Shown here one piece after another: positions 1-64,000 of a stretch of DNA of 64,000 nt; position 1 is the stretch's first letter; each line of letters opens with the position of its first letter. The translations under genes were made by a program, and so were the position numbers. Under the pieces are notes generated by a model that was not told the origin of the DNA, searched no databases, and saw nothing but the letters and a program-made list of their open reading frames with translations. Origin of the DNA: Dendrobates tinctorius (Eukaryota); the NCBI RefSeq assembly GCF_039654945.1, contig NW_027361726.1, positions 26,040,001-26,104,000 of the forward strand. Reading direction: 5' to 3'.

Positions 1-1250
1 CTTGCCTCCTGCTGGCATTGCCCTCCTCGCCCTCTACTGCCATTACCCTCCTTGCTTCCTGCTGGCATTACCCTCCTCGCCTCCTGCTGACATTACCCTC
101 CTCACCCTATACTGCCATTACCCTCCTTGCCTCCTGCTGGCATTGCCCTCCTGGCCTCCTACTGCCATTACCCTCCTGGTCTCCTGCTGGCATTACCCTC
201 CTTGCCTTCTCTTGACAATACCCTCCTGGCCTACTACTGCCATTACCCTTCTGGCCTCATTCTGGCATTACCCTCCTCACTTCCTGCTGGCACTACCCTC
301 CTGGCCTCCTGCTAGCATTACCCTCCTCACCTCCCACTGCCATTACCATCCTTACCACTTACCTCTTCCTGTCTTTACCCTCCTCACCTCCTCTTGTCAT
401 TACCCTCCTTGCCTCCTCTTAGCATTACCCTCCTCGCCTCCTGCTGACATTATCTTCCTCGCCTCCTGCTGCCATTACCCTCCTCCTGTCTTTACCCTCC
501 TTGCTTCCTGCTGCCATTACCCTCCTGGCCTCCTGCTGCCATTACCCTCCTGGCCTCCTCTTGACATTACCCTCTTGGCCTACTACTGCCATTACCCTCC
601 TGGCCTCATTCTGGCATTACCCTCCTCGCTTCCTGCTGCCACTACCCTCCTGGCATCCTGCTGGCATCACCCTTCTCACCTCCCGCTGCCAGTACCATCC
701 TTACCTCTTCCTGTCTTTACCCTCCTCACCTCCTCTTGTCATTACCCTCCTCGCCTCCTCTTGGCATTACCTCTTGGCACTACCCTACTCACCTCCTCTT
801 GTCATTACCCTCTTCAACTCATCTTGTCATTACCCTCCTTACCTCCTCTTGTCATTATACTCACCACCTCTTACATTACCCTTCTTGCCTCCTACTGCCA
901 TTACCCCTCTCGCCTCCTCCTGGCATTACCCTTCTTATAGCCTCCTGGTATTACTCTCCTAGCCTCCTGCTGCCTTTACTTTCCTCGCCTGTTGCTGGCA
1001 TTACTCTCCTGGCCTCCTCATGGCATTACCCTCCTCACATCCTCTTGGAATTACCCTCGTTGCCTCCTCTTGGCAGTAACCTCCTCGTCTCCTCTTGGCA
1101 TTATCCTCCTACTGCCATTAACATCCTCACCTCCAATGCAATTACCCTCTTTGACTCCTGCTGAATTACCCTCCTTGCCTCCTCTTGTCATTAACCTCCT
1201 CGCCTCCTCTTGGCATTACCCTCGTTGCCTCCTCTTGGCATTACCCTCCT
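1..1250. repeat. Degenerate pyrimidine-rich minisatellite, ~25-bp unit (CATTACCCTCCTCGCCTCCTGCTGG); runs off the window start
   Basis: CATTACCCTC recurs at ~25-bp spacing (e.g. 41, 66). The ORFs over this region are repeat translations. Confidence 0.9.
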
Positions 1251-2764
1251 TTTTTCTTCTTGTGTCCCTGGATTCTTATATCTCCATTTTTCACTCTCCT
1301 TTCAAGTTATTGTAAAAAGTTTTCTTTCTGAATAACTGTACAGATTGGAGATTATCTGCAGCCTAAACAGCAGGCAGGGAATAGCAGACTGCTGACTGTG
1401 ATGCTGAGCGGAGGCTCAGCGAGATGCCAGCAGACTGCGCCTGCCAGGAAAGACCCTAAGAAGCAGTGGAGATTCTTCAGCCTCGTTGGCTACAAAAGAC
1501 TCAAGGTTATTTAGCAACAAAATTGCATTTTTTTGCAAACAGTAAGCGCCTCTCGCTCCCCGGTAATTAGCCACAATGGAATTCTGCAAAGGTCAATGGC
1601 TTGAAATATAGACTTGTGTGTAAAGAAAAACCCAAAATGATGGTTGGCATCCATTAACTCCAGTCACAGTTACCCCGGGATCTTCTTCTATCACCGTCTC
1701 AGGGTTTCCAAGTCTGATTCAAGTGTGTTCTGAGAAGATGAACATCTGTTGAGTTTCCTCGGGCAAATCTATTCAGAAACTGCTTTATCACAAGCAACTG
1801 AGCCCCCGTCTGTCAGGACGTAGCCCGGGAACCAACGTCTGTTCCAAGTGGAAACCTCACTCCATTTTCAGATTTTACACAGATAAAAGCGTCCGGGGCT
1901 GATGTGAGGATTCGCACCGGGTGCAGGATGGAGGCTGACTCAAATATGAATATTCAGTAAGAAGCAAAACTTTTTTGAGCATAAAGGGCAGAATCCGAAA
2001 ACCTGTACCGCTCCATAGAGAATTCCTTTAACAACATGTAGTCACAGTGCCACCCTTTTATAATAGCCCCGATCTGCAGTTCTATAGTAAAGCAAGAAAG
2101 CTTCTTCTAATGGGCAATTATTGCACCCTGAGAAACAGAAAACTGCCACGGTATTGAATAAAAATACGTTTCCACTTTCAAAAAGGGTCTTCATCGGGTA
2201 CAAGTAAGCAAGTTTTGTCCTTTGGTTAAGATCTGGTGCAGAATCTGTTCTGATCACTTTTTTTTGACCTGCGCCGCTGGTATAATATGGATACACTAAT
2301 ACACACAGAGGTTCTAGGGTGTACACAGGGTAGCTCACATAGGCGTCCTGCCGGGTGTTGCAGGCCCCCAGAATCTGTACTGTGGCCTGGGTTTTTAGAA
2401 AGCCTGATATTATGGGCTCACCTCGTGAAGTGGATTCTCTAAGCTGTAGGTCAGAGACAGACTGCATGGATCAGAGAGGATCAGGCTACAGAGTTTGTTG
2501 GACAGCATATGGGCAGGCAAAGCTGGAAGCACTCAATGTTGCTAGAGGGCAGTTAATTACAGGAACAGCAGAGAAGAATATGCAATCAGGAACTTGCAGC
2601 GGGTATATTGTTAACAGCAGAGACATATGCAATCAGGGACTTGCTGCAAGGATGAGGTTAATAACAGATGTACAGTATGTGCAATCAGAGGCTAGCATCA
2701 AGGCTGAGGGTAATAGCAGAGGCATAAATGCATTAAATGGTTTGTGTTTGGGTGAAGCCATTTA

Positions 2765-3397
2765 GGCTGGAGTCACACTAACCTGCGCAAAATACGGCCA
2801 GTATTTTACATGCGTAATACGGATGACAGACCCCTAAACAGTGCTCCGTATGTCATCCGTAATCAAGGTGTGGTCGCGTATTTTGCGCATGTCAGCATCC
2901 GTATGTAATCCGTATGGCATCCGTATGGCGAGACTTTCTCGCAGGCTTGCAAAATGGACATATAATGGAGCCCTATGACAGTTTTAATAAAGAAATGAAA
3001 GAATAGATATACACACATAGAATGCATATATATATATGTATTCTATGTGTCTATATCTATTCTTTCATTTCTTTATTAAACCTGTCAGTGTGAGTTTACT
3101 GTATAGCGCACTGAATTGCCGGCTTTGCTAAAAGACACCGGGTGCGTATTTCTCGCAAGTCACACGTGTGGTCCGTGTGTAATCCGTATTTTTTGCGCAC
3201 CCATAGACTTGCATTGGCGTATTACGGGCGTAGTACGCTGACAATCGCAGCATGCTGCGAGTGGCACGGAGCGTAGGGTACTGAGGAGAAATATACGGCT
3301 GGTGCGAGGGACCCCATAGAGAATCATTGGTCCGTGTCTAATGCGTGCTTTTTGCACCTCTCACTCTCCCGTATTCCTCGCCAGTGTGACCCCGGCC
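2765..3397. mobile_element. PIF/Harbinger-type MITE
   Basis: TIRs GGCTGGAGTCACACT / AGTGTGACCCCGGCC; TTA target duplication at 2762-2764 and 3398-3400; no coding capacity. Confidence 0.85.
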
Positions 3398-3631
3398 TTA
3401 TTGTCAAACTACTTAGAAAGAGAAAACACAGTAGTTTGACAATAAATGGCTTCACCCAACCACTAACCATGAGTGGAGAAAAAGGTTTGGTTTTATTATT
3501 CATATTCTCTGAAAAAAGGCTGAAAAAGCAAAAATTCTGACGGGGTATGTAAACTTTTGAGCACAACTGTATGTATATGTAATGTCTGTATTGTGTGTGT
3601 AATGTGAGTATATATATGTGTCTATGTAATG

Positions 3632-3788
3632 NNNNNNNNNNNNNNNNNNNNNNNNNNNNNNNNNNNNNNNNNNNNNNNNNNNNNNNNNNNNNNNNNNNNN
3701 NNNNNNNNNNNNNNNNNNNNNNNNNNNNNNNNNNNNNNNNNNNNNNNNNNNNNNNNNNNNNNNNNNNNNNNNNNNNNNNNNNNNNNNN
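3632..3788. other. Assembly gap (N run)
   Basis: Run of n characters. Confidence 0.99.
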
Positions 3789-4077
3789 GCAAGTTACAAG
3801 AATTTTTGTTACAGTTAAAGTATCAATAAACAAAAGAAAAAAGGTATAAAAACAAAACCAAATAAAGAAAAACTAAAACCACAGCGAGGCATGGGGCGGC
3901 CTCTGACCCATTCGTTGTGGACAATTTTCACTACAAGCTTCGCTGAACACAAATGATATCCACATCTCCAAAGCAATTTGTGAACTCTGTGGACTGACCC
4001 CTTTGGGCGGTAACAAGGATGGAGGCTTATCCTATAGACATTTTATGGGCCAAACCAGACAGAAATACATATGCTTC

Positions 4078-4410
4078 TTAAAGGGGTTTTCAGTACTTAG
4101 ATGTGGACGGACCATCCTTGGGATATATCATTAATATCAGATCGGTGGAGGTCGTATCCCTGCACCCCACAATCAGCAGTGAACGGATGGGCAGTGTAAG
4201 GAGTCAGGATAGCACAGCGCCATATTCAGGGTAGTGGCCGTTCTCAGTACTGCGACTCTGCTTCTATTGACGTGAATGTGATCTCAGCTGCAGTACTGAG
4301 AACGGCCACTAGACAGTGTATAGAGTAGAGCTTTTCACTGCAGGAGCTGATGGCATCTTTGGAGGTGCCAGACCCCACAAATCTGATACAAATGATTTAT
4401 CCCAATGGTG
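4078..4410. mobile_element. Degenerate Kolobok/T2-type MITE (TTAA-AGGGG terminus) with internal palindrome, followed by a SINE
   Basis: TTAAAGGGGTTTTC start; perfect 22-bp inverted repeat at 4232-4253 / 4290-4311; right terminus not identified. Confidence 0.5.
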
Positions 4411-4516
4411 GGCAGCACCGTGGCTCAGTGGATAACATGGCAGCTGGAGTCCTCGGTTCGAATTCCACCAAAGACAACATCTGCAAGGAGTTTGTATGTT
4501 CTCCCTGTGTTTGCGT

Positions 4517-4547
<31 letters not shown>

Positions 4548-4680
4548 ACATTACAAAGACATACTGATAGGGAATTTAGATTGTGAGCCCCATCGGGGAC
4601 AGTGATGATAATGTGTGCAAACGGTAAAGCGCTGCGGAATATGTTAGCGCTATATAAAAATAAAGATTATTATTATTATT
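4411..4680 (+). mobile_element. tRNA-derived V-SINE with L2-like 3' tail
   Basis: A-box-like GTGGCTCAGTGG, B-box GGTTCGAATTCC, V-domain (GGAGTTTGTATGTTCTCCCTGTGTTTGCGTGGGTTTCCTCCGGG...TTCCTCCCACA), AATAAA and (ATT)n tail. Confidence 0.9.
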
Positions 4681-6137
4681 AGTGGTCCAGTAATGTTTTT
4701 CTCTAGCACAGTACTGTTAATATCAGTCCTAATAAAGTCTTCACTTGTCAAGATCTTGGCTTGCCGGCAGTGGACTTGAACATGGCTCCGTCCCTTTATG
4801 AGGACTGTACACACAGCACTGTAATGGATGAGTGCACATGATAACGCCTCGTTTTACGGGATTCAGCCCCACAGTATTTCCCGGGTGGCGAGGTATACAG
4901 TATATGTGGCATATAATTATCCGCGGGCCCTCGGCTGACATTCTCGGCACAGATCCATATTTCCTGGGCTGTTTTGTGTACTGTGATATACACGGGTTAT
5001 TGTGCTCAAATGAAAGCTAACGAGTTCCTAAGACAACAAGTGATTCACTCGCCCGAGTTTTACCCAACGAGCGGCCGGCGCTGATAATGAAGCTGCCTGA
5101 GTCATGGCGCTATTGATCTGACAGCCGCATGTATAGAGCCGGTGTCAGAACACACAATAACATCTACACGTCTTCTTTATGGCGACTGCCGTCTTCTCTC
5201 CGTGCTGCTGAGCCGTCGCCATCGATTTCAATGCATTGAGGCGAGAAAAGTCACCGGCAGAAGAGCAAAGGATCCGGCAGTAGAAAATTGTGCGCTACCA
5301 CCTGCGTCCTCCGGGGGCGCCACGTCCGGGTGTCACTGACTATATACCGTCCACGACACACGGTTACATCATAAATTGCACAGAGGAGCACACAACATGA
5401 CCATCCCCCTGACTCCAGCTGCTCTGCCCGGGTCTCTGTAGTTCTGGCATTCTGTGCATGAATCAGGAGGCCCAGGATGAAAACATCAATGTCAGCTGTG
5501 GTAGATCTGCAGTCGAACTTCGTAATTTGCAGTAAATTAGCAATGATGCTGTGCGTCCCCTGTAAAGGGTTGTCTGGTGCACGAACCGCGTATCTGGAAA
5601 AATACATGTCTGATTGGCAGATACCGTGTGCCACGCGGATTGCAATGTCATTGGGACCAGAAGCCAACGGTGCTGGACATCAATGGCTCAAACAGGCAAA
5701 AGGGCAATTTCTTCTTTAAAGGGGTTATCCAATAATATACCTACATGGCTGCTGTCTCTCAGCGCCGCCCTTGACCACGTCTTGTACCTGGCATTGCTGC
5801 TGAGCTCCATTCACTGCCATGGGCTGACCTGCAAGTTTCTGAAAGAAATTTCTTTCTGCAGTATACCTTCCAGTCTCATGAAATATCTAATCCTTACTTG
5901 TAATTTATCGCTGCTTTGGCTGTGTGTCCGTCTGTACTGTAGGTGTTGCATTGAATCAGGAGATCAGGATGAGCATTGTCATAAACGATCTCCAGATCAG
6001 GGAGTTGTGCAAAGACTCATTACACAATGCTGATCTATATATGATCTCTGTGATGGATACATTGCAATATGAGGATGTATTATTGACCCTCCTCATATCT
6101 GGAGTCCAGCTACCTGCGATAACAGTGCACCTGCTAC

Positions 6138-8527
6138 TCTGGAACATCCTCGGCCCCATAAGAGTTTTCTATATCGGAACGTCCTCGGCCCCATAAGATC
6201 TTTCTATATCGGTACCTCCTCGGCCTCATAAGAGCTTTCTATACCTGAACGTCCTCGGCCCCATGAGAGCTTTCTGTACCGGAACGTCCTCTGCCCCTTA
6301 AAAGCTTTCTATACTGGAACGTCCTCTGCCCCATAAGAGCTTTCTATACGGGAATGTCCTCTGCCCCATAAGAGCTTTCTATACCGGAACATCCTCTTCC
6401 CCATAAGAGCTTTCTATACCGGAACGTCCTCTGCCCCATAAGAGCTTTCTATACCGGAACGTCCTAGGCCCCATAAGAGCTTTCTATACTGGAACGTCCT
6501 CTGCCCTTTAAGAGCTTTCTATACTGGAACGTCCTCTGCCCTTTAAGAGCTTTCTATACTAGAACGTCCTCTGCCCCATAAGAGCTTTCTATACTGGAAC
6601 GTCCTCTGCCCCATAAGAGCTTTCTATACTGGAATGTCCTAGGCCCCATAAGAGCTTTCTTTACTGGAACGTCCTTGGCCCCATAAGAGCTTTCTATACC
6701 GGAACGTCTTCTGCCCCATAAGAGCTTTTAATACTGGAACGTCCTTGGCCCTATACGAGCTTTCGGTACCGGAACGTCCTCTGCCCCTTAAGAGCTTTCT
6801 ATACTGGAACGTCTTCTGCCCCATAAGAGCTTTCTATACGGGAATGTCCTCTGCCCCATAAGAGCTTTCTATACCGGAACGTCCTCTGCCCCATAAGAGC
6901 TTTCTATACTGGAACGTCCTCTGCCCCATAAGAGCTTTTTATACTGGAACGTCCTTGGCCCCATAGAGCTTTCTGTACCGGAATGTCTTTTGCTCCATAA
7001 GAGCTTTCTATACCGGAACGTCCTCGGCCCCATAAGAGCTTTCTATACCGGAATGTCTTCTGCCCCATAAGAGCTTTTTATACTGGAACATCCTTGGCCC
7101 CATAAGAGCTTTCTATACGGGAATGTCCTCTGCCCCATAAGAGCTTTCTATACTGGAACGTCCTTGGCCCCATAAGAGCTTTCTGTACCGGAACGTCCTC
7201 TGCTCCATAAGAGCTTTCTATACTGGATCGTCCTCTGCCCCATAAGAGCTTTCTATACGGGAATGTCCTCTGCCCCATAAGAGCTTTCTATACCGGAACA
7301 TCCTCTGCCCCATAAGAGCTTTCTATACTGGAACGTCCTCTGCCCCATAAGAGATTTCTATACTGGAATGTCCTAGGCCCCATAAGAGCTTTCTATACCG
7401 GAATGTCCTCGGCCCCATAAGAGCTTTCTATACCGGAATGTCCTCGGCCCCATAAGAGCTTTCTATACCGGAATGTCCTCGGCCCCATAAGAGCTTTCTA
7501 TACCGGAACGTCCTCTGCCCCATAAGAACTTTCTATACCGGAATGTCCTCAGCCCCATAAGAGCTTTCTATACCGGAATGTCCTTGTCCCCATAAGAGCT
7601 TTCTATACTGGAACGTCCTCGGCCCCATAAGAGCTTTCTGTACCGGAACGTCCTCTGCTCCATAAGAGCTTTCTATACTGGATCGTCCTCTGCCCCATAA
7701 GAGCTTTCTATACGGGAATGTCCTCTGCCCCATAAGAGCTTTCTATACCGGAACATCCTCTGCCCCATAAGAGCTTTCTATACTGGAACGTCCTCTGCCC
7801 CATAAGAGATTTCTATACTGGAATGTCCTAGGCCCCATAAGAGCTTTCTATACCGGAATGTCCTCGGCCCCATAAGAGCTTTCTATACCGGAATGTCCTC
7901 GGCCCCATAAGAGCTTTCTATACCGGAATGTCCTCGGCCCCATAAGAGCTTTCTATACCGGAACGTCCTCTGCCCCATAAGAACTTTCTATACCGGAATG
8001 TCCTCAGCCCCATAAGAGCTTTCTATACCGGAATGTCCTTGTCCCCATAAGAGCTTTCTATACCGGAATGTCCTTGTCCCCATAAGAGCTTTCTATACTG
8101 GAACGTCCTCGGCCCCATAAGAGCTTTCTGTACCGGAACGTCCTCTGCTCCATAAGAGCTTTCTATACTGGATCGTCCTCTGCCCCATAAGAGCTTTCTA
8201 TACGGGAATGTCCTCTGCCCCATAAGAGCTTTCTATACCGGAACATCCTCTGCCCCATAAGAGCTTTCTATACTGGAACGTCCTCTGCCCCATAAGAGAT
8301 TTCTATACTGGAATGTCCTAGGCCCCATAAGAGCTTTCTATACCGGAATGTCCTCGGCCCCATAAGAGCTTTCTATACCGGAATGTCCTCGGCCCCATAA
8401 GAGCTTTCTATACCGGAACGTCCTCTGCCCCATAAGAACTTTCTATACCGGAATGTCCTCAGCCCCATAAGAGCTTTCTATACCGGAATGTCCTTGTCCC
8501 CATAAGAGCTTTCTATACTGGAATGTC
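6138..8527. repeat. 35-bp minisatellite (CCCCATAAGAGCTTTCTATACCGGAACGTCCTCTG), ~68 copies, with 13-14-mer higher-order repeat
   Basis: 35-bp periodicity; diagnostic variant GGATCGTCC recurs at 455- and 490-bp spacing. Confidence 0.97.
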
Positions 8528-9164
8528 ATGTGTCTGTCATCTCCTATCAGACTGATACATCACTCCAGCGCTGATACACTGTAGCAAACTATCAGAATGA
8601 ACAGCAGAGGTTTGTGGTTTTAGCTCACAGGATTGTGTACACTGGATACAATTGTAGCAAACACTCAGCTGTGAGAAGAATTAACAAGAATATTTAATTC
8701 ACTGATAGCAAGCAGAACATTAAACTAGAGAGCTGCAGACTGTTTCATCACAGGAGAATGAAAGGTGTCTGAATTGTGCCGCCTTCTCCGGTGTGAGCGG
8801 AGCGATCGTTCTCTCTGGTGGTAGCTGCCGCCATTTACCTGTCACTTGGCATCACATCTAATGTGCCCACTGCTCGCCGCTGACGTCTTACATATGTTTT
8901 CCTGCAGTCCCTTTAGATGTCTGACAATTGCAGTAACGATAAAGCAGCTTTCTCAGGGGGCTGCGAGGCGTCATACAAGTATCACAAATGCATTGAATCC
9001 CAGTAAAAGATGGCAGCGAGTGCAGAGAGCTTAGTGTCAGGAGGACGGGAGATGATCAGATCTGATAGGTGCAGGTACAGGCAGCGGGTGCGGAGGAAAG
9101 AGCCAAGATTAAGAGATGTGGCGCCTACAAGAAGAGACAATGCAAAGTGACATCTCTACAGCTG

Positions 9165-9612
9165 CTGTGGTTTGTAGATCTATCGCCAGGTGTCCAGTTG
9201 TTTGTAGATCTATCTCCTGATGTCCTGTTGTTGGAGAGCTATCTCCTGGCGTCCATTGGTTTGGAGATCTATCTCCTGGCATCCAGTGGTTTGGCAATCT
9301 ATCTCCTGGCGTCCATTGGTTTGGAGATCTATCTCCTGGCGCCCATTGGTTTGGAGATCTATCTCCTGGCATCCATTGGTTTGGAGATCTCCCTGTATCC
9401 AGTTGTTTGGAGATCTGTCTCCCAGTGCGCAGTGGTTTGGAGATCTATCTCCCGATGTACAGTTGTTTGCAGATCTATCTCCCTGTGTCCAGCTGTTTGG
9501 AGATCTATCGCCTGGTCTCCAGTTGTTTGGAGATCTATCTCCTGGTGTCCAGTTGTTTGGAGATCTATCTCCCGGTGTCCAGTTGTTTGGAGATCTGTCC
9601 TCTGGTGTACAG
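9165..9612. repeat. 30-bp minisatellite (CCAGTTGTTTGGAGATCTATCTCCTGGTGT), ~15 copies
   Basis: GGAGATCTATCTC every 30 bp. Confidence 0.93.
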
Positions 9613-11083
9613 TGATTTTGTGATCCATTTCTTGGATTCCAATTTCTTGTCTGTCACTATTAACCGATCACAGCTTTTTGCCTTTATGTAACCACAGGAA
9701 GGTCACTGACAGCCGATTCGTTATCAATGGTAAGACACAGCCGCTTCTTCCTTAACAAATTCACAGGTCGGTCACAGGCCTGTGTCAGTTATTGCCAGGA
9801 ATGGATCATCTGATGGGCGTATCTGACATGTGAATGAATAATCGGTGTCCAATTACAACTCCCTGGGCAGACAACATATTGTCCCTTACTCTGGTTTCAT
9901 GGTATAGCGCCTCCTGCAGGCACCTTCCTATTTCCTTCCACATAATCTAGGAGCCGGGGAACCGTCACTTCAGAGTGGGAGATTTGTGCGCGGCCCCGGG
10001 TCACTCGCTTATTATGTACGTGATAAATTATCGACTTTTTACAACTATATTTATGTCACAAATGATTACAGCTGAATCCAATATCTGCTACAATTTACCG
10101 TCAGGACGACTGCGAGCGCCATTCAATAATTATAAAACGTTGGGGCCAATAGCTGCCCATAAAGCGTTTATTTCCCTGTTGCCTGTATTGACAATTTGGC
10201 GTTTGTGCGGTTAGTAAATCCATGATGTCCCTGCATGTTGTTTGTGTCCAGAGGTTATATATATATATCAGACGAGTGTCCGCAGCTCCGATCCATAAAC
10301 AATGTGGCTCATTTATGGGAGAATGTAATCAGCTGGCAATTATCCCCCTGGGCCTTAGAAATACAATAAAGAGATACATCATTTACCAACATTACACCAA
10401 TTTACCGTGCGCGGCCCAAGTGTGCTGAGCAAGGACTATTGGCCGATCCCACTGCTGAGGTTTATTACAGCACTGTATATAAAGCAGGAGGAGGAAGCCT
10501 GCGGCGAGCAACGGACCGCGGACACGGAGGAGGGCGGCTGATGTACTTGTATATTCAGTATAAGGTCATTAGACAATATTGTATCAGAAATATCACACTA
10601 TTCCGAATCATACATTGCATTGTATGAAAGTATATTTTACACAATGTTGGCTTACTGAGTGAGGCGGATCCCCTAAGGCCAGGATGCAGGGTCCGGGTGG
10701 GCACAGGGGTGTCACTGCAACAGCTAGGTGGAGCACACAGAACGCGCGACAGCTGAGGGACTGGAAATAACAGGTATGCTATTAACTGGTGGAATGCTCG
10801 AAACCGAAGGCAAGTAGGAGACGTTCAGAAGACCACAGACAAGCAGGCACACACATATAAAGCAAACTAAAAGTTTTAATAAAGTCCTGGAAGCCGCAAG
10901 CAGATAGCCAGGACATTTTAAAATGTTATGAAAAAGGGAACTTTGGCCAGCACACGGCTATCACATGTGCATCTTAGTTATCCCACCGCTGCCAACAATG
11001 TGATGAAAAACAGCAAAAAAGGCTATTGACCTGTCAATTTACCACAGGGGCTTATTGTAGTTATCCCACTGCTCTCAGCAATA

Positions 11084-12228
11084 TGTCACGAACTGCAGGG
11101 ATTTATGTATATCCAACCTTCCAGTTCTGCTTGGGAACTTGCAGCTCTACGGCGCCCCCCTTACCCTCAGGTCAGTCAGGGAACTGAACCTAGGATATTT
11201 TGTCGCCGGATGGGCCGCTTCACTGTGGACTGGCTATCAGGTACGCTGCAGCGAGGGAATTATAACTGCTCTGGCCACAGCCAGACAATAGCTACTAAAA
11301 CCCGTTCCATCACTGCCAGCTTACCCACCTAGCCCAGAACACACTTTGCTGCCAGCATCTCCGATTACTCTATTAATATTTCCAAATTAATAAAGGGATA
11401 CGAAGCCAACCCAAATTAGTAGCGTAACTAACTTCAGGCACGTGTAAGTTCGTTATAGAGCATGGAGAAGACGAAACTAATAATTTTATATTTTACTCCA
11501 AAAAGGTAGGCAGTGTTTACAGAAGATTTTACAATTTGAGACAAATAAAGTATGTATAAAGCAATTACAAAATAAAGAGGATTAAAACATAAACACTCAC
11601 ATGTTGCTTAGATCATTCCAGGCTAACCATGCTGGCGAGGGTGGGGTGATACATGAAAATGCATTGGAGGGTCTTGTTGCAACAGCTTCCCAGGCAGTGA
11701 CTGAGGGGTGGGCTGACTGGCAATAACTTATACTTGTAGGCTGTGACATCACTAAAGAGGGTTTAGTTACCACCGCCCTCCCCTTTTTTCAGAGTTACAG
11801 ATTTGCTAAGAAAACTTATAATTATAATAACTTGGCTGGAGAACCTAGCAGAATAACGGCAGAACCATCACTCAACTTATCTTGGCATTCGCTTTCTAAC
11901 GACACTAAACGCAGACTGTCTATTCAACTCTGTTCAGGAGAAACCCATTTCTCAGATTCTGCTGGCGCTGGAACCGGGAAAAACACAGGCTAAGAGGCTC
12001 CGTCGACGCACGTCCCAGATATGTAATTTTCATATTTCTAACATAAACTGACGTCGCATTATGTCCAAATGATTAGATTTTAACTGTAGGCTATGGAAGA
12101 GCCAAGCACATGTTGAAGACAAAGATTCCTTGGGGAAGGGGTGAGGAGATCACACACTAGAGTATTGGATTACAGGCAGGCAAGTGAGAGATCTCCCCTG
12201 GAGCAGCTGGGAAGGGGGGTCACAGCTG

Positions 12229-12259
<31 letters not shown>

Positions 12260-12404
12260 CAGGGCTGAGGGGGAAGGAGGGGGTCGCTTGTCTCTGGGCA
12301 GCTATAACTGTAGCAGAAAGTTCAGGAATATGTGTTATTAAGGGAAACATAGGTCATATTCACATTATCGTGGAAGGGGGCATCCTGAAATCCACAGTCG
12401 GACA
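11084..12404. mobile_element. Possible solo LTR
   Basis: TGTCACGA...GTCGGACA termini; flanks AATA/CATA are only a 3/4 match; it interrupts a GGAAACC/GCAGGC-rich repeat seen on both sides (10790-10920 and 12405 onward). Confidence 0.35.
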
Positions 12405-13300
12405 CATAGAAGGCAAACTGAATGTCTTAATAAAGTCCTGGAAACCTCCGACAAGCAGGCGGGATAATGGAAACCGCAAACAGGTGAAAAACATCCAAGA
12501 GACAGCAGGCAAGCAGGCAGGATGCTGGAAACCGCTGGCAGGTAGGAGACATCCAGGAGACCAGAGGCAAACAGGCAGGATTCTACATAACCCAGGCAGG
12601 TGGGGGATATCCGGGAAACCTCAGGCAGGTGGGAGACATCCAGGAAACCACAGGCAGGCGGGATGTTGGAAATCACAAGCAGGAGGGAGACATCCATGCC
12701 ACCACAGGCAAGCAGGCAGCATGCTGGAAACCACTGGCAGGTAGGAGACATCCAGGAGATCACTGGCAAGCAGACAGGCTGATGGAAAGCAGAGGCAGCC
12801 AGGAGACAGCCAGGAAACCACAGGTAAGCAGGCATGATGCTGGAAACTGGTGGGAAACATCCAGGAGACCACAAGCAGATTGAAAGTTACTCAAAAACAT
12901 AGGCAGACTGGAGACTCAAGGACTGGAGGCTGCAGGAAGACAGGAGGCATCATGGAGATGAAGACAGGTAGCAGACAAATTTTCAGTGTAGCAAGAAAGT
13001 CCAAATCCCATGATAGCCGTATGTAGCTAGGAGACATTCTGGAAACCACCGGACATCAGCAGAGGTTCTAGAAGACCTGGAACAATTGGTAGACAGCACT
13101 CTGGAGTAACTAGAAAGTCTGAAAACCATGGAAGCTGCTGTCAGACAAGAAAAGTCCTCCACTAATGGGTAACAAGGTTACTGGAAACCGCAGGCAAGCA
13201 GGTGAAGTCCTGAAGACCACTGTCAGGTAGATGGGTTACTTGAAAATGCAGACAAGTAACTCATGAACTGGAAACCACAGACAGCTAGGAGACATCCTGA
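12405..13300. repeat. Degenerate purine-rich tandem repeat (GGAAACCACAGGCAGGCAGGAGACATCCA-like)
   Basis: Recurrent GGAAACC and GGAGACATCC motifs at irregular ~30-60-bp spacing. Confidence 0.7.
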
Positions 13301-15227
13301 TGACTGTGGACTGAAACTATGCACAGACAACTAAAAGAGTTACTAGGAAATCATAATACAATACCAAGACTCAGGTGTGTGTCCTGGGAGGCCTATACAA
13401 GATACAACACATTGGAACATGCCTGGCTTCTTGCAAAGCCTAACATGGAGCACCAGAAAATCTAACGGACCAGGGCATGCGCATAAAGTCTAAATACATA
13501 CATGTTAATCATAGTATATATATATATAAGTTGTACTGCACAACTATACCCTTGTAATTATTTTTACTTCCATGTGTTTTCCTTCATGCTACAGTTATTT
13601 TGCATTTCTGGTTGGAATCAGTTTCCATCACCCTCTGGCAGTTGACAACATAGTCACTTCTCACTTCCCCCTGAAGAAGAAGTCTCCCCAGCAATACTGT
13701 CATGTATTGTGGAGGATCTCCTCCTTTCCTGACAAGCAGACAGAAATCTATTTCTACTGGCTGCCCTGCAGAGGATGTCTATGAAGAGACCTGGCTGTGC
13801 AGAGTGACTGAGCATATGCGACCAACAGTCTTCAGCTCATTTGGTGGACATGCCTGCAGCTATGCACCATGAACACCAGGTGGCACCATAGAATGTAAGT
13901 AAATTTCCCAGCTATGCCCTGGATGCAGTAAAGTTGCGATATATGATCTATTGGGATTAGGCCTTTAGACTGTGTTCACATGTTGTAGCCGCGTTTTCTC
14001 TTCTTTTGCTGCAATGTTTTGTAGAGATTGTCAAAAATCAGGTGAAATTGCTTTGGTTTCACCTTTATTGTGGCAATAAACTGCACCATTACTGCAACAT
14101 CTAAATGCAACCTAAGGCTTTATCCTAATATTAAAAAAGTTCTCTTAGTAGATCCCATCAAACCACATCTTTATTGGGATCACAGCATCATTCAACGGCG
14201 GCTTATTTTTATTATTTATTTCTTATACTCTCTTATGCAGTGCTGCCTGACATACCACAATCATTCCCGCAGGTGTTGGGGACTGACTACAAGTCTATGA
14301 CCGGTCGTAGTCACTTAGTGTAACGGACCAGTGTACTATAGTGCTTCCCTCCAGCTGATATAAGGAACAAGGGATGTGAAACCCACCATTACTGAAAAAT
14401 CAATATTGAAAGTATTTCTCCATTGTGGGCTCTCCTAGCACATTTAAATAATAGAAGTATCCACAGCAGCGCAGAGAGTTTCAGAGGATCTTACAGGATG
14501 CACCATAAATATTCCAGATGGGACATCCCTTTTAAGGACTGACTATTTTGTCTTTGTGGGCACTTTGGATTAGGAACAGCATGAATGTCAGTGATGAATG
14601 GCCGTCTCCAATGTGAGCTGATGATAATGGCCCTAAGTAGAGTGAGCTGATTACCTCCCAACTACGACAATCAATATCACATCTAGCGTCCTGGAACGCC
14701 ACAGATAATGTGTCAGGAAGGTTTTATATAAACTGAGCAATGCAGAAACTGGAATTACAGCCTGCAGGCGGCTCCACAGAGTCACTATGGAGAGGACTGG
14801 GCTGTAATGCGCTCGTTATTCCAGATCCAAGCAGACGCCATGGGTGAAAAATGCAGTAAATCGTGTCGGATCTATCGGATAACGCAGCTCATGCAGGCTC
14901 TGAGAACATGTCAAGGGTATTTTTTTGCATTTTTATATCATACAAACAGAAATAAAACATTCCAGCAGAGGAGACATCATAAGATGTCCACTGTTTCTTT
15001 CCTTCTTTTTCTCAGAACTTTTTTTTATGGACATACTAGCTGAAGAGCCCGGCGTTGCCTGGGCATAGTAACCAACTGTGGTTAGTTATAACAAATTATA
15101 ATGATTATATTGCACATAAAAACATTTCACATCATATATTCACATCATATATTCACCACTACAGATTTGCAACACATATTAACTAAACGATTACCCAAGT
15201 ATTGATAGTATTTTATTTTCAACTCAT

Positions 15228-15494
15228 TCAAGATTTTTGGTTTTTCCTTTCGGTGCAAAGATGAACAGATTTTTGGCAGTTCCAACTCTTGAATGTAACC
15301 AATTGACCATGAGAAAAACATGGAGATTGCAAATCGATCCCTACTACTTTCAAGGACTGTCCCTGAGCATTGTTAATGGACATTGCAAATAGCAGTTGAA
15401 CTGGAAACTGGAGGCGTTTAAAATCAAAAAACAAATCAGATGGAATGAGTGGAATTCTTGGAATGAAAATGTCCTCTCCTTTAGCGCATCCTGT
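15228..15494 (-). pseudogene. Helitron RepHel PIF1-like helicase C-terminal fragment
   Basis: Translates [65 protein letters not shown], matching the Helitron helicase motif V region. Confidence 0.9.
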
Positions 15495-16517
15495 TTCTGA
15501 GCTGTGTATCTAACCCTATCCTGTGTGATAATGTCTGCTGAGCTGTGTACCTAATCCTCTCATGTGTGACACTTTTTGCTGAGCCATGTACCTAATCCTT
15601 TCATGTGTGTTACTGACTGCTCAGCCGTGTATCTAATCCCATCCTGTGTGATACTGATTGCTGAGCCGTGTATCTAATCCTATCCTGTGTGATACTATCT
15701 GCTGAGCCGTGTATCTAATACTATTCTGTGCGATACTGTGTGCTGAGCTGTGTATCTAATCCTATCCTGTGTGATACTGACTGCTGAGCCGTGTATCTAA
15801 TCCTATCCTTTGTGATACTGACTGAAGAGCTGTGTATCTAATCCTATTCTGTGTGATACTGTCTGCTGAGCCGTGTATCTAATACAATTCTGTGCGATAC
15901 TTTGTGCTGAGCTGTGTATCTAATCCTATCCTGTGTGATACTGTCTGCTGAGCCGTGTATCTATTCCTATCCTGTGTGATACTGACTGCTGAGCTGTGTA
16001 TCTAATCCTATCCTGTGTGATACTGACTGCTGAGCAGTGTATCTAATCCTATCCTGTGTGATACTGACTGCTGAGCCGTGTACCTAATCCTATCATGTGT
16101 GTTACTGACTGCTCAGCCGTGCATCTAATCCTATCCTTTGTGATACTGACTGCTGAGCCGTGTATTTAATCCTATCCTGTGTGATACTGACTGCTGAGTC
16201 GTGTAGCTAATCTTATTCCGTGTGATACTGTCTGCTGAGCCCTGTATCCAATACTATTCTGTGTGATACTGTGTGCTGAGCTGTGTATCTAATCCTATCC
16301 TGTGTGATACTGTCTCCTGAGCCGTGTATCTATTTCTATCCTGTGTGATACTGACTGCTGAGCTGTGTATCTAATCCTATCCTGTGTGATACTGACTGCT
16401 GAGCCATGTGTCTAATCCTCTCCTGTGTGATACCTACTGCTGAGCTGTGTATCTATTCCTATCCCGTGTGATACTGACTGCTGAGCCATGTATCTAATCC
16501 TATCCTGTGTGATACTG
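15495..16517. repeat. 41-bp minisatellite inside the Helitron (CTGAGCCGTGTATCTAATCCTATCCTGTGTGATACTGACTG), ~25 copies
   Basis: 41-bp periodicity (CCTGTGTGA at 15971 and 16012). Confidence 0.96.
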
Positions 16518-16762
16518 GGCTCCCCCTGCAGTCTGTGTCAGAGGGTTGTCTGTGTTGGCACGGTAATAAATTGTGTTATTTCCAGCTTTACAGAAGGACG
16601 ATAACACCATAGAAATGTTAAGAATAATTGGCCAAATTCTTTGTTGAATTGGAACGCACGGGGTTAAAATTTCGCCTCACAACACAGGGGTCCAGACGTG
16701 TGACTGTGCAAAATTTTGTGGCTGTAGCTGCGACGGTGTAGATGCCAATCCCGGACATACAC

Positions 16763-16818
<56 letters not shown>

Positions 16819-18377
16819 ACATTCAGCTTTATATATTAGATGGCATTTGGAGAAAAAGACTACTTGATCAGTAGCGCCACCTAATAAAAGTTAATAGACC
16901 CCTGCCACAGGACCTTCCATTTGCAGACACCTGTTTCAGGGTGTTTTCCTCTCATTAGGGCAAGGCAGGAGGTCTGATTTGTTTTGGGTGAGATGCCTCT
17001 AACTTGGGGTTTAAGAAGGAATGTTTCATCTTTTTGAGAGTGTCTAGTTGCTGTAAGGAGACTTATAGGCAATGAACTGGATTAGTTCTTTTCTATTACA
17101 TTAGTCATCCGTTATTTGACCCGTTTTTTAGTGCTGTATGCTCAGAACGTTAGAGACATCTCTGGTATAAAGAGATCCATGAAAAATGCATAAAAAGATG
17201 CAAAACAGAAACCAAAGTAGACATTTTTCAAAAGATCCTCTTTTTCTAATGACAGATCCAATCAAAACTGGAAATGTTGGTTTCCCTCCTGCATAAGTTT
17301 CTGCTCTGTTTGTACCAGATGCAAATTTTTTTGTATAATACTGGATCCATTACAGACTGAGGACACCTGGATATGTGAACAGAGTCTTACAGAGGACGGC
17401 ACCTTGTGGCAGAGCGGATTGACCCAGTTTCCCAGTGTCTGATTCAGGCAGATGTGGGAGGATGATGACGTCCGGTTTGTCCATAGGCTTCACACAATAC
17501 AATGTATCTCTGCCAGAAATAAACATAAATATATTATTACATTCAATAATATTTACACGGATTCCGCTCGCTGCAATGTAACATCCGGCCGCGCAGTGAC
17601 TCAGACTCGTCGGTGCGCGGCGCCGCTGATCCTCATTATACGGAATCCAGGGAAAGGCGAGAAACTTCTTCAGGAAATGAGTTTTCTTTGATTTGTTCCA
17701 TTTTGTCGGTTTGTAGCGAGGAGGATTCAGCGTTTGCTTCTTGTAGTTCTCTCTTCACATTCCGGTAATTGCAGGAGACTTCTAGAAGGAAATCTCTTCC
17801 AGGAGACGTTGGCGGCGGCGGCGCAGCGACATCATTTCCTCCGGGCCTAGAAGCACCTGAGCTCGGCTCGTCATCTACATGAAATGGTTTTTTAGAGAAT
17901 CTGATGGTTTACTAATCTCCGGCAGCGCAATTCTTCACAGGCGCCGATGATAGCCGCCACAAATTTACCAAGTTTAGAATCTATTAAAGTCCACTCTCAC
18001 ATAACCAGTTATTCCGAGGAACATCTATTATTCAACGGCGGGATGAACGCTAAATCTGCCTGAAATTGCCGAGCGTATCACACAGCTGCGTCCTCTGGAA
18101 TACGAAATGGCGCTCCGGCTCCCTCAGGAATGTTAATGCGCTGCAGTGATGCGAGTTGGCGGCAGCCTCCGACGTCTCCTTACATATAGACAAAGTCATA
18201 AGAAAGCGTCACAAGTAACCACAGCCCAACTGAGGGGATAATGGCCACCACCAAGGGGGCTGCGGCCAGTCGGAGCGTATTGATTATATATAAACGGCTC
18301 CCGGCACTTATCACTCTCTCAAGTGTGGAATCTCTTAACGTTGTGTTCTCGCTCTCCAGCATGGCTGACAACTATTA

Positions 18378-18731
18378 GGGTATGAGCACATGTTGCGGAT
18401 TCGAATGCGGATTTTTCCGCGCGGAATCTGCAGGACAAAATGCCCGCGTTTTACCTGCGGATTTCTAGCGGATTTCGCCTGCGTTTTTACACCTGCGGAT
18501 TCTTATAATGGAATGGGTGTAAAAACGCTGCGGAATCCGCACAAAGAATTGACATGTTGCGGAAAATAAACCGCTTTGTTTCCCCATCGAATTTTCGGCA
18601 GCATGTACACATTGGTTTTTGCTTTCCATACGATAACATTGTACTGTACATCACTTGGAAAACTGCTGCGGATCCACAGGGCCAAATCTGCTGCGGATCC
18701 GCAGACTAATCCGCAATGTGTACACATATCC
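18378..18731. mobile_element. PIF/Harbinger-type MITE with internal GCGGAT/ATCCGC subrepeats
   Basis: TIRs GGGTATGAGCACATGTTGCGGAT / ATCCGCAATGTGTACACATATCC; TTA TSD at 18375-18377 and 18732-18734. Confidence 0.85.
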
Positions 18732-20464
18732 TTAGAGGGAGCAGTAGTAAGTCCATCTGATTGTTGCCCCATACGTGTATCTATTTGTTACTTTGTTGAA
18801 TCCTTCAGCTCCATTTCTCCTCTTGTGTCAGTCTTCACTGCACTTCTGCCTTTCTATTCATAAGTCTGTGACGAGTGGAGTTGTCACATACAGTGAAATA
18901 ACCGGACCACCTACGGCTGTAATCTACGGCTACGGCTGGAGGGGGCGAGGGGAGTCCTGGAAATGTTAGAAGGATGCTCCGCACAAATGATGGCAGCAGA
19001 ACGCACACCGCGCCGCGGTCATGGACATCTTATGTGCAGCAAAGTAAATGATATCAGCAGCTATGATTACTGTCTGCTACTGTCCACACCGACATTTCCC
19101 AAGGGGCTTAAAAACGCAGTGTGAACGCCACCTAACAGCAGAACCCGTCATCACTAGCGTTCCCCATTTATCAGACCTGCTAGTGATATAAGGGGCATCA
19201 CCGGTCACCACGGATATTAATATGACGGGTGCAGGAACCAGTCGCTATGGGGCCCCCACTGACCTCTAGGACTCTCACCTGTCACAGTGATGGTATGATG
19301 CTCCGGAACCCACAACAATCATTAGTTGGTCACATGGCTCTTTGACCCCTAGTGACCTCAGGGACCCTACTCATCATAAAGCGATAGCATGTCCTGGCGA
19401 TATCCAACCACTTTATGAAACAATCCTCCATTAGTCCTGGTGTTATTGATAATTCTGCCACTTTCTAATAGACTTTATACATAATTTTATTTTGCTTTTT
19501 GAAGATCTCTGCTTGCTTGCAGTGAATGGACATAATGCAATGTTTGCTACAATGTATCCGTTTGATCAGTGCATCGGTTTGGACACAATTGTGATTTCTG
19601 TGTGTAATATTCACTGATGGGAAGCAGAGGTTGTGTAGATTGTGAGCTGCACAAATACTGAATATCAGGAGTCGGCAGCCGGCGCGGTTTCTGGTTCATT
19701 GCTTTTGTGGCTGACGTCCCGCGGCTTTTAATTTCGATGCCTCATATTCGGACGGTGTTATTTCAAGGTGAACGGCGCTGCCCCAAGGTCACTGTCACCA
19801 AGCGCAGGACGCTGGCAAGTCGGCCATTACTGTACGGAGCATTGTCATATTCCGCGCAGTGGATGGCGCTGCCGAGTCTGTCATTAAATAGATCCGGTAG
19901 ATGGAATCGCCCCTTGTGTTTTCCTAAGCTTAATTATATTACTGCCAGAGGGGAAAGAGACGAAACCTAAAGGAGAACGTGGCGGTGCGGAGGAAGGAGG
20001 GGAGCGGGCGCCCAGCGGGGTCCGGGGTAACGCTGCAATAAACAGCAACGGTATCATTAAGGAAAGGTGATGAGAAATCCCAAGCAAGCTTCGTCCGCAA
20101 ACGCCGCAAATAACACAGCAAAATACTAATTACTATTTCCTAATAAAACACATTAGGAGATAGTGCGGTGGATGCTCCACGCTGGTGCGTGTCCTGCGGC
20201 AGATGTTCTGCGCCGGTGCGTTTCCTGCTGTGGAGGACGCCGCTTATTAATGGATGGCTGAACCTCAGAAGAGCTCGATAAAGTGCTGCCCTTTAAGAGC
20301 AAAGGGTATGACAGGCATTAAGCAGCGTGTGGTCAGGCCCCGGGCACTGCCAGGCTGGGCATGAAATCAGCCCACACCTCACTGTCTGCAAATTATTTTC
20401 CAATGGCATCCGGGGCGGACATTTATCATAATGCAAAAAGGGAGGGGAAGAGACACATCTACGA

Positions 20465-20876
20465 GCGAGGAGCAGACAGCACCAATAACAGTGGAAGAGA
20501 CAGCACCGATAACAGAGCAAGTGACTGCACCGATAGCAGAGGAAGAGACTGCACCGATAACAGAGGAAGAGACTGCACCGATAACAGAGGAAAAGACAGT
20601 ACCAATAATAGAGGAAGAGACTGCACCGATATCTGGAGAAGACAAAGGGGACATCGGCATCCTGCACCAATGAAGCCAAGGAAAGCGAAGACTGCGCTGA
20701 TAATTGAGGAAGACACTGCACTGAAAATAGGAGAAGAGACTGCACCATGGTCATAGAGGAGGAGACTGCACCAATGAGGCCGAGGATAGCGGATCAGACA
20801 GCGCTGATAGAGGAAGAGACTGCACCAATGTGGCCGAGGATAGAGGAGCAGACTGCGCGGATAGAGGAAGAGACTG
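20465..20876. repeat. 24-bp minisatellite grading into a 54-bp composite unit (left part of the array)
   Basis: GAGGAAGAGACTGCACCGATAACA x~7, then GAGGCCGAGGATAGCGGAGCAGACTGCGCTGATAGAGGAAGAGACTGCACCGAT units. Confidence 0.9.
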
Positions 20877-22890
20877 TGTGGTACTCGCAGGTACGCAGGA
20901 TGCAGTGACGAGCCGGAGACAGAGCAGGGGCTAAACTTAACTTTTATAAAGTATATGGATAAAGAGTAAAGCTAACAATGGTTTTTCACGCAGGGAAGTC
21001 AGATACAAATACACATGTACACAATACTAAACAGTACGGCGGGAGACGATAATTATATGGCCACAACGCGGCCGGCTACAGGTCCTTGGACTAACTATAA
21101 ATAGAAACGAAGTGTCACTTATCGATCTCTAATGTCCTGCAGAGTTGTTGTCCAGGAGATGTCTGACCGGCACCTCAGCCGCCGGGTCCAGTCAAAGAAG
21201 AGTTGATGCAGACTGCGGGTGTTCCTACGCCCTGGTGCCAGGGAAACGATGCAGGCCCCAGGCCGGTTCCCCTCCGCTGGGGTTGCTTCGTTGGGAGGCA
21301 AGGCTGAGACGGCCGCGGGTCTCGGCATATAGGCCACAGCCGCGGTATGGAGCAGGGCAATGGTGGCCGCGGGTCTCACTGTACAAGCCGCAGCCATGGT
21401 ATGGAGCGGGGCAATGGCAGCTGTGGGTCTCGCTGGATCTCCTCCTCGTGCTGCTCGGCACCATCCTCCCTCCAGGCCAAGTAAGCCCCTGTCTCCCCTG
21501 TGTCGGATGCGCTAACTCCCTCTTGCTCTGGGATGCCTCTTAGACTCCTCCCTCCTGTCTCTCATCTCCTGTGTCTGTGGCGCCCCTGAGGCTCAGTCGC
21601 CACAGAGGTACTAAACCTTCTCCTAAGGTGTAGTGCCCCACCAGCTAGGTAAGTTGGGAACTTCTTTCCACACTCCAACACTCGCATCCCACACAACAGG
21701 ATAGTTCAGCACAACCACATTGAGGTCTCTCTCTCCTCCTAGACATTAGGAGTGCCTTGGTGGTTTCCTGCTTGGAACACTGGATGTGCTGGGAGGTGGG
21801 TGGAGTTGAAATTCATATAAAAGATGGGGAAGGTTTAGAATTACAGATCAGTGTGGAGGTCAGCCTGACGGGAGGTCAGGAGAGTCTGAGGACGGGTCTG
21901 AGAAGGAGTGCTGCAGCTGCCTCAGTGATCTGAGCCAGCTGGCATGGGAAAGGAACAGAAGGAGAAAGATGTAGAACTGCAACCTAAGCTTCCATAAGAG
22001 AGAGAAAGAACAGTGCGGAATGAAGGAGTAGGAGAACAGAGAGGAGACGTGGGTTGGAAGAGGAACCCTGCCTATAGGTTCTCAGTGCAAGGCCGGGGCC
22101 CGGTCCCCGAGGTTGTATGGACACTTATGGTTCTGCAGCAGACACCGGTGGAGTAGTTGGCTGTAAATGCATTACTCCCAACTTAGACTCTGGGCACAAC
22201 AGCAACTGAATAGAGAGCCAGGACTCCGGAGAAAGGGGTCCCCGACAGAGGCTACAGCTGTCTGCCATACGAGTAGAATTACTAGGAACATCTGACAGGA
22301 GGAACTCCAGAGTACCACGGTACTGGAGAGCTTCACACTAAAAGGCGCATTGGTGGAGTCGTTCAGGAAAGGTACATGTTGGCAGAGTGTTGGAGAGGAG
22401 AGCCCTGACTTGCTCGGGAGGTTGACTGAGTCTGTGCCCCGGAGGACACGGCATGGAAGCGGGCACCAGTGTGTACCACGAACTGTGAGTAAAGCTTTGG
22501 AACTGCAAGCCCTGGTGTCTTACATTCATTTGTGCGCTAACACCGTCAGCACCGCTACATCTGGGTACCAACATTCCTCACACCGCCTGCGCCTATTCTC
22601 ATCTATTGAAATTACACTGCCCTGGGGTTACAGCTTCACCTGTGGGGAGCAACACCATCTATGCTGCAACACACCATCAGCCCCAGAGGATCTGCACGCA
22701 GCGTTGGCTTAACATCTTGCTTGCCAAACACCACAGGTGGCGTCACGAGCTGTTCGCATAAACTATATCACAAACCCCCATTGATTTTGGCGCCCAGGGC
22801 CACGGACTGGGTCACCACTGCTGTGACACAATTCCCCCTGACACCGGCCCGGTACCGAGTACCCCATGGCCCTGGGAGGGCGACCCAACT

Positions 22891-22908
22891 TGGCATCACG
22901 AACAGGAT
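22891..22908 (+). promoter_or_regulatory. Primer-binding site, probably tRNA-Ser (second copy at 26702-26719)
   Basis: TGGCATCACGAACAGGAT 3 nt after the LTR end; one mismatch to the complement of a vertebrate tRNA-Ser(CGA) 3' end as recalled (not database-checked). Confidence 0.8.
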
Positions 22909-24940
22909 GACGAGACCCGATACCATCGGGTTCTGTGTGCCTAAGATTTGTTGGACTTTATACTTTTGAAAATGTGCAGAAGACCTGATTTGATGGACTT
23001 TAAAATGGACATTAGAAATGGCTGCTGGCGCGGAGAAGAAGGGTAGGAAGAGATGGGAGGTCCTAGAAAAAGACTACGAAGAGTATTGGGCCTTCCCTGC
23101 CTGAATTACTATGTGACAGCGACATGGCCCACCTTGTGAGGGATTCGAATACTGGCTTGGTATGGAGGCGCTGGAAGAAGACGCCGCCCCCGGAAGGAGG
23201 GGCAGAAGAAGCCAGTGGCAGGAAAGGGGCCAAGGCAGGAAGAACGCCAGTGCGCCATTTTGGAGAGTGAGGGAAGGAGGCCTGCGGAGCACGGGGAAAC
23301 GGATTTCCCTGGTGCCATAGCTGAAGGCTCCAACCTGATCCCCGGGATGAATCACCAATAGCTGGAGGACGAGATTATCCAGCTGACGCGCCGCCTGCGA
23401 CTGAGGCGAGAAGCGCTATGGACATTAAATCTGCAGCATGCTCAGGAGCGACCTACGCCTGCGGTACCCGCGACACCGGTACCCGCCGCTGCTGCACCAG
23501 ACCTTTTCCCGGCAGACCCCGTGGAGCCTGGAGCCGCTGCCATGCCACCGGCAGCATACCCTGTTCCCTCTCTGCCGCTACCACCGGAGGAATTGTACAC
23601 AGCCCAGAGAGCTGAAGTGGAGGAAGAGAAGCCCCTGCCCGGATCTGCGCGGCTGCGCAGTTCCCGCCAGCGACCCCCGCGGAGCCGAAGCTGCCATTGG
23701 CCCCACCGCCGTCCCCGGTGTCTCACCGGGCAACACCCGTTGCCACCACGTCTGCACCGGAGTGGAGACCGCACTGCCGGGAACTCCCAGGTATATACCC
23801 CGGCCCTCATAATGGGTTGATGGGGAGGTGGAGGAGGTCCCTGCTGCCAGGGGTACGGTTGGAGCCGGCACACCCGATCCAACATCTTCAGGGAAGAGGG
23901 GGGTCTGGATCGTTTTGGAACGGTGATCTCGGGATACCTTCACTGCCAAGTCCCCAGGTAATTGCTTGCCAGCGCCGACAAGCTGCAGAAGCCCTGGGAG
24001 CTCGACCTCGTACCAGGACAGCGGAACCACCTATCGAGGAGGAACAGTTGATGGGCATTGAGATGCATCATGGGTTCCCTTTGCCACAGCTTCAAGGCCC
24101 TTTAGCAAGAAACCAGAATCAGGATGAGGACAGTTCCAGTTCGGCTTCCAGAACCCCAGGAGGGGACCACAATTTGAAAATTTTCAAAATCTCGTTACCC
24201 CATGAGGGTTTGTTTGCACCGTTGTGCCTGTTTCTATTTTTGTTGTTATCTTGTTTTTCTGGTAGCACTTTTGTTGCCTAATTTTTGCAGTGGCAGCATT
24301 CTTCAATTTTGAACTACAGTGATCATGAACTTGGAGTGTATCACAAACTCTCTTGTAAATAGTTTGCACCTCTTTAGGTGCCCTCTCTTGGTTTTACATA
24401 AGGACACTTTTCGAAGATGATGTCTACCTCAAAGGACACTGCAAGAAGTCCCGGCTGGGAGCGGTGTCCAGCACTTACAAGAATCTTTGAAATGTTTTAT
24501 TGTTGATGATGTGTTTTATAAGAGTATTAGAAACTGAGAAATGGCTTTTATAGAGAATTGAGAATGTTTTGATGCAGAATTAAGAATAAAGAATTGAAAG
24601 TAGGCAGGTGACGGACCAGGTACTTGCGGTCAGCGTCTTGCGTCTAGAAGAGACAGTCAAAGTAGAAAAATGATAAAGAAACGTGTACTAGAGAAAGAAA
24701 AGCTGAATAATACTGAAGTGATAGTGAGTCACAGATAATGGCACTTAGAATGGAAAATTGCACTTTTTGACTTGAAATTTAGATAGTTAAATAAGAATTG
24801 TTTGTATCGTTCAAGAATAAGTACCTCCTATACTAGGAAGTTTAGTATAAGAATTGTTTATGCAGCATTGAAAAATTTTTTTGTATGTTCCTGTACTGTC
24901 AACTTTGTTTACCCTTGCAGCCCGCGGACGTGCTGTGCTT

Positions 24941-24952
24941 AACGGGGGGGTA
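24941..24952 (+). promoter_or_regulatory. Polypurine tract (second copy at 28751-28762)
   Basis: AACGGGGGGGTA directly before the LTR start TGTGGCG. Confidence 0.8.
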
Positions 24953-27900
24953 TGTGGCGCCACTGAGGCTCAGTCGCCACAGAGGTACTACACCTTCTCC
25001 TAAGGTGTGGTGTCCCACCACCTAGGTAACTTGGGAGCTCCTTTCCACACTCCAACACTTGCATCCCACACGACAGGGTTGTTCAGCACAACCACATTGA
25101 GGTCTCTCTCTCCTCCTAGACATTAGCAGTGCTTTGGTGGTTTCCTGCTTGGAACACTGGATGTGCTGGGAGGTGGGTGGAGTTGAGATCCATATAAAAG
25201 ATGGGGAAGGTTTAGAATTACAGATCAGTCTGGAGGTCAGCCTGACGGGAGGTCAGGCGAGAGAAGGATAGTCAGTCAGGAGAGTCTAAGGACGGGTCCG
25301 AGGAGAAGGAGTGCTGCAGCTGCCTCAGTGATCTGAGCCATCTGGCATGGGAAAAGAACAGAAGGAGAAAGACGTAGAACTGCAACCTAAGCTTCCATAA
25401 GAGAGAGAAAGAACAGAGGTACTAAACCTTCTCCTAAGGTGTAGTGCCCCACCAGCTAGGTAAGTTGGGAACTTCTTTCCACACTCCAACACTCGCATCC
25501 CACACAACAGGATAGTTCAGCACAACCACATTGAGGTCTCTCTCTCCTCCTAGACATTAGGAGTGCCTTGGTGGTTTCCTGCTTGGAACACTGGATGTGC
25601 TGGGAGGTGGGTGGAGTTGAAATTCATATAAAAGATGGGGAAGGTTTAGGATTACAGATCAGTGTGGAGGTCAGCCTGACGGGAGGTCAGGAGAGTCTGA
25701 GGACGGGTCTGAGAAGGAGTGCTGCAGCTGCCTCAGTGATCTGAGCCAGCTGGCATGGGAAAGGAACAGAAGGAGAAAGATGTAGAACTGCAACCTAAGC
25801 TTCCATAAGAGAGAGAAAGAACAGTGCGGAATGAAGGAGTAGGAGAACAGAGAGGAGACGTGGGTTGGAAGAGGAACCCTGCCTATAGGTTCTCAGTGCA
25901 AGGCCGGGGCCCGGTCCCCGAGGTTGTATGGACACTTATGGTTCTGCATCAGACACCGGTGGAGTAGTTGGCTGTAAATGCATTACTCCCAACTTAGACT
26001 CTGGGCACAACAGCAACTGAATAGAGAGCCAGGACTCCGGAGAAAGGGGTCCCCGACAGAGGCTACAGCTGTCTGCCATACGAGTAGAATTACTAGGAAC
26101 ATCTGACAGGAGGAACTCCAGAGTACCACGGTACTGGAGAGCTTCACACTAAAAGGCGCATTAGTGGAGTCGTTCAGGAAAGGTACATGTTGGCAGAGTG
26201 TTGGAGAGGAGAGCCCTGACTTGCTCGGGAGGTTGACTGAGTCTCTGCCCCGGAGGACACGGCATGGAAGCGGGCACCAGTGTGTACCACGAACTGTGAG
26301 TAAAGCTTTGGAACTGCAAGCCCTGGTGTCTTACATTCATTTGTGCGCTAACACCGTCAGCACCGCTACATCTGGGTACCAACATTCCTCACACCGCCTG
26401 CGCCTATTCTCATCTATTGAAATTACACTGCCCTGGGGTTACAGCTTCACCTGTGGGGAGCAACACCATCTATGCTGCAACACACCATCAGCCCCAGAGG
26501 ATCTGCACGCAGCGTTGGCTTAACATCTTGCTTGCCAAACACCACAGGTGGCGTCACGAGCTGTTCGCATAAACTATATCACAAACCCCCATTGATTTTG
26601 GCGCCCAGGGCCACGGACTGGGTCACCACTGCTGTGACACAATTCCCCCTGACACCGGCCCGGTACCGAGTACCCCATGGCCCTGGGAGGGCGACCCAAC
26701 TTGGCATCACGAACAGGATGACGAGACCCGATACCATCGGGTTCTGTGTGCCTAAGATTTGTTGGACTTTATACTTTTGAAAATGTGCAGAAGACCTGAT
26801 TTGATGGACTTTAAAATGGACATTAGAAATGGCTGCTGGCGCGGAGAAGAAGGGTAGGAAGAGATGGGAGGTCCTAGAAAAAGACTACGAAGAGTATTGG
26901 GCCTTCCCTGCCTGAATTACTATGTGACAGCGACATGGCCCACCCTGTGAGGGATTCGAATACTGGCTTGGTACGGAGGCGCTGGAAGAAGACGCCGCCC
27001 CCGGAAGGAGGGGCAGAAGAAGCCAGTGGCAGGAAAGGGGCCAAGGCAGGAAGAACGCCAGTGCGCCATTTTGGAGAGTGAGGGAAGGAGGCCTGCGGAG
27101 CACGGGGAAACGGATTTCCCTGGTGCCATAGCTGAAGGCTCCAACCTGATCCCCGGGATGAATCACCAATAGCTGGAGGACGAGATTATCCAGCTGACGC
27201 GCCGCCTGCGACTGAGGCGAGAAGCGCTATGGACATTAAATCTGCAGCATGCTCAGGAGCGACCTACGCCTGCGGTACCCGCGACACCGGTACCCGCCGC
27301 TGCTGCACCAGACCTTTTCCCGGCAGACCCCGTGGAGCCTGGAGCCGCTGCCATGCCACCGGCAGCATACCCTGTTCCCTCTCTGCCGCTACCACCGGAG
27401 GAATTGTACACAGCCCAGAGAGCTGAAGTGGAGGAAGAGAAGCCCCTGCCCGGATCTGCGCGGCTGCGCAGTTCCCGCCAGCGACCCCCGCGGAGCCGAA
27501 GCTGCCATTGGCCCCACCGCCGTCCCCGGTGTCTCACCGGGCAACACCCGTTGCCACCACGTCTGCACCGGAGTGGAGACCGCACTGCCGGGAACTCCCA
27601 GGTATATACCCCGGCCCTCATAATGGGTTGATGGGGAGGTGGAGGAGGTCCCTGCTGCCAGGGGTACGGTTGGAGCCGGCACACCCGATCCAACATCTTC
27701 AGGGAAGAGGGGGGTCTGGATCGTTTTGGAATGGTGATCTCGGGATACCTTCACTGCCAAGTCCCCAGGTAATTGCTTGCCAGCGCCGACAAGCTGCAGA
27801 AGCCCTGGGAGCTCGACCTCGTACCAGGACAGCGGAACCACCTATCGAGGAGGAACAGTTGATGGGCATTGAGATGCATCATGGGTTCCCTTTGCCACAG

Positions 27901-30305
27901 CTTCAAGGCCCTTTAGCAAGAAACCAGAATCAGGATGAGGACAGTTCCAGTTCGGCTTCCAGAACCCCAGGAGGGGACCACAATTTGAAAATTTTCAAAA
28001 TCTCGTTACCCCATGAGGGTTTGTTTGCACCGTTGTGCCTGTTTCTATTTTTGTTGTTATCTTGTTTTTCTGGTAGCACTTTTGTTGCCTAATTTTTGCA
28101 GTGGCAGCATTCTTCAATTTTGAACTACAGTGATCATGAACTTGGAGTGTATCACAAACTCTCTTGTAAATAGTTTGCACCTCTTTAGGTGCCCTCTCTT
28201 GGTTTTACATAAGGACACTTTTCGAAGATGATGTCTACCTCAAAGGACACTGCAAGAAGTCCCGGCTGGGAGCGGTGTCCAGCACTTACAAGAATCTTTG
28301 AAATGTTTTATTGTTGATGATGTGTTTTATAAGAGTATTAGAAACTGAGAAATGGCTTTTATAGAGAATTGAGAATGTTTTGATGCAGAATTAAGAATAA
28401 AGAATTGAAAGTAGGCAGGTGACGGACCAGGTACTTGCGGTCAGCGTCTTGCGTCTAGAAGAGACAGTCAAAGTAGAAAAATGATAAAGAAACGTGTACT
28501 AGAGAAAGAAAAGCTGAATAATACTGAAGTGATAGTGAGTCACAGATAATGGCACTTAGAATGGAAAATTGCACTTTTTGACTTGAAATTTAGATAGTTA
28601 AATAAGAATTGTTTGTATCGTTCAAGAATAAGTACCTCCTATACTAGGAAGTTTAGTATAAGAATTGTTTATGCAGCATTAAAAAAAATTTTTGTATGTT
28701 CCTGTACTGTCAACTTTGTTTACCTTGCAGCCCGCGGACGTGCTGTGCTTAACGGGGGGGTATGTGGCGCCACTGAGGCTCAGTCGCCACAGAGGTACTA
28801 CACCTTCTCCTAAGGTGTGGTGTCCCACCACCTAGGCAACTTGGGAGCTCCTTTCCACACTCCAACACTTGCATCCCACACGACAGGGTTGTTCAGCACA
28901 ACCACATTGAGGTCTCTCTCTCCTCCTAGACATTAGGAGTGCTTTGGTGGTTTCCTGCTTGGAACACTGGATGTGCTGGGAGGTGGGTGGAGTTGAGATC
29001 CATATAAAAGATGGGGAAGGTTTAGAATTACAGATCAGTCTGGAGGTCAGCCTGACGGGAGGTCAGGCGAGAGAAGGATAGTCAGTCAGGAGAGTCTAAG
29101 GACGGGTCCGAGGAGAAGGAGTGCTGCAGCTGCCTCAGTGATCTGAGCCAGCTGGCATGGGAAAAGAACAGAAGGAGAAAGACGTAGAACTGCAACCTAA
29201 GCTTCCATAAGAGAGAGAAAGAACAGTGCGGAACGAAGGAGTAGGAGAACAGAGAGGAGACATGGGTTGGAAGAGGAACCCTGCCTATAGGTTCTCAGCG
29301 CAAGGCCGGGGTCCGGTCCCCGAGGTTGTATGGACACTTATGGTTCTGCAGCAGACACTGGTGGAGTAGTTGGCTGTAAATGCATTACTCCCAACTTAGA
29401 CTCGGGGCACAACAGCAACTGAATAGAGAGCCAGGACTCCGGAGAAAGGGGTCCCTGACAGAGGCTACAGCTGTCTGCCATACGAGTAGAAATGCTAGGA
29501 ACATCTGACATGAGGAACTCCAGAGTACCACGGTACTGGAGAGCTTCACACTAAATTGCGCATTGGTGGAGTCGTTCAGGAAAGGTACATGTTGGCGGAG
29601 TGTTGGAGAGGAGAGCCCTGACTTGCCTGGGAGGTTGACTGAGTCTCTGCCCCGCAGGACACGGCATGGAAGTGGGCACCAGTGTGTACCACGGACTATG
29701 AGTATAGCTTTGGAACTGCAAGCCCTGGTGTATTCCATTCATTTGTGCGCTAACACCGTCAGCACCGCTACATTTGGGTACCAGCATTCCTCACACCGCC
29801 TGCGCCTATTCTCATCTATTGCAATTACACTGCCCTGGGGTTACAGCTTCACCTGTGGGGAGCAACACCATCTATGCTGCAACACACCATCAGCTCCAGA
29901 GGATCCGCACGCAGCGTTGGCTTAACATCTTGCTTGCCAAACACCACAGGTGGCGTCACGAACTATTCCATTAACTACATATACATTCCGCCATTGACTT
30001 GGGCGCCCAGGGCCACGGTCCTGTCACTGCTGCTGTGACACATTCCCTTGACACCGGCCTGGTACCGAGTACCCCACAGCCCTTGGAGGGCGACCCATGT
30101 CTCTCTCCTTGCCGAGTCCCTCCTGCTGGTCTCCACCGCTCATTTTATAGTTGCTACGCCCCCTTTCTTTATCCCACCCCCACGTCTCCTGATCGACTGT
30201 TTGTCCTGGCCTACAATCATTTCCCCCAAGAACGTACCCCGTGGGAACCCTGGTGACAGCCCCCATAGTTCCGGCCCGGATGCACAGCAAGCCCCTTTTC
30301 CGGGG

Positions 30306-30761
30306 CTGCGCCGATGAGGCCGAGGATAGCAGAGCAGACTGTGCTGATAGAGGAAGAGAGACTGCACCAATGAAGCTGAGGATAGTGGAGCAGACTGCGC
30401 TGATAGAGGAAGAGAATGCATTGATGAGGCCGAGGATAGCGGAGCAGACTGTGCTGATTGAGGAAAGACTGCACCGATGAAGCTGAGGATAGCAGAGCAG
30501 ACTACACTGATAGAAGAAAAGAATGCACCGATGAGGTCGAGGATAGTGGAGAGGACTGTGCTGATAGAGGACGAGACTGCACCGATGAAGCTGAGTATAG
30601 TGGAGCAGACTGCGCACCGATGAGGCAGAGGATAGTGGAGCAGACTGCACTGGTAGAGGAAGAGACTGCACTAATGAGGCCGAGGATAGCGAAGCAGACT
30701 GCGCTGATAGAGGAAGAGAATACACCGATGAGGCCGAGGATAGTGAAGCAGACTACGCTGG
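30306..30761. repeat. 54-bp minisatellite (continuation of the 20465-20876 array; last remnant at 35897-35923)
   Basis: GAGGCCGAGGATAG every 54 bp. Confidence 0.93.
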
Positions 30762-31925
30762 TGTAGGTAACAGCAGGTTCGCAGGATGCAGTGACGAGAC
30801 GCGAAACTGGTTGAACTTTGAAAAGCAAACTTTTTGTGCAACCAAACACTATTTGGAAAGAACACGACTAATCTGGCCGAGGCCGGTTACTATGGGGCTA
30901 CGGTATGGCCGTCTACGGGTCCTTATACTCTATAATGTCACTTATCCGTCCTGACATCCCTCGGCGTCTCTGTGGAAGCTGTGTTGCTGATGAAGCTGCT
31001 TTGGTGTCTTTGATAAGGCTGCTTTGGCGTCTTTGATGAGGCTGCTCTGGCGTCTTTGATGAGGCTGCTGTGGCGTCTTTGATGAGGCTGCCTTGGCATC
31101 GCAGCCGCTGGACCCAGCTACTGAAGATTTGGAGTAGTCTTCGGGCGCCCCAGCGCCCAGGAGGAGTTGCTGCCCAAGAGGCACTGATGGAGTCCTGAGA
31201 TGAAGTAAACCCCTGTTGTAACAGCGGGATTGCGCTTGTTAGCGAGTTCAATGGGACTCCTGTCCCCAAGCAGGGTTGTGTCGCAGTGCTCAAGAGTAGC
31301 AGTTTACTGGCCGCGCGCTCAGCCTGGGGCTGTGTGCAGAGCGCCTCTGTTGACGAGAAACAGGCCCCAACTGCCGATTGCAGTGGGATGAAGGCGGCTG
31401 TGAGCGGTGATAGACAGGTCGCAACCACGGGCTGATGTGAACCGGCAGCGTCCGCGGGTGGCAGCGGGCAGGCCGCAACCGCTGGCTGAAGGGGGGTGGC
31501 AGCAGCCAGGAGATGGAGCGTACAGGCCGTGGAGGGCTCGAGCTCAGCGGTAACGGCTGAGGATGACCGGGGGCAGATGATAACCCGGGATTGGGGTGAA
31601 GAGTCAGTCCCCTGTCTGCAAGCTTTGCGCCTCTTTCCTGAGGGCCACTGCATATCTACCCTCTGCTGCTGGTCTCTTCTTTGATTTGTCAGTGTCCTTC
31701 CCGCTCTCTCACGCCCCCTCCGTCTCCTGCTCCATGTCTGACGTATCACCAACTGACTCCTCTGCGCGCTCCCTGCCCCTTTTATACTCTCCCTTCCCCT
31801 TGCTGTCCTGTCACTCTCAACAGTCCACTCTCCTCCTCTGTTCCCCGGGTACTGTTTCCTTAGGAACTCAGATGGCGGTCCCCTTGTTCCGGCCCAGACA
31901 CTCTGTGGGGGTCCTCCTCCCTACA
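30762..31925 (-). mobile_element. 3' LTR ('LTR-2') of a defective Gypsy element
   Basis: TGTAGG...CCTACA inverted termini; preceded on the minus strand by PPT AGGATGGAGGAG (31926-31937); TATAAAA (minus) at 31780-31786. Confidence 0.9.
30913..31653 (-). CDS. Putative LTR-encoded Ala/Pro-rich protein (246 aa from the first in-frame ATG)
   Basis: Open frame downstream of the LTR TATA box; motif PGRWGARRLLQIFSSWVQRLRC has in-frame homologues in the two other LTRs. Confidence 0.4.
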   Translation of the reverse strand: MQWPSGKRRKACRQGTDSSPQSRVIICPRSSSAVTAELEPSTACTLHLLAAATPLQPAVAACPLPPADAAGSHQPVVATCLSPLTAAFIPLQSAVGACFSSTEALCTQPQAERAASKLLLLSTATQPCLGTGVPLNSLTSAIPLLQQGFTSSQDSISASWAATPPGRWGARRLLQIFSSWVQRLRCQGSLIKDATAASSKTPEQPHQRRQSSLIKDTKAASSATQLPQRRRGMSGRISDIIEYKDP

Positions 31926-32322
31926 CTCCTCCATCCTGTAAGCTCGCCAGTCCTCGGGCGAGGGCCTCAGTATACTTGGGCTGCTCTCCGGAGGTGTCAG
32001 TTTTCGTTGCCATAAGAACTGGTCCTGTTCGTATGGGGGGTTTGCCGGCTGTCGACCGCTCGGAGCATCTTAGTTCGACGAAGGTGGAGTCTTCTGGGGT
32101 GGTGGCCAGTGGTGGGCTAGCTGGTTCTGGCGGGCTAATTGTATCAGTTGGTTTGTCATCGAGTAGAGAGCCCCTGGTTATTGTGGGGAAGTCTTCTTCG
32201 TCGTCCGAGTCCCAGAACATGGGCAATGGTTCAGAGACCTGAGGAGCAGGTTCAGGTTGTTTCAGGTCAGTGGAAATACAGGGGCGTAGCATATTCCAAT
32301 GCACTATGTGGGTAGGCAGCGT

Positions 32323-34843
32323 TTAATCTTTCTCGTGTCGTATTTCGTAGACAGGTTCTTCAGGGTTTATACGGCGTAGGACCCGATAGGGACCCTCTTC
32401 CCAGCGTGGCTCTAATTTGTTCTGGGGACGTTGGTCTAGTACGAGTACTCGGTCTCCGCTTTGGAGGTCGGGAGATAGAGATGAACTCTTTCCTGGGTGT
32501 TCTAAGTCTTGAAGTTTGGTATTTACGATTCGATGAAGAGTTTGCACCCTGTGCCGGTGATTTCGGACCCATGATGATACCCCAGTCCAGGGCTGAGGTT
32601 CCTCTGGGTCCAACTCTACCTCCGTGATCCCCTTGCCCTCGCTTCCGAACAACAGGGAATAAGGGGTATAGCCAGTAACTCGATGTACTCGGTTGTTATA
32701 GACCCATACTAGTTCAGGGACATATTTGGGCCAATGGGCCTTCTTGTCACTCTCCAGACTACGCAAATTTGGATTAATGTCCGATTAAATCTCTCACAGG
32801 TCCCGTTTCCATGTGGGTGGTATGGCGTGGTCCGGGATTTGTCAATACCGTAGAGACGATGTAGTTCCTCCATTATTTTTCCCAAAAAACATGCTCCTTG
32901 ATCGGAATGTATCCGTTGAGGGCAGCCGTAAACTTGTATAAAGTTTCTACAAATTGCGGAGGCAGCCGACTCCGTGGTCTGGTCTTGAGTGGGGGTAACC
33001 ACAGCGAACTTAGTGAAATGGTCTACCATGACGAGGCAGTGTTCATGCCCCTGGAATGCGGGACCAATGGTCAGGTAATCCACAGTCAGAAGCTCGAGGG
33101 GCGCTGAGGTCACGATTGTTTGTACTGGGGCTCACTGTGCGGGCGGTTTAGCTAATTCGCATAGGCGACAGGTCTGGCAAGTCTCGTCCACAACAGCATG
33201 CAAGCGTGGATGGTAAATTTTCTGTTGTAACCATTGCAAGGTCTTTTGAGCTCTGAAATGAGACCCTTTTTCGTGGGCTTCTCGAGCCAGTTCGTTAAGT
33301 TGGGCTCCTGGAGTAACTACCTGCCAAATCGTCATAGATGTTGTTCGTGATGTCATTTTACGATACAATAGTCCCTTTCGGATAACCAGTCTCTCCTATT
33401 GTCGTAACATCAGTGACATGTCCTGAGTCAAAATCTGTCTTTGGGAGTCAGTGGGCAATTTGCCAGCGGTTACCCATTTCCGGAGAACCCCAATTTCTTC
33501 GTCTTCTTGCTGCTGTTGGATCCACTTATCCCGGGATTGTCCCAGCATGCTCCTTAGGGTCTCTGTGGGAGGTACTTCCTGGGCGGCAGCTGTAAGCACG
33601 GCAGCGGTGAGGGCGAACAGTATCTCTTCCCCTTCTAGTTCGTCGTCTCGACTTTTCCCTGGGGTTGTATGTCGAATCCTGGAGAGAGCATCAGGGTGTA
33701 CATTCTCGGCCCCTCTTTTATAGATAATTTTATAGTTGAATTTCGCCATCCAGGCCACCCATCTTTGTTCCAGAGCTCCCAGTTTGGTACTTTCCAAATG
33801 GGCCAGCGGGTTATTGTCGTTCCACACCACTACTTCAGAGCCCGCCAGGTACTCTGCGAACCGCTCCGTCATGGCCCACACTACTGCGAGGAGCTCGAGC
33901 TTAAAGGAGCTGTAATTGTCAGGGTTGCACTTGGAATCATGGAATGAACGGCTTCCATACGCGATCACTCTCTCCTGGCCATCTTGAACTTGTGACAACA
34001 CAGCCCCAGCCCGTGAAGACTCCCGTCAGTGTGCAGGATGAATGGTTGTGAGAAATCCGCATAAGCCAACACCGGAGCATCCGAAAGCGCAGCCTTAACG
34101 TCTTGGAAGGCCTCTTCTTGAGGTTGTCGCCACTGGATTTTTCGTCCATTTGCCCCAGCGGGAGCCCCCTTCAGCAGGTTGTGCAGGGCTCGAGCCCGGC
34201 ATGCAAAATTCTTTACGAAACGACCGTAGTATCCGGCCAACCCCAGGAAGGCCCGCACGTCTTTTATCGTCTCGGGGGTAGGCCATCCCTGAATGACAGC
34301 AACCTTTTCCCGGAACGGCCTTACGCCCTCCGCTGAGACGACATGAGCCAGATATTCAATCTGGGTGCGAAATAGATGGCATTTTTGGGGTTTTACCTTC
34401 AAACCGTACTTTTGCAGCTATCCGAGTACCTGCCCCAACTGCTTCAGTTGGTCCTCAAAAGTGGCAGCATAGATGAACATATCATCCAGGTATATCAACG
34501 TGGCCACAAAATTGAGATCTCCCAAACACCGCTCCATCAACCGCTGAAAGGTCCCCGGAGTGTTAGCCAGTCCGAACGGCATTCGATTAAACTCAAATAG
34601 CCCCATAGGAAGTATGAACGCCGTCTTAGCCCTGTCTTCTTCTGACATGGGTACCTGCCAGTACCCACTGGCCAGGTCCAAAGTAGAAAAGTACGTTGCC
34701 TTCCCCAAGGCGGACAAGGATTCTTCTATTCGGGGTGGTGGGTACGAGTCTTTGATAGTACAAGCATTCAGCTTTCGATAGTCCACGCAGAATCGTAAGG
34801 TGCCATCCTTTTTGCAGACCAACACAATAGGAGCCGCCCAGGG
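32323..34843 (-). pseudogene. pol: Gypsy pol remnant (RT, RNase H, integrase) with frameshifts and stops; gag and protease deleted
   Basis: PWAAPIVLV-KKDG...CVDYRKLN, LDLASGYWQV, YLDD (34418-34825); HTDGS and YSSFKLELLAVVWA; H-H-C-C zinc motif; IHSDQG...ERFNRTL; GPY motif. Confidence 0.95.
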
Positions 34844-34844
34844 G

Positions 34845-35896
34845 TATTTGCAGGTACGCAGGATGCAGTGACGAGTCGCGAAACAATTTGGTGCTTTCTA
34901 TTTCTATATTATTATTATTATTACTTTCTAAAATAACGTTTATAAGACTAGAGGGAACTTTCCTCAGTCTCGGCCTGATCGCCAACAGGGGTAACACGGG
35001 TTGCCCTCGCAGGAGCTATAGACAAGCAAACACAGATAGGTAGAACACGACTACTTCCGGCAATAGCCGGTCACTATAGGGACGTGGTATGGCCGACTAT
35101 GGGTCCTTAATTGTAAAGACAATTTAGCTGCCCAGACGTCCCTCGCCGTTCGGGTTGGTGGTCTTTCGGTGTAGTAGTTGCTGGGCCCAGTTGCTGAGGC
35201 GTTGATGGAGTCTTCGCGCCCTCCGGCGCACTGGTGACACTGGAGTCCCACAGGCCCCGGCGGAGTCCTTGGACAGGTGGGCCGCAGGCCCTGGCCTGGG
35301 GCAAGCGGTAGCGATGGGTGGTGGCGAATGACAGGCCACCTGCGCAGCTAGCGGCTGCGATGGGGAGTCCGCGGTCAGCAGAGGCCTGGCCCCTGCTGCA
35401 GACTGGAGCGGGACAGTGGTGGCCGCCGATGGCACGGTACTTGCCGTGGCCATGGGCGAGAGTGGGGTGGCGGCGGGTGGCAGGGAACAGGCCACAGCCG
35501 CAGGCTGAGGGGAGGCGGCGGTGGCCGCGGGCTAAGAAGATGCGGCAGCGGGTTGAACTGAGGCCGCAGTGGCCACGGGCTGGAGCGGGGCAGCATGTCT
35601 TGGCCGGTCGCCTTGGCACCGTCCCTCTGGAGTCCTCGGTGAGCGTCTTCTCTGGCACTGGTGGGTAGCTCTAGCTTCCAGTCGCTCCCACGCTCTCCTG
35701 CAGGCTCTGTCCCGGTCTGCTGACTCATCGTCCGGGGAATTCCCGCCTCCTTTATACTGGTCCCTCCCCCAGCCCATCTGTCAGTCAGAACGGTCCGTCC
35801 CCGAATTCTGTCACCCAGGGACAGTTTCCCCCGGAACCCAGATGACGGCTCCTTTGGTTCCGGCCCGGACACTCAACGGGGGCCGCTCCTCCAACA
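34845..35896 (-). mobile_element. Divergent LTR of the same family ('LTR-3'), fused directly to the start of RT
   Basis: Shared block GCAGGTACGCAGGATGCAGTGACGAG at 34850; ends ...CTCCAACA; TATAAA (minus) at 35751-35756. Confidence 0.82.
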
Positions 35897-38034
35897 CCAA
35901 GATAGTGGATCAGACTGCGTTGGTATACTGTACATAACGCTGGAGACCTGCAACCATATACCCCTGCACAGCTATGGCGACGTATAAGATCAATAACCCC
36001 TCAGATTCACCATGCGCAGGCAACCATGTCTCCCAGGATTTCTGTAATATTTGTGTTGTGAATTAAGGCGCCGTCTGACTTAATGATGTTTTTGGTGATT
36101 CCTCTGCGGATACTGGAAACCTTCGTTTCCAGCATCCGCAGAGGCAGAAACCTCAGACAGAGGCGGGAGGATTCGGGAGCGGATTCCAGCCTCCAACTAC
36201 ATAAGGGGCTGATGGTGGAATTGTGTGCCCGTCTGACCGGTGGGTCCTCCTGGTGCCATCCTCATCCTCACTACATTGATGGATTGCAGAATCTTCAGGG
36301 GCGGCCATGCTGGTTTTGGGTTTACAAAGGTTACAGATGAAGAGGGAGAAATTTCCTGCCCTCCGGATTATCAGTCATGGGGTGCTGAGCTCCATCGGAC
36401 TCGTTGTCGGGGTATATTATTTTGGGAGTGGTGTCACTTATGCCAGTGTCTGAGGCCCTGACCCCCAGTAACACCCCAGTCCGTCGGACGCTGCGGTCGA
36501 TCACTCATATATTTCAGAAATGTATCAGTCAGACACAAACAGAGAGCACAGAATGACAATTGTGCAGAAATATCCTGCAGTAAAACATATAACAGTAGTC
36601 AGCAAGTGCTGATGAAAAGATGATAACAAATACAGGGTATTTAGTCGATACATTTTTTTGCAAAAAAATGTATACCAAGCTGCTTCACCGCGTCAAGGTA
36701 ACCCTATTGAAGCAGTCCCTATCTAATGTGTTTAAAACCTGAACATGTGAACAGTGTCTAAGTGAACAGGATGAAGATAGGCCGCTTCCTAGTATGGGCA
36801 CATGGTGTAGCCAGCTCCTTATGTGCATGTCACACAAGAGAGGGGTGGGGTCTCTCAAATCATGCATAGGCACGGAAAAAACTGGATTAAAAACACATGT
36901 GACATGCACACATATGAACAAGTCAGTAGGACACTGTTCATACCACCCACTGACTCAAACACAAACAGAGAGCACAGAATGACAATTGTGCAGAAATATC
37001 CTGCAGTAAAACATATAACAGTAGTTAGCAAGTGCTGATGAAAAGATGATAACAAATACAGGGTATTTAGTCGATACTTTTTTTGCAAAAAAATGTATAC
37101 CAAGCTGCTTCACCGTGTCAAGGTAACCCTATTGAAGCAGGTGAGCGTCTTCTCTGGCACTGGTGGGTAGCTCTAGCTTCCAGTCGCTCCCATGCTCTCC
37201 TGAAGGCTCTGTCCAGGTCTGCTGACTCATCGTCCGGGGAATTCCCCGCCTCCTTTATACTGGACCCTCCCCCAGCCCATCTGTCAGTCAGAATGGTCCG
37301 TCCCCGAATTCTGTCCCCCGGGGACAGTTCCCCCGGAACCCAGATGACGGCTCCTTTGGTTCCTGCCCGGACACTCGACGGGGGGCGCTCCTCCCACACC
37401 AAGATAGTGGATCAGACTGCGTTGGTATACTGTACATAACGCTTGAGACCTGCAACCGTATATCCCTGCACAGCTATGGCGACGTATAAGATCAATAACC
37501 CCTCAGATTCACCATGCGCAGGCAACCATGTCTCCCAGGATTTCTGTAATATTTGTGTTGTGAATTAAGGCGCCGTCTGACTTAATGATGTTTTTGGCGA
37601 TTCCTCTGCGGATGCTGGAAACCTTCGTTTCCAGCATCCGCAGAGGCAGAAACCTCAGACAGAGGCGGTAGGATTCGGGAGTGGATTCCAGCCTCCAACT
37701 ACATAAGGGGCTGATGGTGGAATTGTGTGCCCGTCTGACCGGTGGGTCCTCCTGGTGCCATCCTCATCCTCACTACATTGATGGATTGCAGAATCTTCAG
37801 GGGCGGCCATGCTGGTTTTGGGTTTGCAAAGGTTACAGATGAAGAGGGAGAAATTTCCTGCCCTCCGGATTATCAGTCATGGGGTGCTGAGCTCCATCGG
37901 ACTCGTTGTCGGGGTATATTATTTTGGGAGTGGTGTCACTTATGCCAGTGTCTGAGGCCCTGAAGCCCAGTAACACCCCAGTCCGTCGGACTCTGCGGTC
38001 GATCACTCATCTATTTCAGACACGTATCAGTCAG
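35639..38034. repeat. Complex duplication A-B-C-B-A (A ~894 bp at 35639-36532 and 37141-38034; B ~183 bp at 36533-36715 and 36959-37140)
   Basis: Direct repeats at offsets 1502 and 426 with scattered substitutions. Confidence 0.92.
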
Positions 38035-38649
38035 AGCCTGATGAAGATGATGATTTCAGTCTGAGATTTCTCATCCCCGTGGTCCGGCCTCACACCCCGT
38101 ACGTCTTGGCTTCCCTATCATCTGCCACCGTCTCCATTAATCAATGGGAGCTTGCGCCGGAGCGTTCTTCTCCGGTTTTAGTCAAGCTGTTTGCTTAGTG
38201 ACTTAATTAAATCGTATTTGAACAAAAATTATCATATTTAATATTGCTTTAAATCAGCCCAAGAATCGCTCATTATTAACCGCTGCTTGGAGATTTCCTA
38301 ATGAAATGCAAGTTCATTAAGAGGAGTGATGAAACTTTCCACTGGATGTGACGGAGCTGTGGGCACCGCCGCTCAAAATGCAAATTCAACTCCACAAAAA
38401 TGTAGATAAATGATAAAAACCTGATGTGTGGTCAGAGGAGCGAAGAACGTGAAAAGTGGACATTGTAACCAGTGATGTCATAGAGGAGGTGGGATCATCA
38501 GGGGTGTCAACGTCTGTTATGTTAATAAAGTGGGTTTGGTGGTGGGGCAGCCTGGGGGTCCTCACAACAGATGTCTCATCTGTTTATTCCTTAGCATAAC
38601 TGGTGAATTTGGATTGGATCATTCCACTCCATGTTTACCCATGTCAGAA

Positions 38650-39635
38650 AGGGCCAGCCCTGGATCTGATGATTTCAACAGGAACAGCCCTGGGTCTGAC
38701 TATGTCATCAGCGCCAGCCCTGGATCTGACAATGCCATCAGGGGCCACCCTGAATCTGATGATGCCATGAGGGGCAGCCCTGGATCTGACGATGTTATCA
38801 GGGGCCGCCCTGGATATGACGATGTCATCAGGGACAGCCCTGGATCTGACGATGTCATGAGGGGGCAGCCTGAATATGACAATGTCATCAGGGACAGCCC
38901 TGAATCTGACAGTGTTATGAGGGGGCAGCCCTGGTTCTGACGATGTCATCAAGGGCCGCCCTGGATCTGACTATGTCATGAGGGGCAGCCCTGGATCTGA
39001 TGATGCCATCAGGGGCAGCCCTGAATCTGACGATGCCATCAGGGGCAGCCCTGAATCTGATGATGTCATCAGGGACAGCCTTGGATCTGACGATGTCATC
39101 AGGGACAGCCCTGGATCTGACGATGTCATGATGGGGCAGCCCTGAAACTGACGATGTCATCAGGGGCCGCCCTGGATCTGATGATGTCATCAGGAGCCAC
39201 CCTGGATCTGACAATACCATCAGGGGCAGCCCTGGATCTGATGATGTCATCAGGGGCTGCCCTGGATCTGACAATGTCATCAGGGGCCGCCCTGGATCTG
39301 ATTATTTCATCAGGAGCCACCCTGGATCTGACAATGCCATCAGGGGCAGCCCTCGATCTGATGATGTCATGAGGGGGCAGCCCTGGTTCTGTGGATGACA
39401 TAAGGGCCGCCCTGGATCTGACAATGTTATCAGGGGCTGCCCTGGATATGAGTATGTCATCAGGGGCAGCCCCGGAACCGATGATGTCATCGGTGGCAGA
39501 CCTGGAACAGATTATGTCATTGATGGCAGCCCTGGAGCAGATGATGTCATCAGAGGCAGTCCTGGAACAGATGATGCCGTTGGGACAGCCCCGGAAGAGA
39601 TGATGTAATCGGGGCCAGCCTAGAGCTGATGGTGT
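38650..39635. repeat. 30-bp minisatellite (GGGGCAGCCCTGGATCTGACGATGTCATCA), ~32 copies
   Basis: CCCTGGATCTGA every 30-31 bp. Confidence 0.95.
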
Positions 39636-40952
39636 CATTAGGTGGTTTAGACAAAGTAAATATCCTACATATTTCCAATATTGAAAATGTTCTGACCATT
39701 TAGTATGTGGATCAATATCTCCAAAGAACTCCCAGATCTCTGTTTAGGGCAAGGTATGGCACAGGGTCCCTCCTCAGTATGGGGTCCTGCCTGGCTGCAC
39801 CGGCCCTTTCTGAAGCTCTCTTTCCCCATCCTTTTCCCCTGGCTGCCGTGCCACCATTACTTACAGAGAAGTCCACATGTGGCATCTCCAAGCTGCAGAG
39901 GACTTTAGTGACAAGGATGCAGGATCTATGGTCGGCAGACCAATATACCCACCATGACTTCACAGTTTAGGGGGGGTCCGACACTTATAGAATACAACAG
40001 TGAGTTTGTTATTCCAGTCTTTGGGCGTTGATCCAGCAACTTTACTGCCCAACTTTTATAATATTCCCAAGACTATCATGTGGCACGGATATCGGCGGTG
40101 TACGTTCTGCCTCCAATATAAACATGGACGGATTGTTAATAAGACACACAATATGAGAGATATTCTAATGTATCACCAGGTCATATAACACGCGGCTCTC
40201 ACTGACCCCCTCCCCCATTGATCCCACCAGAAGACGGCGTATACTCTAGACTCCGGGGAGGTCCAGGGTTGTGTATGGCGAAGATTACACATCTCGTGCT
40301 CAGACTCCATAGAAGCTCACAGTCATTTGGAGAACGACAGAAGAGCTTATGTGGATTTCACATTTACTAATACTAAAGCTTAAGTCTTTTCTCGCTGCCA
40401 AAACCTACATGGGAGACGGCAGCCGCGGGTGGAAATAATAAGCCGGTGGCGAACGCTACTAAAGTGAAATGATACAATCGCGATTTCTGGATGGAAATGA
40501 TTGTTGCTGCTTTATAACGACATCGGTGCATTTCTAGGGCAGTGCTTAGTAATAAACTATAGGAGGATATTTAACGTCCAGAGCGTCTTACGGCCGACTA
40601 CCCAGAATACCCGGCATCACTGTGTGATACTGCGCAGCGGGTTTCAGTGACAAGATGGGAGAGAAGTATGGCAGCGCAGAGAGAGATGGCGGCCCCAATG
40701 CCAAACCCAACACTAAGCTTCTTAGGCTCCGTAAGCTGATTAGCTGCTCTGGCTTCTAAATGTTCATCTTTGGCAAAAAAAAGTCCTATAATTAGAATTT
40801 ATGAAAAAAACAATATTCTGGAACCACAAAGATAGTAATGTGTCTCCTGAAAATGAGGCAGATTGGCAAACAACATAGATTAGATGTGGAGGAGTTTATG
40901 GATTGCCAATCAAAATCAACCAGCCCTAAGCCTAAATTTAGTCTCATCCTAA

Positions 40953-41116
40953 GGCCGGGGTCACGCTTGCCTCAATACCCGGCACTACCGCCGATACTCG
41001 GGACCGGTGTGTGCGGCTGCATGTATTTCTGAGCGCTCCAGTCCGAACTGCCGGTGGCAGCACCGGGTATTGAGGCGAGAGACTCGCATAAGTTTCTCGC
41101 AAGTGTGACCACGGCC
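40953..41116. mobile_element. Short Harbinger-type MITE
   Basis: TIRs GGCCGGGGTCACGCTTGC / GCAAGTGTGACCACGGCC; TAA TSD. Confidence 0.85.
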
Positions 41117-41167
41117 TAACCATAAGTGTCAGCCTAAACCAAGTATTCAGCCTAGCCCTAACCCTTA

Positions 41168-41362
41168 GGCCGTGATCACACACAGCGAGATACGGCCGAG
41201 TCTCGCAGGTTAAAACCAAGTTCTGGCGCCGGAACTCCGGAGCGGAGCGTACGGCTGCATAGAAATAAATGGAGCTACACGCTCTGCTCCCGTGTGCTGA
41301 CAGCAGTGCCGGGTATTACCATGCGAGACTCGGCTGTATTCCTCGCATGTGTGATCCCGGCC
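41168..41362. mobile_element. Short Harbinger-type MITE
   Basis: TIRs GGCCGTGATCACACA / TGTGTGATCCCGGCC; TTA TSD. Confidence 0.85.
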
Positions 41363-41464
41363 TTACCGTAATCCTTTGCCTAGCAAATATTCAGCCTAAT
41401 TATGTCTCAATCTAACAATTGCCATCAGCCTAAGCATAAGTAACAAAGTGAATATTCAGCCTAA

Positions 41465-41597
41465 GGCCGGGGTCACACTTGCGAGTGCAATTTGAGAAAC
41501 TCACGCTCCGGTCCGAACCGCGGGCAGCAGTGTCGTGTATTGAGGCTAGAGACTCACGCAAGCTTCTCGCATTGCACTCGCAAGTGTGACCCCGGCC
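41465..41597. mobile_element. Short Harbinger-type MITE
   Basis: Perfect 27-bp TIR GGCCGGGGTCACACTTGCGAGTGCAAT; TAA TSD. Confidence 0.9.
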
Positions 41598-42819
41598 TAA
41601 CCCTAATCCTCAGCCTAAACATACTCTTCATCTTAATCCTTAGCCTATCTCTAACCCTCATTTTATTCATAACTTTCAACCTAAACCTATTACTCAGCCT
41701 AACCATAACCTTCAGCTTAACGCTAATCTTTACCCCAAAACTAATCCGCATCCCAACCGTAACCCTGTAAATGTTGGACCAGTGATGTCCGCATATATGG
41801 TAGTGGAGGTACCAGTCGCCGTGTGCAGCTTTACCCGTCCGGGTAGCAGACATCCACAGGAGCTGCTGGCTGCCATTGATCTAGTCTTATCCAGAAATCA
41901 TAAAGGACCAGTGCTCTCTGCCATCTCTTATTTATCCGCCACATAGGAGAACGTTCATCAGTGTATGGTCTGTTTGTATGAACGGCACACAGATCAAAAA
42001 TAAGCTCCTCTGAACAGTTCACACCATGCAGTTGTTTTTTTTTGCATTGGTTTTAACTACAGGAAAAAAGTTGTGTGTTTACTGCATTTGTTGGGAAACT
42101 CAAGGTAAAAAAAAGTGTTATCAGGTGCTTCTCTGGGGTCCTCACTCTCATTCTTCAGGTTATCCTCTATAAGAAGGATCTTTTGTAGCAGGAGCCCCCT
42201 TTATCGCCCTTCTCCGCTCTCCACTTCATCTCGCCGCCTGTTACCAATTATTCATGTTGGAAATAACAAATGTCTGTTGCCATTGACTAAGGTTGAGACG
42301 TGATTTACTACAGCAAACTCCGAGTGCAATTCAGAGCTCCACTGGGCTATTAATGGGAAGATGATGGAAATCGCTGTGTACATAGAAGGAATTAGCATTT
42401 GTGGGAATCAAGACGACCAATATTTCAAGTCGATTAGCATACAATCCTCAAGGCCCCACTGTGAAAAATGAATCACTTCTCCCCGGCAACAGTCAGTAAC
42501 ATATTCTGTAATGAAGAAGATGAGAAATGCCTTTCAGGAAAAGTAACCGAGCCTTTTACATCCAGAAATACCAACGTCCCCAAAGAGGACGGCCGCCAAT
42601 AAAGATGGCGACATTTAGGATCGCAATAGTGGGATGTGGATTGGCTGGTAATTTCCACTAATCCGTTATTGTTGCACATTACACCGACGCTCGGGAAACA
42701 AGAAGTGTTTGGTAAATTCATGGCTGCGGATCTGCCCACGGTGCAGTACTGGAGACATTGCTCGCCACTTCTCAGTCCGGGCGTGAAGGCTCCCTAAGAT
42801 CGCAATAAATGGGCAAAGG

Positions 42820-44600
42820 TGCATGGAGCATGGAGAGGGGCTGCAGCAGCTGCAGCATGAAGATGCGCTGCACCAGCTGCAGAATGAAGGGGCGCTGCAC
42901 CAGCTGCAGCATGAAGAGGCGCTGCACCAGCTGCAGCATGAAGAGGCGCTGCACCATCTGCAGCATGAAGAGGCGCTGCACCATCTGCAGCATGAAGAGG
43001 CGCTGCACCAGCTGCAGCATGAAGAGGCGTTGCACCAGCTGCAGCATGGAGAGACGCTGCACCATCTGCAGCATGAAGAGGCGCTGCACCAGCTGCAGCA
43101 TGAAGAGGCGCTGCACCATCTGCAGCATGAAGAGGCGCTGCACCAGCTGCAGCATGAAGAGGCGTTGCACCAGCTGCAGCATGGAGAGACGCTGCACCAT
43201 CTGCAGCATGAAGAGGCGCTGCACCAGCTGCAGCATGAAGAGGCGTTGCACCATCTGCAGCATGAAGAGGCGCTGCACCAGCTGCAGCATGAAGAGGCGC
43301 TGCACCAGCTGCAGCATGAAGAGGCGCTGCACCAGCTGCAGCATGAAGAGGCGTTGCACCAGCTGCAGCATGGAGAGACGCTGCACCATCTGCAGCATGA
43401 AGAGGCGCTGCACCAGCTGCAGCATGAAGAGGCGTTGCACCATCTGCAGCATGAAGAGGCGCTGCACCAGCTGCAGCATGAAGAGGCGCTGCACCAGCTG
43501 CAGCATGAAGAGGCGCTGCACCATCTGCAGCATGAAGAGGCGCTGCACCATCTGCAGCATGAAGAGGCGCTGCACCAGCTGCAGCATGAAGAGGCGCTGC
43601 ACCAGCTGCAGCATGAAGAGGCGCTGCACCAGCTGCAGCATGAAGAGGCGTTGCACCAGCTGCAGCATGGAGAGACGCTGCACCATCTGCAGCATGAAGA
43701 GGCGCTGCACCAGCTGCAGCATGAAGAGGCGTTGCACCATCTGCAGCATGAAGAGGCGCTGCACCAGCTGCAGCATGAAGAGGCGCTGCACCAGCTGCAG
43801 CATGAAGAGGCGCTGCACCAGCTGCAGCATGAAGAGGCGTTGCACCAGCTGCAGCATGGAGAGACGCTGCACCATCTGCAGCATGAAGAGGCGCTGCACC
43901 AGCTGCAGCATGAAGAGGCGTTGCACCATCTGCAGCATGAAGAGGCGCTGCACCAGCTGCAGCATGAAGAGGCGCTGCACCAGCTGCAGCATGAAGAGGC
44001 GCTGCACCATCTGCAGCATGAAGAGGCGCTGCACCATCTGCAGCATGAAGAGGCGCTGCACCAGCTGCAGCATGAAGAGGCGTTGCACCAGCTGCAGCAT
44101 GGAGAGACGCTGCACCATCTGCAGCATGAAGAGGCGCTGCACCAGCTGCAGCATGAAGAGGCGTTGCACCATCTGCAGCATGAAGAGGCGCTGCACCAGC
44201 TGCAGCATGAAGAGGCGCTGCACCAGCTGCAGCATGAAGAGGCGCTGCACCATCTGCAGCATGAAGAGGCGCTGCACCAGCTGCAGCATGAAGAAGCGTT
44301 GCACTAGCTGCAGCATGGAGAGACGCTGCACCATCTGCAGCATGAAGAGACGCTGCACCAGCTGCAGCATGAAGAGGCGTTGCACCATCTGCAGCATGAA
44401 GAGGCGCTGCACCAGCTGCAGCATGAAGAGGCGCTGCACCAGCTGCAGCATGAAGAGGCGCTGCACCATCTGCAGCATGAAGAGGCGCTGCACCAGCTGC
44501 AGCATGAAGAGGCGCTGCACCCTGAAGAGGCGCTGCACCAGCTGAAGCATGGAGAGACGCTGAACTAGCTTCAGCATGAACAGGCACTGCATCAGCTGCA
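42820..44600. repeat. 27-bp minisatellite (GCGCTGCACCAGCTGCAGCATGAAGAG), ~65 copies
   Basis: Highly homogeneous 27-bp periodicity; open in four frames because the unit lacks stops there. Confidence 0.98.
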
Positions 44601-44914
44601 GCCAGAACAACCTGCAAAGAGATATTTGTGTTGCTGCAGATAATGGATAATGAAGCTGATCACTGATCTTAAAGCACCTGACACATCAGGCAATGCTCAG
44701 AATAAGCAGTCCTGTGTGCACATGACAGATAGCACTATTTCTGCCAATTATATGACTTGTACTCTGCATTTTTCTCCAGTGGTCCCCTCTGCAGGCTCTA
44801 TCCCTAATTGTCAGCTGTCTCTGAGCTAGTAGGTTGCTGTTATGTATCCTATACACAGTACATAGAGACAAGTTCATAAGAAAGAGCGGTAGCATGGATG
44901 ACATAATACAGCAA

Positions 44915-45430
44915 CAGTCTGCAGTGTAGCTGTGAATCCACCACTGAGATTAGATAAAACACTAGAACAGCATGAGGCCATTACATAGCAATATTGTGCA
45001 GTGTAGCTGTGAATCCAGCATTAAGATGGGATAAAACACTAGAATAGCATGGGGGCATTGCACGGCAATACTGTGCAGTGTAGCTGAGAATCCAGCACTG
45101 AGATGGGATAAAACACTAAGACAGCATGGAGGGCTTTATACAGATGAGAGATAACACTTACTAAAAAGCAGCAGCAGTGTGGAGGCCATAACATGACAGT
45201 AATAAGCAGTGTGGCTGTGAATATAGCACTGGGGAAAGAACTTAATGAAAAAGCAGCAGCAACAGCATGTAAGCCATTTTACAGCAGTACTATGCAATTT
45301 CTCTGTACACTACAGTACCAGGGTGAGATAAAGGCTTAATAAAAACCAGCAGCAGATTAGAGATGATTTTACAGCAGTACTGAACAGTGTAGTTGTGATT
45401 GCAGCTCTAGATTGAGACTAAACACTTAAA
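44915..45430. repeat. Degenerate ~75-bp tandem repeat (GCAGTGTAGCTGTGAATCCAGCACTGAGATGGGATAAAACACTAG...)
   Basis: CAGTGTAGCTG(T/A)GAATCC recurs about 6 times with decay. Confidence 0.7.
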
Positions 45431-45709
45431 AGAATGCAGACGGTCTGTGCAATATCTCTGCATCTACAGTGGGTGAAGTGGTGTAGTGGCCCTGGGCACA
45501 GATTCCAACAGGGTCTCAAAAGCAGCTATATGTCAGTCTTTTATAGAATTAAAGATGATACTTGGGGGCCCTAATATTTATTTTGTACTTAGGTCCAAGA
45601 ACTGACCACCCCAGCACCCCCTCCTGTTATTTCAAAGTCACATGATTGGCTTCAGGACAAAATGTAAGATTGTTACATGTTTCTGAGACAGGAAAAACCA
45701 AGTCATCAC

Positions 45710-47408
45710 ACTGATACATTATATCTACAGTCATGACACGGATACTATAAATATACATTGTGTCTACAGGTATGGCACTGATAATAGACTGATACTTTGT
45801 ATCTACAGGTATGGCACGAATACTAGACTAATACATTATATCTACAGGTATGGCACTGATACTAGACTGATACATCGTATCTACAGGTATGGCACTGATA
45901 CATTATTATTATTATTTATTGTTATACTGCCATTTATTCCATGGCGCTTTACCTGTGAGGAGGGGTATACATACAAGTACAGTAATCTTAAACAATACAA
46001 GTCACGACTGGTACAGGATGAGAGAGGACCCAGCCCGCGAGGGCTCACAATCTACAACGGGATGGGTGAGGATACAGTAGGCGAGGGTAGAGCTGGTCGT
46101 GCAGCGGTTTGGTGGATTGGTGGTTTTGGCAGGTTGTAGGCTTGCCGGAAAAAGTAGGTCTTCAGGTTCTTTTTGAAGGTTTCCATGGTAGGCGAGAGTC
46201 TGATATGTTGCGGTAGAGAGTTCCAGAGTAGGGGGATGCCCTGGAGAAAGCTTGTATGTGATTGTGTGAAGAGGAGATAAGAGGGGAGTAGCGAAGGAGA
46301 TCTTGTGAGGATCGGAGGTTGCGTGCAGGTAAGTACCGGGAGACGAGGTCACAGATGTATGGAGGACTCAGGTTGTGGATGGCTTTGTATGTCATGGTTA
46401 GGGTTTTGAACTGGAGTCTTTGGGTAATGGGGAGCCAGTGCAGGGATTGACAGAAGAGAGAGGCCGAGGAATAGCGGGGGGACAGGTGGATTAGTCAAGC
46501 AGCAGAGTTTAGAATAGATTGGAGGGGTGCCAGAGTGTTAGAGGGGAGGCCACAAAGCAGGAGGTTGCAGTAGTCAAGGCAGGAGATGATGAGTGCATGG
46601 ACTAGGGTTTTTGCAGATTCTTGGTTTAGGAATGTACGGATCCATGAAATGTTTTAGAGTTGAAGTCGGCAGGAAGTGGAAAGGGCTTGGATATGTGGTT
46701 TGAAGGAGAGAGCAGTGTCAAGGATAACCCCGAGGCAGCAGGCTTGTGGGACTGCGGAGAGTGAGCAGCCATTTACTTTAATGGATAGGTCCGTTAGGGG
46801 GGGTCGAGTGAGATGGGGGAAAGATGATGAATTCTGTTTTGTCCATGTTAAGTTTTAAAAATCTAGAGGAGAAGAAGGATGAAATAGCAGACAGACATTG
46901 AGGGATTCTGGTTAGTAAGGAGGTGATTCCTGGTTCAGAGATGTAGATCTGTGTGTCATCATCATAGAGGTGATACTGAAAGCCGTGAGATTCTATGAGC
47001 TGTCCAAGGCCGAAGGTGTAAATGGAGAAGAGCAAGAGGCCTTAGGACTGAACCTTGCAGGACTCCGACAGATAGGGGGCGAGGTGAGGAGGTGGTGTAT
47101 GAGTGGGAGATGCTGAATGTCTGGTCTGTTAGATATGACGAGATCCAAGATTGGGCCAAGAGATGAAAGTCTGTAGTAATAGGGAATGGTCCACTGTGTC
47201 AAAGGCAGAGGACAGGTCCAGGAGGATGAGGACAAAGGAGTGTTGCTTGGATTTGGCGGTTAATACTGTAGGTCATTGGTGACTTTAATGATGCATGACT
47301 GATACATTGTATCTAGAGGTATAGCACTGACACTAGACTGCTTCATTGTATCTACATGTATGGCACTGATACTTGACTGACACATTATATCTACAGACAT
47401 GGCACTGG
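45710..47408. repeat. 39-bp minisatellite (CTACAGGTATGGCACTGATACTAGACTGATACATTGTAT) interrupted by an L2
   Basis: Units at 45710-45902 resume at ~47296-47408. Confidence 0.85.
45903..47290 (-). mobile_element. 5'-truncated L2/CR1-clade LINE (RT C-terminal part, 3' UTR, (AAT)n tail)
   Basis: GVLQGSVL, LFSIYT...[35 protein letters not shown]; AATAAA plus (AAT)n tail at the 45903 end. Confidence 0.93.
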
Positions 47409-48595
47409 GATCCCTGTTCCTCTTCGTCGGTCAGTTTTATCTGGAGTGGCGTTGCCCTCCAAGTTACATGTTTTTTTAGGCTCCTTCAGCTCAAACGTCC
47501 AAACAAAACTCTCAGCAAAGTGCTGGGAAGACAGAAGTGACTCCAGCTGGCACATGACACAAGGGGCTGGTAAGTTTGGCAAAGTCTCGATTGTTCCACA
47601 TCTGCAGCTGAAGGAAAGGGCAGACATGTTTGTTTCTCTGGATTCTTGCACATTCTTTGATAATGTTTCCGACCACAGCAATAATTAAAGTCGGGGCGCC
47701 AAAAGCTGAGTGCTGGGAGCTGCATCACCGGGGGACTGAACGATTCGTCACGTGTACCGCTAGATGGTATCTGGGGACGTTATATCTGTGGGAGATGGAC
47801 GCACAGCATGACTTCTTACCAAACTTTACCAGAAACAGAAAAATCTACATTTTATTTATAAATCCAAATCCAAATCAATGTCTGCAGCGAATTAGTGTGA
47901 CCGCCGACTTATGTATCCCCTCAACACACGCACCGTGCGCGCCAAGGATTCTGCGTTTTCTGCCCCAGGACTGGAGGATATGTATGCATTTTATACAATA
48001 TATTCCTGGGCAGTAGGTGCGGCCTGGCTTCCATACACTTTTCTATTTGGCTGCACAGGAGAAATGTTTCTTTGGAGACGATTACAGACATAAGCATTAG
48101 ATTTCTGCACTTATCACCAGAACATGGCAATAGCCACAAATTTTGCAAAACACCACAAGTCACAGAGTTTCTGCTCTCAGCCGAGCGGTGCAACCCTGAA
48201 TGCTGCTCGGAGATTGAGTTGTGTCCATTATGTCCAGGCGCGGAGAGCAGACGGCTTGGCTTTTATCTCCACTGTCTCGCTTGACATTTTTAGGACATAT
48301 TAGGCCGCCGTGTCTCACACAAAGTGCCTTTTATAAATAATGTGTTTATGTTATACTTTTTTTTTTACAGTGACCTTGATGGTTCAGAAAATCCTGAGAT
48401 TTGTTCCATCCTGAAGAAATTACAGCCTTGGGAGAATCTGCAGTGACAGAATAATCTACATTACTCAGCATATCCCGCACCTGATCCAAGGACGGCAGAG
48501 TCATCTCCGCAGCAAATGGTGTGAGCAATCTGATCTGCAGACACTGACGATCGCACAGATGTAACAAGCAACATGACAAGGACAGGTGGCGCAAT

Positions 48596-50360
48596 CAGTG
48601 ATATCACCACTGATCTCTAGTGATGGATAGGAGGCATTCTCAGGGATGTCACCGCTGATCTCTAGTGATGGATAGGAGCCATTCTCAGTGATGTCACTGC
48701 TGATCTCTAGTGATGGATAGGAGGCATTCTCAGTGATGTCACTGCTGATCTCTAGTGATGGATAGGAGGCATTCTCAGGGATGTCACCGCTGATCTCTAG
48801 TGATGGATAGGAGGCATTCTCAGTGATGTCACTGCTGATCTCTAGTGATGGATAGGAGGCATTCTCAGTGATGTCACTGCTGATCTCTAGTGATGGATAG
48901 GAGGCATTCTCAGTGATGTCACTGCTGATCTCTAGTGATGGATAGGAGGCATTCTCAGGGATGTCACCGCTGATCTCTAGTGATGGATAGGAGGCATTCT
49001 CAGTGATGTCACTGCTGATCTCTAGTGATGGATAGGAGGCATTCTCAGGGATGTCACCGCTGATCTCTAGTGATGGATAGGAAGCATTCTCAGTGATGTC
49101 ACCGCTGATCTCTAGTGATGGATAGGAGGCATTCTCAGGGATGTCACCGCTGATCTCTAGTGATGGATAGGAGCCATTCTCAGTGATGTCACTGCTGATC
49201 TCTAGTGATGGATAGGAGGCATTCTCAGTGATGTCACATCTGATCTCTATTGATGGATAGGAGGCATTCTCAGTGATGTCACCGCTGATCTCTAGTGATG
49301 GATAGGAGGCACTCTCAGTGATGTCACCGCTGACCTCTAGTGATGGATAGGAGGCATTCTCAGTGATGTCACTGCTGATCTCTAGTGATGGATAGGAGGC
49401 ATTCTCAGTGATGTCACCTCTGATCTCTAGTGATGAATAGGAGGCATTCTCAGTGATGTCACCGCTGATCTCTAGTGATGGATAGGAAGCATTCTCAGTG
49501 ATGTCACCGCTGATCTCTAGTGATGGATAGGAGGCATTCTCAGTGATGTCACCGCTGATCTCTAGTGATGGATAGGAGGCATTCTCAGTGATGTCACTGC
49601 TGATCTCTAGTGATGGATAGGAGGCATTCTCAGGGATGTCTCCGCTGACCTCTAGTGATGGATAGGAGGCATTCTCAGTGATATCACCGCTGATCTCTAG
49701 TGATGGATAGGAGGCATTCTCAGTGATATCACCACTGATCTCTAGTGATGGATAGGAGGCATTCTCAGTGATGTCACCGCTGACCTCTAGTGATGGATAG
49801 GAGGCATTCTCAGGGATGTCACCTCTGATCTCTAGTGATGAATAGGAGGCATTCTCAGTGATGTCACCGCTGATCTCTAGTGATGGATAGGAAGCATTCT
49901 CAGTGATGTCACCGCTGATCTCTAGTGATGGATAGGCGGCATTCTCAGTGATGTCACCTCTGATCTCTAGTGATGGATAGGAGGCATTCTCAGTGATGTC
50001 ACCGCTGATCTCTAGTGATGGATAGGAGGCATTCTCAGTGATGTCATTGCTGATCTCTAGTGATGGATAGGAGGCATTCTCAGTGATGTCACTGCTGATC
50101 TCTAGTGATGGATAGGAGGCATTCTCAGTGATGTCACCTCTGATCTCTAGTGATGTATAGGAGGCATTCTCATTGATGACACTGCTGATCTCTAGTGATG
50201 GATAGGAGGTATTCTCAGTGATGTCACTGATGATCTCTAGTGATGGATAGGAGGCATTCTCAGTGATGTCACCGCTGATCTCTAGTGATGGATAGGAGGC
50301 ATTCTCAGTGATGTCACCGCTGATCTCTAGTGATGGATAGGAGGCATTCTCAGTGATGCC
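48596..50360. repeat. 45-bp satellite (GATCTCTAGTGATGGATAGGAGGCATTCTCAGTGATGTCACCGCT), left arm, ~39 copies
   Basis: 45-bp periodicity. Confidence 0.98.
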
Positions 50361-51041
50361 TGTTATGATGAGTCACCGAAGGAGGAAAAAACAAAATACC
50401 AGCTAAGTCCAGAAAAACCAGAGAGGTTGGCACCTATCGAATTGCAGACCCCTGAACCTATCCACAACAACTAGCAGTAGCCGTGGGGGGTTCCTACGGT
50501 GCCCTAGACCCCTCGAACACAGCCGGAGAGCTAAATAGCCTAAAGACAGAAAGGGGAAAAACTAAACTGCCCCAGAGCAGACCCCAAAGCAATAGGCAGC
50601 CCCCAACATATAATGACGGTGAAGCAAGATGAAAACACTAACACAGATAGAAAGATAGGTTGAGCAAATGATGGGGCCCAAGCTAACTACATAGGACAGG
50701 ATAGGAAAGCTGCTGTCTGCCATCCGCAAAAACCCTATCAAATTGAGCCAACCGACTGATAGGAAAAACAGGCCCTGAAGACGCTAGGCTTCAAAAGACT
50801 ATATCAGCACTCAGGTATATTCTGAAGACAGAGCAAAAGATCAACAGATCAGAGACAAAAATGGAATTCAGCTCACCCCCGGCCGGGGATGGCAGAACTC
50901 CCAAAAAACAAGGCAAAACAAAAACAAAACCGAATAGTACTAAGCAGAGCAGAAAAACTTAGCTTTGAGATGCAGGGATCAGACTGGTCTCCAAGAATCC
51001 AGCAGGAAAATCACCAGCCAGGAAGAAGGGCGTCAGCAGCC

Positions 51042-53789
51042 TTATATCCAGTCCTCAATTCCAGCCACCCAGTTATCATCTAGCTGCCCAGGTGTTTGGT
51101 AATCAGTCTCACTACCTTCCTTCACCAGAGGAGGGAGTTCATCAGACCTCAATGATGAAGGGAAAAATGAACTCACAACAGTACCTCCCCCTTGAGGAGG
51201 GGTCACCGAACCCTCATCCATGCCACCAGGGTGATCCGGGTGAGCCCGATGAAAGGCACGCACCAATCTTTCGGCATGAATATCAGAGGCAGAGACCCAG
51301 GAATTATCCTCCTGACCATAACCCTTCCACTTAACCAAATACTGGAGCCTCCGTCTAGCCAGACGGGAATCCAGTATCTTCTCTACCTCATATTCCATGT
51401 TACCTTCAACCAATATAGGGTCAGGAGGTGCCACCACAGGAACTACTGGTTCAACAAACCTCTTCAACAAGGACTTATGAAACACATTATGAATTTTAAA
51501 TGAGACAGGAAGAGCCAACCGAAAAGAGACCGGATTAATAATCTCCAAAATCTTGTAAGGTCCAATAAATCTAGGGTTAAACTTAGGAGAAGCCACCTTC
51601 ATAGCGATATTTTTTGATGACAACCAAACCATATCACCCACCTTAAACTGGGGACCAACGGTCCTACGCCGGTTGGAAAACCGCTGGGCCTTTTTTCTGG
51701 GAGAGAGACAACTTATCCACTACTTGGTCCCAGATCTGGTGCATTCTCTCCATCACAGTGTCAACACCTGGGCAGTCAGAAGGCTCCACCTGCCCTGAAG
51801 AAAATCGAGGGTGAAACCCAAAGTTACAAAAAAAAGGTGACATCAAAGTGGCAGAACTAGCTCTATTATTTAAAGCAAATTCGTCCAAGGGCAAAAATGA
51901 AACCCAATCATCCTGATCGGCAGAAATAAAACATCTCAAATACGACTCCAAAGTCTGGTTTGTTCTCTCCGTCTGCCCATTGGTCTGAGGGTGAAACGCA
52001 GAGGAGAAGGACAACTGAATTCCCAGCTTGGAACAGAAAGTCCTCCAAAATCTAGACACAAACTGAACTCCTCTGTCAGATACAATGTTCTCAGGAATCC
52101 CGTGCAAGCGAACCACCTGTTGCAAAAACAAGGGCACTAACTCAGAGGAAGATGGCAACTTAGGGAGTGGTACAAGATGGACCATCTTAGAGAATCTATC
52201 ACAAATAACAGTCATTCTCTGAGAGACAGGCATATCAGAGATAAAATCCATTGAAATATGGGTCCATGGCCTCCTGGGCACCGGCAAAGGCATCAACAAG
52301 CCACTAGAGCGAGAACAAGGTTTAGACCGGGAGCAAGTCCCACAGGACTGCACAAAATTCCTGACATCACGAGACAAGGCGGGCCACCAAAAAGACCGAC
52401 TCACCAGATCTCTAGTACCAAAAATACCTGGATGACCAGCCAATGTAGAGCAATGAACTTCAGACATCACTCTCTTCCTCCACTGGTCAGGAACATACAA
52501 CTTTCCACTGGGACAACGCTCAGGTTTGTCCTCCTGAAACTCTTCCAGAGCACGTCTCAAATTGGGCGAGATGGCAGAAAGAACTACCCCCTCGCCTAAG
52601 ATGGTAGCAGGCTTAGTCACAACAGGAGAATCAGAAAGGAAATTCCTAGAGAGGGCGTCTGCCTTGACATTCTTAGTGCCCGGAAGAAAAGAGACTACAA
52701 AATCAAAACGTGTGAAAAACAAGGCCCACCTAGCCTGTCTAGGATTCAAGCGCTTGGCCGACTCCAGGTAAATCAAATTCTTGTGGTCAGTAAGGACCAC
52801 GACTTGGTGTTTGGCTCCGTCCAACCAATGTCTCCACTCCTCAAATGCCCATTTCATGGCCAACAGTTCCCGATTCCCCACATCATAGTTACGTTCGGAT
52901 GGGGAGAACTTTCGGGAAAAGAAAGCACAAGGATTCATTTTAGATGTCACAGGATCTTTTTGGGACAACACCGCTCCTGCACCAATCTCAGAAGCGTCCA
53001 CATCCACCTGAAACGGGAGTGAGACATCAGGTTGCCGCAAAACCGAAGCAGAAGTGAATCTTCGCTTCAGCTACTGAAAGGAAGAAACAGCCTCCGGAGA
53101 CCAATTCAGCACATCAGCAAACTTCCTAGTCAAATCTGTCAATGGCTTGGCAATACCAGAAAAATTAGCTATAAATTTCCGATAAAAATTAGCAAAATCC
53201 AAAAACTTCTGGAGGGCCTTCAAAGAAGTGGGCTGAACCCAATCATAAATGGCCTGTACCTTGGCCGGGTCCATTTCAATAGTTGACGGAGACAAAATAA
53301 ATCCCAAAAATGAAACCCTCTGTACCCCAAAAAGGCATTTCGATCCCTTGACATACAGGGAATTCTCCCTCAAAATCCGGAACACAGTCCGAACATGTTC
53401 CACATGAGAGTCCCAATTCTTGGAGAAGATCAAAATATCATCCAAATAGATCAAACATTTATCCACAAAGTCTCGGAATATATCGTTCATGAAGCACTGG
53501 AAGACAGAAGGGGCATTAGTGAGCCCAAAAGGCATCACCAGGTACTCAAAATGTCCCTCCGGAGTATTAAACGCTGTCTTCCATTCATCCCCATGCTTAA
53601 TGTGAATAAGATTATACGCCCCCTGAGGTAAAGCTTGGTAAACCAGCAAGCACCTTTAACTTTGGAGAATAGATCAGAAATCAGGGGTAACGGATACTGA
53701 TATTTAACAGTAATTTTGTTGAGGGCACGATAGTCAATACAAGGCCTTAATGAACCATCCTTTTTAGCCACGAAAAAAAAACCCAGCAC
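51042..53789 (-). pseudogene. pol: pol (RT, RNase H, integrase, chromodomain) broken by frameshifts and stops
   Basis: [66 protein letters not shown], chromodomain YEVEKILDSR...YLVKWKGY...NSW. Confidence 0.95.
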
Positions 53790-55281
53790 CTAATGGTGAA
53801 GAGGATGGTCTAATATGACCCTTCTCCAATGCCTCCTTAATATAGGATCGCATAGCCTCGTGCTCGGGTACAGATAAATTGAAAAGCTGACCCTTGGGGA
53901 ATTTACACCCCGGGTTCAGCTCAATTGCACAGTCATAACTCCTATGAGGAGGCAAAGACGCAGACTCATTCTCACTAAATACATCATAAAAGTCAGCCAA
54001 ATAGTCAGGAACATCATGCGACTGGGGAGAGGTGGAGAAAACAGGAGCATCACTAAGGGCACACCGACAACCCCAACTCACCACAGACAAAGATTTCCAA
54101 TCCAGAACTGGATTATGGATTTGCAACCAGGGAAACCCCAGAACAATGGTATCATGCAAATTATGCAACACCAAAAATCTGCAATTTTCTTGATGGTCTG
54201 GGGCGACCCGCATTACCACCTGGGTCCAAAACTGAGGTTTATTCTTCGCCAAAGGAGTAGCATCAATCCCCCTCAAAGGGATAGGCGTCTGCAGAGGTGT
54301 CATAGGAAATCCACAATGTTTAGCAAAATCCAAGTCCATCAGGTTCAGAGCTGCTCCTGAATCCACAAAAGCCTTGGCGGAAAACGTGGACAGGGAGCAG
54401 ATCAGAGTAATTGCCAGAAGAAACTTAGGTTGAACACCACCCACAGAAAACCTGTGTACACAACGTTTCTCTCGTTTAGGGCAGACAGAAATAATATGCG
54501 AGGCATCTCCACAAAAAAAACACAGCTTATTATGCCTTCTGAACTCCTGACGTTGCACCCTAGACAAAACTCTATCACATTGCATAGGTTCAGACATTTG
54601 TTCAACAGGTGGCAACATCTCTCGTGTAGTTTTGCGTTCACGTAAACGCCGATCCACCTGAATGGCTAATAACATAGAATCGTCAAGACCAGAGGGAACA
54701 GGAAATCCCACCATAGTACCTTTTACAGTTTCTGACAAACCCTTCCGAAAGAGGGCTGCCAAGGCACCATCATTCCAGGTAGTAAGGACCGCCCACTTTC
54801 GGAATTTTTGACAGTACAACTCTGCCGAATACCGACCCTGGCTTAATGCCAACAGGGTCTTTTCAGCCTGATCAATACCATTAGGTTCATCATACAACAA
54901 CCCCAAGGCTTGAAAAAATGCGTTCACATTATTCAGAATAGGATCATCAGGTTTCAAAGAAAACGCCCAATCCTGGGGATCGCCGCGCAGCAAAGAGATG
55001 ACAATTTTAATCTGCTGCGCGGAGTTCCCAGACGAGTTAGGCTTCAAGGCAAAAAATAATTTACAATTATTCTTGAAATTCAAGAATTTACACCGATCCC
55101 CAAAAAACACATCTGGAGTAGGAATCTTTGGTTCAGCAGCATGTGAATGAGCAAGATAGGCGGAAATTCCCCGCACTTCAGCAGCGAGCTGCTCCACACG
55201 ATCAGACAATTGCTTCATCTCCATTGAGAGAAAAATTCCCCCTATGGCCTCAGAGATATAGAGCAAAAAATAGGCACACAC
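53764..55281 (-). CDS. gag: Gag plus aspartic protease of the sushi-type element (frameshifts into RT)
   Basis: [14 protein letters not shown] gag region, CCHC knuckle [14 protein letters not shown], protease [19 protein letters not shown]. Confidence 0.9.
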
Positions 55282-55358
55282 AAAAAAAAAATTCTGACAC
55301 TTTTTTCTTTTTTTTTTACAATTCTCTCCTACTATTGAGTACCTTAGGATCTGCGGTA

Positions 55359-55370
55359 TGGCTGGTGATT
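55359..55370 (-). promoter_or_regulatory. Self-priming PBS (AATCACCAGCCA), complementary to the predicted transcript 5' end at 56020-56031
   Basis: 12/12 complement of a site in the 5' LTR lying ~25 nt downstream of TATAA (56053-56057); no TGG-type tRNA PBS. Confidence 0.85.
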
Positions 55371-56191
55371 CTGTTATGATGAGTCACCGAAGGAGGAAAA
55401 AACAAAATACCAGCTAAGTCCAGAAAAACCGGAGAGGTTGGCAGCTATCGGATTGCAGACCCCTGAACCTATCCACAACAACTAGCAGTAGCCGTGGGGG
55501 GTTCCTACGGTGCCCTAGACCCCTCAAACACAGCCGGAGAGCTAAATAGCCTAAAGACAGAAAGGGGAAAAACTAAACTGCCCCAGAGCAGACCCCAAAG
55601 CAATAGGCAGCCCCCAACATATAATGACGGTGAAGCAAGATGAAAACACTAACACAGATAGAAAGATAGGTTGAGCAAATGATGGGGCCCAAGCTAACTA
55701 CATAGGACAGGATAGGAAAGCTGCTGTCTGCCATCCGCAAAAACCCTATCAAATTGAGCCAACCGACTGATAGGAAAAAAAGGCCCTGAAGACGCTAGGC
55801 TTCAAAAGACTATATCAGCACTCAGGTATATTCTGAAGACAGAGCAAAAGATCAACAGATCAGAGACAAAAGTGGAATTCAGCTCACCCCCGGCCGCGGA
55901 TGGCAGAACTCCCAAAAAACAAGGCAGAACAAAAACAAAACCGAATAGTACTAAGCAGAGCAGAAAAACTTAGCTTTGAGATGCAGGGATCAGACTGGTC
56001 TCCAAGAATCCAGCAGGAAAATCACCAGCCAGGAAGAAGGGCGTCGGCAGCCTTATATCCAGTCCTCAATTCCAGCCACCCAGTTATCATCTAGCTGCCC
56101 AGGTGTTTGGTAATCAGTCTCACTACCTTCCTTCACCAGAGGAGGGAGTTCATCAGACCTCAATGATGAAGGGAAAAATGAACTCACAACA

Positions 56192-59100
56192 GAAGTCACC
56201 GCTGATGTCTAGTGATGGATAGGAGGCATTCTCAGTGATGTCACCACTGATCTCTAGTGATGGATAGGAGGCATTCTCAGTGATGTCACCACTGATCTCT
56301 AGTGATGGATAGGAGGCATTCTCAGTGATGTCACCACTGATCTCTAGTGATGGATAGGAGGCATTCTCAGTGATGTCACCACTGATCTCTAGTGATGCAT
56401 AGGAGGCATTCTCAGTGATGTCACTGCTGATTTCTAGTGATGGATAGGAGGCATTCTCAGTGATGTCACCGCTGATCTCTACTGATGAATAGGAGGCATT
56501 CTCAGTGATGTCACTGCTGATCTCTAGGGATGGATAGGAGGCATTCTCGGTGATGTCACCTCTGATCTCTAGTGATGGATAGGAGGCATCACAGTGATGT
56601 CACCGCTGATCTCTAGTGATGGATAGGAGGCATTCTCAGTGATGTCACCGCTGATCTCTAGTGATGGATAAGAGGCATTCTCAGTGATGTCACCGCTGAT
56701 CTCTAGTGATGGATAGGAGGCATTCTCAGTGATGTCACTGCTGATCTCTAGTGATGGATAGTTGGCATTCTCAGTGATGTCACCTCTGATCTCTAGTGAT
56801 GGATAGGAGGCATTCTCAGTGATGTCACTGCTGATCTCTAGTGATGGATTGGAGGCATTCTCAGTGATGTCACCGCTGATCTCTAGTGATGGATAAGAGG
56901 CATTCTCAGTGTTGTCACCGCTGATCTCTAGTGATGGATAGGAGGCATTCTCAGTGATGTCACTGCTGATCTCTAGTGATGGATAGTTGGCATTCTCAGT
57001 GATGTCACCTCTGATCTCTAGTGATGGATAGGAGGCATTCTCAGTGATGTCACTGCTGATCTCTAGTGATGGATTGGAGGCATTCTCAGTGATGTCACCG
57101 CTGATCTCAGTGATGGATAGGAGGCATTCTCAGTGATGTCACTACTGATCTCTAGTGATGGATAGGAGCCATTCTCAGTGATGTCACTGCTGATCTCTAG
57201 TGATAGATAGTTGGCATTCTCAGTGATGTCACTGCTGATCTCTAGTGATGGATAGGAGGCATTCTCAGTGATGTCACTACTGATCTCTAGTGATGGATAG
57301 GAGGCATTCTCAGTGATGTCACTGCTGATCTCTAGTGATGGATAGGAGGCATTCTCAGTGATGTCACCTCTGATCTCTAGTGATGGATAGGAGGCATCAC
57401 AGTGATGTCACCGCTGATCTCTAGTGATGGATAGGAGGCATTCTCAGTGATGTCACCACTGATCTCTAGTGATGGATATGAGGCATTCTCAGTGATGTCA
57501 CCTCTGATATCTAGTGATGGATAGGAGGCTTTATCAGTGATGTCACCGCTGATCTCTAGTGATGGATAGGAGGCATTCTCAGTGATGTCACCTCTGATAT
57601 CTAGTGATGGATAGGAGGCATTCTCAGTGATGTCACTGCTGATCTCTAGTGATGCATAGGAGGGATTCTCAATGATGTCACCGCTGATCTCTAGGGATGG
57701 ATATGAGGCATTCTCAGTGATGTCATCTCTGATCTCTAGTGATGGATAGAAGGCATTCTCAGTGATGTCACTGCTGATCTCTAGTGATGGAGAGGAGGCA
57801 TTCTCAGTGATGTCACCTCTTATCTCTAGTGATGGATAGGAGGCATTCTCAGTGATGTCACTGCTGATCTCTAGTGATGGATAGGAGGCATTCTCAGTGA
57901 TATCACCGCTGATCTCTAGTGATGGATAGGAGGCATTCTCAGTGATGTCACTGCTGATCTCTAGTGATGGATAGGAGGTATTCTCTGTGATGTCACTGCT
58001 GATCTCTAGAGATGGATAGGAGGCATTCTCAGTGATTTCACCTCTGATCTCTAGTGATGGATAGGAGGCATTCTCAGTGATGTCACCGCTGATCTCTAGT
58101 GATGGATAGGAGGCATTCTCAGTGATGTCACCGCTGATCTCTAGTGATGGATAGGAAGCATTCTCAGTGATATCACCACTGATCTCTAGTGATGGCTAGG
58201 CGGCATTCTCAGTGATGTCACTGCTGATCTCTAGTGATGGATAGGAAGCATTCTCAGTGATATCACCACTGATCTCTAGTGATGGCTAGGCGGCATTCTC
58301 AGTGATGTCACCACTGATCTCTAGTGATGGATAGGCGTCATTCTCATTGATATCACCTCTGTTCTCTAGTGATGGATAGGAGGCATTCTCAGTGATGTCA
58401 CCTCTGATCTCTAGTGATGGATAGGAGACATTCTCAGTGATGTCACTGCTGATCTCTAGTGATGGATAGGAGGCATTCTCAGTGATGTCACCTCTGTTCT
58501 CTAGTGATGGATAGGAGGAATTCTCAGTGATGTCACCGCTGATCTCTAGTGATGGATAGGAGGCATTCTCAGTGATGTCACTGCTGATCTCTAGTGATGG
58601 ATAGGAGGCATTCTCAGTGATGTCACCTCTGATCTCTAGTGATGGATAGGAGGCATTCTCAGTGATGTCACTGCTGATATCTAGTGATGGATAGGAGGCA
58701 TTCTCAGTGATGTCACCGCTGATCTCTAGTGATGGATAGGAGGCATTCTCAGTGATGTCACCGCTGATCACTAGTGATGAATAGGAGGCATTCTCAGTGA
58801 TGTCACCGCTGATCTCTAGGGATGGATAGGAGGCATTCTCAGTGACGTCACCTCTGATCTCTAGTGATGGATAGGAGGCATTCTCAGTTATGTCACTGCT
58901 GATCTCTAGTGATGGATAGGAGGAATTCTCAGTGATGTCACCGCTGATCTCTAGTGATGGATAGGAGGCATTCTCAGTGATGTCACCTCTGATCTCTAGT
59001 GATGGACAGGAGGCATTCGCAGTGATGTCACTGCTGATCGCTAGTGATGGATAGGAGGCATTCTCAGTGATGTCACCTCTGATCTCTAGTGATGGACAGG

Positions 59101-62100
59101 AGGCATTCTCAGTGATGTCACTGCTGATCTCTAGTGATGGATAGGAGGCATTCTCAGTGATGTCACCGCTGATCTCTAGTGATGGATAGGAGGCATTCTC
59201 AGTGATGTCACCGCTGATCACTAGTGATGAATAGGAGGCATTCTCAGTGATGTCACCGCTGATCTCTAGGGATGGATAGGAGGCATTCTCGGTGACGTCA
59301 CCTCTGATCTCTAGTGATGGATAGGAGGCATTCTCAGTGATGTCACCTCTTATCTCTAGTGATGGATTGGAGGCATTCTCAGTGATGTCATTGCTGATCT
59401 CTAGTGATGGATAGGAGGCATTCTCAGTGATATCACCGCTGATCTCTAGTGATGGATAGGAGGCATTCTCAGTGATGTCACTGCTGATCTCTAGTGATGG
59501 ATAGGAGGTATTCTCTGTGATGTCACTGCTGATCTCTAGAGATGGATAGGAGGCATTCTCAGTGATGTCACCTCTGATCTCTAGTGATGGATAGGAGACA
59601 TTCTCAGTGATGTCACCGCTGATCTCTAGTGATGGCTAGGCGGCATTCTCAGTGATGTCACTGCTGATCTCTAGTGATGGATAGGAAGCATTCTCAGTGA
59701 TGTCACCACTGATCTCTAGTGATGGCTAGGCGGCATTCTCAGTGATGTAACTGCTGATCTCTAGTGATGAATAGGAAGCATTCTCATTGATATCACCTCT
59801 GTTCTCTAGTGATGGATTGGAGGCATTCTCAGTGATGTTACCTCTGATCTCTAGTGATGGATAGGAGACATTCTCAGTGATGTCACTGCTGATCTCTAGT
59901 GATGGATAGGAGGCATTCTCAGTGATGTCACCTCTTTTCTCTAGTGATGGATAGGAGGCATTCTCAGTGATGTCACTGCTGATCTCTAGTGATGGATAGG
60001 AGGCATTCTCAGTGATGTCACCTCTGATCTCTAGTGATGGACAGGAGGCATTCTCAGTGATGTCACTGCTGATCTCTAGTGATGGATAGGAGGAATTCTC
60101 AGTGATGTCACCGCTGATCTCTAGTGATGGATAGGAGGCATTCTCAGTGATGTCACCTTTGATCTCTAGTGATGGACAGGAGGCATTCTCAGTGATGTCA
60201 CTGCTGATCTCTAGTGATGGATAGGAGGCATTCTCAGTGATGTCACCGCTGATCTCTAGTGATGGATAGGAGGCATTCTCAGTGATGTCACCGCTGATCA
60301 CTAGTGATGAATAGGAGGCATTCTCAGTGATGTCACCGCTGATCTCTAGTGATTGATAGGAGGCATTCTCAGTGATGTCACCGCTGATCTCTAGTGATGG
60401 ATAGGAGGCATTCTCAGTGATGTCACCTCTGATCTCTAGTGATGGATAGGAGGCATTCTCAGTGATGTCACTGCTGATCTCTAGTGATGGATAGGAGGCA
60501 TTATCAGTGATGTCACCGCTGATCTCTAGTGATGGATAGGAGGCATTCTCAGTGATGTCACCTCTGATCTCTAGTGATGGATAGGAGTCATTCTCAGTGA
60601 TGTCAATGCTGATCTCTAGTGATGGATAGGAGGCATTCTCAGTGATGTCACCGCTGATCTCTAGTGATGGATAGGAGGCATTCTCAGTGATGTCACTACT
60701 GATCTCTAGTGATGGATAGGAGCCATTCTCAGTGATGTCACCGCTGATCTCTAGTGATGGATAGGAGGCATTCTCAGTGATATCACCTCTGATCTCTAGT
60801 GATGGATAGGAGGCATTCTCAGTGATGTCACCGCTGATCTCTAGTGATGGATAGGAGGCATTCTCAGTGATGCAACTGCTGATCTCTAGTGATGGACTGG
60901 AGGCATTCTCAGTGATGTCACTGCTGATCTCTAGTGATGGATAGAAGGTATTCTCAGTGATGTCACTGCTGATCTCTAGAGATGGATAGGAGGCATTCTC
61001 AGTGATGTCACCTCTGATCTCTAGTGATGGCTAGGAGGCATTCTCAGTGATATCACCTCTGTTCTCTAGTGATGGATAGGAGGTATTCTCAGTGATGTCA
61101 CTGCTGATCTCTAGTGATGGATAGGAGGCATTCTCAGTTATGTCACTGCTGATCTCTAGTGATGGATAGGAGGCATTCTCAGTGATGTCACCGCTGATCT
61201 CTAGTGATGGATAGGAGGCATTCTCAGTGATATCACCGCTGATCTCTAGTGAAGGATAGGAGGCATTCTCAGTGATGTCATCGCTGATCTCTAGTGATGG
61301 ATAGGAGGCATTCTCAGTGATGTCACCTCTGATCTCTAGTGATGGACAGGAGGCATTCTCAGTGATGTCACTGCTGATCTCTAGTGATGGATAGGAGGCA
61401 TTCTCAGTGATGTCACCGCTGATCTCTAGTGATGGATAGGAGGTATTCTCAGTGATGTCACCTCTGATCTCTAGTGATGGATAGGAGGCATCACAGTGAT
61501 GTCACCGCTGATCTCTAGTGATGGATAGGAGGCATTCTCAGTGATGTCACCGCTGATCTCTAGGGATGGATAGGAGGCATTCTCGGTGATGTCACCTCTG
61601 ATCTCTAGTGATGGATAGGAGGCATCACAGTGATGTCACCGCTGATCTCTAGTGATGGATAGGAGGCATTCTCAGTGATGTCACCGCTGATCTCTAGTGA
61701 TGGATAGGAGGCATTCTCAGTGATGTCACCGCTGATCTCTAGTGATGGATAGGAGGCATTCTCAGTGATGTCACCTATGATCTCTAGTGATGGATAGGAG
61801 GCATTCTCAGTGATGTCACTGCTGATCTCTAGTGATGGATAGGAGGCATTCTCAGTGATGTCACTTCTGATCTCTAGTGATGGATAGGAGTCATTCTCAG
61901 TGATGTCACCTCTGATCTCTAATGATGGATAGGAGACATTCTCAGTGATGTCACTGCTGATCTCTAGTGATAGATAGTTGGCATTCTCAGTGATGTCACC
62001 TCTGATCTCTAGTGATGGATAGGAGGCCTTCTCAGTGATGTCACTGCTGATCTCTAGTGATGGATTGGAGGCATTCTCAGTGATGTCACCTCTGATCTCT

Positions 62101-64000
62101 AATGATGGATAGGAGACATTCTCAGTGATGTCACTGCTGATCTCTAGTGATAGATAGTTGGCATTCTCAGTGATGTCACCTCTGATCTCTAGTGATGGAT
62201 AGGAGGCCTTCTCAGTGATGTCACTTCTGATCTCTAGTGATGGATAGGAGTCATTCTCAGTGATGTCACCTCTGATCTCTAATGATGGATAGGAGACATT
62301 CTCAGTGATGTCACTGCTGATCTCTAGTGATAGATAGTTGGCATTCTCAGTGATGTCACCTCTGATCTCTAGTGATGGATAGGAGGCCTTCTCAGTGATG
62401 TCACCGCTGATCTCTAGTGATGGATAGGAGACATTCTCAGTGATGTCACTACTGATCTCTAGTGATGGATAGGAGCCATTCTCAGTGATGTCACTGCTGA
62501 TCTCTAGTGATAGATAGGAGGCATTCTCAGTGATGTCACCTCTGATCTCTAGTGATGGATAGGAGGCATTCTCAGTGATGTCACCGCTGATCTCTAGTGA
62601 TGAATAGGAGGCATTCTCAGTGATGTCACCTCTGATCTCTAGTGATGGATTGGTGGCATTCTCAGTGATGTCACCTCTGATCTCTAATGATGGATAGGAG
62701 GCATTCTCCGTGATGTCACCGCTGATCTCTAGTGATGGATAGGAGACATTCTCAGTGATGTCACCGCTGATATCTAGTGATGGATAGGAGGCATTCTCAG
62801 TGATGTCACCGCTGATTTCTAGTGATGGATAGGAGGCATTCTCAGTGATGTCACCGCTGATCACTAGTGATGAATAGGAGGCATTTTCAGTGATGTCATG
62901 GCTGATCTCTAGTGATAGATAGTTGGCATTCTCAGTGATGTCACTACTGATCTCTAGTGATGGATAGGAGGCATTCTCAGTGATGTCACTGCTGATCTCT
63001 GGTGATGGTTAGGAGGCATTGTCAGTGATGTCACCTCTGATCTCTAGTGATGGATAGGAGGCATTTTCAGTGATGTCACCGCTGATCTCTAGTGATGGAT
63101 AGGAGGCATTTCAGTGATGTCACCACTGATCTCTAGTGATGGATAGGAGGCATTCTCAGTGATGTCACCACTGATCTCTAGTGATGGATAGGAGGCATTC
63201 TCAGTGATGTCACCGCTGATCTCTAGTGATGGATAGGAGGCATTCTCAGTGATGTCACCGCTGATCTCTAGTGATGGATAGGAGGCATTCTCAGTGATGT
63301 CACCGCTGATCTCTACTGATGAATAGGAGGCATTCTCAGTGATGTCACCGCTGATCTCTAGGGATGGATAAGAGGCATTCTCGGTGATGTCACCTCTGAT
63401 CTCTAGTGATGGATAGGAGGCATCACAGTGATGTCACCGCTGATCTCTAGTGATGGATAGGAGGCATTCTCAGTGATGTCACCGCTGATCTCTAGTGATG
63501 GATAGGAGGCATTCTCAGTGATGTCACTGCTGATCTCTAGTGATGGATAGGAGGCATTCTCAGTGATGTCACCTCTGATCTCTAGTGATGGATAGGAGGC
63601 ATTCTCAGTGATATCACTGCTGATCTCTAGTGATGGATAGGAGGCATTCTCAGTGATGTCACTGCTGATCTCTAGTGATGGATAGGAGGCATTCTCAGTG
63701 ATGTCACCGCTGATCTCTAGTGATGGATAGGAGGCATTTTCAGTGATGTCACCTCTGATCTCTAATGATGGATAGGAGGCATTCTCAGTGATGTCACTGC
63801 TGATCTCCAGTGATAGATAGTTGGCATTCTCAGTGATGTCACCTCTGATCTCTAGTGATGGATAGGAGGCATTCTCAGTGATGTCACTGCTGATCTCTAG
63901 TGATGGATTGGAGGCATTCACAGTGATGTCACCGCTGATCTCTAGTGATGGATAGGAGGCATTCTCAGTGATGTCACTACTGATCTCTAGTGATGGATAG
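56192..64000. repeat. 45-bp satellite, right arm, >170 copies; runs off the window end
   Basis: Same unit as 48596-50360; recurrent 43-bp variant (GGCATCACAG) and block duplications. Confidence 0.98.

Follow-up and report, generated by a model that had tools for sequence, protein, structure and literature searches.

A reading frame inside the LTRs of Dendrobates tinctorius Gypsy elements probably continues pol

Organization of the locus

LTRs are usually annotated as non-coding, with pol ending before the polypurine tract (PPT). In a 64,000-nt stretch of the Dendrobates tinctorius genome (GCF_039654945.1, contig NW_027361726.1, positions 26,040,001-26,104,000, forward strand; hereafter the window), an earlier note had described a conserved frame within three Gypsy LTRs and proposed that it is a separate accessory gene. 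The question raised by this locus is what such a frame would encode and from where it would be translated. Coordinates are window positions; the region of interest is 20877..35896, and the Gypsy LTR elements are on the minus strand. Its parts are as follows.

30762..31925, minus: LTR-2, the 3' LTR of a family F2 Gypsy element, bearing the pol-frame tail
31926..34845, minus: decayed pol (RT, RNase H, integrase), directly upstream of LTR-2 (Pfam RVT_1, E-value: 2.6e-25)
32041..32064, minus: integrase C-terminal basic motif, in related copies in the same frame as the first LTR base
31926..31937, minus: PPT, within the pol frame
31781..31786, minus: TATAAA of LTR-2, the predicted promoter, within the frame
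31753-31759, minus: Inr-like motif of LTR-2, accompanying this TATAAA
31096..31161, minus: 22-codon block of LTR-2, a predicted amphipathic helix; stop of the frame at 30913-30915
30988..31097, minus: 23-bp tandem array of LTR-2, 3' of the block
30781..30796, minus: U5 motif, also at 34858-34873 and 20895-20910
34845..35896, minus: LTR-3, family F3, its 3' end fused with the F2 element's RT; TATAAA 35751-35756, block 35169-35234, stop 35124-35126, second TATAAA 34939-34944
20877..21575, minus: LTR-1, 3' part, family F1; 54-bp array 21310-21435, block 21170-21235, stop 21119-21121, second TATAAA 20943-20948
30102..30311, minus: LTR-1, 5' part, first ~12 bases absent; TATAAA 30144-30149
21576..30097, plus: a different LTR element with three tandem LTRs (TG...CA), interrupting LTR-1

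The three 22-codon blocks translate as the earlier note had read them, each LTR has its TATA box, and the repeat periods of 54 in LTR-1 and 23 in the LTR-2 tail were recovered. The window copy of LTR-2 is damaged: its tail frame is broken by a one-base deletion near 31886, and its downstream TATAAA was removed by a 72-base deletion near 30835. Owing to the 23-bp array, the final residues of the F2 tail vary between copies. The decayed pol is F2-type throughout: in each of its four segments the nearest copies belong to F2. The element inserted into LTR-1 is flanked by a 4-bp target duplication (21572-21575 and 30098-30101). Where the frame ends, LTR-1 and LTR-2 carry a motif resembling a splice donor. 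Rfam gave no matches across 20500-38500, and no tRNA genes were found within the window.

Element class and families

The three blocks belong to members of three among at least eight related Gypsy LTR families. Solo copies have 4-bp target duplications, others are adjoined by a PBS and PPT, and the LTRs have TG...CA ends. Exact matches to U5 plus PBS number 833; the predicted pairing partners of the U5 motif in 5' LTR copies are the PBS end and the gag ATG. The Pfam domains of P0002 follow the Ty3/Gypsy pol order (RVT_1 285-444, RNase H 514-645, H2C2 790-843, rve 857-953), and no chromodomain was found by Pfam in P0002 or P0001. Both Gags translated from the ATG at the PBS have a zf-CCHC zinc knuckle.

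Families F4, Fa and Fd form a younger, derived clade in which the block is absent (0 of 47 LTRs). In Fc it is out of frame through a 16-base deletion common to the copies of that family, and the invariant block residues are kept. Loss from the younger clade, together with the frame shift in one lineage, indicates that the block is dispensable.

Continuity of the LTR frame with pol

The LTR frame is that of the first LTR base, a point absent from the earlier note, and pol enters in it at 42 of 50 sampled PPT/LTR junctions (1825 exact junction matches occur genome-wide), without a stop before the LTR. In block-bearing families the frame is open until ~130-180 nt before the downstream TATAAA. The first column-majority stop lies at LTR nt 805 in F3 (77 copies), 1012 in F2 (32 copies), 826 in Fb (8 copies), 529 in F4 (26 copies) and 523 in Fa (8 copies); in these five families both other frames have stops earlier than the pol-continuing frame. 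Majority stops come earlier in F1 and Fc (nt 346 and 559), and in none of the 22 F1 copies does the frame stay open all the way from base 1 to the block.

Individual copies support the same frame. Of 179 block-bearing LTRs, 16 have the frame uninterrupted from base 1 to the end of the block; five of these natural open copies have the integrase motif in frame upstream and are open to the stop. When seven natural open copies (chosen for being open) were dinucleotide-shuffled, an equally long stop-free frame was seen in 0-10 of 2000 trials each, such that a conserved frame inside the LTR, as the earlier note held, is beyond chance by this measure. The distance from the LTR start to the block is divisible by 3 in 10 of 15 lineages, including four of the five best aligned; in single decayed copies the phase is random. 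Read-through of a UAG at the LTR start was considered and rejected: the TAG is in another frame in most copies, and the block-frame TAG of the window arises by a private deletion.

On the sequence evidence, the LTR frame probably continues pol, and the 3' LTR would encode a mostly disordered integrase tail of 170-340 residues, ending in most families in a predicted short basic amphipathic helix.

Constraint on the frame and the block

Lineages keep the frame against frame-shifting indels. By a count that used a looser flank rule, non-triplet lineage-level indels in F3 number two in 849 columns within the frame versus eight in 260 after it (p 0.0003), and in F2/Fb/3h/Fc two in 1015 versus seven in 254 (p 0.0003); the test falls short of significance in F4 (p 0.14) and F1 (p 0.10). 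Tandem-array periods are divisible by 3 in 87 of 104 arrays before the block or stop versus 6 of 84 after, these triplet arrays being non-independent because they stem from a few ancestral units (27/54 and 21 bp).

Amino-acid constraint on the whole frame is weak and near neutral. The dN/dS of the tail is ~0.6-0.9 in most tests and >1 in two families, that of the block 0.4-0.6 and that of the RT/integrase core <0.1. Tail-frame values are 0.78 in F3, 0.59 in F1 (p 0.10), 1.66 in F4 and 1.78 for F2 variants common to several copies; under the tail's own test, RT gave 0 nonsynonymous to 21 synonymous changes and the integrase core 1 to 22. Among 19 LTR pairs, dN/dS was 0.89 before insertion versus 0.84 after (p 0.72). 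Stops fixed in F3 subfamilies were no rarer in the pol frame, with 4 of 211 changes, than in the other two frames, with 2 of 203 and 7 of 209. For the block, dN/dS is 0.42 within F3 (p 0.043) and 0.61 between 15 lineages (p 0.055), and 24 of 53 changes among these lineages are at third positions (p 0.047), all three p-values being marginal and uncorrected. The block does show some synonymous excess, as the earlier note had observed. Over the frame as a whole dN/dS is close to 1 in several tests, an outcome that the note itself had named as speaking against its reading and that is thus partly borne out.

These values bear on the foremost alternative, a rather unlikely one, in which only openness matters: the frame continues pol, moves the stop towards the poly(A) site and so shortens a ~1 kb 3' UTR set by the long R (decay avoidance), while the peptide is inert and the block is kept as DNA/RNA or by descent. 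A tail dN/dS near 1 suits this explanation, but the third-position excess of the block is confined to the pol frame. The absence or frame shift of the block in multi-copy lineages also favors it, as does retention of the invariant residues in Fc despite the shift. Immediately ahead of the block position lies a nucleotide motif that F2, F3, Fb and Fc have once, whereas in F4, Fa and Fd it is amplified ~3-14 times irrespective of frame, an arrangement suggestive of a cis element at that site. Against it, RNA folding of the block region is unremarkable in all eight of the eight copies (z -1.6 to 0.4 by a crude shuffle), and in the younger families F4, Fa and Fd the stop and the downstream ATAAA are 560-700 nt apart.

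Structure and possible role of the tail

For the integrase tail favored here, AlphaFold predicts a helix at residues 302-330 and gives the remainder low confidence, and the hydrophobic moment exceeds that of 97% of shuffles in four of five copies. These models agree with the disordered Ala/Pro tract and basic amphipathic helix suggested previously. Pfam places no family on the tail, no homologues of it were found among 8000 scored candidates from long proteins, and the ESM Atlas gave no usable match. Three weak matches from a profile search of 1.84 billion representatives were dismissed, all being on Ala/Pro repeats. A search with the integrase C-terminus returned one of 958, P0003, a Gypsy Pol ending just past the basic motif, perhaps cut by a contig end.

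By analogy with the proposal made for the plant CR motif, the helix, carried on a flexible linker, may, tentatively, be a motif at which a protein of the host or of the element docks. It is possible, though somewhat more doubtful, that an animal non-chromovirus Gypsy clade independently evolved a helix for integrase targeting or host binding deep in the R region, and that one daughter clade dropped it. Flank GC is 0.43 for 97 block-bearing and 0.45 for 22 block-less insertions (p 0.22), and no tRNA genes occur in 131 insertion flanks. Targeting to the 54-bp satellite was ruled out, as solo copies lie elsewhere with unrelated flanks.

Start codons and the promoter

The earlier note's accessory gene, with its own AUG and solo LTRs acting as mini-genes, is very improbable. 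Most of the frame does follow a TATA box and Inr-like motif (with an exact upstream TATAAA in 14 of 22 lineages only), but the frame is already open ahead of the TATA box and connects back into pol, and past the predicted start no triplet of the 64 is rarer than ATG (630 observed versus 1830 expected in 221 LTRs; controls: CAT 1.18, pol region 0.88). This count is preferred to a narrower ATG versus CAT tally (19 versus 184), which for 4 of 22 lineages reached no further than the final 40 nt and in which a two-copy group supplied 12 of the 19. In lineage 3h, four of six copies have an ATG in frame; with 3h and a two-copy group set aside, no lineage of the 22 shows an in-frame ATG in the majority of its copies from the TATA box to the stop. 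No start codon is conserved, and the candidates in the window are either decay products or located upstream from the TATA box: the in-frame ATGs of LTR-2 (31651-31653) and LTR-3 (35451-35453) are found in 4 of 32 and 9 of 77 family copies, and the LTR-3 ATG at 35775-35777 precedes the TATA box and joins the block frame only through a private one-base deletion near 35744. The LTR is covered by contigs of four runs guessed to be RNA, a coverage that does not demonstrate transcription; in X1 the contig cover is deeper on the LTR than on pol, although depth cannot serve to rank parts.

Equally improbable is a free small protein made of the tail by non-AUG initiation in the 5' LTR, splicing from gag or protease cleavage from integrase: peptide release by protease would suit polyprotein processing, but in the leader only one triplet is rarer than GGT, and among the joints listed for the four runs no canonical splice into the LTR recurs (weak evidence).

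Comparison with known systems

MMTV sag and HIV nef have coding sequences that overlap the 3' LTR and are hence duplicated in the 5' LTR; they are separate ORFs with their own starts, on spliced or internal mRNAs. The frog frame resembles them in its LTR overlap but lacks a conserved start and is a continuation of pol. Ty3/Gypsy elements with a PNMA-like Gag are known as the Barthez clade. The frog elements share with them the CCHC knuckle, the RT-RH-INT order and the 4-bp target duplication, while the Gag likeness is weak (E-value: 0.038, below the cut-off, in one of two Gags), too weak to place them in that clade.

The closest precedent is found in plants. Group A of the centromeric CRM retrotransposons (Neumann et al. 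2011, PMC3059260) has a pol that reaches into the 3' LTR, as in the frog elements. CRM elements are plant chromoviruses with a CR motif, whereas no chromodomain or Pfam match was obtained here. The frog elements further differ in their animal host, with its 6.36-Gb genome, and in a tail spanning the predicted promoter together with the greater part of a predicted long R. Among the Beta vulgaris chromoviruses Beetle7, Bingo1-4 and Bingo7, some families have a gag-pol ORF that continues into the 3' LTR and others one that stops short of it (PMC3605345); unlike the frog elements, these are plant chromoviruses with a chromodomain or CR motif. The layout is thus already known from plant centromeric elements, and its occurrence in an animal is an extension.

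Proposed model and its implications

The proposed sequence of events begins with pol, which would read through the PPT into the 3' LTR in the frame of its first base. If the RNA ends near the downstream TATAAA, a likely poly(A) signal, a ribosome completing pol would have to translate the LTR frame. In the 5' LTR the same DNA would act as the promoter and a 0.85-1 kb leader purged of AUG. With such a leader, scanning would reach the gag AUG at the PBS, and 5' and solo copies would make no protein.

If this is correct, up to a fifth of Pol would be LTR-encoded, and one kilobase would be promoter, AUG-free leader and protein tail at once. It would be under a double constraint, with the 3' copy requiring the frame to be kept and the 5' copy the removal of AUG. 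Solo LTRs in their thousands bear a long, gene-like frame without a start. The layout of plant CRM elements would extend to an animal lineage. Since helix-bearing and helix-less families occur in one genome, the role of the helix can be tested by comparison, and the daughter clade without it would provide a natural contrast of insertion behavior with and without the helix.

LTR families and sampling

The earlier note held that the three minus-strand Gypsy LTRs of the window encode an accessory protein, making a solo LTR a possible mini-gene. The reading frame it described is real, but its meaning is different: pol continues into the LTR, and a separate start codon is not conserved. The 22-codon blocks translate as previously described:

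21170-21235, minus strand, block of LTR-1 (family F1)
31096-31161, minus strand, block of LTR-2 (family F2)
35169-35234, minus strand, block of LTR-3 (family F3)

From the 6.36-Gb host genome, 30 loci were taken per window LTR; these have TG...CA ends, 4-bp target duplications and a primer binding site (PBS) or polypurine tract (PPT). An exact U5+PBS pattern (833 genomic matches) and a PPT+LTR-start pattern (1825 matches) supplied a further 80 stretches of element length and 50 junction loci; this sample is small and was selected by motif. The 238 LTRs form nine clusters of at least three members, besides pairs and singles, and the block is present in 179 of them. The primer may be tRNA-Ser and the clade Barthez.

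Block-bearing clusters: F1, F2, F3, Fb, Fc, Fe
Block-less clusters: F4, Fa, Fd

Pol frame and the 3' LTR

Pol and the LTR frame are continuous. Where internal sequence precedes the LTR, the integrase C-terminus is stop-free up to the PPT and then on into the first LTR codon. At 42 of 50 junctions, LTR base 1 shares its frame with a basic integrase motif some 50 codons upstream. The first column of the pol frame with a stop as its commonest codon lies at LTR nt 805 (F3), 1012 (F2), 826 (Fb), 529 (F4) or 523 (Fa); the two other frames of these families have earlier stops. The exceptions, with an early majority stop in the pol frame, are F1 (nt 346) and Fc (nt 559). In F1 the copies are old and differ in their number of repeats; several keep the phase but contain one to three stops, and not one of 22 has the frame open throughout. 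The Fc copies have a 16-base deletion in common upstream of the block. Among the 179 block-bearing LTRs, 16 are stop-free from base 1 to the end of the block, five of them (L055, L124, L127, L202, L230) with the integrase motif also in frame upstream. One F4 copy has an open pol frame of 1401 codons, 151 of which lie within the 3' LTR. Decay masks this link in the window: single bases have been lost near 31886 and 35744, and a short stretch near 32035 at the pol end.

Tests of selection on the frame and on its residues

The frame is conserved. In 10 of 15 lineages the distance from LTR start to block is a multiple of 3; of the five lineages with no more than 10 ambiguous columns, four have such a distance (765, 717, 741 and 696) and Fc does not (749). 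Judged by indels, its openness is under selection: between lineages, non-triplet indels are scarce in the frame of F3 (2 in 849 columns, against 8 in 260 beyond the stop) and of F2/Fb/3h/Fc (2 in 1015 vs 7 in 254). F4b/Fa/Fd, whose repeat region aligned poorly, have 1 in 540 vs 28 in 816. The contrast is not significant for F4 alone (nominal p 0.14) or F1 (nominal p 0.10). These counts draw on at most 7-9 copies per lineage, with lineage 3h entered twice. Of the tandem arrays, which stem from few ancestral units, 87 of 104 ahead of the block or stop have a triplet period, vs 6 of 84 beyond it. Among subfamily-fixed changes, fixed stops are no scarcer in the pol frame than in the others.

Residue-level selection in the LTR frame is weakly indicated. 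Subfamily-fixed changes number 0 nonsynonymous to 21 synonymous in reverse transcriptase (RT) and 1 to 22 in the integrase core; the corresponding dN/dS of the LTR frame is 0.78 in F3 (nominal p 0.048) and 0.59 in F1 (nominal p 0.10). It is 1.66 in the F4 LTR frame and 0.42 in the F3 block (nominal p 0.043). In 19 elements, changes common to both LTRs give 0.89 vs 0.84 for one-LTR changes. Shared variants across all families give 0.09 for RT vs 0.57 for the last 60 codons ahead of the LTR. Across 15 lineages the block stands at 0.61 (nominal p 0.055), with five invariant residues and 24 of 53 changes at third positions. The main rival explanation gives weight to the openness of the frame alone, which would serve RNA stability.

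Predicted product

Pfam, homologue, profile and ESM Atlas searches found neither a family nor a homologue of the predicted LTR-encoded tail. AlphaFold models of 12 natural open frames have a mean pLDDT of 46, with confident helices only ahead of the LTR (22-41) and across the block (302-330). Block amphipathicity exceeds 97% of shuffles in four of five copies. In the library protein P0006, an SH3-like integrase end precedes 9-residue Ala/Pro repeats that closely resemble those of the tail, and a Ulp1-type protease domain; this likeness is probably convergent low complexity.

Because F4 and Fa nest within the block-bearing families, beside F2 and Fc, in RT and integrase trees (midpoint-rooted without outgroup; Fd and F1 carry no labels), and because F4 LTR pairs are the most similar (89-98%, 11 elements; F3 84-95%, 17), a derived clade probably lost the helix and went on spreading. 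The block-less copies may have spread using their own enzymes, their RT changes being synonymous (0 nonsynonymous, 6 synonymous). After the earlier stop, F4, Fa and Fd LTRs (e.g. L185, L209) carry a 34-35-bp array, the amplified form of a motif that most other families have once, immediately ahead of the block; it is likely a cis element. No difference was seen between the flanks of block-bearing and block-less groups.

Start codons, leader and LTR borders

AUGs have been purged from the predicted leader. Downstream of the predicted start site of 221 LTRs, ATG is the rarest of the 64 triplets (observed/expected 0.34; CAT 1.18, ATG in pol 0.88); its ratio is already 0.57 in U3, so the border of depletion is not sharp. 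The next rarest in R-U5 are GGT, GAT, TAG and TGA, and GGT scarcity may reflect splice-donor avoidance. Lineage 3h and a two-copy group are alone in having an in-frame ATG between TATA box and stop in most copies, and the ATGs of the window either occur in a minority of copies or precede the TATA box. Gag starts at an ATG overlapping the PBS end (79 of 80 elements, the search pattern fixing its first two letters), from which the frame extends to the zinc knuckle. Scanning to this AUG would need an AUG-poor leader of 0.85-1 kb.

Of 22 lineages, 14 have an exact TATAAA at LTR nt 131-171. All 22 have a second ATAAA roughly 70 nt before the LTR end, read as a putative poly(A) signal; if it is instead the promoter, the reading of the frame as a pol tail holds and the AUG purge is left without explanation. 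Borders of this kind, between U3, R and U5, need RNA data (PMC3601003).

At all four junctions folded, 12 bp of U5 are predicted to base-pair with the end of the PBS and the gag ATG, which explains the motif proposed earlier as a search tag and suggests a possible switch between primer binding and gag translation:

30781-30796, U5 motif in the window
L184, L127, L141, L138, examples of 5' LTR/PBS junctions

Other features of the window

20467-20876 and 30306-30762, 54-bp satellite surrounding LTR-1 and the LTR-2 end; other copies lie outside satellite
21576-30097, unrelated, probably non-autonomous LTR element splitting LTR-1; its three 1.3-kb LTRs stand in tandem, and its two internal parts (short ORFs only) are 99.6% identical over 3.8 kb
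34845-34850, direct junction between the F3 LTR and the RT of an F2 element, where a short sequence is shared; PBS, gag and protease are absent
37140-38035, 97% duplicate of 35638-36533, which takes in the initial 260 bases of LTR-3
51045-55383, minus strand, another Gypsy element, of a different kind, whose gag and pol ORFs are long

Proposed model

Plant CRM group A is defined by a pol that reaches into the 3' LTR and ends in a motif; group B lacks one (PMC3059260, PMC5818461, PMC3605345). The frog element is like group A in layout, without necessarily belonging to it. Full-text literature searches, covering few subscription papers, listed no report of this layout in a vertebrate Gypsy element; a Repbase entry could carry such a remark. 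The proposed model is as follows. The tail would be translated onto integrase, from the 3' LTR only, and the helix might, speculatively, serve as a docking element on a flexible linker.
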